From Tubulanus polymorphus (lineage: Eukaryota > Animalia > Nemertea), in assembly GCF_964204645.1 (NCBI RefSeq), contig NC_134030.1, positions 4,444,778 to 4,508,777 of the forward strand: a stretch of 64,000 nucleotides of DNA, in the 5' to 3' direction. Shown piece after piece: positions 1 through 64,000 of the stretch. The notes beneath the pieces were generated by a model. It made no database searches, was not told the DNA's origin, and worked only from the letters and a program-made list of their open reading frames with translations. Numbering within the stretch: position 1 is the first letter of the stretch; each line of letters begins with the position of its first letter. A program made the translations under genes and the position numbers.

Positions 1-2738
1 CCATAACCTTTATATCCACCTGCAGGAGATCAATTAATTCTAGCACCTAAATTGATTCTTAATATTACAACATGTAAAGATTATTGAAATTGCTTACCGC
101 ATTCTTCACTGCCACCGAGAGGCATTAACCCACCATCTGCTAACATCTCCTTAGGGCTGTTTGTTTGCTAAAAGGAAATACAATTCTATGAATGCTGTTC
201 TTTACAGATTATATCCATTCTTCTTTCATATGTCTTACATGTCCCTTTGAATCAACTGCCCAACCATTTGGCACATCTGTATTTTTGCGATCACAGAACT
301 CAACCTAAAAGTCATGACAATCATCTTTAAGAGAAGTATACGTTTACTACCAGCACTAGGAGCTAACTCCTAGAACTTTGCAAGATGGATTGTATCAGTT
401 ATTTCAGCAATGTGTAATACATACCTTCCCTAACGCTGCAGTCGATGTTGCCATATCCAGCACAAAACTATCGCCCTCTTTACCGGGGGCTGCTACTGTG
501 AGTGGGTTTGTTCCAAGAGTTGCCTAGTCAAATAGCAATATGACATCCATTTTCAATCAACATCAGTTATTTTTTGCAAAAAAAGGTATATAATTCAGAG
601 CCGTCGGAAGGAATTTTTCAGTGGCGAGGCTTATTTCTGAAGGGTGGTCTGGGGGCCCAACCCTAGAAAAATTTTGAAAATTCAATCGCCGGGGATGCGT
701 TTTGGGGCTATTTCACGGTCTCATTCACAGAAGCATGAGAAGCCGTGAGCCAACCACCTAGTACAGAGAATGACGAGCTGCTACGCGGTACAGCGTGCTT
801 TTGAAAAAATTTTTGTTAAGCAAAAAAGTGGGGGGGCTTAGGCCGCTGCTGCCGCCCCTGTTCCGACGGCCCTGTAATTGGATCTTAAACCTGCAGTAAT
901 TATATCCTCACCTGCTTAGATCTTGTTGGCACTACAAGTGGAGACGTGTTTGTAAAAGCCATACCCTAGAGAGAATCAATTAAAATTTGAGGCAGGGTCC
1001 CAACAGATCATTCATCCCTGGATATAAGGAGTTTAAAGGAGTCAATTTCGTACACATATCCCAATAACAGTAGACTCCTCCTAATCGGTACTGTTTATCT
1101 CGGTAAACCATTATCAATTTGTTGATTTTGTAAGCAAAATTTTATCCTCTACTACCAGAACTTGGTTTCTAATATTCGGTAACTGCCTAATTGGGTAAAA
1201 ATCAATCGAGGTCCCTACAGTATCAATTTAGGGGTAGTCTACTATACAACGAAAAACATTTCTAACTGCCTTTTCCTCAAAATTGAAGGAATCTAAGGCA
1301 TTCAAGTAAAGAAGTTTTAACCACGTTTAAAAGCATTTTCTGCTTTGAAGGAGTTTATAAAGAACCTGTGACATCTATCCATGATGATTGTCAAAATATT
1401 GAATTTGAAGGACACTTACTATCATTCCATGTTCCATAGCTCGCAGGCTATACCAACCAGCAATACCAAAATGATTTGACCCTGTCAATAAACATTAACA
1501 GTTCTAGCAAATGTTTCGTACGTGGATTAAGCTCATTAAGAAGAATGACTGTTGTATATTGAATTAAAATAGGGCCTACAATGTTCAAGTATCATGAAGT
1601 ACCTTTAGCGACGACCCAGCCGATTCCCATGTCTTTTGCTTTCTTCACAGCTAAGTCAGTGCAGAACCTACCAACAACCGGGCCTACAAATGAAATCACG
1701 CCAATAAAGGTTAAAGCCAATTAACATGAATTCATTATATCAGGTGACCTGTTAGGCCAACTACTACTGACCAAGGATATTTTTTCCATCGACCCACGCG
1801 CAAGCAGGAGTTTCACTGAGGATTTCTGGTTCAGCATCGCTTACAGTTGTTCCAGATTCAATGTCAAATACGTACATATCTATAACAAAGAATATTACAC
1901 ATAAAATGATTGATGTATTAGAGACAACTCGTTTCGATTTGACTCTTTTGCCTTAACTTTTTTGACAATTAATTTTTGTTTTGCCTCCAGTGTTTTACTC
2001 ATTATACTTGTTCACTTGAATCATGCCTCAAAGCTCAAGACAACACAAACCCTGACAACAGACTCTTCATTGGTCTATTACACAGGGACAAGTTGTCACT
2101 CAGCGGCCACAAGTCTATGTATTTTAAGCCAATCATTGTTATGTTTCACCCGGAAATTTGCTCTATCAATACCACCCATCTGATTGGCTTATACTAGGCC
2201 TATATATAGTCCAGTGTTTGCTGAGAAGATAAACAATTGGCTGTTAAGAAGCAGTAACAGTACAAAAAGAAGATTAATTCAAAATATTCAAAAAAGGAGA
2301 CGACTTCACAAAAAGGTCGATTTATTAAATGTCTAAAGTGGTCAACAACGAACATGGTCGTGTATCGACCATGGTTGTGTACACAGGGGCTCGTATCAGA
2401 GTTGTAGGTAATGTAAAAACGATAATCTGTTAATCCAATCTATATAGTATATATGTTATTTTATATATACTATATACATTGGATTAACAGATTATCGTTT
2501 TTACATTACCTACAACTCTGCTGATACGAGCCCCTGTGTGTGGTACCGTGGTACGTAAATCCTCACCTAGTCTGTTGAGACCATGGCTAAAATGCCCTCT
2601 GTAATCAGCTTTTACCAATAATTCAGCCAAGACTTCAGCGTGGTCGGATTTACTACCGGCTGCTACCATACATCGTTCGACAAATGCCTTCACGTCACTC
2701 ACTGGAATTATTTTTCCTTCTAGCTGGTCGTCCGCCAT
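1..2738 (-). CDS. Ldh_2-family (type 2 malate/L-lactate dehydrogenase, YjmC/AllD-like) oxidoreductase; spliced, 3' end outside window
   Basis: Exons read on the minus strand with GT-AG boundaries and consistent phases: 2738-2567, 1879-1772, 1683-1603, 1481-1420, 965-912, 523-425, 304-239, 167-98, 19-1. The spliced peptide has family motifs ADYRGHFSHGLNRL, VDGKNILGPVVG, GSNHFGIAGWY, GMAFTNTSP, LGTNPL, FVLDMATS, PNGWAVD and LMPLGG...GGYKGYG. Confidence 0.93.
596..874. mobile_element. Non-autonomous TIR element (MITE) in an Ldh_2 intron
   Basis: Ends CAGAGCCGTCGGAA ... TTCCGACGGCCCTG are inverted repeats with 1 mismatch; TAATT lies directly on both sides (591-595, 875-879). Confidence 0.7.
1068..1244. 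mobile_element. Tc1/mariner(pogo)-like MITE relic in an Ldh_2 intron
   Basis: CAGTAGACTCCTCCTAATCGGTACTG ... CAGTATCAATTTAGGGGTAGTCTACTA form imperfect terminal inverted repeats. Confidence 0.55.
2381..2539. repeat. Near-perfect ~160 bp palindrome (fold-back/MITE) in Ldh_2 intron 1
   Basis: ACACAGGGGCTCGTATCAGAGTTGTAGGTAATGTAAAAACGATAATCTGTTAATCCAAT... is mirrored by ...ATTGGATTAACAGATTATCGTTTTTACATTACCTACAACTCTGCTGATACGAGCCCCTGTGT around a TA-rich loop. Confidence 0.85.
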
Positions 2739-2848
2739 TTTGTCCAGGTCTGGTCATGTGACATCGACGCCTAAAGGGGACAATAAAGATTTGAATTGAA
2801 TTGAAGCGTAGTATGAATGGGATTCGAACCCCTGACTAGAATTTCAAT
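2739..2848. promoter_or_regulatory. Bidirectional promoter / 5'UTR region shared by the Ldh_2 gene and BUD13
   Basis: Divergent ATGs at 2738(-) and 2849(+), both in AANATGGC contexts; contains GGATTCGAACC (2820-2830). Confidence 0.65.
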
Positions 2849-5594
2849 ATGGCAGCCTCCAGCAAAGCCGAGTATTTAAAACGTTATATGTCAGAAGACG
2901 CTGATCAAAAACCTCAAAAGAAGAAGAGGAAAAAACTGAAAGCACCAAATGTGAAAAAAGTTTCGGGGTAATTTAATTTCATCCTGGCTTGCAGATAAAA
3001 ACAAATTGAAAGCAAAAACTAAAGCAAACAAACTTAAATCTTTAATTCTTTTACTTACGACTTGACTACACACACGTACATAGTCTGAATACCAGTCGTT
3101 GATACAGTTCCCTACAACCTAGCTGTTTGTTGTAGAACGACGGCTCGGGGTAAAAGTGCATATCCGCACCTCTCGTGATTGACGCAATCTACTGAATGAC
3201 AGCATCCAGGCTAAAATCTTTCTAGTGAAGATATCTTGAAATTAACCAATGGCATGAAATTGCTGATGACATTTTGAATCTGAAACAATGATATTTAATG
3301 TAATTGATTGAACCGTTTATTTACGCGGAGAGGTGCAGATCTGCACTTTACCCGGCTAGGTACTAGGACTGCAGTTTGGGTCACCTATCCACTGGGTGGC
3401 GCTAGTGTTAGAAAGAATAGTGTTATGGTAAGGTTAGGTACATAACCATTAGGGACACCTAAACTGCATTCGCTCCCTAGACGGTCTAGACTGTCAACTA
3501 GTCTGAAAACCAGTCGTTGTTATGGGTTCTTTTTTTTTTGTGAACGACGGCTAGGTACTAGGCTTGGTTCAACCATAATTTTATAAACTTCCTTTCAGTC
3601 TGAGAATAGTTGATGATGATGTTGATTTCGACTCGCTTTTACCGGAAAACATCGACAATGCAAAAGAAGAAGATTTATACGACGACCAGGCGCCGACCAT
3701 CGCTGAAGTCATCGATGAGCGGCCGGAGCATATCAAACAATTAGAACAATACCGCACTAGCAACAAGTGGAAAACTATGGAAAATATTTCAGGTAAGTTC
3801 AATGTGATACTGGTACTATACTGATGCAAGGATTAGGCCTTTAGATGCGCTTCAATCTCTGATACAGTCAACTTTTAATTATTTGCCGCCCGCCTTGTGT
3901 TTTCCTCCTAAATTTTGGAAGTATGATTACAAATATTTAGTTCGTTGTGAATTAAAATGATGCTTGATTATTGATGATATTCATTATTTTTGTTCAGAGT
4001 TGATTTTTTGTTATTTGCAAAATAGACGATGAAAATGGGAAGAATTCAGGACCAAGAAATACTAGGCATGACTCCGACTCAGACGCTTCACCTCCTAGGA
4101 AAAAGAGGCATGACTCTGACTCGGATGCTTCCCCTCCTAGGAAAATGAGGCATGACTCCGACTCAGACGCTTCACCTCCTAGGAAAAAGAGGCATGACTC
4201 TGACTCCGACGCGTCACCTCCTAGGAAAAAGAGGCATGACTCTGACTCCGGCGCGTCACCTCCTAGGAAAAAGTCTTTTTCATCATCCAATAAGAGTAAA
4301 GAAGAGTCAAGAAATGGTAGTAGATCATCCGCAAAATCGAAAACACATAGAAAAGATACGGATTCTGACAATTCCCCACCGAGGAAATCCGATCGTAAAG
4401 ACAGTGATAATTCATCGCGACGTCGAAGGTCAGATTACAGTCCCGATTTGGATCCTTCGCGTGGAAAAGAAAAACTGTCGCAGAAATCTCGTGTGAAGCG
4501 GAGCCGCTTCGAACCGGCTGAGTCACCTCCGCCTACAAGTAAAAAGTCGGCTGAAAAAATGAAAAAAACTCTAGCTGGTGCCAAAGCCGGTTTACAATCG
4601 GCGAAGGATATGAAGGAAGAACTGGAGGCTCTGCGCACCCGGGAAAATAAAGCATTTTCAAAGGTGAGATGAACTAATTAACAAAATAGTACCTGTCCGG
4701 CAGCCTCATGCATTTCCTGTTTGGTATCATTGTTGCTGATCACTCTTTACTTAAGGCGGGCGTAGGTCGGCCTTGCGACGGCTTGCGACTCACTGCGACG
4801 TGACTCACTGCGACCGCAACCGACTTACGCTCCCACTTGTGACGCAACAATCGCGTCGCGTCGCAAGGTCGACCTACGCCCGGCTTTAGAAAGCATGCTG
4901 ATAAGATATCTGGTGTTCGTAGTTCATTTTGGATTAGAATTGTCTCAAGTTCTGAACGATGTGTAGTGGCGATGATCAGATTTTGAAAGTGTAGTTATAA
5001 AATAGTAGTTATAGTTCATTTGTCAGGTTATTTTCGATTGATTGTAAAAATATCTCAATTGAATACGAAATTTGAACCATCTAGGTAGATGACGTATGCC
5101 TGAAATAGCTTATATGTGAAAATGATAGAATATTGTTATCCACAGATCGATGACGAAGTTCTCGGAAAAAATGCTGCCACGGTCGTACGAGATAAATCTG
5201 GCAAGCGTAGGAATTTAGAAGCGGAACGCGCTGAAGAAGCTGAGGAAGAGGCAAAAAAAGCGAAACAAGCTGAAAAATACAATCAGTGGGGAAAAGGGTA
5301 TGTATGACATGTTTCTTGAGACTAACTACAAAACATGAACTCGAAAATTGATTCATGACTTTTTGGTTTCATGAATGCCGTTTTCATACAGATTAAAACA
5401 AACCGAGTTTAAAGAACAGAACGTACAGGATACTCTACACGAAATGTCGAAGCCGTTAGCTCGTTATAAAGACGACGCGGACCTCGATGAAATGTTAAAG
5501 AACCAAGAACGCGACGGGGATCCGATGTTAGCATTCCTGAAGAAGAAAAAGTCGGCGAAAACGAAAAAACCAGGTTCGGCTCAAAATTTGATTG

Positions 5595-5627
<33 letters not shown>

Positions 5628-6334
5628 TACATTTTGAAATTTGTCCCTTCTCACACCTGCTATGTAGAATAAAACATTATTACATTTTTGATGATTTAAT
5701 CAAATGAGACTTACACTTCTAAAATATATACCCGAACATGTAATACGGTAATCATAATAGTAACAGTAACTTTATTTTTTGATATCAAATTTCAACAATA
5801 TTTTACAAACAAAACTATATAAAAAGAATACAAGGATATTATTAAGTATATGATCATGGACGTATAGACTTAACTCTAGGAGTCAAAATGGAGATTGCTT
5901 GTGATCTGGACTTATGCAAGTTTGACTGTCTAAGACTGGTTATGCCTAAAATTGTACACAATTATCTGATTGATAAAAGTTGTTTTAAACTGAAATACAA
6001 TGTATAGTAATATAGTAATTTTGAAATATAAAATAGATTCATTCATTCATACACGGTGGTTGATGGAAAGAAAATCAAGAAATTTATAACAGATTACAAT
6101 GAAATATTCCTTTTTCATTTTATGTTACCGATTTCTATATTGTGTTATTGTGTTGCAGCGTTTCCGCGGTATAGTGGTCCAGCTCCACCACCGAACAGAT
6201 TTAACATGATGCCCGGTTATCGATGGGACGGCGTCAATAGATCAAACGGCTTCGAGAAATCGTTCTACGCCAAACAGGCCGAGAAAAAAGCCAATCGAGA
6301 ACAAGCGTATAAATGGTCGATTGAAGACATGTGA
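2849..6334 (+). CDS. BUD13: BUD13 homolog (RES complex pre-mRNA splicing factor), 6 exons, 486 aa
   Basis: Exons 2849-2967, 3599-3792, 4026-4663, 5146-5297, 5392-5573 and 6159-6334 (GT-AG, total 1461 nt, in frame). N-terminus [15 protein letters not shown], then [15 protein letters not shown] and RHDS-SPPR repeats; Bud13 domain [56 protein letters not shown]. Confidence 0.96.
3146..3354. mobile_element. MITE inserted into a short repeat in BUD13 intron 1
   Basis: TIRs CGGGGTAAAAGTGCATATCCGCACCTCTC ... GAGAGGTGCAGATCTGCACTTTACCCG; (CG)GCT is duplicated on both sides; an uninterrupted copy of the target is at 3543-3562. Confidence 0.75.
4064..4273 (+). repeat. Coding tandem repeat in BUD13 exon 3: 5 x 42 nt ([14 protein letters not shown])
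   Basis: AGGCATGAC unit starts at 4064, 4106, 4148, 4190 and 4232. Confidence 0.95.
4754..4885. mobile_element. PIF/Harbinger-like MITE in BUD13 intron 3
   Basis: TIR AGGCGGGCGTAGGTCGGCCTTGCGACG ... CGTCGCAAGGTCGACCTACGCCCGGCT; TTA on both sides (4751-4753, 4886-4888). Confidence 0.8.
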
Positions 6335-6510
6335 AAATTGAGGTTTTTCTTGGAGTATATATGTAACAATTCATTATGCTTTATATGTACCGTGTACATA
6401 TGTAATTTGTTATTCAAAATACATGAAATTTTAAATTTTCAATAATTTTGTTTTGCCAACTGAGTGCCTATCGTATTGCAGTAGACTGTATCGACTATGT
6501 GACATCTAAC

Positions 6511-6987
6511 TTAGTTACCTAATCCTTGGTGGTAAGCTTTTATAATCGGATGGGATTATACTAAGGCTAAAAAAAATTGATACCTTGTTTCTCCACTCTG
6601 CTGAGCTTAAATGTTGACCCGGCCGGCCGCCTATCTACCCTATACATTACTTTTTTTAAAATCGTGATCAATTTTACCATAACAGACCCGGCCGCTATCG
6701 AAATGAACTGTTTATAAATTTTATCATATTTTACAAAAATGACCCGGCCGCTGCGGAGAAACAAGGTATCATTTTTGTTTAGCCTAATATGTTGTTTGCG
6801 AAAATATCCGATCGTGAAAACAACCAGACAGGTTACTAACTACATCTACTCTGGTTGTACCTTGAACCTTGAAGTTTTAGATGTTTGAAGCCCAGTAACC
6901 TGTCTGTGGTTTAGTTTCACGATCGGATATTTTCACAAACCACATCCGATTGGATTATGAGCTTACCACCAAGGATTAGGTAACTAA
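6511..6987. mobile_element. Long-arm fold-back MITE downstream of BUD13, interrupted by a nested MITE
   Basis: TTAGTTACCTAATCCTTGGTGGTAAGC ... GCTTACCACCAAGGATTAGGTAACTAA outer arms; inner arms GAAAATATCCGATCGTGAAA...AGACAGGTTACT / AGTAACCTGTCT...TTTCACGATCGGATATTTTC. Confidence 0.8.
6565..6784. mobile_element. Nested PIF/Harbinger-like MITE
   Basis: TIR GGCTAAAAAAAATTGATACCTTGTTTCTCC ... GGAGAAACAAGGTATCATTTTTGTTTAGCC; TAA on both sides (6562-6564, 6785-6787); internal GACCCGGCCG repeats. Confidence 0.85.
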
Positions 6988-7572
6988 CTATGGCTAACTC
7001 AGATACTTAGGTCAGGAATTTTTTCACGATCTCAAAGGATCTAACTTGAGTGAAGTCTCTGTTTATTCAACGAAGAAGTTTTGACTAACGCCGATAATCC
7101 GGCCCGATACAATGTCAATGATGCGTTCCTTCTGCATGCCAACGTATGCAGAAGAAACGATTGTAAGATATTTTCATCGTAGCTCCAAAATACAATGTTA
7201 TTTACTATAGATTTCAAAGGGATATAGATACATGAGTGATCTGGCAAACTTGTAACGGAGCCATTTCCCATGAGCATGACGAGATTTAAAGGAATATTCT
7301 TTCGTGATCGCAACAACTTTAAGATTCGAACCCAGGACGCGCTTCGCCGGCGTGATTGACCGAGTCGCTGGGATAAAACGGTTCTACGAAAAGTGGCTCG
7401 ATACCCATAACAATTAACTAATATCAAATAGAGCTTTAGCATAATTTTCAAGCAAAATGGTAACAAACAAATTGTTTAGCCCGACGTTAATTTGGGAAAT
7501 TAAAAAATATATGATAACATTACTCGCATGCCATAGCAGGAATACTGATCGCTGTGAAATCTCAACCGTTAA

Positions 7573-7702
7573 GTGCTGCCTCTATGCACATCGTTGACGG
7601 TAAATGTGCGAACTAATTTATTACTCGCATTCCACAGTAGGAATATCGTGTGTTTGAGATAGTTCACGTATTCACCGTTAACGATGTACGCAGAGGCAGC
7701 AC
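7573..7702. repeat. Degenerate inverted repeat (small MITE-like)
   Basis: GTGCTGCCTCTATGCACATCGTTGACGGTAAATGTGCGAACTA versus TAGTTCACGTATTCACCGTTAACGATGTACGCAGAGGCAGCAC. Confidence 0.55.
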
Positions 7703-7761
7703 CTGATTGTCGTTGTTTTTACTCTGAACTGGTTAGAATTGCTGTGGTTTCTACGATACCG

Positions 7762-10340
7762 ATCATCTTTGTTCCCAGGCTGTGACAGCATGAGGCTAGT
7801 TTGGGTAATAATCATAGAACAATCGTTACGAAATGTTGAAGAGAATTGTAACGATTTTTCGATTGTAACGATTTTTTGAAATTGTTTCCACATCGAGATG
7901 AAAAATGATTTACGAAATTGTTATGTACCGGTACTCATTGAATTATATGCTCTTTCATTGTTAAATCCATACGTGAAAATATGCATGGTTATTCGCCATG
8001 ATTCCCGATACTCAGAACGTTGTAAACCTGGAGAGAGAATGGAGAGTCTTACAGGAAATATTTTATAGTAATGCAATAAAGTAATACAGTTTAACTCTTA
8101 AAATAAGGTAATAACCTTTACGACTAAATAAGCTTTCTCACGGCAATCCTTTGTGGAAATAGGGGAAATCCAGCTTTTAAATAAATACCTATACTCGTTG
8201 GTTCTTTCGATCCAATTGGCGTTAATGAAAACATCAGACTCGATTTCGTTGAAATATTTGAGCGCGAATGAAAATGATCAGTACTTGCACAACGGGATCT
8301 GACGAGGATGGAAATACGTCACGCAGTTTTTTGTGTAACTGCACACCGATAGGCATTTACGTTACACGAAAAACTGCTACAAAATCACTTTCACTCGATT
8401 GAACCGCGGAATTCCGACTCGCCAGACGTAGTAGAGATAAAATGATCTTAGGGGCCCCTTTTTGGCAACTTTCTAACAAATGAATCTAGCGCCCCTCCTC
8501 ATGATGGGCTAGGCGCAAAGTCACTCTATGATCCTTCACCGAAAATCTGATGATTCTGACGTCTGAACAGTTGTCAAATGTGAATGTAGACTCCAAGAAA
8601 GACGCCACGTACAAATTTGCAGCAGCTTTGATAGGCATCAAAATTCATTCAGGCAAAGAATAATCGGTTTATTCAAACTGAAATCATAAACTGATAAATC
8701 GTATCTGTTACACAGTCGACACATGTTTTGTTATTCGGATGATTTGAGTTTTCTCCCAAACTAATGGAAATATCTAATCGAAGTTAACCAGACTTTTCTT
8801 CCGTTTCACATAATCCGGTTCAGAACTAAAGTAAAATATGAAAGTATGAAGATGGGCAAAAATACAAAGCAATTTGATATATGCGTGTGTGCACGCGTGT
8901 ATGCGTGTGTATGTGCGCGCGCGTGCGAATGGGGGGGGGGGGGGGATGCTATACGGACCTTGCGTTTGAACTGAATTGCATACGCCGACAACGTCTTTCC
9001 CAAAAGGGATTTAAGATAATATAGATTTTGCATCTGATTATGAGGTGATAGATACAGTTCATTACAAGACGAGGTATAATTCTCGTAGAATCTGATAAAG
9101 CATATTTCTATAACGCACACTGTTCTCATGCCACTGTTTCATGAAATACATCATGTTGTACATGTATTTTACATGTTGTACGAATACACAATTATGTCGT
9201 AATGACGCTAATACTGGAAATCATGTATTAAGCAATATTTTGCCGTATAAATGAATCTAAACGCTTACAAAATGATATGTTTATACAAAGTCTCTTGTCG
9301 TTAGTCTTGCAAACACAATCGAAAGCAACTGTTACCAAATTTGTGATGATTACGCATGGTTACGCATACGACATTTCGCAATATGTATAAAAGAGGCACC
9401 AATCACTTCTCATCCAGCACATCAGTACTGTAGGTAGGTAGGTTATGTCGTTGGGTATGGTTATGGTAGGTTAGGTAGGCTATCTGATATATTCCTGATT
9501 TATTAAAGAAAAGAAATGCCACCAAGGAAGCTAAAGAAGCCGAAAAGGCGGAGAAGTTAGCCGAAAAAGAAGCTGAGAAAGCGGAGAGGTTAGCTCAAAA
9601 AAATGCCACCAAGGAAGCTAAAGAAGCCGAAAAGGCGGAGAAGTTAGCCGCAAAAGAAGCTGAGAAAGCAGAGAAGTTAGCTCAAAAATGCCACCAAGGC
9701 AGCAGATGAAGCCAAAAACGCGCAGAGGTTAGCTGCAAAAGAATACGAATCGCAGTAAAAGACTTTATCGTGGAATAACAAGATGATATATTGAAATACA
9801 TCAAGGAAATGAAGATGGAAGCGGATCTGATTAGCGATTCAATGTTTCAAAGATGAAATAAAATCTTAAGTCATGAATATCACAAAATTCTTATTGCTCA
9901 TGTATATAGTTTATGAGGTGGCTACTGTTCGTTCAAATGTTAAGAAAACGATCTACTGTTCTGGACAGCAGGATGAAACTTAATCGAAAATATGTTTTAA
10001 ATATCTGCAGTGTAATGGGGAAAATATTGGATTCATCCTAATACAGAATCAAAACAGGAATGGATGCATACGTAGTTAGGATATATTACGTAATCAACAT
10101 AGAATTTAAAAAATCGGTGAGTCGAAACGCAAGCAGCTGAGTAAATCTTCCAGTGTGAAGTTCCCTGGAGTTTATTCAATTGATGATAGTGAGAAGAAAT
10201 TCGTTTGTCCCAACCGAACACGGAGAAAGCGGGTCGACCATACGATCTTATTTTACATTTTAGCCAGTATGAATTGTTCATCATAAATTTGACATGTTGG
10301 TACGGATGTCTTTTTTATTCCAAATACATGAAAATGTCGC
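7762..10340 (+). repeat. Older, diverged and internally deleted copy of the array unit
   Basis: Collinear blocks: ~7762-8443 matches ~10826-11494; ~8646-8825 matches ~16391-16560; ~9035-10340 matches ~16760-18415. Visibly more substitutions and indels than between copies A and B. Confidence 0.85.
9511..9834 (+). pseudogene. Pseudogene of the secreted AKE-repeat protein (psi-1)
   Basis: Encodes NATKEAKEAEKAEKLAEKEAEKAERLAQK-type repeats and ends ...QGNEDGSGSD*. It has lost the splice acceptor, ATG and signal peptide, has a 2-nt frameshift near 9684, and has TAA in place of the Leu of MELQD. TATAAAA is retained at 9386-9392. Confidence 0.88.
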
Positions 10341-13300
10341 AAACGTACAGTGGCGCCATGACGTTGTAACGTGTGTGACTGTCGAATGTTATGTACGAAG
10401 CGCAAACGAACCAATCGACGACGGCTAGACTTGTCATGTGAAAAAGGCTCGTTTCGGACCTTTCACTTCTCAATACGAGGAACGATAGCGCGTTCCGACA
10501 ACATTCACGAACGAACGTTAAAAAAGTAAAATCATAGTACATAACAAATGTTTCTTTTCATAAAAACGTTAAACCTAAAAGAGATACACGACGATACGCC
10601 ACAGGTCAGCAACTTTGGCGCGCCAAAACGAACTTTTAGAGAAATTTCGACGTTTTTCGAAAAAACGAACTTTCAGAGAAAATTGGACGTTTTTTTCGTT
10701 TTGGCGTTCTGGCGTTCTGGCGCCCTCATTTACATACCAGGAATTTTACGCTATGGCCCTTATCAGCCACCATAGACATCTCCTGTACCTCGCTAAGAAA
10801 ACGCTTTTACATATTTATTACTATAATCATCTTCGTTCCCAGGCTGTGACAGCATGAGGCTAGTTTGGGTAATAATCATAGAACAATCGTTGCAAAATGA
10901 GAACATTTACAAGAGAACATTTCGAATGTAACGTTTTTTATTTAAATCAGGTTAAATGATAGATGCTCGATAAAATTGTTATATATATACATTGAATCAT
11001 ATGACATTTTATTGTTAAATCGCTACGTGGAAATATGCATGATAATTCGCCATGATTCTTGATACGCTGAACTTGTTAAACCTGGAGAGAGGATGGAAAG
11101 TCCTGCAGAAAATTGTGACGGATTTTATAGTAATGCAATAAAGTAATAAAATTTAACTCTTAATAAGGTTTACGACTAAAATAAGCTTTCTCACGGCAAT
11201 CCTTTGTGGAAATAGGGGAAATCCAGTTGTCAAATATATATCTGTACTCGTTGGTTTTTTCGACCCAATTGGCGGTAATGACATCAGACCCGATTTCGTT
11301 AAAATATTTGAGCGCGAATGAAAATGATCAGTACTTGCACAACGGGATCAGACGAGGATGGAAATACGTCACGCAGTTTTTTTGTGTAACTGCACACCGA
11401 TAGGCATTTACGTTACACGAAAAACTGCTACAAAATCACTTTCACTCGATTGAACCGCGGAATTCCGATTCGCCGCACGTAGTAGAGATAAAATGCGATA
11501 AAAACTTAGCCGAAACACGCTCGAGATTGTTTGCTTGTTTGTTTTTGATGTATCGGAGAACGGTCGCCTGAACGTCTTGCGGCGGCGGCGGCTTAGCACT
11601 CAAAGCTGCGATAAAACCAACCTCGTAAAACTGATCATTTTTCACGGACGTAGTAAAAATACTCACCACTCGATACTATACGCTCGTTCTATTTTCCCAC
11701 TTTTGCACGTAGTAAAATTCAAGCATGCACGATCACGGTTTTGTACCGATAACGGATCGGTCTGAATGAAGCGCGAATATCTTATCGTTTACGTTTTGTA
11801 AACAGATCGAAACTTTAAAACGTGAATATTCTACTGTGGAGAATGTCTATATCATCTACAAAATCGATACCGCCGGAAGAGATTAATCTATAGATTAAAA
11901 ATATGGGTTTTAATTTTCGACATAAATATGTTTTTTTTTTGTTTTGTTTTTTTGTTAACATGGCGTATTTGGAGCATTGGATTGCAGGACAAACGACCTT
12001 GACACAGTGAGATGGCAGACCGCTGAAAATGAATAGTTTACTGGCCTTAAAAATCCTCTAGCTAGAACAGATTTCAAAGCAAAATTGCATTGAAAATGAA
12101 AAATAAAATCGTGTCTCGATATAATCGAATTGAATAAAATATTGCCAACTCCGACGACGCACCATAGGCGTTCTATGTGGTGTGTTGACTTCTTTCGAAA
12201 GGCAATCACTCAAAACATTAGTTGACAACTCATAATCGAACAATGCGACATTGAACGCGAATCCGCCGCGAAACGGGCAAATTGGCTGCTAGCTCTTGGG
12301 AATCACAGTCAGGCGACGATTAAATTTGAATATAGATGAAGCGCTGGAAACAGAATTTTCCTCGCTATATATCGCCAATAATTCATTCGCGCGGTCTCCC
12401 GGGGGGAGGGGGGAGAGGGAGCATGTCCAATGGGGGTTAATTCAACACGTTGTTTCTTATTTGATTTATTCCTTTTTTCGAGTCGCTGTAAAAATTCGAA
12501 AAACAACGGACGAACAAATTTTGGCAAGTTTTCACGTACCCTATCCCCCTCTTAGATCTGACCCTGATAGATCGTCATTCGTGCAGGCCTTCGTCTATGT
12601 AGGCTTAACTTTTGTTTGAGAGGCTGTGAGCCTTTTAAGTTCGTGTGTAGATCAGACATTTGTGTACCTCATCGAGACACCGGATCGACTACCGCTACAC
12701 TGGAGGAAATTATATCATGCATCCTCGGCGACATTTCATAAAAACCCGATCGGCATATCGTTTCTATGGCTCCTATAATTCCCGGTTAGCAGGATTTGAT
12801 AAGAATTCCATTCCCGCGAGGAAATGAACCCTGTTTATTAAACAAAAACGCGCGCCGACGCTGGTTAAAGGCTCCGGAAACTGGCGGCATCTCTGTGCTA
12901 GTGATTTCTTTGCTTGGTTTCATCGAACGACCCAAATCATTTCCCGTGCAATATTCAAATGAATCCATATTCAGCTGATATTTCGCCGGCTCCGTTAAAT
13001 ATCTCTATGAGAGCAATCATTTCATAATAAAGCTTAGCTTATGTATGAGCTTTTAAAGTGTTAATTTCAACTTTAGAAACAATGATGATTTTACACAAAG
13101 CGCACATCCAATGCGTTATGCAAAATTCAAATGCATTCCTAGGAAGAAATAGTTTGAATTGCGGAATGATAATAGAATGTGTTTGTAAACTGTTGTATTG
13201 ACATCGCAGAAAAAGTTCAAAACACTTCGTACAATTACATAAATAACTAATGGAAAATGGTTTCAGTTTTTTTTGCAAGATTTCAGGCTTACCACTATAA

Positions 13301-16300
13301 GGTTAGCACATATCGTTGAGTGGACGTACGTGTTATTGTGGTGATGTCAATGAAAAAGTGTTTCAGCAACACACAGTAATATGATTACATCGTTAGTGTC
13401 GCAGTCGAGATGCAATTCGTTGATAAACTAATTACTTTAAGACATCGCGACGTCAAATTTGTGGGAATTCGTTACGAACGCGGAAAATGAACTGTCCGTC
13501 GCTGGCGGAAATGACAGTAATAACGACAACGTCTATAGTCGGTTCCGTAAGAATGGTGCTGCGTCCGAGCGAGTTGGATGACCTGCAAGAAGATGCTTGG
13601 CACGTTGGTATACGCTGTTCAGCTGTTGAGAAGATAGATGCAGGATATCGAAGACGAACTAAAAGTTGTTAATCAAATGGAACCGCGTACTCCATGAAAT
13701 CGTTCCTGTCGTTTTTATTTTGTATTGGGTTTTAATGATTTTCGCGCGAAGTCGTGCGATTGAAATTTTTTGAACTTTCGAGCAGAGATTTTATGCCGCG
13801 CATGGAACATACAGAGGAAGGACGCGTTTGTTACTAACGAGCGCTATATGGTTAGCAGTGATTACCGGCTTGATGAGCTTATAATGAGATATACGATTTT
13901 GTGTCCATCAAACTAGATTGAGGATATTGTTTGTTCTGTAACAACAACGGTGCCGTCGATATCTATCATTGCGTGTAGATACGTAGTCGGGCTCATGCGT
14001 GGCAGGTTTTTTTCTACGTTTTTATGCGACGGTGTTTCATCGATATGTCCTAAGTTAATAACTCGGCAAGGCTTATCGAAATAGTGACAGCAGCCACTCC
14101 AAAATATGGATGTTTCATCCATTTGAAGATAGCTGGGCGGATTATCGTCCAGAATGTCACGTATGGTCGTGTCAGCGCATATATAAGTCAACGTTTGCTC
14201 ATTTCATTAAATAGTCGTTTTAGAAATCGTTGCTGATGATTGAATGGTGGTGGCTAGTCTATATTTGGAATTGTGGGTATACAGACAGCCTGAATAAACA
14301 TCGACAAGATGACAGACGTATACGTTCCTACAAGATAAGAGTTAATTGAGGCCGGATTAAAAAATATAGACTTCTGTATTGCCCTTTCGTCCACGCATTG
14401 CATGCGTTGATGATTAGGCAGGTGGTAAATGAACGCCTTTTATTTTGAGCTTCGCAAAATCTACTTTAAATTTCTTTTTCAGTTAAACCTGTATGCCGAG
14501 ACTTCTGAGAAAATCCGTCTGGCGATAGAAACTACTTCATATATTTGAAATTGTCTATATGATCTATAACGTGCGAATGATTGATCGTCTATATAACACG
14601 CTTGACTTTGTATAATCTGGAATGGATGTTTTTAATTTCTTTCGATTAATATATTTATCCCCCAGGATATGTTTGGAAATTGCCTTGACGGTAGATTTAT
14701 GGATAATACAGCATTGAATACCTCGACACTTAATCGTAGCGTTGTACTGACTTGCTCGAGTATCCCATCAGGACTCGCGTTGTCAGGAACAAATGATTCG
14801 TTAAAATGAATGCTGGGCAACTACCGGGGCCATTGAGCGCAGTTCTACGGAGAAAGCAAATATCGAAATAACTTTATTGGCTGCTTACTTAAGTATAAAA
14901 CAGTTCAAAGTCATTGTCGCAACTGGAAACTCATCTGTTCATTCATAGCGGTGCAATTAGTTCGATAAAACCTGCAACAACAGCTGGTGATGACTTTAAT
15001 TTCAATACTCTCCTGTTCAACGCCATAACCACTATCCCCGCGATAATCATCAATGAAAAACCTATGTTCCAGTATCCATGACCCGTCTTGGTATTCTATA
15101 AATGACGTGGAACGGGATTCTTGCGCGTAATTCGCTGTCGGCGATTGTCGGCGGTTGTCGGTTGTTGTCGGCGATTGTCGACGGGGCTAAATGAGTAGAT
15201 ATACCGTTCGTAATGAACTGGGGGGGGGGGGGGGGAATTTATTGTATAGGATATTAAAACCCCTCAAAGGGAAATTCCAGTCGAGCGGTATCGACGCAAT
15301 AATACATCTATTACCGTCGACAATTTACTGTTGCGTCTCATTTTTTGTTGTTTCTGGTTGAATTACGTTGCTAGAAAACGAAGGCTCGAGACGAACGAAC
15401 GAACGTCGTGTAATCCAAACTCCATTCGTTGATCGGATTCATTTGATGATAAATGCATATATTGTATCACCATTCTTACCCTTGTAGCCAGGAATATGAG
15501 TGTTTAGCGAAGCTAGCTATAGACTAAATATCGACGTGGCAATTCGTTGATTAACCCGGTGCTGCTCGCTCGCTCGTGAACTAACTTGACAATTCCTATT
15601 TGTGCAGACGAGAAAATCGCATCGTCTCAATTCCAGCACAGCCGCCGAAGATGGCAAGACGACGCACAATTCCCATTAGCGAATTAAAACAGGACAGCGC
15701 GCAAGCAGTTTAACGAATTATACGAAGCCCATAAAACTCACAAGATGGGGAGTTTATGTTCTTTTTTACCAGTAAGCCTCGTCTGGTTATGGTGAAGACG
15801 AAGTGATAAGGTACAACGTAATTCTGTGATCCGCAACAACGGATGAGATGTGCATATTTTATTAATTGACTCGCTAATGGCTTACTGAGTAGCCTCGGAG
15901 GAAAACCAAATACGTTGACGGGAAGCCCATAATTATCTCTCTGTCTACTTAGCTGCACAAAATCAGGTGTTTCTCTTTTGTACTATGCGCTATACGACGC
16001 CGTATACTGAGCGGAATCGAGTATTTGTCCCTAGAAAGGAATCAGTAACTATACCCCACCGATCAATTATTATCCTATTTTTTTCCAATGGTTGATTCGA
16101 ATTCCAGCAATTTGTGACAAATTGCGGGTAACGATTACACATTCAATCAAAAAAGGCAATCAAAATAAAGCAATGTTGATTACAGCAGATATATCGCAAC
16201 GTTCTAAGTATTCAGCCCATTGTGTCCCAGGCTGGGGTGGAGTTCGGTGGCAGTGACCTACCCCCTAAAATGCCCTTCAAAAAGTCAAGTACCTGAGATC

Positions 16301-17127
16301 TGCCCTTAGGAAAGTGCCCCAAGTCACTGTAAAAAAGTGAGTGCAACCTTTTTCTTGAAATAGTACTGCCACTGAAATATAACTGCAAAATTCAGGCAAA
16401 GAATAATCGGTTTATTCGAGCTGAAATCATAAACTATCGTATCTGTTACACAGTCGACACATGTAATGTTATTCGGATGATTTGAGTTTTCCAAACTAAT
16501 GGAAATATCTAATCGAAGTTAACCAGACTTTTCTTCCGTTTCACATAATCCGGTTCAGAGCAAAATTAAAGGACGAAGAAAAATGATTAAAGATGATCTA
16601 CTGTAATATTTATTACACTAAGGCCAGCAGTGTGGGGAATACGTGGATGGGTCCGTCATTAACATGGTTGGAGCTGAATGGGATCCCGGCACAAATTTGA
16701 ACATTTGATGCTCACGAGCGATTCCCATTCATCGACGGTTTTAATAAACAAATGAATTTGATGTGTAAATAGTTGTTGATAGATAAAGTTCATTACGAGA
16801 CGAGGTATATAAAGCACATTTTTATAACGCACACTGTGCACATGCCACTGTTTCTTGAAATGCATCGTGTATTTTACATGTTGTACGAATACACAATTAT
16901 GTTGTTATGACGCTAACACTGGAAATCATGTATTAAGCAATATTTGGCTGTATAAATGAAAATAAACGCTTACAAAATGATATGTTTATACAAATCCTGT
17001 ATATGTATAAGTCTGTACGGTACAAACTAAGATAAGTCAGTCTTGCAAACATTATCAAGTACAACTGTTACCAAATTTGTGATGATTATCTACGCATGGT
17101 TACCCATACAATATGTGAAAGTTTCGC

Positions 17128-17333
17128 TATAAAAGAAGCCCCACACAAGCAGATATTACATTCACTTCTAATCCGACGCATCAGTTAGGTAAGTTATGTC
17201 AATTTTATATATCTTAGATTTATTAAAGAAAATTTTTGACAATCGCTGTGGTGATCGAGGAAATCTATCGAGTAGAGAATGTCCAATGTTGGATTTAAGC
17301 TTTTTTGTATTCTTGTTTTACTTCTCCATATAG
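17128..17333 (+). promoter_or_regulatory. TATA box, short non-coding exon 1 and 5'UTR intron of AKE-repeat gene copy A
   Basis: TATAAAA at 17128-17134; Inr-like TTCACTT ~30 nt downstream (17161); donor AG|GTAAGT at 17189; polypyrimidine tract plus TAG acceptor ending 17333; ATG at 17370. Confidence 0.75.
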
Positions 17334-17369
17334 ATACGATTAATTCTCTAGCAGTGCTGCAAATCTAAA

Positions 17370-17855
17370 ATGAATTGCTTCAAAATCTTGACCGTTATTT
17401 GTGTCGTTTTGTTGATCGTCAATGAAAAAAATGCCGATGCCCAGGTAGATAAGAAAGCGGCAAAGTTAGCTGCAAAAGAAGCAAAAGAAATCGAAAAGTT
17501 AGAAAAGTTAGCCGCGAAAGAAGCCGCTAAGGCAGCTAAAGCAGCCGAAAAGGCCGAGAAGTTAGCCGCAAAAGAAGCCGAAAAGGCCGAGAAGTTAGCC
17601 GCAAAAGAAGCCGAAAAGGCGGCGAAGATAGCAGCAAAAGAAGCTGCCAAGGCAGCTAAAGAAGCTGAAAAGCTGAATAAGTTAGCTGAAAAGGAAGCCG
17701 CACGGCAGGCGAAAGAAGAGGTTAAAAACATAAAAATAGCTTTTAAAGATACTGGAAAGAACATACAAAGTAAGGTCAATGACGCAATTATGGAATTGCA
17801 AGATAATATACTTAATATAAATCAAGGAATTGAAGATGGGAGCGGATCTGATTAG
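17370..17855 (+). CDS. Secreted Ala/Lys/Glu-rich helical-repeat protein, copy A (161 aa), function unknown
   Basis: Single coding exon; signal-peptide-like MNCFKILTVICVVLLIVNEKNADA|Q; KLAAKEAEKAE-type repeats; Ile-rich tail ending EDGSGSD; upstream TATA and 5'UTR intron; paralogues nearby. Confidence 0.88.
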   Translation: MNCFKILTVICVVLLIVNEKNADAQVDKKAAKLAAKEAKEIEKLEKLAAKEAAKAAKAAEKAEKLAAKEAEKAEKLAAKEAEKAAKIAAKEAAKAAKEAEKLNKLAEKEAARQAKEEVKNIKIAFKDTGKNIQSKVNDAIMELQDNILNINQGIEDGSGSD

Positions 17856-20800
17856 CGATTCAATGTGTCCAAGATGAGATAAAGTATAAAGTTATAAAAA
17901 TCACAAAATTCTTATCGTTCATATAGTTTGTGAGGTGGCTCCTGTTTGTTAAAACGATACCCTGTTTTGGACAGCGGGATGTGGGAAACTGAATCGAAAA
18001 TACGTTTTGAATATCCAGTGTATGGCGGTTTTGCAATTCTTTGCAATAGGGGAAACATTGGATTTATCCTAATAAATAATTAAAACAGGTACAAAATAGA
18101 TGCATAGTTAGGACATGTTCATAGAATTAATAAATCGGCAAGTCGAAACGCAAGCAGCTGTTTAAATCTCCCAGTGTGAAGTGTGTTGCAGCTGCGCCAG
18201 TCACTTATTTGTACTGCCTGTCATTCTCAACTCGTTCCCTGGAGTTTATTCAATCGATGATAGAAGGAAATTCGTTTGTCCCAACTGAACACGGAGAAAG
18301 CGGGTCGAATATACGATCTATTTTACATTTTAGCCAGCATAAATTGTTCATCATAAATTTGACAGGTTGGTACGAATGTGTCTCTTCTATTCCAAATACA
18401 TGTATGTAAATGTCAGACGATGGTTAGGGCGATCATGAGATCTAGGGGGGGGGGGGTTATAAAGAAATATAATTATAGGCGTAGGCCAATATATTGTATA
18501 AGATATAAACTTACTTTTTGAGGCCAAAAAGATACCACAAGCTGCCGATGAAAGTTCCAACGCGTACTCCCATCCCAGATGACTGTCAAATTGCAGTGCA
18601 AACGTGGACACAAACTGTTGTTAGATGGTACAGTGAGAAAGGAGAGCACATGTTCAACAGAAAAGGAATCAATAACTGTCTTAACATCTCTAAAAAAAGA
18701 ATAAAATACGCTATACATTTAGTTGGGTGGGAAGATAACCTTTTTATATAAAAACTACGTGTTTGAAACTCGGATTGAAACTTTGGAGTAGCCCATCGGT
18801 CTCGATTGTTCACAACGATATACGTACATAACAAATGTTTCTTTTCATAAAAACGTTAAACCTAAAAGAGATACACGACGATACGCCACAGGTCAGCAAC
18901 TTTGGCGCGCCAAAACGAACTTTTAGAGAAATTTCGACGTTTTTCGAAAAAACGAACTTCGTTTTGGCGTTCTGGCGTTCTGGCGCCCTCATTTACATAT
19001 CAGGAATTTTACGCTATGGCCCTTATCAGCCACCATAGACATCTCCTGTACCTCGCTAAGAAAACGCTTTTACATATTTATTACTATAATCATCTTCGTT
19101 CCCAGGCTGTGACAGCATGAGGCTAGTTTGGGTAATAATCATAGAACAATCGTTGCAAAATGAGAACATTTACAAGAGAACATTTCGAATGTAACGTTTT
19201 TTATTTAAATCAGGTTAAATGATAGATGCTCGATAAAATTGTTATATATATACATTGAATCATATGACATTTTATTGTTAAATCGATACGTGGAAATATG
19301 CAAAAATAAAAAAATTTCCCCTGGAAATAGGGGAAATCCAGCTGTCAAATATATACCTGTACTCGTTGGTTTTTTCGACCCAATTGGCGGTAATGACATC
19401 AGACCCGATTTCGTTAAAATATTTGAGCGCGAATGAAAATGATCAGTACTTGCACAACGGGATCTGACGAGGATGGAAATACGTCACGCAGTTTTTTGTG
19501 TAACTGCACACCGATAGGCATTTACGTTACACGAAAAACTGCTACAAAATCACTTTCACTCGATTGAACCGCGGAATTCCGATTCGCCGCACGTAGTAGA
19601 GATAAAATGCGATAAAAACTTAGCCGAAACACGCTCGAGATTGTTTGCTTGTTTGTTTTTGATGTATCGGAGAACGGTCGCCTGAACGTCTTGCGGCGGC
19701 GGCGGCTTAGCACTCAAAGCTGCGATAAAACCAACCTCGTAAAACTGATCATTTTTCACGGACGTAGTAAAAATACTCACCACTCGATACTATACGCTCG
19801 TTCTATTTTCCCACTTTTGCACGTAGTAAAATTCAAGCATGCACGATCACGGTTTTGTACCGATAACGGATCGGTCTGAATGAAGCGCGAATATCTTATC
19901 GTTTACGTTTTGTAAACAGATCGAAACTTTAAAACGTGAATATTCTACTGTGGAGAATGTCTATATCATCTACAAAATCGATACCGCCGGAAGAGATTAA
20001 TCTATAGATTAAAAATATGGGTTTTAATTTTCGACATAAATATGTTTTTTGTTTGTTTTGTTTTTTTGTTAACATGGCGTATTTGGAGCATTGGATTGCA
20101 GGACAAACGACCTTGACACAGTGAGGTGGCAGACCGCTGAAAATGAATAGTTTACTGGCCTTAAGAATCCTCTAGCTAGAACAGATTTCAAAGCAAAATT
20201 CAATTGCATTGAAAATGAAAAATAAAATCGTGTCTCGATATAATCGAATTGAATAAAATATTGCCAACTCCGACGACGCACCATAGGCGTTCTATGTGGT
20301 GTGTTGACTTCTTTCGAAAGGCAATCACTCAAAACATTAGTTGACAACTCATAATCGAACAATGCGACATTGAACGCGAATCCGCCGCGAAACGGGCAAA
20401 TTGGCTGCTAGCTCTTGGGAATCACAGTCAGGCGACGATTAAATTTGAATATAGATGAAGCGCTGGAAACAGAATTTTCCTCGCTATATATCGCCAATAA
20501 TTCATTCGCGCGGTCTCCCGGGGGGAGGGGGGAGAGGGAGCATGTCCAATGGGGGTTAATTCAACACGTTGTTTCTTATTTGATTTATCCCTTTTTTTCG
20601 AGTCGCTGTAAAAATTCGAAAAACAACGGACGAACAAATTTTGGCAAGTTTTCACGTACCCTATCCCCCTCTTAGATCTGACCTTGATAGATCGTCATTC
20701 GTGCAGGCCTTCGTCTATGTAGGCTTAACTTTTGTTTGAGAGGCTGTGAGCCTTTTAAGTTCGTGTGTAGATCAGACATTTGTGTACCTCATCGAGACAC

Positions 20801-23800
20801 CGGATCGACTACCGCTACACTGGAGGAAATTATATCATGCATCCTCGGCGACATTTCATAAAAACCCGATCGGTATATCGTTTCTATGGCTCCTATAATT
20901 CCCGGTTAGCAGGATTTGATAAGAATTCCATTCCCGCGAGGAAATGAACCCTGTTTATTAAACAAAAACGCGCGCCGACGCTGGTTAAAGGCTCCGGAAA
21001 CTGGCGGCATCTCTGTGCTAGTGATTTCTTTGCTTGGTTTCATCGAACGACCCAAATCATTTCCCGTGCAATATTCAAATGAATCCATATTCAGCTGATA
21101 TTTCGCCGGCTCCGTTAAATATCTATATGAGAGCAATCATTTCATAATAAAGCTTATGTATGAGCTTTTAAAGTGTTAACTTCAACTTTAAAAACAATGA
21201 TGATTTTACACAAAGCGCACATCCCATGCGTTATGCAAAATTCAAATGCATTCCTAGGAAGAAATAGTTTGAATTGCGGAATGATAATAGAATGTGTTTG
21301 TAAACTGTTGTATTGACATCGCAGAAAAAGTTCAAAACACTTCGTACAATTAAATAAATAACTAATGGAAAATAGTTTCAGTTTTTTTGCAAGATTTCAG
21401 GCTAACCACTATAAGGTTAGCACATATCGTTGAGTGGACGTACGTGTTATTGTGGTGATGTCAATGAAAAAGTGTTTCAGCAACACACAGTAATATGATT
21501 ACATCGTTAGTGTCGCAGTCGAGATGCAATTCGTTGATAAACTAATTACTTTAAGACATCGCGACGTCAAATTTGTGGGAATTCGTTACGAACGCGGAAA
21601 ATGAACTGTCCGTCGCTGGCGGAAATGACAGTAATAACGACAACGTCTATAGTCGGTTCCGTAAGAATGGTGCTGCGTCCGAGCGAGTTGGATGACCTGC
21701 AAGAAGATGCTTGGCACGTTGGTATACGCTGTTCAGCTGTTGAGAAGATAGATGCAGGATATCGAAGACGAACTAAAAGTTGTTAATCAAATGGAACCGC
21801 GTACTCCATGAAATCGTTCCTGTCGTTTTTATTTTGTATTGGGTTTTAATGATTTTCGCGCGAAGTCGTGCGATTGAAATTTTTTGAACTTTCGAGCGGA
21901 GATTTTATGCCGCGCATGGAACATACAGAGGAAGGACGCGTTTGTTACTAACGAGCGCTATATGGTTAGCAGTGATTACCGGCTTGATGAGCTTATAATG
22001 AGATATACGATTTTGTGTCCATCAAACTAGATTGAGGATATTGTTTGTTCTGTAACAACAACGGTACCGTCGATATCTATCATTGCGTGTAGATACGTAG
22101 TCGGGCTCATGCGTGGCAGGTTTTTTTCTACGTTTTTATGCGACGGTGTTTCATCGATATGTCCTAAGTTAATAACTCGGCAAGGCTTATCGAAATAGTG
22201 ACAGCAGCCACTCCAAAATATGGATGTTTCATCCATTTGAAGATAGCTGGGCGGATTATCGTCCAGAATGTCACGTATGGTCGTGTCAGCGCATATATAA
22301 GTCAACGTTTGCTCATTTCATTAAATAGTCGTTTTAGAAATCGTTGCTGATGATTGAATGGTGGTGGCTAGTCTATATTTGGAATTGTGGGTATACAGAC
22401 AGCCTGAATAAACATCGACAAGATGACAGACGTATACGTTCCTACAAGATAAGAGTTAATTGAGGCCGGATTAAAAAATATAGACTTCTGTATAGCCCTT
22501 TCGTCCACGCATTGCATGCGTTGATGATTAGGCAGGTGGTAAATGAACGCCTTTTATTTTGAGCTTCGCAAAATCTACTTTAAATTTCTTTTTCAGTTAA
22601 ACCTGTATGCCGAGACTTCTGAGAAAATCCTTCTGGCGATAGAAACTACTTCATATATTTGAAATTGTCTATATGATCTATAACGTGCGAATGATTGATC
22701 GTCTATATAACACGCTTGACTTTGTATAATCTGGAATGGATGTTTTTAATTTCTTTCGATTAATATATTTATCCCCGAGGATATGTTTGGAAATTGCCTT
22801 GACGGTAGATTTATGGATAATACAGCATTGAATACCTCGACACTTAATCGTAGCGTTGTACAGACTTGCTCGAGTATCCCATCAGGACTCGCGTTGTCAG
22901 GGACAAATGATTCGTTAAAATGAATGCTGGGCAACTACCGGGGCCATTGAGCGCAGTTCTACGGAGAAAGCAAATATCGAAATAACTTTATTGGCTGCTT
23001 ACTTAAGTATAAAACAGTTCAAAGTCATTGTCGCAACTGGAAACTCATCTGTTCATTCATAGCGGTGCAATTAGTTCGATAAAACCTGCAACAACAGCTG
23101 GTGATGACTTTAATTTCAATACTCTCCTGTTCAACGCCATAACCACTATCCCCGCGATAATCATCAATGAAAAACCTATGTTCCAGTATCCATGACCCGT
23201 CTTGGTATTCTATAAATGACGTGGAACGGGATTCTTGCGCGTAATTCGCTGTCGGCGATTGTCGGCGGTTGTCGGTTGTTGTCGGCGATTGTCGACGGGG
23301 CTAAATGAGTAGATATACCGTTCGTAATGAACTGGGGGGGGGGGGATTTATTGTATAGGATATTAAAACCCCTCAAAGGGAAATTCCAGTCGAGCGGTAT
23401 CGACGCAATAATACATCTATTACCGTCGACAATTTACTGTTGCGTCTCATTTTTTGTTGTTTCTGGTTGAATTACGTTGCTAGAAAACGAAGGCTCGAGA
23501 CGAACGAACGAACGTCGTGGTGTAATCCAAACTCCATTCGTTGATCGGATTCATTTGATGATAAATGCATATATTGTATCACCATTCTTACCCTTGTAGC
23601 CAGGAATATGAGTGTTTAGCGAGGCCTATAGACAAAATATCGACGTGGCAATTCGTTGATTAACCCGGTGCTGCTCGCTCGCTCGTGAACTAACTTGACA
23701 ATTCCTATTTGTGCAGACGAGAAAATCGCATCGTCTCAATTCCAGCACAGCCGCCGAAGATGGCAAGACGACGCACAATTCCCATTAGCGAATTAAAACA

Positions 23801-25230
23801 GGACAGCGCGCAAGCAGTTTAACGAATTATACGAAGCCCATAAAACTCACAAGATGGGGAGTTTATGTTCTTTTTTACCAGTAAGCCTCGTCTGGTTATG
23901 GTGAAGACGAAGTGATAAGGTACAACGTAATTCTGTGATCCGCAACAACGGATGAGATGTGCATATTTTATTAATTGACTCGCTAATGGCTTACTGAGTA
24001 GCCTCGGAGGAAAACCAAATACGTTGACGGGAAGCCCATAATTATCTCTCTGTCTACTTAGCTGCACAAAATCAGGTGTTTCTCTTTTGTACTATGCGCT
24101 ATACGACGCCGTATACTGAGCGGAATCGAGTATTTGTCCCTAGAAAGGAATCAGTAACTATACCCCACCGATCAATTATTATCCTATTTTTTTCCAATGG
24201 TTGATTCGAATTCCAGCAATTTGTGACAAATTGCGGGTAACGATTACACATTCAATCAAAAAAGGCAATCAAAATAAAGCAATGTTGATTACAGCAGATA
24301 TATCGCAACGTTCTAAGTATTCAGCCCATTGTGTCCCAGGCTGGGGTGGAGTTCGGTGGCAGTGACCTACCCCCTAAAATGCCCTTCAAAAAGTCAAGTA
24401 CCTGAGATCTGCCCTTAGGAAAGTGCCCCTAGTCACTGTAAAAAAGTGAGTGCAACCTTTTTCTTGAAATAGTACTGCCACTGAAATATAACTGCAAAAT
24501 TCAGGCAAAGAATAATCGGTTTATTCGAGCTGAAATCATAAACTGATGTTACACAGTCGACACATGTAATGTTATTCGGATGATTTGAGTTTTCCAAACT
24601 AATGGAAATATCTAATCGAAGTTAACCAGACTTTTCTTCCGTTTCACATAATCCGGTTCAGAGCGAAATTAAAGGACGAAGAAAAATGATTAAAGATGAT
24701 CTACTGTAATATTTATTACACTAAGGCCAGCAGTGTGGGGAATACGTGGATGGGTCCGTCATTAACATGGTTGGAGCTGAATGGGATCCCGGCACAAATT
24801 TGAACATTTGATGCTCACGAGCGATTCCCATTCATCGACGGTTTTAATAAACAAATGAATTTGATGTGTAAATAGTTGTTGATAGATAAAGTTCATTACG
24901 AGACGAGGTATATAAAGCACATTTTTATAACGCACACTGTGCACATGCCACTGTTTCTTGAAATGCATCGTGTATTTTACATGTTGTACGAATACACAAT
25001 TATGTTGTTATGACGCTAACACTGGAAATCATATATTAAGCAATATTTGGCTGTATAAATGAAAATAAACGCTTACAAAATGATATGTTTATACAAATTC
25101 TGTATATGTATAAGTGTGTACGGTACAAACTAAGATAAGTCAGTCTTGCAAACATTATCAAGTACAACTGTTACCAAATTTGTGATGATTATCTACGCAT
25201 GGTTACCCATACAATATGTGAAAGTTTCGC

Positions 25231-25436
25231 TATAAAAGAAGCCCCACACAAGCAGATATTACATTCACTTCTAATCCGACGCATCAGTTAGGTAAGTTAT
25301 GTCAATTTTATATATCTTAGATTTATTAAAGAAAATTTTTGACAATCGCTGTGGTGATCGAGGAAATCTATCGAGTAGAGAATGTCCAATGTTGGATTTA
25401 AGCTTTTTTGTATTCTTGTTTTACTTCTCCATATAG
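25231..25436 (+). promoter_or_regulatory. TATA box, non-coding exon 1 and 5'UTR intron of AKE-repeat gene copy B
   Basis: TATAAAA at 25231-25237; donor GTAAGT at 25292; acceptor TAG ending 25436; same layout as copy A. Confidence 0.75.
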
Positions 25437-25472
25437 ATACGATTAATTCTCTAGCAGTGCTGCAAATCTAAA

Positions 25473-25991
25473 ATGAATTGCTTCAAAATCTTGACCGTTA
25501 TTTGTGTCGTTTTGTTGATCGTCAATGAAAAAAATGCCGATGCCCAGGTAGATAAGAAAGCGGCAAAGTTAGCTGCAAAAGAAGCAAAAGAAATCGAAAA
25601 GTTAGAAAAGTTAGCCGCGAAAGAAGCCGCTAAGGCAGCTAAAGCAGCCGAAAAGGCCGAGAAGTTAGCCGCAAAAGAAGCCGAAAAGGCCGAGAAGTTA
25701 GCCGCAAAAGAAGCCGAAAAGGCCGAGAAGTTAGCCGCAAAAGAAGCCGAAAAGGCGGCGAAGATAGCAGCAAAAGAAGCTGCCAAGGCAGCTAAAGAAG
25801 CTGAAAAGCTGAAAAAGTTAGCTGAAAAGGAAGCCGCACGGCAGGCGAAAGAAGAGGTTAAAAACATAAAAATAGCTTTTAAAGATACTGGAAAGAACAT
25901 ACAAAGTAAGGTCAATGACGCAATTATGGAATTGCAAGATAATATACTTAATATAAATCAAGGAATTGAAGATGGGAGCGGATCTGATTAG
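25473..25991 (+). CDS. Secreted Ala/Lys/Glu-rich helical-repeat protein, copy B (172 aa), function unknown
   Basis: As copy A plus one extra 11-aa unit (LAAKEAEKAEK) and an N-to-K change (KLNK to KLKK). Confidence 0.88.
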   Translation: MNCFKILTVICVVLLIVNEKNADAQVDKKAAKLAAKEAKEIEKLEKLAAKEAAKAAKAAEKAEKLAAKEAEKAEKLAAKEAEKAEKLAAKEAEKAAKIAAKEAAKAAKEAEKLKKLAEKEAARQAKEEVKNIKIAFKDTGKNIQSKVNDAIMELQDNILNINQGIEDGSGSD

Positions 25992-27436
25992 CGATTCAAT
26001 GTGTCCAAGATGAGATAAAGTATAAAGTTATAAAAATCACAAAATTCTTATCGTTCATATAGTTTGTGAGGTGGCTCCTGTTTGTTAAAACGATACCCTG
26101 TTTTGGACAGCGGGATGTGGGAAACTGAATCGAAAATACGTTTTGAATATCCAGTGTATGGCGGTTTTGCAATTCTTTGCAATAGGGGAAACATTGGATT
26201 TATCCTAATAAATAATTAAAACAGGTACAAAATAGATGCATAGTTAGGACATGTTCATAGAATTAAAAAATCGGCAAGTCGAAACGCAAGCAGCTGTTTA
26301 AATCTCCCAGTGTGAAGTGTGTTGCAGCTGCGCCAGTCACTTATTTGTACTGCCTGTCATTCTCAACTCGTTCCCTGGAGTTTATTCAATCGATGATAGT
26401 GAGAAGGAAATTCGTTTGTCCCAACTGAACACGGAGAAAGCGGGTCGAATATACGATCTATTTTACATTTTAGCCAGCATAAATTGTTCATCATAAATTT
26501 GACAGGTTGGTACGAATGTGTCTCTTCTATTCCAAATACATGTACGTAAATGTCAGACGATGGTTAGGGCGATCATGAGATCTAGGGGGGGGGGGGGGGT
26601 TATAAAGAAATATAATTATAGGCGTAGGCCAATATATTGTATAAGATATAAACTTACTTTTTGAGGCCAAAAAGATACCACAAGCTGCCGATGAAAGTTC
26701 CAACGCGTACTCCCATCCCAGATGACTGTCAAATTGCAGTGCAAACGTGGACACAAACTGTTGTTAGATGGTACAGTGAGAAAGGAGAGCACATGTTCAA
26801 CAGAAAAGGAATCAATAACTGTCTTAACATCTCTAAAAAAAGAATAAAATACGCTATACATTTAGTTGGGTGGGAAGATAACCTTTTTATATAAAAACTA
26901 CGTGTTTGAAACTCGGATTGAAACTTTGGAGTAGCCCATCGATCTCGATTGTTCACAACGATATTTTTATGTAAATGGAACCGCGTGGAAAAATCGTTAA
27001 AATCGAAAGCTATTGATCGTTCAACGTGCACCTGTCACGTTGAAGGCCGCGTATTGAATTTCTTTTGTATATATTTTTGCACGAACTTGAACTTGAATTT
27101 GATTTCTCCTTATAAAACAAGCTTTCATCGGACGAATACATGCAATGACATTACAGGGAAACAGTACAAACAGAAAATGATTACAACATTAGAAAAAGAA
27201 AAGAATAGAAAAACGATTACATAGGAAATGTAGTACCATGGGAACAAGGTGGCGATACAAGCCAGAGAAAAATCCGTATAAACGATGATTAAGGCGTGAA
27301 GGAAATCAAATACAAAACCGGAGATTTCAGTCTATTGCAATACATTAAGAATATAAATATATAAGTGTTTCGTAAAGAAATTATCAACGACATATTTATT
27401 CAAATTGCCATTATTTACAGACACGATCCCATCGGT

Positions 27437-27680
27437 ATGAAAATAATAAATTACTTAAAGAACATGGCCGTTGTAATCGTCGTTTTATTGATCGTCGATG
27501 GAATAAGTGCAAATGCACAATCGAAAAAGGAAGCCGCAGAAGCGGCTAAAATGGCAATGACAGCCAAAGACAAGCATAAACAACTTCATGATGCAAATTA
27601 AACCGCAAAGGCAGTTAATGATGTCGCAGGGCTAAAAAAATCGACAGGACACGGCGAAGGTGGCAAAGGAAGCCGCTCTG
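27437..27680 (+). pseudogene. Divergent, frameshifted paralogue of the secreted AKE-repeat gene (psi-2)
   Basis: Acceptor TTACAG|ACACGAT (27420) parallels TATAG|ATACGAT of A/B. MKIINYLKNMAVVIVVLLIVDGISANA|QSKKEAAEAAK aligns with the A/B signal peptide (VVLLIV, xA|Q). Stop at 27599-27601; repeat-like text continues in other frames (KTAKAVNDVAG, TAKVAKEAA). Confidence 0.7.
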
Positions 27681-29314
27681 TCCAGTAAGTTTTCGAAATA
27701 GGGCAAGTATATTTTTTCGTATGCCATGGAATCGCGAATAGCTTAGTCAGTTATACTCCCATTTTCTTTTTTAGGTATTCGAAATTAGACCGATCAATAT
27801 CAGTAATTAAGCAATATTGTTTCGATGCGTTTAAAGATAAAATAGAATATATCGAGTAATGTATTCATAATATATCACAACTTTCTTCGTCATTTATATA
27901 CTCGTGAGGTGGGCATCGTTGGTGTAAAAACCGGTCTATCGGTTCAGTGCACCGATACATGGAATGAACACAAGTTTGGAACGACGGTTTCGAGTAACGA
28001 AAATTTAAAAAGAAATTTATTCTACTTTGATAAAAGATCGAAATGGTTAATGGTCATTGTGATTGACATCACACGCACGCACGCACGAACTGCTTATTGA
28101 AAACAGGTGAGAGAGACTGCAAAAGATAAATCATCCCGGAGAAAAATAGCGATTCATCGGAGTGGATAGTCAGTTCCGCTCGATGAATCCGGATCATGCA
28201 TAACGCAACGAATGTTGGCGAGGATCTTACTGATTTGATGTTAATGTTTCGGCTAATTAGCGCTAAGTTTGATACGTTTATCAAAGCGCTTACACCGGAG
28301 GCAACCGTCCATCCATTAGTTAATATACAATCTTATATTTACTCTCGGTCATCCATCTTCACTTCAAGGGTTTCAGCTAGTGTTCATTTTCTCTTTCTCC
28401 ATGCGTATGTCCATTATTCTTCTCCACAGAGCGAGAATAGTATCCAGATATAATCGAGTGCTCTAATAAATTACAAGTTACCAGCTTATCACGATGAGTC
28501 CATTCGAACGAGCTTCAAGAGAATGAAAATAGCTTTTTTGTGTAAAAAAAAAGAAGAAAACGACGCACTATTTTCTTTTGCTATTTCCGTACGAGAATGG
28601 ATAGATACCCGCTTTACGGGGGACAACATATTTACAACTTCATCCGGCAACTGAAGATTTGATTGGCGTTTTATATCGAATAATTCTGAGGATAACGGGT
28701 TTTTAACGGTCAGGACATCCATTACTTTGCTCTGATGTCGGTTTATATCTTAAATGTTCTCTCGCAAACGCCCGTCTCGGTTTATCGTTTCTATCCTCAA
28801 ACGCAGCCAACTGATTCATTGGAACGAAAGAATGCCCGTTTATACGCATATTTACGGTCAATAATACAGCCAATAAACCCAAGCCATAAACGATACTCTT
28901 CTCTATATTGCTCCGGTAAGGCATCGATGATTGACGAGCCGGCTTACGATCATAGATTTCGTCGGACGATTTATCCACGATAACCTTGAAATACGTTTCA
29001 ACAACATTGAAGAACTGTGCGCAGACGAAGAACACGATGCGGAAACAGGTGGCGCTACTCGTTGTGAATGTGTCCTTTAATAACCTTGATATTCTGAAAA
29101 ACCCAACGGTCCAATTAGCTAAATTCATTAAGACCGGCTTAGATGTATATATATGTATCCAATAGTATATATAGTATTGTAAATAGTTGATGTATATATA
29201 TTTTGTTACGTTTTCATTCTCAAAATTTTAATCACTTCAGTGTTGTTTTGTAAATATTTGTATATACATGTGTAATAGTTTTCCTCCATAAACCATGGAA
29301 TTGGTTGAAGTGTA

Positions 29315-29361
29315 AATAAAATCGTAATCGTAATCGTAATCGTAATCGTAATCGTAATCGT
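29315..29361 (+). repeat. AATAAA followed by (AATCGT)7, resembling a non-LTR retroelement 3' tail
   Basis: AATAAA at 29315-29320, then seven AATCGT units to 29361, preceded by a T-rich tract from ~29140. Confidence 0.7.
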
Positions 29362-30831
29362 GTCCACATTCGTATTCGTGTCCAACTTACAATGTTAATG
29401 GAGATGAATTATATTTTCTTTCTGATTGTACTCTACTCGCTGAACTTCGCGAAACAATTCCATATTTACACACATTTAGAAACATATTAAAAACTCCAAA
29501 TTTCCAACAAGAATATGAAATTTATTTCTTTTCAAATTTCAGAGTTTTTAACATTATCGGTTTTTTTTCTGTTGAAAAACCAATTAGCACCATTATCCCG
29601 TCACGGGAGTAGCCCTAGTCAAGATTTAGTGAACGAGAATCACCTGATATAAGACACACACGTCACTCTGTTCATTTTGTAACATAACTATGACGCAACG
29701 ATGCGTACAACGTATTAATGCTAACTTACTACTGCCGCCGATTCACCTGTTTGTTGCAATTTAAATGTTGTGATGATACGGCGAGAGAGTACGCAACAGT
29801 AAATAGACGATAACTAGCGCCTTACACCTGCAAAACGTCAGGAATGCGCATCGAGATTTACGTTCACCATCGTCGGTAAAATAAGCAAGATTCTACTACT
29901 TTTAGAGTCGGATTTTATCGCTCATGTTTAATCAATATACGCACGCGTATTCTCGAGATTCCTCGGCAAATCTTGTCGGATTGAATTTTTCACCGACACA
30001 TTCTTTTAATCGCCCATACTCAATAACACGTCCAAGAGTCAATGATCAGCATTATTCGAACATGAGGAAAATCACGTAGGAAGAAATTATAAATAGTTTC
30101 TACGATGAAACTATTTGTGAAATGTCATGTATTCTGAGGTACGGTCGTAGGTTTAGAGGCGTAGTGCTCGAATGCATAGAAGCGAGAACGTTAAACGTTG
30201 CGTTGATATTTTGGCGATTCTAAAGAGTCGATCTGTCAAATTTCCTATCCACAAAAAAAATTAACGGAGAGCGTCATAAAGTAGCCGTCATAGGGGCATA
30301 AATATATCCAAGAAATTTTTCAATTTAGCTTTTATTTTCTCCGTGATACCTATTGAACAGATTCGTGTGTATCGAGTTTCACCCAGTCCTGGAAGTGGTT
30401 GTTTCCACAGCGATCTACGCCGATCTATGATCCCAGTTTACCCACATCAGGCACTAAGGTTCTTGGTGAAATATCGAGTGTGTAGTAACGCTATGTATAC
30501 TTCCAGCTACATCTATCATTGCTCGTCGTCCTTCATTCGGATGGTTCAGCGTATATGATATACCCGGTTAATGCGGTTACTACGATATCCCATAGGTCCT
30601 TCGGGCCAATTCTCGAATCACAACCGCAGTATTAACGCGTGGTAATCACGAGCGATGCGCCGCAAAATTGCCCAATTCATAGATAATGATAGTAATACGC
30701 CGCCGCAGACCAAGTGTGCAGCAGATTTCTCATCGAAAAATGTTGCGATTCAATTATATCTGTTCCTATAGGGTGCATACGCACCGTCGCTACGAGGATA
30801 AACAGAAACCCCGAATATGCCATACCTCGCT

Positions 30832-31170
30832 CATCCTCCCCCGGCAGGGATTCGAACCTGATGGCATCAAGATTGCCACGGCACGAAACCCTGCCATAAT
30901 CGACCGTGTGCGCAGATACATGCGCAGTTCAGATCATGTGATTTTTAGCCAATCAGAAATCCCGTTTTATGTTAGCCCGGGTTTTCCCATTTATAGTTCT
31001 TCCTTGAAATTTGCCTCAACGATTATACAACGAGCAATCTGATTGGTGCCGCCAGTTTTCGTTCGGAAAGCTGCGCATGTACCTGCGCACCCGGTCTACT
31101 GATGCAGGGGTTCGTGCCGTGGCTGAGTGTAGCGATGCCATCAGGTTCGAGTCCCTGCAGAGGGAGGATG
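30832..31170. mobile_element. 339-bp TIR element with 9-bp TSD (Mutator-like MITE) carrying tRNA-like boxes
   Basis: TACCTCGCT at 30823-30831 and 31171-31179; ~95-bp arms CATCCTCCC...GCAGGGATTCGAACCTGATGGCATC... / ...GATGCCATCAGGTTCGAGTCCCTGC...GGGAGGATG. Confidence 0.85.
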
Positions 31171-34100
31171 TACCTCGCTAATATGGCGTCAATACCAGTT
31201 TTTCAAAGAACGAATAATTTTTTACGATTAGCTCTCTTTTACCAAATAAGCATGAAGTAAACAGAGTAAGCCTATATCGTATAAAGTGAGATATAAATCT
31301 CTTAATTCGACACACGCATTAAATCAATTAAGTTTACTTTGGATAGCGACGACGCATTAGTTTATTTGACGTTTACTATAAATCCGTTCAGTTATCGGTG
31401 AATCACACAATTCAGACGCAGCAAAATGGAAAATAAAATTGCCAGTCGGCGAACAGAGTTTGTATAGAGAAACCCATTTGATTTTCATTCACAAATTGCG
31501 ACTTCGTGTTTATTGTTGCATCGAACGTCGATCATCAGTTGCATTTCATCGATGGAAAATTTAAACGAAACAACACTCGGTACTGCATACGTGATGTAGT
31601 AATTCTACCATTCACACGATTGTGGTTCACATAATTTCATGCTTCGTATTTTAAACTACGTATACGAATGAATGAATCCACGTTTGTTCTGTATATCAAA
31701 ATTTCAAAATCTGGTTAATAAATTTACAAGGCTTCATATGAATTATTCTACAACATCGTGCAATAATCAAATATAGGATACCCTGATGACGTCATTTTAC
31801 TATCTATAACGAATTTGATCTTTGCAAAAAGGACTCAAACCAAATGAATCACTCATGAGCCGGCGTTTTTTCTTTCGGGGACAACATTCTCGTGGTCACC
31901 GGCAATTAGGTTTCCATTCTCCAATGATTGGATGCACAAATTTATCCCGTTGATGCTGAATAATTCATCGTGTTTTGTCTTGCCGGCCGATTCGTGTACT
32001 GACAGATATCTCGGGCGTTCGGGTTGTTCTTCTCTATATATGAATTAATGAACCATATACCTACACATTACTGTAAGCGACCATTACACTATTGCCACCG
32101 TCACTTCTGACCAGAGGGACAGATCAGATATGCTTTATTAATGAACGCGAGCTGCTGAGCTCTGTCGTTGCCCGCGGGCCTTCGCTTCAAATGTCCGAGA
32201 AAACACAGTTGGACAACTTTATCTCCAAGGATGAGTCTATATATCCCTCTACGACGGCTATTCTAGATACGACACGCTGCCAAATGACTACGATGTCTTT
32301 AGATATCAAATCGATGGTTTACGTAGTATCGGGCATTCTCCTCAAAATGCCAGAAACTATTACCTACAAGCAAAATATACTATTCACTAACGGACTGTCT
32401 TAAATCAAACACGACGCAACCTAATCACTACTGACCAGATGATTATGAAAATAAAAGAAGAGTCCTATCACATCGATATTGCTTTTTTCTTTGGATACAT
32501 TTTTTGTGTTACATGGTCTGATTTCTAGTTTCCACGTAATCCGGCAATATACATAACGACGTCGTTACATATACAGTAATATATAACTCTGTTAACGGAC
32601 TAGACAATAAAGTGATAAATCGCGTGTAATTTGTTTGAGTTTTTGATGTCGGGATTACTGAAACGACGATAACGGTCGTATAAAGTGCTAAATGTTTCAC
32701 GTAAAACCCGTTCCATAATCACTACTGTAAACCCAGTAATAATCGTTACGCGCAATAAATTACTTCGCTGGGTGGATCTTTTAATGTGCACTAGTAAATC
32801 AAATAGATAACTCCATCGTCCTTTTGGTTTATTTTAGTTTTGATAACGAAAAACCCGCGGACTGACGATCGAGATTACAATTTATTTGTGTACGGCAAAT
32901 ATCCAATTCCATTATTGCCCCATAGTTCTTAGAAATCATTTAGTCGATTTTGTTTGGAAGCTTGACCAGTCAATGCCTATATCTATAAATGCTGGACTTC
33001 ATCTTTATATCTTAAGAAATTTTGAGCAAGCTCTTTATTCACAAATGCACGAACATTCAAGATCTCATTCTTGACAGAGGATTTAAACCTTGTTGTAAAT
33101 AATTCGCCGTTCAAGTCGCCTTTCATTCTGCAACAGGAAAAACGTACGCACATGGATTCTGTATTCAGCAAACCTAGTAGCTCGAATTACTCATCCGGTT
33201 CCCTGTGATACATGCTCGTCATCATAGTTTCCATTTCTAAAACAGCAACTAACTGCAGCCTAAGATTCTATTTCATTTTGCGGAGCGGAACAAAAGCATC
33301 TTGTATAGGATCTTTGACCACGCGTTAATTTCTAAAATTCTAAGCCGATGCCAATAACCTAGCCAATATATACGGCAATATATGATACATTGACGGTAGT
33401 CTAGTCTGGATACATTGATAACCGAACCACTGATCTCTCTCGATCAGTGTTTCCCCTCTTCTAATATGTACTACACGTGTTAATCCGTTCCGCCCCTTTC
33501 GTATATCGCCAAGAAACCCCGGAGAAAGATACGTTTCTCTGGCAGATAGCTATCACTGTGAGGCCGAACGTTTCGTTCAACCGAAATCTTCGCTAACTAT
33601 ACCGGGTGGTGAATCTAGGGAAGTGCGTATGGTCGAGCTCTCTCATGCCGCTTGTGTTTAACTACATTATAAGGATTTGATTTCGTGTCTAGGGAATAAT
33701 TATCCAGCAGTTTAGTCACGTCTCGCTGACTAGCGGTCCATCATCAACAACAGCGTTCCCGAATGATACTCATTCTCTGCATTATTGCCATTTGCTCGTG
33801 GGTTTTTTACTAACTCTCCGCGCGAGATTGTAAATAAATTCAATTGGAAACTGGAGGAAGAGGTTTCTCCCCGTGTCTCGAGGCGCCAGTCTCTCCCGGT
33901 AATGCTTCAATAGCCAGCATAGAGGTGAGGCTTCTCGTCCACTTACGTACGCTCAATCTGTAATCGGATATCAAAGATTTCCAGAGAACAAAAAGCGAAC
34001 TTCAATAAGAAATAAGGTAAGAAAAAATGTAATGAATTTCACACTAAATACGAGTAGATTTCATAGAAGCATCGAAAAAGCATGATTACGAAATTTCCAT

Positions 34101-37100
34101 AGAAGTTCTCCCTGAAAGGTTATTATTGTTTCTGTGCTCATTTTATGAGATTGAAAACGATTAACGATTATCTAAGATGGTCGACACATCATGGATCGTG
34201 ATCTGTACAATAAACGATAGGACGATATTGAATAAGAATATCATTAAGAAAGCTGAAAACATACATCATTCTTTCTGATCTTTATGAAACGTTATTGAGT
34301 TACGTAAATATTCAATCCACCTCGGCTCCAAAATATGAAAATTGTGTGGCAAAATGTGATCCCTTTTGAAGATTATGTGCCAGAAACATTTTTTAGATAG
34401 TGCATCATCATGCACTAACCACGCGGGACCTGTATATATTACTTCCATCCTATGTAATATTAAAACGATTAGATTCTTTTATTCAGTTAAAATGCTTTCC
34501 GGCACATGTTAATCTGATTTTCATAGATGTATATTGCTGCAATATGCAATCGTGCCTCGGATTAATGCATAGTCCAGGAGTTAGGAAGAAGATGTGCCAC
34601 TGAAAGAAAATGTTCTGGTTTTTCTTGTTCTTGTAGACTCAATGATTTCCTTCATATATCAACTTCTTGTCTAAGATTCTCTTGTCTTCCTCGCCTAAGA
34701 TTTTTTTCCGATTTTTTCATTAACTCCCGACTTAAGTCCACATTTATTGGTCCTCTCTGCGCGTGGAGGCATACTGGGTTCATCCAAAGGCCGTCCATGG
34801 TTTTTCGCTTTTTTTCAACCAACGTACTACCACACTAATACGAAGAGAAAAGCTGCTCCTAATCATGAACTGAAATGTTTCAGATTCAAAACACCTAGTC
34901 TGTCTATTAAGTAGCCTTAAAATAAACGATCATTGGTGGATGTTGGCTTACAGCATGCAACTTGATGATTTGTTCTGCTTCAGAGTCAAACAGAAAATTG
35001 GATTTCATTTAGATTCTTGTTCTATCGAATATTTCAATTTGTTAGTCTGGTTATAGAATTGAGCTTAACTGGCTTCGTCAAAAGTTTCGACAGGAGCCGT
35101 TATCATCGACTAACAGCCTTATTTGCCTGAGGAATTCAACGAATAGGCTTACTCATTTTTCGGAATGAAATATCTCCCAAAGTTTACTACTATTCGTGTT
35201 TTCAACGTCGTAATTTGAAAGAGTGAATAAATGCCAGATTTATGTTTATTTCTCGACGTTATCTTAAACTCGTTACGTCTGGTTTTGTTTGCGGAATTTC
35301 TCGATTATCGCGCTGTCTATCCCGTTTATACACCCACGATGTGCAAATAGATTTCAATTATATTTTTTCCAATGCATTTTGTTGAGATCCGTCGTCACCA
35401 AACAGGATCATTGGCTTTTCCTTTTGCGAACGATTTTTTTGACGATGATGAACGATAAACAAGAAAACTAACTTGAAAGTTTTTTTTTGACGCCTTGAAA
35501 AATAGCGCATATATTGCTTAATATTGTCGACAATAGATGATGTGTTGGAAATATAGATAAAATATCAATAAAGTTATTTGGAATTTAACGATACCGATAC
35601 TTGAATTGAATTGAGCGGTAACCAGTCTAACCCCGATATATTGACGACGTAGTGCACGTCCTCTGAAAATGAATAGTCAAAAAAGACATCGAATAAAAAA
35701 ATAGCCATGAGATATGTTCATAAAAATAAACGCCCAAATTCACACTGTATTTTGAAACGCCGACATTGATGACGTATTGCACATTGACTCACACATAACC
35801 CCTCAAATAACGCATAGTAGTGATGTTGTATAAAAACATTACCGTAACCGTTTTTACGGCGTCTTTACTCGTTATTATGATAGAGTCCATTTTTAGATTT
35901 TTGTTAAACTAATGTTGTGAGCGACCAAGGAAGCCGGATCCTAATGATTCTTGGCGGCCTCTTTGATTCCCTCTAATCCAATTCGTGTGGAAAAAGCGTC
36001 GCACTTTCTCAGAGAAAACTCTCAAATCTAGCAATGAAATTAGCCATAGAATTTTTCAAGTAGTTTGTTTTTGCAGGTAATTCCAACTTTGACCTTATTT
36101 TCATAGAAAATTTCGTAGACGCTTTTGGCGCTTCGACATTTTTGCCTTTATTATATCACGATGTTTGTGACCGGCATCTATGACATTTCCACTCTTGTTA
36201 ATTATAATGGCGGTTTCAGCTGAAAATAGCTTCATCCTGTCAAGAAGTCTTTTCATCACTCACTCTTTGACGTATCGGACAAAAATAGTCAATTTTATAC
36301 GGGTTCGTGCCTGCAGCACTGACGCTTCGTTGGCTAGCCGCGTCTCGTTACTCCGTGTTAGAATAGACTCGGCAAACTCCGTGATGTTCACCATCAACGG
36401 AACGTCACGATAAAACTCTGATCTCACAGTCTCATGGACCGTCATGTTTCTGCTTATTCAAAGCCGGAAGGTTTCGAGCTATTAGAAACAGACGGAAAAA
36501 GGCACCTAAAAACGAACCGAAACGGTTCACCGGCTCGCCGAGCAGCACGTCATGCGTCTGGGTTTGAAGGCAAGTCGATAAGATTCGTGCCGAAACGAAG
36601 ATGAAAATGGATGGAAAATGGATACGCCTTTTAGATAGAGTAGTCGCGAGTTAATGGTGACTAGCCCCATAGCGTCATATGCCAGAGACAAACAGAAATC
36701 CTTCTTTTACCCGCGGCCTAATGTTTTACCTTGTCGTTTACAGCGCGTTGCGTCGATGTCGAGAGAGCTTGAAAGCAATTTGCTCAAGATTACAATGTCG
36801 CTGCGGAGCGCTATGTTTGAGAGGTAAAGCATTTGAGTGATTTGTTAAACAAATGTTACCACGTACGCGCGTACACAATTCCTTTGAAGGCGACCAAAAG
36901 CTCTTAGCGAGCCCAGAAAAACGAGCAGGTGTTACAGGAATTCTGGCTTTTATGGTACTTTCGATTACATTTTTTACACTCCGAGTTGACTTTGTTTACA
37001 ATGTACACCACGACTTTCTTTCGTCAGACGCCAAAGGAGCAACGACGCGAAGCGAATTAAGCCGATTTGCCGCCACACTTCTGATCAACCCGAAACAACA

Positions 37101-37945
37101 TTTACACCGTAACATTACATAATACGAGATAATACGAGAAAAAGATGACCATGAATCATTTCATAGATTGTTTTCCGTCAATCTGTTGTCGATCATTTTT
37201 TTTTAACAAGAACTTCATCTGCCATAATTTACATCAGTACATTAAACTTACATAATTGACTTGCAAACAGCATTTGAAATGTATTATATGCATTGCCAAG
37301 TGTAAAGGAAAATGTTAAGTGTACAAAGATGGCAGACCAAATTCCATAGTAGGAAAAAAGTAGAATACAATGAAAGTATCTGAGTAGTTGTTGATAGTAT
37401 ATTGTTGGTGTGAATGCAGCTTTAAAGGTTAATATCATAATAATATTACTGATTAATATTAAATCAAATAATTCAAACGAAGCGATTTTCGCCGACGCAG
37501 ACCCAGACCTTGCGTAAACTGAAACCAAACACCTACCGATAGATAAAGATGCAATGAAATTCTTTTGGCTCTTTATGAATCATCGTCGGAATTTTATCGC
37601 CAGTAAATAAATCAAAAGCTAATCATGAGAGTGAAAGTTTCGAAGAAGTTAAGAACGATATGCCGTTTCAGCCCGGCTCGATTCCCGCGCTAATATCATA
37701 CTCTCAAGTGAAAATTCTTTCTCAGATAGCAACGATGTTAGATTTCTAATGGCGTAAGAACACCAGATTACGTGGTTTATATCAAATCTTATGTTCGCAT
37801 GCCGATCTATGATTCATTATAGACATCGTGTAAGACTCAACTTTAGTGAGAAAGCGAAACGGTTATGGGTATTCATAAACACCTGATCATACGAGTTATA
37901 TATTCACCAATTCGCCGTGATCTATAGATAAAGATAATATACGTA

Positions 37946-38097
37946 CAGTCAAATCCCGATATACCACCCGACAGCCGCCACCCCCGCCTACCGCCAGGTT
38001 TTCTCAATGTACATCTCTATAGAAATACATAATAAAACATCCCCGCTATACCGCCATACGCTCTATACCGCCAAAATTGTTCTGCACCGGTTGACTG
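37946..38097. mobile_element. Tc1/mariner(pogo)-like MITE
   Basis: TA|CAGTCAA ... TTGACTG|TA; internal TATACCGCCA-type repeats. Confidence 0.75.
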
Positions 38098-41000
38098 TAG
38101 ATATAGAAATGATTCAGAAAGGCTTATTCATTTTCGGAGTTAGTTAAGATTCATCTACAACACGGCGCTCATGCACGAGACGAGTCGCGTGATTCGCAAG
38201 TGACTTTTTCATCGGAATGTAATTTTCATTCGATGCAGTCTAAATCATTTTTCATAATAACCTTAAAAGAACGCGATCGGTGTGTATAATTGCCACGGAA
38301 CTGCTTTCGCAGCCAATTAATTCTATAGTTCGCGTGCAAGATTCGGAAAAACGACGAGTAATGAAACGCTGCGATCTTATTTCGAAATTCAAGGTCACAG
38401 TCGTCAAGACGCGCTTGGTTTACAGCTGAATTCGGTATTCATAATACATCATACCTTTCATTGCAGACTTCGTTCGTCTGAGACTTCGACAGCGCATAGA
38501 ACTACTCGTAAATTGAATTTTACGGTCTTGGAAGGCGAAAGGCCTGATTTCCATCTGTTTGCATATCATGCAATTTATTTTGACCCCGATCTTTTGCTAG
38601 TCCATTTACGTGATACGAATCGTAAACACATATGTAAGACTTCTTTTTGCGCATTACGAAGTTTTGTCCATTCTCTACTTGGATTCGAATGTTTACGGCT
38701 TCGATGCTGATTTAACAATGGTTTGCTCTCGTACAGATGGAAGCTCGATAAGTGGACGGAACTCTGATTTTCCGTCGAAAACAGTAACCGACCGCATTGT
38801 GCTGAACATGTAATTAGTCGATTGGACCTACACTGATGTTTTTATCTCTCCGGGGACGGACCATATCGAGATTAGTCTTTCGTCGATTATGCTCAAGTCA
38901 AATTATCCCTAATAGCTATCGTCTGGCTAATAGGTCTCAGGCCAAGGTCGTGCTTGGATAGGATGATTCGGAAAGATTTACTTCCCGATAGCCCTGATTA
39001 CAAACTCCCCAATGGCTATCTAAAATAGTACACTATGTATATAGTACAACGATTTAGATATTAACCCGAGGTTCAAGGCCTATACCTTTAGTATTCTACA
39101 ACGTAATCAAACCAACCGTATATCGTAACTTTTCGCGATCCATCAGTGGCAAAAACCACCATAAATCAATCACCCCATAAATAAATAAATGTTCGAGGCA
39201 TACAGAGCGATGCCGAGAGAAAATACGTTGTAAAATCGGTCGGGGTTTATACATTCTATTTCCCGAGTAAGTCATAAACTGGTCGTACATTTGCAGATAA
39301 CCGGCGATTAACAAGGGGCCGAAATGGTCAACTCTACAGTCAATTTATTCACTGCGGAGATGATAAAAGAGAACGCAACCACAACGATACAGACACTAAC
39401 TTAAACCTGCGGGTTGATTATCTAGTCTGTGGAGCCTTACTGAAACGAGATTATTTACATTTCATTAGTTTCGTTTGTTTCATCTCATATCTTTTTACAG
39501 ACATCATTATCAACCAATTAAGTTTATTGAGATATATTTGAAGGGGTTAAACTGTACGATGTGACGATGTTCTAGTTTGGGGATTAAATTTTCCATTAAG
39601 CGTACATTCTAATTACTCTGCGGATCACAGGGTCCTGATAAATCTATCGTTGTATATATCAGTTTGAAATATGCGTTTCAATTTTTGCTACGATATCAAT
39701 AACGATGACGTTTCTCACTGGAAACAAATTTTCGAATGCGAATTTTGCAAACCTGCACTCAGCGATCTCAGCGACGTATATCGGGATAGAATTCGTGTTG
39801 CAAGAACCGTCGAACCGTCAAGAGAACGAGTGCATCTGTCGACAAATATACTGATCCCACTGATGGACGTTCAGAACACGACTGTAATGGCAATTTCAAC
39901 AGGACAGTATTTACCGACTTCATTTCTTTCCCATGATTGATGTTCGTCGAGCCTTTGATACGAGGTACTTAATAATGAAATTATAACAAACAACGGCTTT
40001 TCTGTGTAATGGATATTCGTTGAAAAATAACGATCTTTTTTTATACCACGCGAGTAGAGGCGATAAGACGGGCAGAAAAAGGTAGAAATAAAAAGTATTT
40101 TCAGACTAAGGATAACGACGACAGAACCTCTTCTGTAATAGAAGAATAACACGAAGATTTTTTTTTCATATCAACACAGTTTGTCATTATTACTTGACGA
40201 ATTTACCATGAGAGGCATTTGCATTTTCTTTCGTTTGTAGAACTTTATACTACGATACACAATTTCATCACATCAACACGGTAATATATATATCAAGATG
40301 GACCTGACAGGCGTAATATTAGTGAAGCTCGACTGGTGCCTTTCGATACGGCTATTTGGACGCTGTCAAATTCGAGATGAACTTCATTTCGTTTTGAAAA
40401 GCTTCATCCGGTGTCATGTTGTCGGCGCATAACGGTGGATTGCGCTCATGGCAGCGCGTACCAAACGAGGCGTTCATTTCAATAGCGATGCTGATCTTTT
40501 GGCGGACAAATTGACGGTAACGTCGTTACCCGGCCTAAAATAACACTGAAAATCTATTTACCGGTTTCCGCGAACGGCGTGTCACTTCCATTCTCGTTTG
40601 ACTTGTAAGATAAGATATGGTAGAAAACGAGCGTTCACCTCCCAATGACACCCGACTGTATGAGGCTTCTCTTCAGCCAACCATACCGACAGACGTCATG
40701 TAGCAGAAGTACGAGTGAAATGAACTGTTTGATAATCAAATGACAGAGAAAATCTGAGACTGTACAAGGACAGAGAAAATCTCATATCAAGGTGATCGCA
40801 GAAACCTGCAGACGATATAGTGTTCCCAAATCAATCTACCGATACACTCATTTTCGAGGAATCCTTCAAATTAGAATCGATTTTGTCCATTCCTCACACC
40901 TTGATTAGATGGAGAACCTATCCAACTGAATGACAGGTCAGTGACGTGACGTCACTCCATGAAATAACGGGATAGATTGACTGAAATCTTCGGCTATTAA

Positions 41001-44000
41001 TTATAAACACGGAGACAGAATCTTGATTAACAAGTTCGTTGCTAATTTGACTAATATATGCGATTGGCTTTTATTGGAGTGTGGTGCATTAGGTGCACTT
41101 TGTGATGTATTTGGTTAAGTGCGTATGCAACCATGGTTCAGTCAGTTCACCGATTTTCGATGATGTCATGCTAAAGATGTTAGATTTCCTTTTCGTGGAA
41201 GCTCGTCAGTGTTAATTAGAGCTCGCCGTGTCATTCCGGAACGCCGACTGCACACATTTGCACTTTTCTCTTGAATTAATTTTTAACCCTTATTCTTATT
41301 TTAGGTCGGCTCGGTTGTCGACTCGTAAAATTATCTCCGATGTGGAGAAACGGGAATTAATGCATCCCTAATTATACAAAGAACATTTAAGTTTCATTAA
41401 TCATGGACCCGCAGGACTGAGAATACAATTACGATTAGCATATTTTCTACAATTCATTATACCCTTGATAGCTGTAGTCAGTGAAATTACGTGCGAGTTT
41501 GTGTCCGTGGATCTATCAGAGTGTCGCTCCCGATGAGCCCTTCATTCTCGTTCTACGAATCGCAGACTACACAAAATACAATTATGGAAATTACGAGTCG
41601 CTATCTTTGGCGGCTAGTAGCCTAATAGAAAACTATGCCGCGACTGTGTCCGGAATAGCTATGAGTTTTTTGCTCAATGAAGAACCCGGAGGAGATAGGG
41701 AAAGCTGTTTTGCGATATGTTCATAAACGCTTTTATTTGACCAAATTCGAGTTAACGTCGTACTTTCACATACGAAATTACGCGCAAATCCACATTACTA
41801 AAAAGCTTAACACTTAAATTTAGGTTACATCAAATCCGACTGTTTTGCCCATATTTTTTTAGAAACCGTTGGTTTTGCAAATACTTTTCAAAGCGAGCGA
41901 AATTTTGCAAATTCTCTCAGATTTCCACTAGTGAAATATTCATAGGAAGGTGTAAGCTAATAGCACCTGAGTACAGAAATTGCGCACGTACTATGCAGGA
42001 AATACACAGAACGTGCAGGTTCGGCCGCAGGTGTCTTCAGCTATGCGGTGGTTATAAAATCTCAAATTTATTAGCTCGACGATTCGAAGCCCCCGTAATC
42101 CGCGCCGACAAGACACTCGCACCGACGCTGTACCCGGTATTCTTTCCTCCTATAAATAGATACGACACGGGATTCAACAAGAATTCAATTAGAATCGGCT
42201 TGTATTTGACACGTTGAACCGACGAACCGGGGATCAGTCGCCAAGCTAGAAAATTCTGCCGACATAAATCTCTGGAAGAGATGATTCGTCTCGAAAAATC
42301 GATCATTCTAAGCAGCGCCTTCTTCGCGGGCGTAAAACCCGAGTGGCTGATAAACTTTTTCTCGACGTGTTCCAAGTGTAAAAAATATTTATCTAGTTTC
42401 TAAATAATTCATCGCAGCTTTTTATCGATGAATTATGAATTATATTTCACACCATTGAACTGGCGAAAGCATCCCGTCTCTCTTTTTCTCGCATATTTTG
42501 CTGTAAGTCTTTGTCACGGGGAATAGATCAGTTTGTTCTTAAATCTCTAACATTTACATATTCAGGACGGTAACATTTCCTCCCGATAAGACAAAACGTC
42601 GTTACTTGTCAACTACCGTGTCGCAAGTCTTTGCATTTATCTCAAGTTATTCCAAAGAGACGAATTAATGTATATCGTAAACATATTTGAATTATTTTTC
42701 TCTTTCTCTCTCATATCATCATCATCATCATTATCATTACACTAATGCAAAAATGAGCGTATCTTGAATTTATGAGGCCTTTGAGAAAATCGCTTCCACG
42801 CTTGTTTCTGCTGTCCATGCCGCAACTTCCGTACATCGCCGGCAAATGAGATATTTTAGGAGAAACGCCATTTGCATCTATCGGCGTATATACACGACGT
42901 ATATAAACGCAGCCACTATGACCGATAAGCACTGGCCATTCTTCATCGTACGAGTGACTGACTCTGTGACGGATCAAGCCAAAGATGCAAGGCTTACCGC
43001 CAGCGATGCGTGTCTAATTTCTGTAACCGTATCGATAGATAATATCCGGCCGATGGGGAAACGTCGGATATATCATGAACTGGCTCCCGTACTCAGTCCA
43101 CGAGACCGTCTCCTATTATGCAGCGTCATAAGCTGTCCCGTTAACGATTATCTGCGCGTTAACTTTGACTGACGAGAATAACTATAGTACGGATGACCGA
43201 CTGAGCAATGATTGAGTAAGTTATTAAGTCAACTTATAGGGGAGATTTCCGACATGCTTACCTAATGGGTTTCTGAGATCGACGGCCATTACCATGCCGT
43301 CGCAATAATTCACGGAGGTGGAGAGCTTCAAGAGGAACAAATCTTTTGTGCCGCTTTGGGCGACACGTAAAGATATACGATCTGATATTCGGCAGAGCGC
43401 CCTGAATACAACCGTACCGAACTCGGTTCATGGCACTCCCAAATAATTCGAAGCGTTTTTGAAGCATGTTTGAGAAAAATATCACGACAAAAAGATACCA
43501 TTGAAATATCGCTTTAGATTCCTCTCCATTCGATTAAACTGCTGGCAGCTATTGTGGTGTATATATCAAAGAAACCGACACAAATTTCAACGTCGTGACC
43601 GGGCGCCACGTGTATTTCAGTGATGAGGTGGTTTAGGTGTAGGTACATTTTCGAGTTATTAACTATTGCAACTTATGTAAACTATCAGCTATGTGTACCT
43701 TACGTATACATAATGAATCGAATTACCTTGATCCGTTTATACAAGCCAAGAATATAAATCATCGATTGGTTGCGATTAGTCGAATTTCAATTAGTCGCTT
43801 CCGTCTCGGATTGAGTGACGAGGGACCCTAGCACACGGCTAACGTTAACTCACTTAGGGGCTTCACTCGCCGCCCCCGCTACGATTCCGTTCGATTTTCC
43901 CTTATCGACAACGGAGCTCATCAGAATTTTAATGAATGATCAACTCAACATCGGTACTCGGAAGATGTTTGAGAAATGAAACGATACATTTAAAGCATTT

Positions 44001-44361
44001 AGATATGTTTTCACATGATAGGTTGTAGTCGACTGAGTAATATTCTATTAAGATATTTCGAAGTTACACACGCCCGTCGCTCATCATTTTGTTGCGACAG
44101 TTACCTTGAAATCAAGCCCGAATAAATAAAACGGTATACACTGATAAACTATATAAGCCACGTATTGCTCGTTATGGATGCTGATTAAAACTGTCCATGC
44201 ATTTAACCCTTGGCAGGTTACGTATTATACACATTATTGTTCGCATAAAACAGACAGGCACATTCTGGCGTAATATCACATAATTTAGCTTTATTGTTTT
44301 CAATAATTGAGTTTTACGTTTCAGTAACAATTGAAATATACATTTGTAGCGGCTGTTGTCA

Positions 44362-44782
44362 TGACGTCAGGTAACGTCTGCTTAACTCAGGTGGTTAGTC
44401 TGTTCAACCGCCTCTCTATCTATCTATCTCATTCGTCGCCGCTCTATAGTAACGAACGACACATCGGTGCCACACACACACTACAACTACATCCGTAAAA
44501 TCGTTCAATCTCATCGCAAACACTCGTAGAAAACATTCAATAAACCTTTACCGCGTCCGTCGCAAAGAAACGTTTTTGCGCCTTTCTTTCAGCGAAGTCC
44601 CGAACGGATATTACACCGGCTCAATATTCAGTTCACACACTAGAGTGAGAATCGACGACTGGTTTCACCGGCCGCGTTAACTTCGTTCATTCTTTCTCTC
44701 TGATTCTGGATCTACAACAACGTTTCGCTATAACACTTCTCTCCAGACCAGCGACGGTTATTACCTAATTTAGAAGGTAAGC
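44362..44782 (+). promoter_or_regulatory. Candidate promoter and non-coding first exon of a gene whose coding exons lie outside the window
   Basis: Palindromic CRE TGACGTCA at 44362-44369, Inr-like TTCAGTT near 44627, a CpG-rich tract and a strong donor AAG|GTAAGC at 44777. No transcript evidence. Confidence 0.3.
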
Positions 44783-45245
44783 ACGTTTTTTAATCTAGTT
44801 GCTAATTTGCATTCCGACGGATACGTTTGACGGTGATTGTGTTTTATCGCAATTTCCAGTTCACCGTCATTAAACGCGGCTCAAAATGGCATTTGTTTTG
44901 ACGGCGCTTCTTTGTCGTAAGTCAAAGCGGTCGTTGCTATTTAGAAACTAGTGAAAAATCGACCTCGGATTCAGATAGCGTCAGATGGTATTGGTACAGT
45001 TTATGATGGATGTTTTTTTTTTTTAAACTCTGATTTATATTACGATAGAATCATATCAACCACGTAGATATAGGATTGTTATTAGAAATATTCATTTTAA
45101 AGCCAGAGTAAATTTCATAATAATAGATTGTTAGTTGTAAAAAGTAATATTCGTTATTCATTATTTGCGAAGGAATTATATTCCAATTTATGAAATAAGC
45201 TTGGTATAGAACTAAACCTGCGCAAATATCTGATTCAAAGGATGT

Positions 45246-45408
45246 GGATCATTCATTTATTATGTACGCATAAAATTTGAGTCTTTCAACCCCCTCTTTC
45301 CCCATACGCAAAATCGGCCATTTTTCATATAAATTCAGCATTAGAGTACGCAATTGCACTTACCCTTTTCCTCCCCTAATGCGTATACGTAATGAATGAA
45401 TGGCCCCC
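45246..45408. mobile_element. Harbinger-like MITE relic
   Basis: GGATCATTCATTTATTATGTACGCAT ... ATGCGTATACGTAATGAATGAATGGCCCC form imperfect TIRs. Confidence 0.65.
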
Positions 45409-48400
45409 GTTGAAAACAGAATTGAGTGACGCTTTGCCAGATTTAGCATTCAGGGAAAATGAATTAGAAATTCATGTCGAAATCACGGACACGCCTAACA
45501 TGACACCGCCTCATATCTGTACTGGAAACGAAACTCTTTGCCCCTTTCATATATTTAGCGATATCGACTCCATCGCTAATTGACCTATGCCGAAGACCGG
45601 TGATGTAATGGGCAACTTTTTGCGCAGACGATACAATCCGATAAATCGATAAGTAATTAATTTGCTGTTGCAATGTTTTGTTAGTTTCGTTGGGTGAAGA
45701 TTCGATAGATCGCTGAAATCGGCTACATACAGGTATATGTCAGTTCTAAACAACATAATCTCAAACATAACACTTAGCGGTGTCTCACGGATACAACTAT
45801 CTACCATTGATTTCAGAACAGATTAACGAATCCTTCGTTTTATTTATGCGGTAGGCCTGCATTATAAGTAATGTATCAGAATTATGCAACATATGCGTAT
45901 ATATTAACACTTCATACTTTGTATTATATGTATACACACTCGCAATTGGAGGGTTTTTGATAATATAGGGGGGTAACTGAAAATATACATTTGACATTTT
46001 CACAGGTAGAAACTGCATGGTATATGCTTGATGCTTGCAGTAATAATTCTGAAGATGATTACTCTAAGAATGACATGTAACCGTCACATTTTCTATGTTT
46101 ATCCCTTCAAAAAAGAATCATATACGATTTTGTGCCGGTGACTGGCACCTTTATAAAGTTACACTAAATAATTGCATGCGGTTGAAAAGTTCTTTCTATT
46201 TTCTACTACCGGTATGTTTTTGCGACTACTAAATTCCCCTGTGAAATGCATGCTGTTCTTTGTGAGAATCGACTAAAATACCTATCGTCGAACTTCTAAA
46301 TCGAAGGAGAATACATCCTGTGCAATATCTACAAATATATATACACATGGCTAACGGGTAGTTGATATCAACGGCTTCATCACCACAGTAACAATTAGTA
46401 ATTGTTTTTCTTGCATCTGTAAGAATGTCGTGTCTCAGCTTATTGATCAAGATAAAGAACGATGTAGAATATAACATGTATCATCACATACGAATACGTG
46501 TATGCACGAACAAAACTTGTCGTCGAAACGTTCAATATGCAATACGCACTTTCTTCTATTCTCGAAGTCGATAACGACATTGAAGTTTCCGATAAGAAAT
46601 CGTTTGGAAAGATAGAAAAATGATTTAAATTTGCAAATTCCAATCCTAAACGTATTCTAATCGTGAATACTGAATTACCGTCGAAGTTTTAATCTCGTAA
46701 ATTAAAGACGTGCTTCAGAATGATTCTGGGCACGTGGTGCCACACACAGCTGCAATCTGACTTTTTAATAATCACGGTTAAGAAATGTATCTATTACTTT
46801 TTTCAATGTCGTCTGTACTTTGCATGACACAGGAAACTGAAGTCCATATTATAAACCAACTTTTAGGCGGCCATAGCATTTTGTGATGAGGATTCAGCAA
46901 TTTGGAAATTTCACTATTGGGACGTAGCCCTTGAAAACATTACGAAAGATTTCCATTAAGGGGACCTTTCTGTTCGAGAGTATATCAAACAAATAAATAT
47001 CCCGTTTATCACATGTATACAATACGATCATCCCGCTCATCTATGATAGTTTACAGCAGTCTACGTATGTTTAATTATTCATGAATTGTCAATATCACTG
47101 ACGGTATTCATACGACGACGTTGTCACCCGTTTTTCTTTCAACTTGTCGTGGCGTAAGATAATTCGTAAAAATGAAGATCGATACTACAAAAAACCTCTC
47201 TTTTTCTCGAGTCTGATCGGTTTTCGTTGATAATTGAATATGCAAATTGTGTCGATTTTGAGTTCGCTAAGGACAATCCGGGTACACGTATATCCACACG
47301 TTTATGAACCACGAAATTTTTTACGTTTATTTTAATTTATTCGGATTATCTGGTAAATTTGAATATCAATTCGCGACCGATGTATTCCAACGCACTCTGT
47401 AACCCGACCGAATACGACAGAATATTGGACTTACGCGTACATCTTTAAATCGGTTTTACGCTGTTGTTTCCGACGATTATGAAATATTAAAGATTTTTGC
47501 AGTTGCGTTAAATGTGACCCAGATAAGTTCGAGCGGGTGGGGTATTATTATTTTGTTCGCGTGATCATGAATTCCTATCCGAACCAAACAATATTCACGT
47601 GTGTCTGTCGATGGTATATCGGAATCCCTTCATAATTCATATACGGAATACAGCATTAGAACGAGTTGCCTCACGCCAGTTGTCAACGTGTCTCAACTAT
47701 TAAAAAAACGATTCGTGTTAAGATGAGTCTAGAGTAGCATAGTAGATTCATAAACTAGAATTTGTGAACATTTGTTTTATGGCTATCAATTTTCAAGATT
47801 CCAAGAAAACCCATTTTCCCTTGTTGGTCTCCAAAATATGCTGGCTTTGGCAGTTTCTGAGATAGCGATCACTATCCATCAGTCCTTAGCAGGGAGGCTT
47901 ATGTTTAACGACTATCGTTGTCGAAGAAAAACTTTATGTTTTTGTTAAAACATGGCAGGTTGCCATTGAGCGACCGGGAGAACATCCTTCACGAAGCCTA
48001 CATTCACGTACCGGTGACCTGATGACAACGATTGATGCGCGATCAAATCCGGAAATGAAACAGAGATCCTGCCGGATGTGACGTCACATTTTTAGCAGCT
48101 GTTCATCTCGATTAAGATATGTATCATATCACAGCACTTCTCTCACTAACGAGTGTGGCTACGTCAGTAAGTTGCCAGGTCAAACCTAGAGTCGAACCTA
48201 TTGAGTTAACCCATTGAAAACCTGATAACGCGATAAAATACATTTTTCCATATCTACTACAATCGTTTTCGGACTAAAATGCAACATATGGCATGTTTGC
48301 ACAATTTTTCTGAAAATGTCTTTATCCTCGGCTGCGACAGCTTTCATCGGAAAAAAACAACATTTCGAGTTCATGAAATATAAGTAGGTGTTGACTGCGA

Positions 48401-49364
48401 CGATTCATTGTACTAATGATGGATTGATTCATGTAGAACACGATTCTATGTGTGATTGACGGTTCTTAATTAAGTGCTGAGCTGTGCGTGCTTTTTTGTT
48501 ACACATCGATAAGACGAAATTCTTATTATCCTGACATATTCTATCTTACGTATTTCTTCAACCACCTTTAGTGACATCCTATCAACTTGTTACATACATT
48601 AAGTTAAAATTCCATAAAAACTGTCATTGAGAACTCTTTCATTGAGAAGTGTCATTATGCATTATGTTTAATCGGCTTGAGCCAACCCCTTCAGAATTTG
48701 AAACCGGACAGTGGTCCATGCAAGCACCCGATGTCCATGTAACCAGAGGAGTGATTAGTGATGATAATTGCACCGATATTGTTAGATAGCTAGTGCGTAG
48801 AAATTATTCATTTCTTTTCTTTTCTGCTCTTAAAAAGAAATCCAAAGAATTGCATTCAATTGATCATTATTTTATAACATGTTAGATCACGTGCGTAGAT
48901 ATTTCTTGATGACAGCACTGGCAATGGCGCTACGGGGTATTAGTTCATAATCAGAAAACAACGACAAATCTCGTCGCAAACGGCGAACTTATAGATGCAT
49001 ATCTGCCGATACGTTTAGCTACGGTTCAGAAATAGACAAACGCGCACCGGATCAAAGTGAAGAGACGCGGTATATCTGCGGGTAACACAAAACTGATGAT
49101 CAGTATTGACCGTCGATCAAAACGAAATGAAATAACAAAATCTATAATCCATGGGAATACACGTCGTATTCTTCGATAGGTGTATGTTACAGTAAATTGA
49201 TATCAATTTGTTAGCGTTAACGTTACAAGACGACAAAAATAAAACATTAAACGTATGCATTTTAAGAAGTCTAGCATTCAAGAAGAAGGTATACCTATTT
49301 TTCTAGTACTTTCTAACCGTTATACCACTAATGCATTGCTCATCTGATATAATAACTGACTCTC

Positions 49365-49485
49365 GGGGCCAGATGAAACTTGAGTCCGATTAAAAGTTGT
49401 CTTATAGGACTGGTCTTAGGTTGTGAGATTGTCTACATAGCAAAGATTGTCGTTAGACTGGTCTCAATTGTAAACATATCGGCCC
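49365..49485. mobile_element. Possible degenerate Harbinger-like MITE
   Basis: GGGGCCAGAT ... ATATCGGCCC ends with two internal GACTGGTCT repeats. Confidence 0.35.
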
Positions 49486-50919
49486 TTGGTGCTGTAGACA
49501 CCGTGGGTCCTCAAATTATTGCATTCTCTCGAAGGAGCTTCTTGTAGAGTACATTCGGAAGTACGCACCGTTGAAGAATATTTTTCCAGTCCCATTCAAA
49601 GGGCTGATGCATACATGCAAGACTAGGCCTACGCTATTTAGAATTTCAAATTGGTATGTCCCAATACAATAATTGCCCATTCTCTAAGCCATAAAGTTGC
49701 GAATTCATCGATTCTATCCTGGAACTTGACTTGCATTTGCCAGCCTTTAACACAGCGGTAATGTCTTATTATGCTCCTAGATGGGAAAAATGTTTAATAA
49801 TTCATGTGGTCTTTGATGCAACGTCTTTGAGGATGCTAGCGGCCTCTACGTGTACATAATTTCCAAGACAGGTCTCTCGCGATAAAGGTCACTGTGGAAA
49901 CATGACACCTACATATAAAGCCATGTGACTAAACATGTTATCCCTTTGCGCCTCCACCGAGCCGACAATATTTCATAACATCGGTGGTTAAACTAACCAC
50001 GGAAGAGTCTATGCTTAAACCAGGGACACTCCTCGTACTTGGCGGTATCCCTTGTAAAACACCATCAGCCATACACCGAGGGAATCAAACAGATATAAAT
50101 GAGAATCACGTCATGACGGTGATGAAGTTGCCTCGTTAACTAATTGATGAAGCTGTATGCGCTCGTCCCAGGGCTGGTAACACGTAGAGCAGAGAGATGA
50201 GAAACAGAAAAATGACTCGTGCGCGACATGGAAAAAAATCTCAACCCGAAACTACCTTCGATCCTCTACTTAATCTGATAGGCAGTTGATTTACATTACG
50301 TTAATTCCAATCAGTGTTTGAAATAGTTTTTAGATCAAAAAGGTGGATATTGTATTTTCCGAAAATCGACTCATATGAAAGTGTGAATTACTGTAATTCA
50401 TTGTTGATCTAAAGTCTGTTTGATGTTATTCTAAAAGTATTTTTCCTCCTTTGCAAAACATATGTCGACGTTTTCATATAATATTCACATACAGTATATA
50501 TGATTATTCGTTGATTGGAATTGAACATGAATCAGTGATGCTGCTCTAGTCAATCTATCAAATAGGAAGTTGCAAAATTAAGTGTAAAACAGTAAGATTA
50601 AAAACGAGCGAGACAAATAATCTAGATTTAGAATGTAGGACACAGTTGTTTAACGTATAATAGCGTTTTGAGGGTATTGTCAGTAGACTTTATTATCATT
50701 ATTGATCTTACCTTTAAACGCTTCATTAAATCCTATCAAATCAGACATAAATCAAAGTAGATTTTACGAGCCATTTATATTAATCGGTTTCTCTTCGCGC
50801 ACAGCTATCGCGCTGTGTTAGTGCGTGCTTGTTTGTTTGTTTTCTTGTTTTTATTTAGTATTGTATTCGAGTTTCTTATTCAATTTCTAAATCGAACTCG
50901 CCTGATTTTTTATAAAGTC

Positions 50920-51050
50920 GGGCTAAGACAAATCGGGATTTATGATTGGCTAATGATGACATCATCTAAGCTGCGCATGTACCCGCGCACTCGGGCTAGT
51001 GTTCGTGACATGGCGAGTCTCGTTGTCATAGGGTACGAATCCATGCCTTT
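50920..51050 (-). mobile_element. Diverged half-copy of the 30832-31170 element
   Basis: CGGGCTAAGACAAATCGGGATTTATGATTGGCTAA is close to the reverse complement of 30946-30980, followed by CTGCGCATGTACCCGCGCAC and a decayed GGGTACGAATCC box. Confidence 0.7.
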
Positions 51051-54000
51051 GTCAGACTCCATCAGGTGGGAACGGCCATTTTTAGATCCGAATTTAGATT
51101 TAACCCATATATAAGCCACGGTGATTTTGTATCAAATATTGATAAAAGGCTCGGAAACGGGCCAAGTTTCACTCGCTAACTTGGGCTCTTCGTAACATAA
51201 AACAGCATTCATTGAACTTTCACTTTTTGATAAAACGAGAAGATCTCAGTATTCATGCAAGCCATCTTTTTATCTCCTGATTTTTCTCCCGGTGAAATGC
51301 TTATGTTGTTTGACACATAGTCTCGGGGCGTGGATTTACTTCACGGCAATAACGTCGTCTTTTGAATAATTCACAATAATTCTCTCATCGGTGAATTGTT
51401 TAAAAAAGATCAATTCGAACGTTCGTTAAAGGCCATCGGATCGGTGGTTGATGATAAGACGCATAAATTGAAATTAATTGCTCGTTGCGCGCCCCGGAGG
51501 CACTCGGCGGGCAGATAGCGCAAATTCGTCCTGTCAAACCGCAGAAACAGATTTGTCCGCCTTAGCGAGATGCCAATTTTATCTGCGGCAAACGGTCCAG
51601 GGGCTGATTGAGATAGCTTCGCTATAAATTGACAATTTGTAGTAATACCAGTCGCGGAGAAGGCGCTTATTCAATTTTCCTATTACTGTATCTTCGCATG
51701 TGAAGAGGTACCGTTGCCGCATATTGATACCGATGGAAGTATTAGCAAATCGTGTACCTAAGTCGCTGAACGTCGTTCTCTACCGCTGACGACGCCATCA
51801 TAAGTACACGATACGATATCTCGATCGTATGAAAAGTAGTCGCGTAAATCATATCATACGGCATTTTAAATATGATATGAAACAGCATCTTGCATTTGGT
51901 ACATAACTCAACGGCTATCACCGGCTATAGCGAAACATACACAAGAACTTCCAATCAACAACGGAAAATCGTCAGGACAATGTGGCGGTCCTATTGAAAA
52001 TTATTTGACAATTCATATGCAGAACCTTTGGATTTACGGGATATTAGTGAAGTTAAAAGGCCCCCATAAAGATAACGTAACGTTGAAAGCTATGTGGAGT
52101 TATGGACTCGCATGTAGAAATTGCTAAAAATCGTAATTTCAACAGGGTTTTAAATTTTCTGCTGATCAAATGAAAGTGTATGTCCTGTTGCTTGCGGTCG
52201 TAATATTGCAAGTCATTTGACTAGCAGTTGAATTTGGTCAAAAGAGTAAAAACTTAGTGTTACGGGGTGTAATGTCAACTGAAACGCACTCAGCCACTGG
52301 AATTGTAAATAGATCGTACTCGGTTATATCTAAATATCTTATTAAAACACGCAGTTGGTGTCAAACATCAAAAATATTTGCCACTCTTAATAGCCCGGAG
52401 CAGTCGGTCTTAGCTCTTTATTGGACGACAGGTCGATCGAATAATTCTGTTAGAAATTCTAAACGTTACCGAGACTTCGATATGATTAGTATTTATTGTA
52501 AGATACGACGATATATGATCTGACAGATTGTAATAAGAAATAGCAATCGAATTTTAACTAACGTCAATTTCAATTATCATTTTATCTAACGCTCGTGATG
52601 ATTGGCAGTCGTCATTACGACAGCATATCGCGTCAATTAGGGAAATTTATATGCTTTGCTTTTTTCCTTAGCTTTCTTATAGAATAGGGACTGATCTAGA
52701 GACTATCTTCCATGATAGAAATGAATCAAACGTTGCCGTAGTTCTAGTGAAATCATTTCGAATATACGTAATGATGGACGTATAAACTAAAGAATAGATT
52801 TTATAGTTTATACGTTATATGATCTCGTAGAATGATGCGTAACAACACATCATAAACTTTGGCTGATTGGGCTGACGTATTGTCAGCGTGAAACCGCGTG
52901 CGCAAATTCACCTGCACGCAGAGACAATAGCTAATAAAATGTGGATACTGTCTGGTTTTGTTCTCGTTGTCATGGTGTACAACAGCGTCGAGAATTTAAT
53001 TCGATAACTGTCATTTCTGGCGTAAAAAAATCACAAACATTCCTATGTAAAAATGCTCTAGATCCAGGAGTGGATTTATGGGGGCCTAGAAACTGGACAC
53101 TCCTTTATTAAGTCAAGGTCCAGTTTCATTGGTCGGACAGGAAGGTCCGGAGGTCTTCCCTCAGAAAATTCTAAAAAATGAAGCCCACTAGTTGCATTTT
53201 AGAGGCATCGTGATGTTTTGAGACACAATGCGCTGAAACTGTTGGTCTAGATCTTTTTTCATAACACTTTTAGGGGGAACACGTATCCTAGTGCTCCGGG
53301 CCCTTTATCCAAGGCTCTGCATCTCATAGTGCTACATAATTTACAAATAGTATAAGATGATCGTAACGACCAGCTTTGATTTTTGATACTGATTAAATCA
53401 TTCATGGCATCAGCCAAGATTTCGTTTTTCTATCCACGTATCTACAAGTCTTTCATTATGGGTTACTCTTTCCGTAGTTGTAAACGCGTCAGCCATTTCT
53501 TCCAACGACCTTCCAACTTCCTTCAGGTTTTCGGATCATTCTTCGGAAGAGAAAAAAAAAACAATCCTGTAACAACAAATGTCAGACGAACCTCTGTCTA
53601 AGTAGCCCATTTATTTACATTACTCGTGAAGACATTGCTTCTGAGCCAGGCCGGGCAAAGCCACGCATACAAATGACGAATATCCGTTTACCGACAACAG
53701 GAACAAGATCATTTGATCTGATGTCTGATTTTTAAAGCTCGCTCCCCTTTTTTATCATCACATTATTCATACGTTGTTGTGAACGTTTGATAAAACATGC
53801 CGTATATATTAACCACAGTGTCGTATGTACGCGAGTAAATCTTATATATCGTATATATATATCTGCATGGTGCATCATTAGGCCATCAATCGCTTCAGTG
53901 TTTAAGAACCGATATCTCATCTGAAACGAATTTGTCCCCGCCTTGAATAAACTGGCACTAGCAACTACTACACATAATTGATTTGCTGAGCGTGAAGGCG

Positions 54001-54993
54001 CGCGCGTGTGTGTGTGAGGTAGCTGGGGACACCTTCCACACAACCGATCAATGTCTCTTCGTTGATTTCTCCATTTTTTACGAGATCAATCGAGCCAAGC
54101 TGGGTCATTTGTTATTTCTGCGACAGAAAATTGATTGTAAACTCGCTACTCATCATATCAGTACCACGCTACCCCGGGGACTTATTCGAACCAGCTTATT
54201 GAAAGAGAAACCCATCAGTCGATAAGATACGGTTGTGCTCTTGAGACTGAATTACTATTTTGTCCATCTTGGGACACCGCCATAGAAATGTGAGATGCGA
54301 AAATACGATATTATTTATCTGGACCAACACTAAAGTCTTACACATTGATCTATTTTTGGCATTTTTATTTTGAAGATTCATATTTTGATTCAGGTATGCC
54401 GGTAGAGATCACAGGGAAATGTGCGGGAATGTTGTTCCAGGTCGATAAGCACGGAATTATTCCATGATTATTTTCCGTGTGGTTCCCCGGGAGATTTATA
54501 CGGAACCGCGGATGGCGGTGTGGCGGCGGTTCATCACAGACAGACGGCTCGAGAAACTGTCGTCTGCATGCAATGAGAAAGAACACGTTAATTTGGAACA
54601 CGACACTCGGAAACGGTCATTGAACAGCATAAGGAATAACCCTTTAGAACGCTACGGAGAAAATATTCCGCGACACGAACAGTATCCATTGGTTTGAGTT
54701 ATGTAAAAGCTCTTTGTACACTGATACGAGTAATTAAGAGTGAATGGTCACGCGAGGTAAATGGCTTATTTTGTGTCACATCTCTCGCAACGGTAATGTT
54801 ACTACGTTACGGTATAATCGTGTTTTATTTAATGCCTCGATAGCCACCGGGGTGGTTCTCTCTCTCTCAGTGCGTCTAACCGTTCTATAGCTTATCCCCA
54901 TCGCGCTACAGTCGTTACCATGTAAACTTAATCAAAGCTAAGGTGAAAAACGCGCGACACCATCAGACCGCGTACAGCATCCAAGTCTCCAAG

Positions 54994-55122
54994 AACTCGT
55001 TATTGAATTATAGAAAATCGCATTTTTTACTCCCACCGCGCAGGTGAAGATTTGCACCGCCGTGGCCCGGGGGAATTGTTTGTCGCGAAAATGCGATTTT
55101 TATTTTCAATAAGAGTCGAGTT
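54994..55122. repeat. Short inverted repeat (MITE-like)
   Basis: AACTCGTTATTGAATTATAGAAAATCGCATTTT ... AAAATGCGATTTTTATTTTCAATAAGAGTCGAGTT. Confidence 0.55.
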
Positions 55123-57908
55123 GCGTAATTTACCACTTAAAAAACGTCATATTCAATGCGTTTTACGCGGCTAATTTGAGTCGGCTCTCAGTTCTCATAA
55201 ACAGCCTGTTGCGCATGCGTTTACCGGCCACGAATCGTCTTACCATAATTCAATCAAACACGTTTGAAGTCGCTCGAACCCGAGGGCGACACTTTCTTGG
55301 TACGGTGAGCTTGTTCGTCGACGAAAACAGACAACTGAAGGCAACATGGCGATGGTATAACTGCGGCATTACGTATGCAATTTAAAACATATCGAACGTA
55401 AAAAGAAACGTGTCACTGACTCGAAGCGCGTGTTTTCCAGATTTGCCGACGTGATATTGACAGAATATCTAACAACGTTAAAATCTAAACCCTTAAAGTT
55501 TTATCCAAACAGGCAGAAAGTGGATTTTCAATGAATTAAGAATGTCATTGTCAATATTGTTACATCAAATGCAATCAAATGTGCTGCCGAAGTGTTTCAG
55601 TTTTTAGAGCACATTTTCATTCAGTTTCGTAATTTGTGTTTGCGTCCGCAGCAATGGCGTATGTGGCTTATGTATCTCACAAACAGACAGCCCCTACTCT
55701 TCCCATATAAAGGGGATAATAATTGTAGCATGCCTCTTATTAATTTCCTTCACAAGGAAATGAAAACCGCACAATTTGATTATATCAATTGTTGCCCGTC
55801 TGCGATCAAACGGGTTTATCATCAAACACTTAGAGGAAATTCTGCTCGCTTTATGGTACGCACGAGGCTAATTAAGAGCGTTGCTTTGTGAATTCGAAGT
55901 AATAAAATGCTGAAAATGTATCGGGCCTAGGAAACATTAATGCCAATAGACATTACCCAGTTTTCATCGCCGAATCACGTAACGACCTAACTTCAAAGAT
56001 GGTATTTCGGTACGAGATTATCTTACGCTATATCAACGATGTACGTCTCTCTTTTGATGGAACCTGCACAAATATGACAATGGTGTATTCCTACGCGTGG
56101 GAGAAGATGCGCTTCAAGATATTTTTTTTCTTTCGAGTCTGCATCAACCTGTCGTGTGTGGAAGCAGCGAACGGGAAAATCTAAATCTTGGGCGCGCTTT
56201 TCAAATTAGCTCCTTTGATTCTCTCTCTCTTTCGATGCGAAATCCGTTCATCTCCTAGTGACCTTTATCTGCGCATGTTCGAATCTTTTCCGGAAGTGCA
56301 CCAACCGTTACTTAAAACAATGAGCAGTAACTTATTTACTGAAATACCATGAAAAAGTACAGCTCAATTTTTGGTGTAACTGCTATTGATTTTTTTCGCG
56401 TTTTCAATTAGGAGAAAAATCATTCAAACTTAAACCGCTTAAATCTTTAGCGTGTTCGTCAAACAAGACCAAGGTACATAAATTCTGAATAGAATTATGT
56501 TATATAACGTTACCCAATTTGATTTATTTGCCCATTTCGCATCGATGTCTAATTCTATTCTCTAAGCCTCTTGTGTTTGAACAGCGCCCGTTTACGGCAA
56601 AACCTTCGAGATATTATTCCGTACGACCTTGGCCTTTCGAAGGTGATTTCCTACGGTAGTGCATCCGTTTCAACCCATTGCGGGATGATACGTATCCAGT
56701 AAAAATGACACACGTTTTGTAGTAGGGTGTATGTTTTAAGGCTTTTATCAGATTAGCCTTAAGATAGAATTAGAACGCGGATTATAAGTTATGAACGTAC
56801 ACATTTCTGAAGAAAGAATACGACAGCCATCTATACATTTCCGCTGGTTTAGATTATACCGGAACATCTCGGCACGTACTAAACGATTTTTGCCGCGTTC
56901 AACGCATTTCTGGTGCCTCTATGTTGTAACCGACAAAATGAGATGATTGGACGGTTTAGGTCTTCCGACATCACGCCCGCTATCGCAAGAGTAATTAGCT
57001 AGTAAGGCAGGCCAATTTGCGGCATCACTGATTTACGCTTCGGGGTGAATCCGTATGCGCTGGTCGATTACGGCTGTATACCTCGACGGAAATACAACGT
57101 GTTTGCTAATAAGACAAGGCTATATGCGTATAGAAATCAGGCGATTTTACTCTAAATTACTCTTTTTACGGCCCGTGTTCCTATGAACTACGTCCAATCA
57201 TATTCGCATCAAATACTGAAACGGTTTCTGAACATCGTTGCGTCACATGCTCTTACGCATGTACACATATCTATTTAAGACTGGTATAATAATCTTTGTT
57301 TGTGCCTCAAGGTAGATTGTGCAATATTATTGGTATTCGTTTGATATTTGAGTTCAAGACACAATTGAAATTGTTACGTATGTTACCGGGGGTATTCGAG
57401 AAATGTCGATGAACACACGGCGGACACAATGACGTTGATGCACGCTGTATAGATGTCGTGAGAATCTCCAGAAATCTATCCATCTGTCGTCTGTCTGTCT
57501 GCCTGTCTGTCTGTTTATCCTGTCAACCTTGTAAGAGCAGATACGGTCGGATCGGCTCGCCAATTCCCCGTCCTCACAAAACACAGAATTGATGTGATTC
57601 CGCTCGAAATTAGTATTCATCGGGCGTACGAACACATAATGTCACCTTCCGTTCTTGGCGGTTTGATAGCTACTCATTAAGACTTCCCTATCAACTCTGT
57701 ACATGACGTAGTGTATATAGAATGATGTAGGCACACGTCATTACGTTCGAACATATTGAGGTCCTAATTCACCTAAACTTAGTTCGATCAATTTGTCTGG
57801 AATAGACAAGAAATATACACCGCCGGTGATGAAGGCTGATGGGGGCGTATTCCCATAAGGTGATGACTGAAGCTAGAGGACTTATTCCCCGACCAGTGGA
57901 CGGACACG

Positions 57909-57912
<4 letters not shown>

Positions 57913-57971
<59 letters not shown>
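57913..57971. repeat. (TC)n microsatellite, ~29 units
   Basis: Pure TC run. Confidence 0.97.
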
Positions 57972-57972
<1 letters not shown>

Positions 57973-60900
57973 AGATTGACGAATGATATTGAGTCCACTA
58001 GTTCCGTCACATCTGTCAGTCTTGTAGAGATTATCGTCACCTTTAGGTATTTAGACATTTTTACCCCTAACAACCAAGTAGTTTCATCAATTTTCCAAAC
58101 TGAAGTCAGGACGTTAGACGCGCCAGTATTTCAATGACAGATTTTTAGGCAAACGTGACTAATCTATAATTGATATCCGTTACTGATAAATCAAGTTATT
58201 GATTCGAGTGGTTACATATGTTCAAAATCTATCTATCTCTCTCTCTCTCTCTGCCGGGTAACTGGTCTGCCACGTTTTGTTTATACACGTGTTGTTCATC
58301 TTCGTAAATCTCTAGATTAACCTACGAAAATTATGCAGGTCACCTGATCGACATTTCTTTTTCTCAAGAATGAATTTTCTTTGACTCGAAGAGGGCAAAA
58401 ACCTGTATGCACGTATTGAACTCAATATATATGATGATATTACTATACGTTATACGCTTAACTGGTGTGATTTGTCGTTGCTGATATCAATACGATCTGG
58501 TAGTTTTTTTTTCTGTACGTTTGTGATAAATTATGGACACTATCCAAGCCAAACGGCCGTGGTTATGTGGTTATGTATTTCTTTGCTTCATGTGTTTATT
58601 GAACTTCTTAATCAAAAACCTTTTCCAGTTGTCATCTGGTTCGGTGTGCATACGGAATATTGAAAACAGTAAATCATAGGGGGACTGATAATCGTCGGTC
58701 TAAACCCGACGTCTAGCTAATGATCAACACTGCGTGTTTGAACCGAATCCACGGATTTGCCGTGCCACCGACCGCCGGTGGCTGACTCGTCACATCGTTG
58801 CAATCGCCACGTTTGTGGCTTGATGGATCCGCGGATTAGCGTTTTACGAATCGGCGTTTCGGCTATCGATTCACGCGCTAGATGTGACAGGGAAAATCCC
58901 GTCACGAATCCGCGGTGAATTATCGAGATTTGATATCACCGTCCGCGCTAGACGTTAAACCCAGTCACCAAGCTTCACTTTCCAATCCACATCTTTAAAC
59001 TATATACATCTATCTATCTATCTGTCTTTCTTTCGCTGAAAATCGTAAATGATTAATTTTTTTATTGAATCAAAATACGCATTTCGACGGAGACTTTTCT
59101 GGAAAACATTCGAAATCTGAAATACCGTAAAAATACGTCGTAATCTACGTAGGTTGATTGATTAATGACGAAGTACTTTTCCGCGATTTGACGACGACGT
59201 ATTCAAATCAAGTAGAGTCTAATCTATGTGACCTCTTTCCGTAACATTCATTACGTACATCATCACGACATCATCTCGACTACTCATAAACGAAGAGAAT
59301 AATTGTGAAAATAGAATTCACGCAAAAGCGACTATTTCGTGATAAACGTTGATTATGCATAGGGCCTATGACCCAGTGAATTATAAATGTAAAGCGACCA
59401 ATATGCCACAAGCTCCCGCAGATGATCGGCGAGGCTTATACCAAGCCATTATTGCGCGGAGAATTAAGACCCACTTCTCCCGCGACTGTCTCACACATTC
59501 TACCGGTGCATGCTGTGTAATCGGATTGTTACCCCGTGGAGGGTACCGGAATAAGATACTCACCGATAAGATGACTTAGTATATGACTGATGCGAGCAAT
59601 AATTTTTTTTATCAACTTCGCGAAAGGCCTTGGCTTCGGTGCCTGATTATTTCCGGTTTGATTTATATTCTTGGTTTGACTACATAAAATACCACAAGAC
59701 ACGTTTCACTAGTGAACCGGTTCCGACCCGAGAATACAACCCTCTCAATCAACAACAAAAATCTGTAGACGATTGTGACGTTTCAGCTCAAATCCTAATG
59801 AGGCTTTTTCTAGATAGTAGCTTGTCTATGAAACCCAACTGAGCCACCTCGTTCTTAAAAAAGCGGTTAATCGGTGCCAAATCACACTTTGAGAGATAGC
59901 TGTATATTAGACCGTTCAAGATGTTGTTATCTAGCTACATCAAGTGATCATCGAGTCGCACGAATGATATCAATTCTCCGTCGGAAACATGCAACTTTTC
60001 CCATCGGATCGCATTTAAAATTCACGACGAACGCGCGTGATTTTATTTATTTGCGCATCTCGAATTGAATAAGATCTCCAGAAAGGCATTTGACTATTTG
60101 CCGGATAATGCCGGCTGGGGATACGGGCATCTGTCAACGAGGATGGCTCCGTTTAGCCGACAAGACTCAATTTTCTCACGTCGTTCTCGCGGGGCTCGTG
60201 AACTTTGTCGACGTTTCGTGCAATCGTTGGGTAATGAATCCTCGTCTACAGAATAACAGTTGCTTATCCGTCACCGGGTTGCGATAGCTTATAAGCTATT
60301 GTATGTCTAGAGGAAATTTTGTAAAACACAATAGATTTTGCAGAAATACACAGAATTTTGTAACAATTTACTTGTAAAACTGTACAGGGTACCCCGGATT
60401 GGAGGGTGGACGAAGTATTTGATAACGTCAGCCTGAGGACAGTAATGAAGTTTGTGTCGAGGTCCCCATTGTCGCGGTGATTTTCGAAACAAAAGTTTTG
60501 ATTGGACATTAATTAGCTCTAGAGTCCCTTGCTTAAAACATAATTTATACTCTATATTTCATTCTAAAGAAGATGAGCTGTAGATATCGGCTGGTCTTTG
60601 CAGCGATTGAGAGCATTCGGAGATGACTGACTGCAATGCCTAATCAACTGATGCGTTCGAGCTAATTTCATCGACGCCTTTCATATGTCAAATCAATTGA
60701 GTAAACATTCACAACAAATGAAGAAAACTTCTGAAAATATAAATCTGTAGTTCTATCTTTCCCGCGTCGTGGTGAAGCCATGTGAGCGTGTCGAAATGCG
60801 AAAAAAACCTTATCAACTCGACTATACGTAACTACGTAATCTCTCGTTGCAAAAACGACCATGTAAATCGAGCTGTATTTGCCAATTCGAGTTACGGGCT

Positions 60901-61409
60901 TTCTTTACGACCTATTCGCATGATTACCTACGATTAAGTCAAGTGTACTCACGATTGAAATACGCCGCACCGATACACCGTGATTTCTGTACGGGTTTTG
61001 ATTAAGACGCATGCGGGATTCTGATACGGCGCATTCTAAATGCGACGGAGACTGAGGATGACGACTTCGGATACTGAATAATTTAAAACTATTATCTATC
61101 ACCGATTTCAGATATGAGGAATCCGTTGACGAGCTATGAATCCGAGATTTCTTTAAAATATCCGGACTTGCATTTTTACTTCTGAAATGCCACTAATGAC
61201 TTCACTTCGTTAGACTACTTCGTATTTGCATATGAGCCTAATTAATGTCGAATCTCAGGTCAATACCTCGTCGATGACTACTCAGCACTGATTGCTAACA
61301 ATCGAATGGCCACAAATTCTCATTAGATGTATCTCGATGTCTAATCTAATTGATTGTCATCCTCTCTTAGTACGAACGCATATGTTCCGCGTATAACAGC
61401 AGTTGTCGT

Positions 61410-61638
61410 GGCCAACTTCGGTTTTCGTAGCTAGTCGGCTATAGTGGTCGGAACTAATAACCGAACGTACTATAGTTCGGTCGTAACGTATATCACAGTG
61501 TCGGCCATCTTGGACATGGGCCCGAACTACAGCGACCGTGCGTGGTCGACCATTTTCGGACCATAGTTCCGACTAACGGACATTCGGTTTCGTTCAGTTC
61601 GACTATAGTCGACTAACTCCGATAACCGAAGTACGCCC
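61410..61638. mobile_element. MITE with internal CCGAACTATAG-like subrepeats
   Basis: GGCCAACTTCGGTTTTCGTAGCTAGTCGGCTATAGT ... ACTATAGTCGACTAACTCCGATAACCGAAGTACGCC form imperfect TIRs. Confidence 0.7.
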
Positions 61639-64000
61639 AAGGTGTTTGGAGTCTGAATGAAAATATTCACGCGTTAATTCCTGTACAGCGATTACATCAG
61701 AATTTATAGGTATTAGTCTAGTGCTCTGCCTCGTCCGACTTGTTAATTTGAAAAGTTACCGCAAACTATACTAATTCCCGCGCTAACTTTATTATTCATC
61801 GACCGATCATGGACGTTACTGAAGTGGTAATTGACAAATGCGAACCGGGAAATGAAAACAATACTCTCGTTGCGTTCGTCCAGATTGGTTTGATAATGAT
61901 TTAGTAGACGGGATGATTTCGCCAGCGTCCAGTGGAGTAATTGTCTGGTGTCTGCCGACGCTTACGCATTTGGTTACACACGCGCGGCGCGGCGGTGTCG
62001 ACGAAAACGGGCGATTTTTTTCATAAACGAGAACAGCGCCGTGAAAAATGACCGCTGTTATTTCAGCGTTTTGCGCCGGCAAATACAACTGTCATTCTCT
62101 TCGTAGCTGACGGGAAATGGGTTTCTGCCGGCCGCACAATGTCAATAATTGGATTGTTTTCCTACACTGGGTGCCTAGCGTATAGACTTGCAAATGAGCG
62201 TTTCACCAAAATCTATCACCTGGTAGCTCATAGCACGCCATATAGTAATCCATAAACGCTACAAGACGATCGCCGCCTTGAAAGCGCTCGTTGTCCGCGA
62301 TGGCTTCATTTGCATAATGAATAGTGCTTCAGACCAGACATTATTTTCGCCGATTAGCCATTCCATCGACTGTCGAAACGTTATCCCGCGTGCGATTTGC
62401 AAAAGATTTACACGATTTGCGTGCGAACTGTAATTAACTGTTTGCCTTCGCTGCCCACTGACACCCTCGGGGAACAGAGAATCGGAATCTGCAGGATAGG
62501 ATACGGAGCTTGTCGTTTACCTCTGTTCAACAAACAGCAGTCAAAGTTCTTATCATCTTACCCCGTTATTATTTGCCTTGCTTGACAAAGGTTTTCCACG
62601 ATGCGGTCTCACACGAACGTCATTCCTATTTTTTCTATATCTTACCCGAAGAAATAGACCAGTTATATTTCGGCCATCAGATTATTTCTATTTGAGATAT
62701 TACTTTAGACAATCAATACAATGAGTATAGAGTTATGAATTGTCATATATTATGACGTTCTAATGAGTATTTAAGAGAGTGTAAAAAACGATGATTCTAA
62801 TATAGCTGCAAACTGACGCTAACAATGATTTATTATCCACGAAAGACATCGAGCAGAATTTGGAAAGAAAAAAATCGAATTCAAGCCTAGGGAACAAAAA
62901 TTACGGATTATAGCAGAAATATCTTATTACAGGAGAAAATAATGCTTTTATCGTTTTCTCTTTCTGCCGATGTTGATAATGGAATACGCGCACGTCGTTC
63001 GACATGCTCGCACGACTGAATGAGCTCAATCCATTTCAAGATTCAATTCTTAGGTGAGTTAGCCGAATTTCCTTTTTAAAACTTCAACTCTGGAGCTCGC
63101 AACAGTGGAACCGCGTGTCGTTGTGTAAACTTCACTGAACTGTGTAGTGTATACACGCGCGTCGTTTCGCTAAAAATGCTGAACCGAACGAATTGATGAC
63201 CAATCCAATCACTAATCCCTGGCGTCGTGTATATCGAGCGATGGGTAATTGCGTAAGCTGTTTTGATGTCCGGGACACTTGGTTCGTGTGTTAGCACGTA
63301 TCCTATTCGCCTGCGTTTTACCGATAGCATTTTACCGCTCTGTGTAGGCATTTCTGACAGAATATATGTATCAACGATGAACGTCGACAATAATTGAACT
63401 TCAACTCCATTGATCTTGACTAACTGATTCATATTGATCGGGTACCTCGATCCATCATCAATTGAGTCTATAATAGACAGACAATTAATGTAGCAATATA
63501 GCCGGAGCATGTATAATTATTCGGCGTGCTCGTCGCGAGAACACATGCTATTACTGAGGTAAACAGTAACACAGGCCACTGCCACTTGATGTCGTTATAA
63601 AGGAGTCAATAGTCGGTCATTACCACCTTATACACCGTTGAGATAGTACCGAGCGAGTTCATATATGGTATATCATATTCCAGAGTGGATAATCTTAGGT
63701 AGAATATATACCATTACACCCAGTAATTCGTATTACAGCAAGTCTCGCCTTCGATTGTCTCGGACAAAAACGAAATCGTTTGTCTGACCTCTCAACGTTT
63801 CCGAACTGGGACGGATTACCTCGGACCAATTTTGCCAGTCCCAGTTTGTACAGTTTTGAGTTGGGTTAGGTGTACTGAAGTATATCGCGCGATGACGATT
63901 TTGCTTTTTCGCATGTCGTAAGGCTTTGTAATTCAAGGCTTACGAGATACTTCATCATTATTTTCGTCCCACGCATGTCCGGTTATTTTGACGAAGTTGG

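Follow-up and report, generated by a model that had tools for sequence, protein, structure and literature searches.

The class A pattern of LEA proteins (Dure's 11-mer) displays an apolar stripe flanked by lysines, with acidic and amide residues central on the polar face. Elastin follows another design for its cross-links, in which lysines are spaced by two to three alanines along one helix face, and basic residues are also lined up along one face of a helix in the glycosaminoglycan-binding design of Cardin and Weintraub. Bee, ant and hornet silks are Ala-rich helical bundles of ~30 kDa, with heptad cores and tandem paralogue genes, while helical, Lys-rich cytolysins are contained in the mucus of ribbon worms. 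The family considered here, located in a 64,000-nucleotide window of the ribbon worm Tubulanus polymorphus (contig NC_134030.1), was compared with each of these.

Four copies were confirmed, all on the + strand (Table 1). Copies A and B are intact while psi-1 and psi-2 are broken or truncated. A and B lie in tandem units of ~8.1-8.3 kb each, which differ by 0.47 % (36 substitutions in ~7,600 aligned positions, plus 12 indels) and open with the same dispersed-repeat fragment (about 18902-19040 in unit 2). Unit 0 displayed a patchy identity of 77-95 % with units 1 and 2 in self-BLAST. Public DNA contigs from two samples contained both duplication junctions and showed roughly doubled depth, which indicates that the A/B duplication is real. 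Genome-wide, the family was confined to this locus in 268 Mb. The preliminary description had proposed a birth-and-death tandem array; copies long dead were indeed found beside an A/B pair of very recent origin, but the copy amplification amounted to two near-identical copies only. As A and B are so young, they represent a single independent intact lineage, the other two being broken. The locus would have evolved by tandem duplication followed by decay, and the gene would lengthen or shorten through slippage of 33-bp units.

Table 1. Features of the tandem array (positions within the window)
Feature	Start	End	Strand	Remarks
Unit 0	7762	10534	+	Old, shrunken tandem-unit copy with psi-1; self-BLAST
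TATA box of psi-1	9386	9393	+	Sequence motif; conserved TATAAAAG
psi-1 coding remnant	~9509	9834	+	29-residue (87-bp) repeats; without ATG or leader
Tandem unit 1	10534	18821	+	8.3 kb; holds gene A
Dispersed-repeat fragment	10615	10783		Strand not assigned; opens unit 1; >200 copies in the genome
TATA box of A	17128	17135	+	Sequence motif; TATAAAAG
Predicted 5'UTR intron of A	17189	17333	+	145 nt; GTAAGT...ATAG; sequence motifs only
Gene A coding exon	17370	17855	+	161 aa; coordinates include the stop codon
Signal-like leader of A	17370	17441	+	24 residues; Lys5, 12 apolar residues (6-17), Ala at -3 and -1
Rod domain of A (residues 26-112)	17445	17705	+	11-residue periodicity; Lys/Arg stripe, Leu/Ile ridge, Ala face
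33-bp tandem array of A	17538	17644	+	3.2 copies
Non-repeat C-terminus of A	17706	17852	+	3-4 spaced Val/Ile/Leu zipper V136-I154; acidic Gly-Ser-Gly-Ser-Asp end
AATAAA 3' of A	18071	18076	+	Sequence motif
Tandem unit 2	18820	26964	+	Holds gene B
TATA box of B	25231	25238	+	Sequence motif; TATAAAAG
Predicted 5'UTR intron of B	25292	25436	+	Sequence motifs
Gene B coding exon	25473	25991	+	172 aa
AATAAA 3' of B	26207	26212	+	Sequence motif
psi-2	27437	27601	+	Diverged paralogue; intact leader ending ANA before Q, 27 codons more, then TAA
Open frame beyond psi-2 stop	27602	27688	+	psi-2 frame; ends at second TAA (27686-27688)

Both intact copies displayed the elements initially described for them: a TATA box, the motifs of a predicted 5'UTR intron (GTAAGT donor at 17189 in A and 25292 in B, acceptor AG at 17332-17333 and 25435-25436, respectively) and a single coding exon. 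B differs from A by one additional 33-bp unit (11 aa) and the single substitution N103K, its 33-bp array (25641-25780) counting 4.2 copies. The signal-like leader, ending ADA before Gln25, conformed to the signal-peptide rule used (a basic n-region, 7-15 apolar residues and small residues at -3 and -1), with Lys5, apolar residues 6-17, Ala22 and Ala24. By this rule the product would be a classical secretory protein.

Among the broken copies, psi-1 displayed at least two frameshifts plus stops, but at the C-terminus it retained the last residues, with the Glu-Asp-Gly-Ser-Gly-Ser-Asp motif also found in A, and the stop codon. Such a motif, Ser-Gly next to acidic residues, would be the glycosaminoglycan-bearing site if the product were a proteoglycan core protein. 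Downstream of its TATA box, the TCACTTCT block and the donor were likewise conserved, and its flanks were ~8-23 % diverged from those of A. Psi-2 may represent a short gene or, alternatively, a pseudogene. The DNA of its leader shares homology with that of A (local score 52 versus 24 +/- 2.5 in shuffles) and is its best-kept part, despite ~27 % DNA divergence. A 4-bp deletion was observed in one sequencing run within the open frame that follows its stop codon.

It is considered probable that A and B represent a genuine gene, encoding a helical protein destined for secretion. Alternatively, the ORFs could be nonfunctional, consisting of a 33-bp minisatellite open in both strands within a recently duplicated segment, its copies being unexpressed or decaying relics. 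The antisense frame is open too, over 143-154 codons, but only from a TTG start, whereas in the + frame the ATG has a favourable context, the leader obeys the signal-peptide rule, the C-terminus is non-repetitive, and motifs for promoter, splicing and poly(A) addition flank the frame. Among the 33-bp units, conservation at the three codon positions was 0.79, 0.61 and 0.55, the third being the most variable, and 17 of the 44 same-residue positions at lag 11 used a different synonymous codon. That the 33-bp indel leaves the frame intact cannot be taken as a mark of selection, as 33 is divisible by three. Breakage of two of the three independent lineages speaks for relics. The A/B frame has nevertheless been open since the psi-1 split; given the divergence of the psi-1 flanks, the local indel to substitution ratio of 12:36 and the 5.5 % of coding-sequence substitutions that would create a stop, a neutral 483-nt frame is unlikely to have done so, and the psi-1 frame was in fact lost. 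Retention of the psi-2 leader ORF at its level of divergence, and conservation of the TATA box, putative start block and donor in a copy as old as psi-1, also argue against relics. Their case further draws on the failure to find a homologue and on the lack of RNA support among the runs checked: three public runs containing the stretch behaved as DNA, with an equal 2:1 depth ratio between duplicated and single-copy parts, and their contigs displayed no intron-skipping joint, while one possible RNA run contained none of the stretch. From the improbability of a neutral frame staying open we infer that the ORF was kept by selection, and nonfunctional ORFs seem rather unlikely.

The composition first noted for copy A was exact: 79 of the 92 residues from 28 to 119 are Ala, Lys or Glu (net +8), and the mature chain is devoid of Cys, Pro, Trp and Tyr; His is absent as well. 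The net charge of the rod is merely +8 because ~18 Glu/Asp accompany the lysines. The entire mature chain (137 residues, of which 36 are Ala and one is Thr) has a net charge of only +4. Identity between rod repeats at lag 11 was 0.65. AlphaFold2, given the single sequence without alignment, returned a single helix over residues 2-131 (pLDDT 89.7), and the prediction for the mature chain is thus an uninterrupted, straight alpha-helix of ~130 residues. A long continuous helical rod had been anticipated and is sustained by this model; its length would be ~19.5 nm if continuous, the ~14 nm originally given corresponding to the Ala/Lys/Glu part alone.

The 25 Lys/Arg of the rod form one straight stripe, with a resultant of 0.82 at 100 degrees (best 0.85 at 99.4) versus 0.23 +/- 0.07 and a maximum of 0.53 in shuffled sequences. 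Leu/Ile/Val residues form a ridge ~95 degrees from the lysines (0.81 at 100 degrees), and the Ala face, also straight (0.54 at 100 degrees), lies opposite. On 11/3 and 3.6 wheels, Lys occupied three adjacent central positions while Glu was dispersed (resultant 0.2). The EAAAK rationale, by which i,i+4 salt bridges would stabilize the helix, was not borne out, opposite-charge i+3/i+4 pairs numbering 20 versus 20.2 +/- 3.6 in 5,000 shuffles. Like-charge pairs were in excess (28 versus 20.2 +/- 3.6), a consequence of the lysines being stacked in a single stripe. The protein resembles ER/K single alpha-helix domains and EAAAK linkers in its long Ala/Glu/Lys helix, modelled as a free-standing rod, but differs from them in that opposite-charge pairs are not enriched and like charges are stacked.

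The more specific analogies of the preliminary description (group 3 LEA, type I antifreeze, apolipoprotein, coiled-coil silk and membrane-active proteins) found no support when tested. Group 3 LEA proteins share with the rod its tandem Ala/Lys/Glu-rich 11-residue units, a possible long amphipathic helix and strong hydrophilicity, and an extracellular protectant of this kind, a hydrophilic 11-mer helix shielding surfaces or stabilizing the secretion during emersion, drying or freezing, would account for both periodicity and composition. The stripe order is however the inverse of class A, with lysines occupying the middle of the polar face instead of its edges, and a signal-like leader and a non-repeat zipper tail are present. 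Membership in LEA_4 (PF02987) was rejected: scanning Pfam with an E-value limit of 1 returned only a sub-threshold CAF1A_acidic match and noise. The family also occupies a single locus, without expansion, and a protectant role is very unlikely. Type I antifreeze proteins, whose Ala-rich helix carries an ice-binding residue, Thr or other, at 11-residue intervals, were rejected in view of the single Thr.

An apolipoprotein or lytic amphipathic helix was likewise rejected, as there was no apolipoprotein Pfam match and none of the 120 18-residue windows exceeded the surface-seeking line of Eisenberg's plot (one of the 127 11-residue windows did). These counts also bear on a cationic mucus helix with membrane or antimicrobial activity, a role that would suit a predicted secreted, cationic and helical protein from a ribbon worm, where such cytolysins occur. 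The apolar face is made of alanine, the low net charge is spread over the whole mature chain, and the known nemertean cytolysins are Cys-bridged, unlike the Cys-free A/B protein; such an activity appears highly improbable.

A canonical heptad coiled coil was rejected for the rod (Leu/Ile/Val resultant 0.31 at 102.9 degrees versus 0.81 at 100 degrees; Lys 0.15 at 102.9 degrees), 3-4 spacing being encountered only in V136-I154 of the tail. The protein could still be a self-assembling, silk-like fibre, i.e. the material itself and not a cross-linker, with rods packed in straight bundles through their Ala faces and Leu/Ile ridges and the zipper nucleating assembly. The straightness of both faces and the zipper spacing agree with this, as does the likeness to hymenopteran silks, which are Ala-rich helical secreted proteins from tandem paralogues. 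Periodicity is 3.6 and not 3.5 residues, however, large apolar residues amount to only ~1 per 9 positions, the protein is about half the size of these silks, and homology searches gave no silk match. A silk-like fibre is consequently judged unlikely.

As first suspected, no known family was recognized: the searches yielded no true homologue, and all matches shared the repeat only. The closest unit was encountered in metagenomic, virus-like proteins (P0009 and P0001-P0008), which display nearly the same 11-mer, P0009 reaching 65 % identity over 89 rod residues. Their sequences match neither the leader nor the C-terminus and none displays a signal-like N-terminus, and the similarity is read as convergence on a simple helical spacer. 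On present sequences, the A/B family is an apparently lineage-restricted orphan without detectable relatives.

Two described designs come close to the stripe itself. Elastin Ala/Lys domains also belong to a secreted protein, and in their Ala-rich helices lysines recur every 3-4 residues along a single face, but here the motif spans 87 residues with many Glu, Gly/Val/Pro-rich hydrophobic domains are missing, and homology was not detected. Cardin-Weintraub motifs, like designed Ala/Lys peptides that bind heparin, share basic residues on one face with an axial spacing of ~0.5 nm; these are either short stretches of larger proteins or synthetic peptides, whereas the pattern here extends over a whole natural predicted protein and is interspersed with acidic residues.

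The explanation proposed for the family as a whole is a lineage-restricted, secreted, straight lysine-striped helix acting as a polyanion-binding or cross-linking rod; it is put forward tentatively, as somewhat more likely to need revision than to hold. Following removal of the 24-residue signal peptide, the chain would form its single continuous helix. The first 87 residues, built of 11-residue units, would present ~25 lysines in a stripe, with Leu/Ile forming a sparse ridge a quarter-turn off, Ala facing the opposite side and Glu scattered; the last ~40 would carry the short 3-4 hydrophobic zipper and the acidic Gly-Ser tail. The stripe could serve as a linear polycation binding long polyanions of the secretion, such as acidic or sulfated mucus glycans, or its same-face lysines could be offered for enzymatic cross-linking, as in elastin. 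Zippers would join the rods, and a gel, tube or cocoon matrix would become cross-linked. Taken by itself, a polyanion-binding or lysine-cross-linking role in the secretion is possible but doubtful. Sea water (~0.5 M salt) weakens simple electrostatic binding, which counts against the polyanion role, as does the modest net charge of the rod. In its most specific form the proposal is a "polylysine ruler", a straight helix with ~25 lysines lined up over 13 nm, whose zipper-joined rods would template or cross-link sulfated glycans in the mucus or tube of the worm; such a matrix cross-linker, without described family and recently born in one lineage, has a low probability.

For now the A/B locus is, from its sequence, a well-formed prediction rather than a system. 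If expressed, it would offer a clean natural case of a very long straight helix, in which repeat arithmetic (11, 18 and 29 residues) holds a charged stripe in register, and would be of use to protein design and biomaterials. It would equally illustrate how a secreted orphan of recent birth originates and turns over through tandem duplication, repeat slippage and decay. To our knowledge, the non-toxin proteins of ribbon-worm secretions have hardly been studied, and the A/B protein, if expressed, could help account for the material properties of these secretions.

The locus contained two intact copies, A and B, of a gene for a predicted secreted Ala/Lys/Glu-rich rod and two degraded paralogues, psi-1 and psi-2, all on the same strand. 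The ORF listing and direct reading agreed on the two intact ORFs of this arrangement, which the preliminary description had proposed (see table). A single exon held the whole coding sequence of the gene. Copy B was longer than A by a single 33-bp unit, which adds 11 residues, and otherwise differed from it only in the substitution N103K. Position 25814 was read as T in three public runs, matching copy A, and as A in the assembly; the Lys variant was thus seen in the assembly only. The composition claimed earlier proved exact: Ala, Lys and Glu accounted for 79 of 92 residues with a net charge of +8, and the mature chain was devoid of Cys, Pro, Trp and Tyr, as well as of His.

Features of the array and its surroundings (window positions)
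Feature	Position	Strand	Remarks
BUD13 exons (RES complex splicing factor)	4004-6331	+	upstream of the array
Unit 0	7762-10534		old, shrunken; 77-95% identical in patches; carries psi-1
psi-1 coding remnant	~9509-9834		at least two frameshifts, several stops
Unit 1	10534-18821		self-comparison
A coding exon, 161 aa	17370-17855	+	ORF listing, direct reading
Unit 2	18820-26964		self-comparison
B coding exon, 172 aa	25473-25991	+	ORF listing, direct reading
psi-2	27437-27601		leader, 27 mature codons, then TAA
Antisense open frames, 143 and 154 codons	17348-17779, 25451-25915	-	TTG start only, Ala/Ser/Phe-rich

Among the degraded copies, psi-1 kept the TATA box, the conserved TCACTTCT block and the splice donor; sequence was lost between the intron and the repeats, and the start codon and leader were gone. 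Its repeat was a 29-residue (87-bp) unit present in 2.7 copies (9510-9743) and, as 29 equals 11 plus 18, this unit likewise preserves helical phase. The psi-1 unit included an Asn-Ala-Thr sequon, a motif absent from the intact copies. The leaders of psi-2 and A were homologous, their DNA reaching a local score of 52 vs 24 +/- 2.5 in shuffles (maximum 37). Its codon equivalent to the start of A was ATA, its frame being opened by an ATG three codons upstream, and beyond the first TAA the frame stayed open until a second one at 27686-27688. The public runs differed from the assembly at 27487 (G in all three), 27634 (a 4-bp deletion in one run) and 28088 (a 4-bp insertion in all three).

Self-comparison of the window uncovered three tandem units, numbered 0 to 2, which carry psi-1, A and B, respectively. 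Between units 1 and 2, 36 substitutions were counted over ~7,600 aligned positions (0.47%), together with 12 indel events. A falsely duplicated haplotype, which would make the pair an assembly artefact, was ruled out by the contigs of three public runs (two samples) covering the stretch. Contigs ending at 26964 ran into a 30-letter word found in the window only at 18822 (three runs), which is the junction from unit 1 to unit 2, and other contigs bridged the junction from unit 2 to the unique flank at 26964. Depth on sequence shared by the units was about double that of the single-copy flank (76-83 vs 36.7, 51-53 vs 24.4 and 15-19 vs 8.4). The tandem duplication of units 1 and 2 is real. The constant 2:1 ratio also identified the three runs as DNA.

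At the start of units 1 and 2 lay a piece (10615-10783 and ~18902-19040) of a dispersed repeat having more than 200 genomic copies. Elsewhere, its 114-bp part formed inverted pairs 9-10 kb apart, adjoined by 46-bp sub-repeats at 144-bp spacing. Such an arrangement resembles that of terminal inverted repeats in a large DNA transposon. Unequal crossing-over could plausibly have used the piece in units 1 and 2 as its substrate. The family itself was confined to this locus in the 268-Mb assembly according to protein and promoter-DNA searches; this assembly size is compatible with the 313-358 Mb estimated by flow cytometry under the name T. polymorphus (PMC8468679). In the BUD13 gene, an Arg/Ser/Asp-rich repeat exon (4004-4669) preceded the Pfam Bud13 matches (5375-5704, E 6e-15; 6032-6331, E 3e-16). 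The 36 kb downstream of the array (28000-64000) displayed no long open frame matching Pfam and are either gene-poor or contain short exons only. No Rfam model reached its gathering threshold in the whole window.

The rival to a real gene is an open frame that is not expressed. The plus-strand frame was accompanied by a TATA box, AATAAA and a predicted GT-AG intron, and its C-terminus was non-repetitive. The ATG of A was preceded by an adenine at -3, and the predicted leader exon was free of upstream ATGs. The 24-residue leader, judged by rule, combined Lys5 with a run of 12 apolar residues and had Ala at both -3 and -1. Among the 33-bp units, conservation was lowest at the third codon position (0.55 vs 0.79 and 0.61), and at lag 11 differing synonymous codons were found at 17 of 44 same-residue positions. 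The flanks of psi-1 were ~8-23% diverged from A in the self-comparison, the local indel:substitution ratio was 1:3 and 5.5% of substitutions in the coding sequence would create a stop; at such rates a 483-nt frame, if neutral, would probably not have survived the time since the split. The psi-1 frame itself did break in that time. The A/B pair is so recent that it counts only once, and two of the three lineages are dead. The evidence favours a real gene, which we consider probable.

Transcription and the 145-nt 5'UTR intron are predictions from motifs. The contigs of the three runs, DNA by their depth ratio, contained no joint skipping the intron. The only run under the same species label that may be RNA (2015) gave no match to words of the gene; this null is weak because the name T. 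polymorphus covers two different species, Pacific and Atlantic (PMC8468679). The open frames antisense to A and B were rejected as genes and read as a by-product of codon composition, such as a GCN/AAR/GAR repeat is expected to produce on the opposite strand.

AlphaFold2, run on the single sequence, predicted one helix over mature residues 2-131 (mean pLDDT 89.7), which would be about 19.5 nm long at 0.15 nm per residue. The long helix proposed earlier is thus retained; its rationale, salt bridges of the EAAAK type, was not, opposite-charge i+3/i+4 pairs being only as frequent as in composition-matched shuffles (20 vs 20.2 +/- 3.6). Like-charge pairs exceeded the same expectation (28 vs 20.2 +/- 3.6), both results following from the alignment of Lys/Arg in one stripe. 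For the 25 Lys/Arg of the rod (residues 26-112 of A), the angular resultant reached 0.82 at 100 degrees (best 0.85 at 99.4), and shuffles gave 0.23 +/- 0.07 and never exceeded 0.53. Leu/Ile/Val formed a second straight ridge (resultant 0.81) ~95 degrees from the lysines, Ala was centred opposite the lysines and Glu was dispersed (resultant 0.2). At the heptad angle the resultant of the lysines dropped to 0.15, and the rod is therefore no classical coiled coil. A predicted lysine-striped straight helix replaces the salt-bridged one. The tail (residues 113-161) displayed a core of V136, I140, L143, I147, I150 and I154 in 3-4 spacing and terminated in an acidic Gly-Ser motif.

The orphan status claimed at the outset was borne out within the collections searched. 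Pfam returned only a sub-threshold low-complexity match. Among 5.8 billion clusters, the whole protein retrieved 41 matches, all via the repeat alone, none of which shared similarity in leader or tail or had a signal-like N-terminus; leader and C-terminus searched separately gave no candidates. The C-terminus, compared exhaustively by HMMER with 1.84 billion representatives, matched only P0042, a bacterial surface protein of 1,621 aa. The 33-residue tandem repeat of P0042 (residues ~250-425) and the C-terminal zipper of A share 33-36% identity over 36 residues, with an E-value inflated by six repeats. P0042 was read as an analogue, probably a convergent 11-based coiled-coil stalk sequence; the non-repeat termini, whose comparison with characterised families had been called for, yielded no homologue. 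No usable match was found in the ESM Atlas, the PDB searched by sequence offered only a de novo designed helix (E 0.64), and Foldseek of the predicted model against the PDB returned nothing, as expected of a lone helix. Exact-sequence look-ups for A and B and literature searches with three repeat strings were likewise empty, and titles and abstracts on nemertean mucus proteomics revealed nothing comparable. Nemertean proteins being few in these collections, "orphan" means without a relative among searchable sequences.

In helical glycosaminoglycan-binding sites, a rigid rod presents lysines in line ~0.5 nm apart, and elastin offers lysine pairs of like geometry to lysyl oxidase. The lysine array of the rod resembles both and, on this likeness, the most likely role would be that of a cross-linker, or a cross-linked element, of a polyanionic secretion, which the zipper of the tail would render multivalent. 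The modest net charge and charge screening by sea water weigh against this proposal. A membrane-active peptide is a rival reading, against which speaks the lack of any surface-seeking window by Eisenberg's criterion. Other rivals are a LEA-like protectant and a self-assembling fibre; the self-association prediction for two mature chains scored 0.00, which is no verdict for or against. The cross-linker reading is preferred here. Overall, the A/B protein makes a well-formed candidate for a secreted, lineage-specific protein of a material, with a function that is only proposed.
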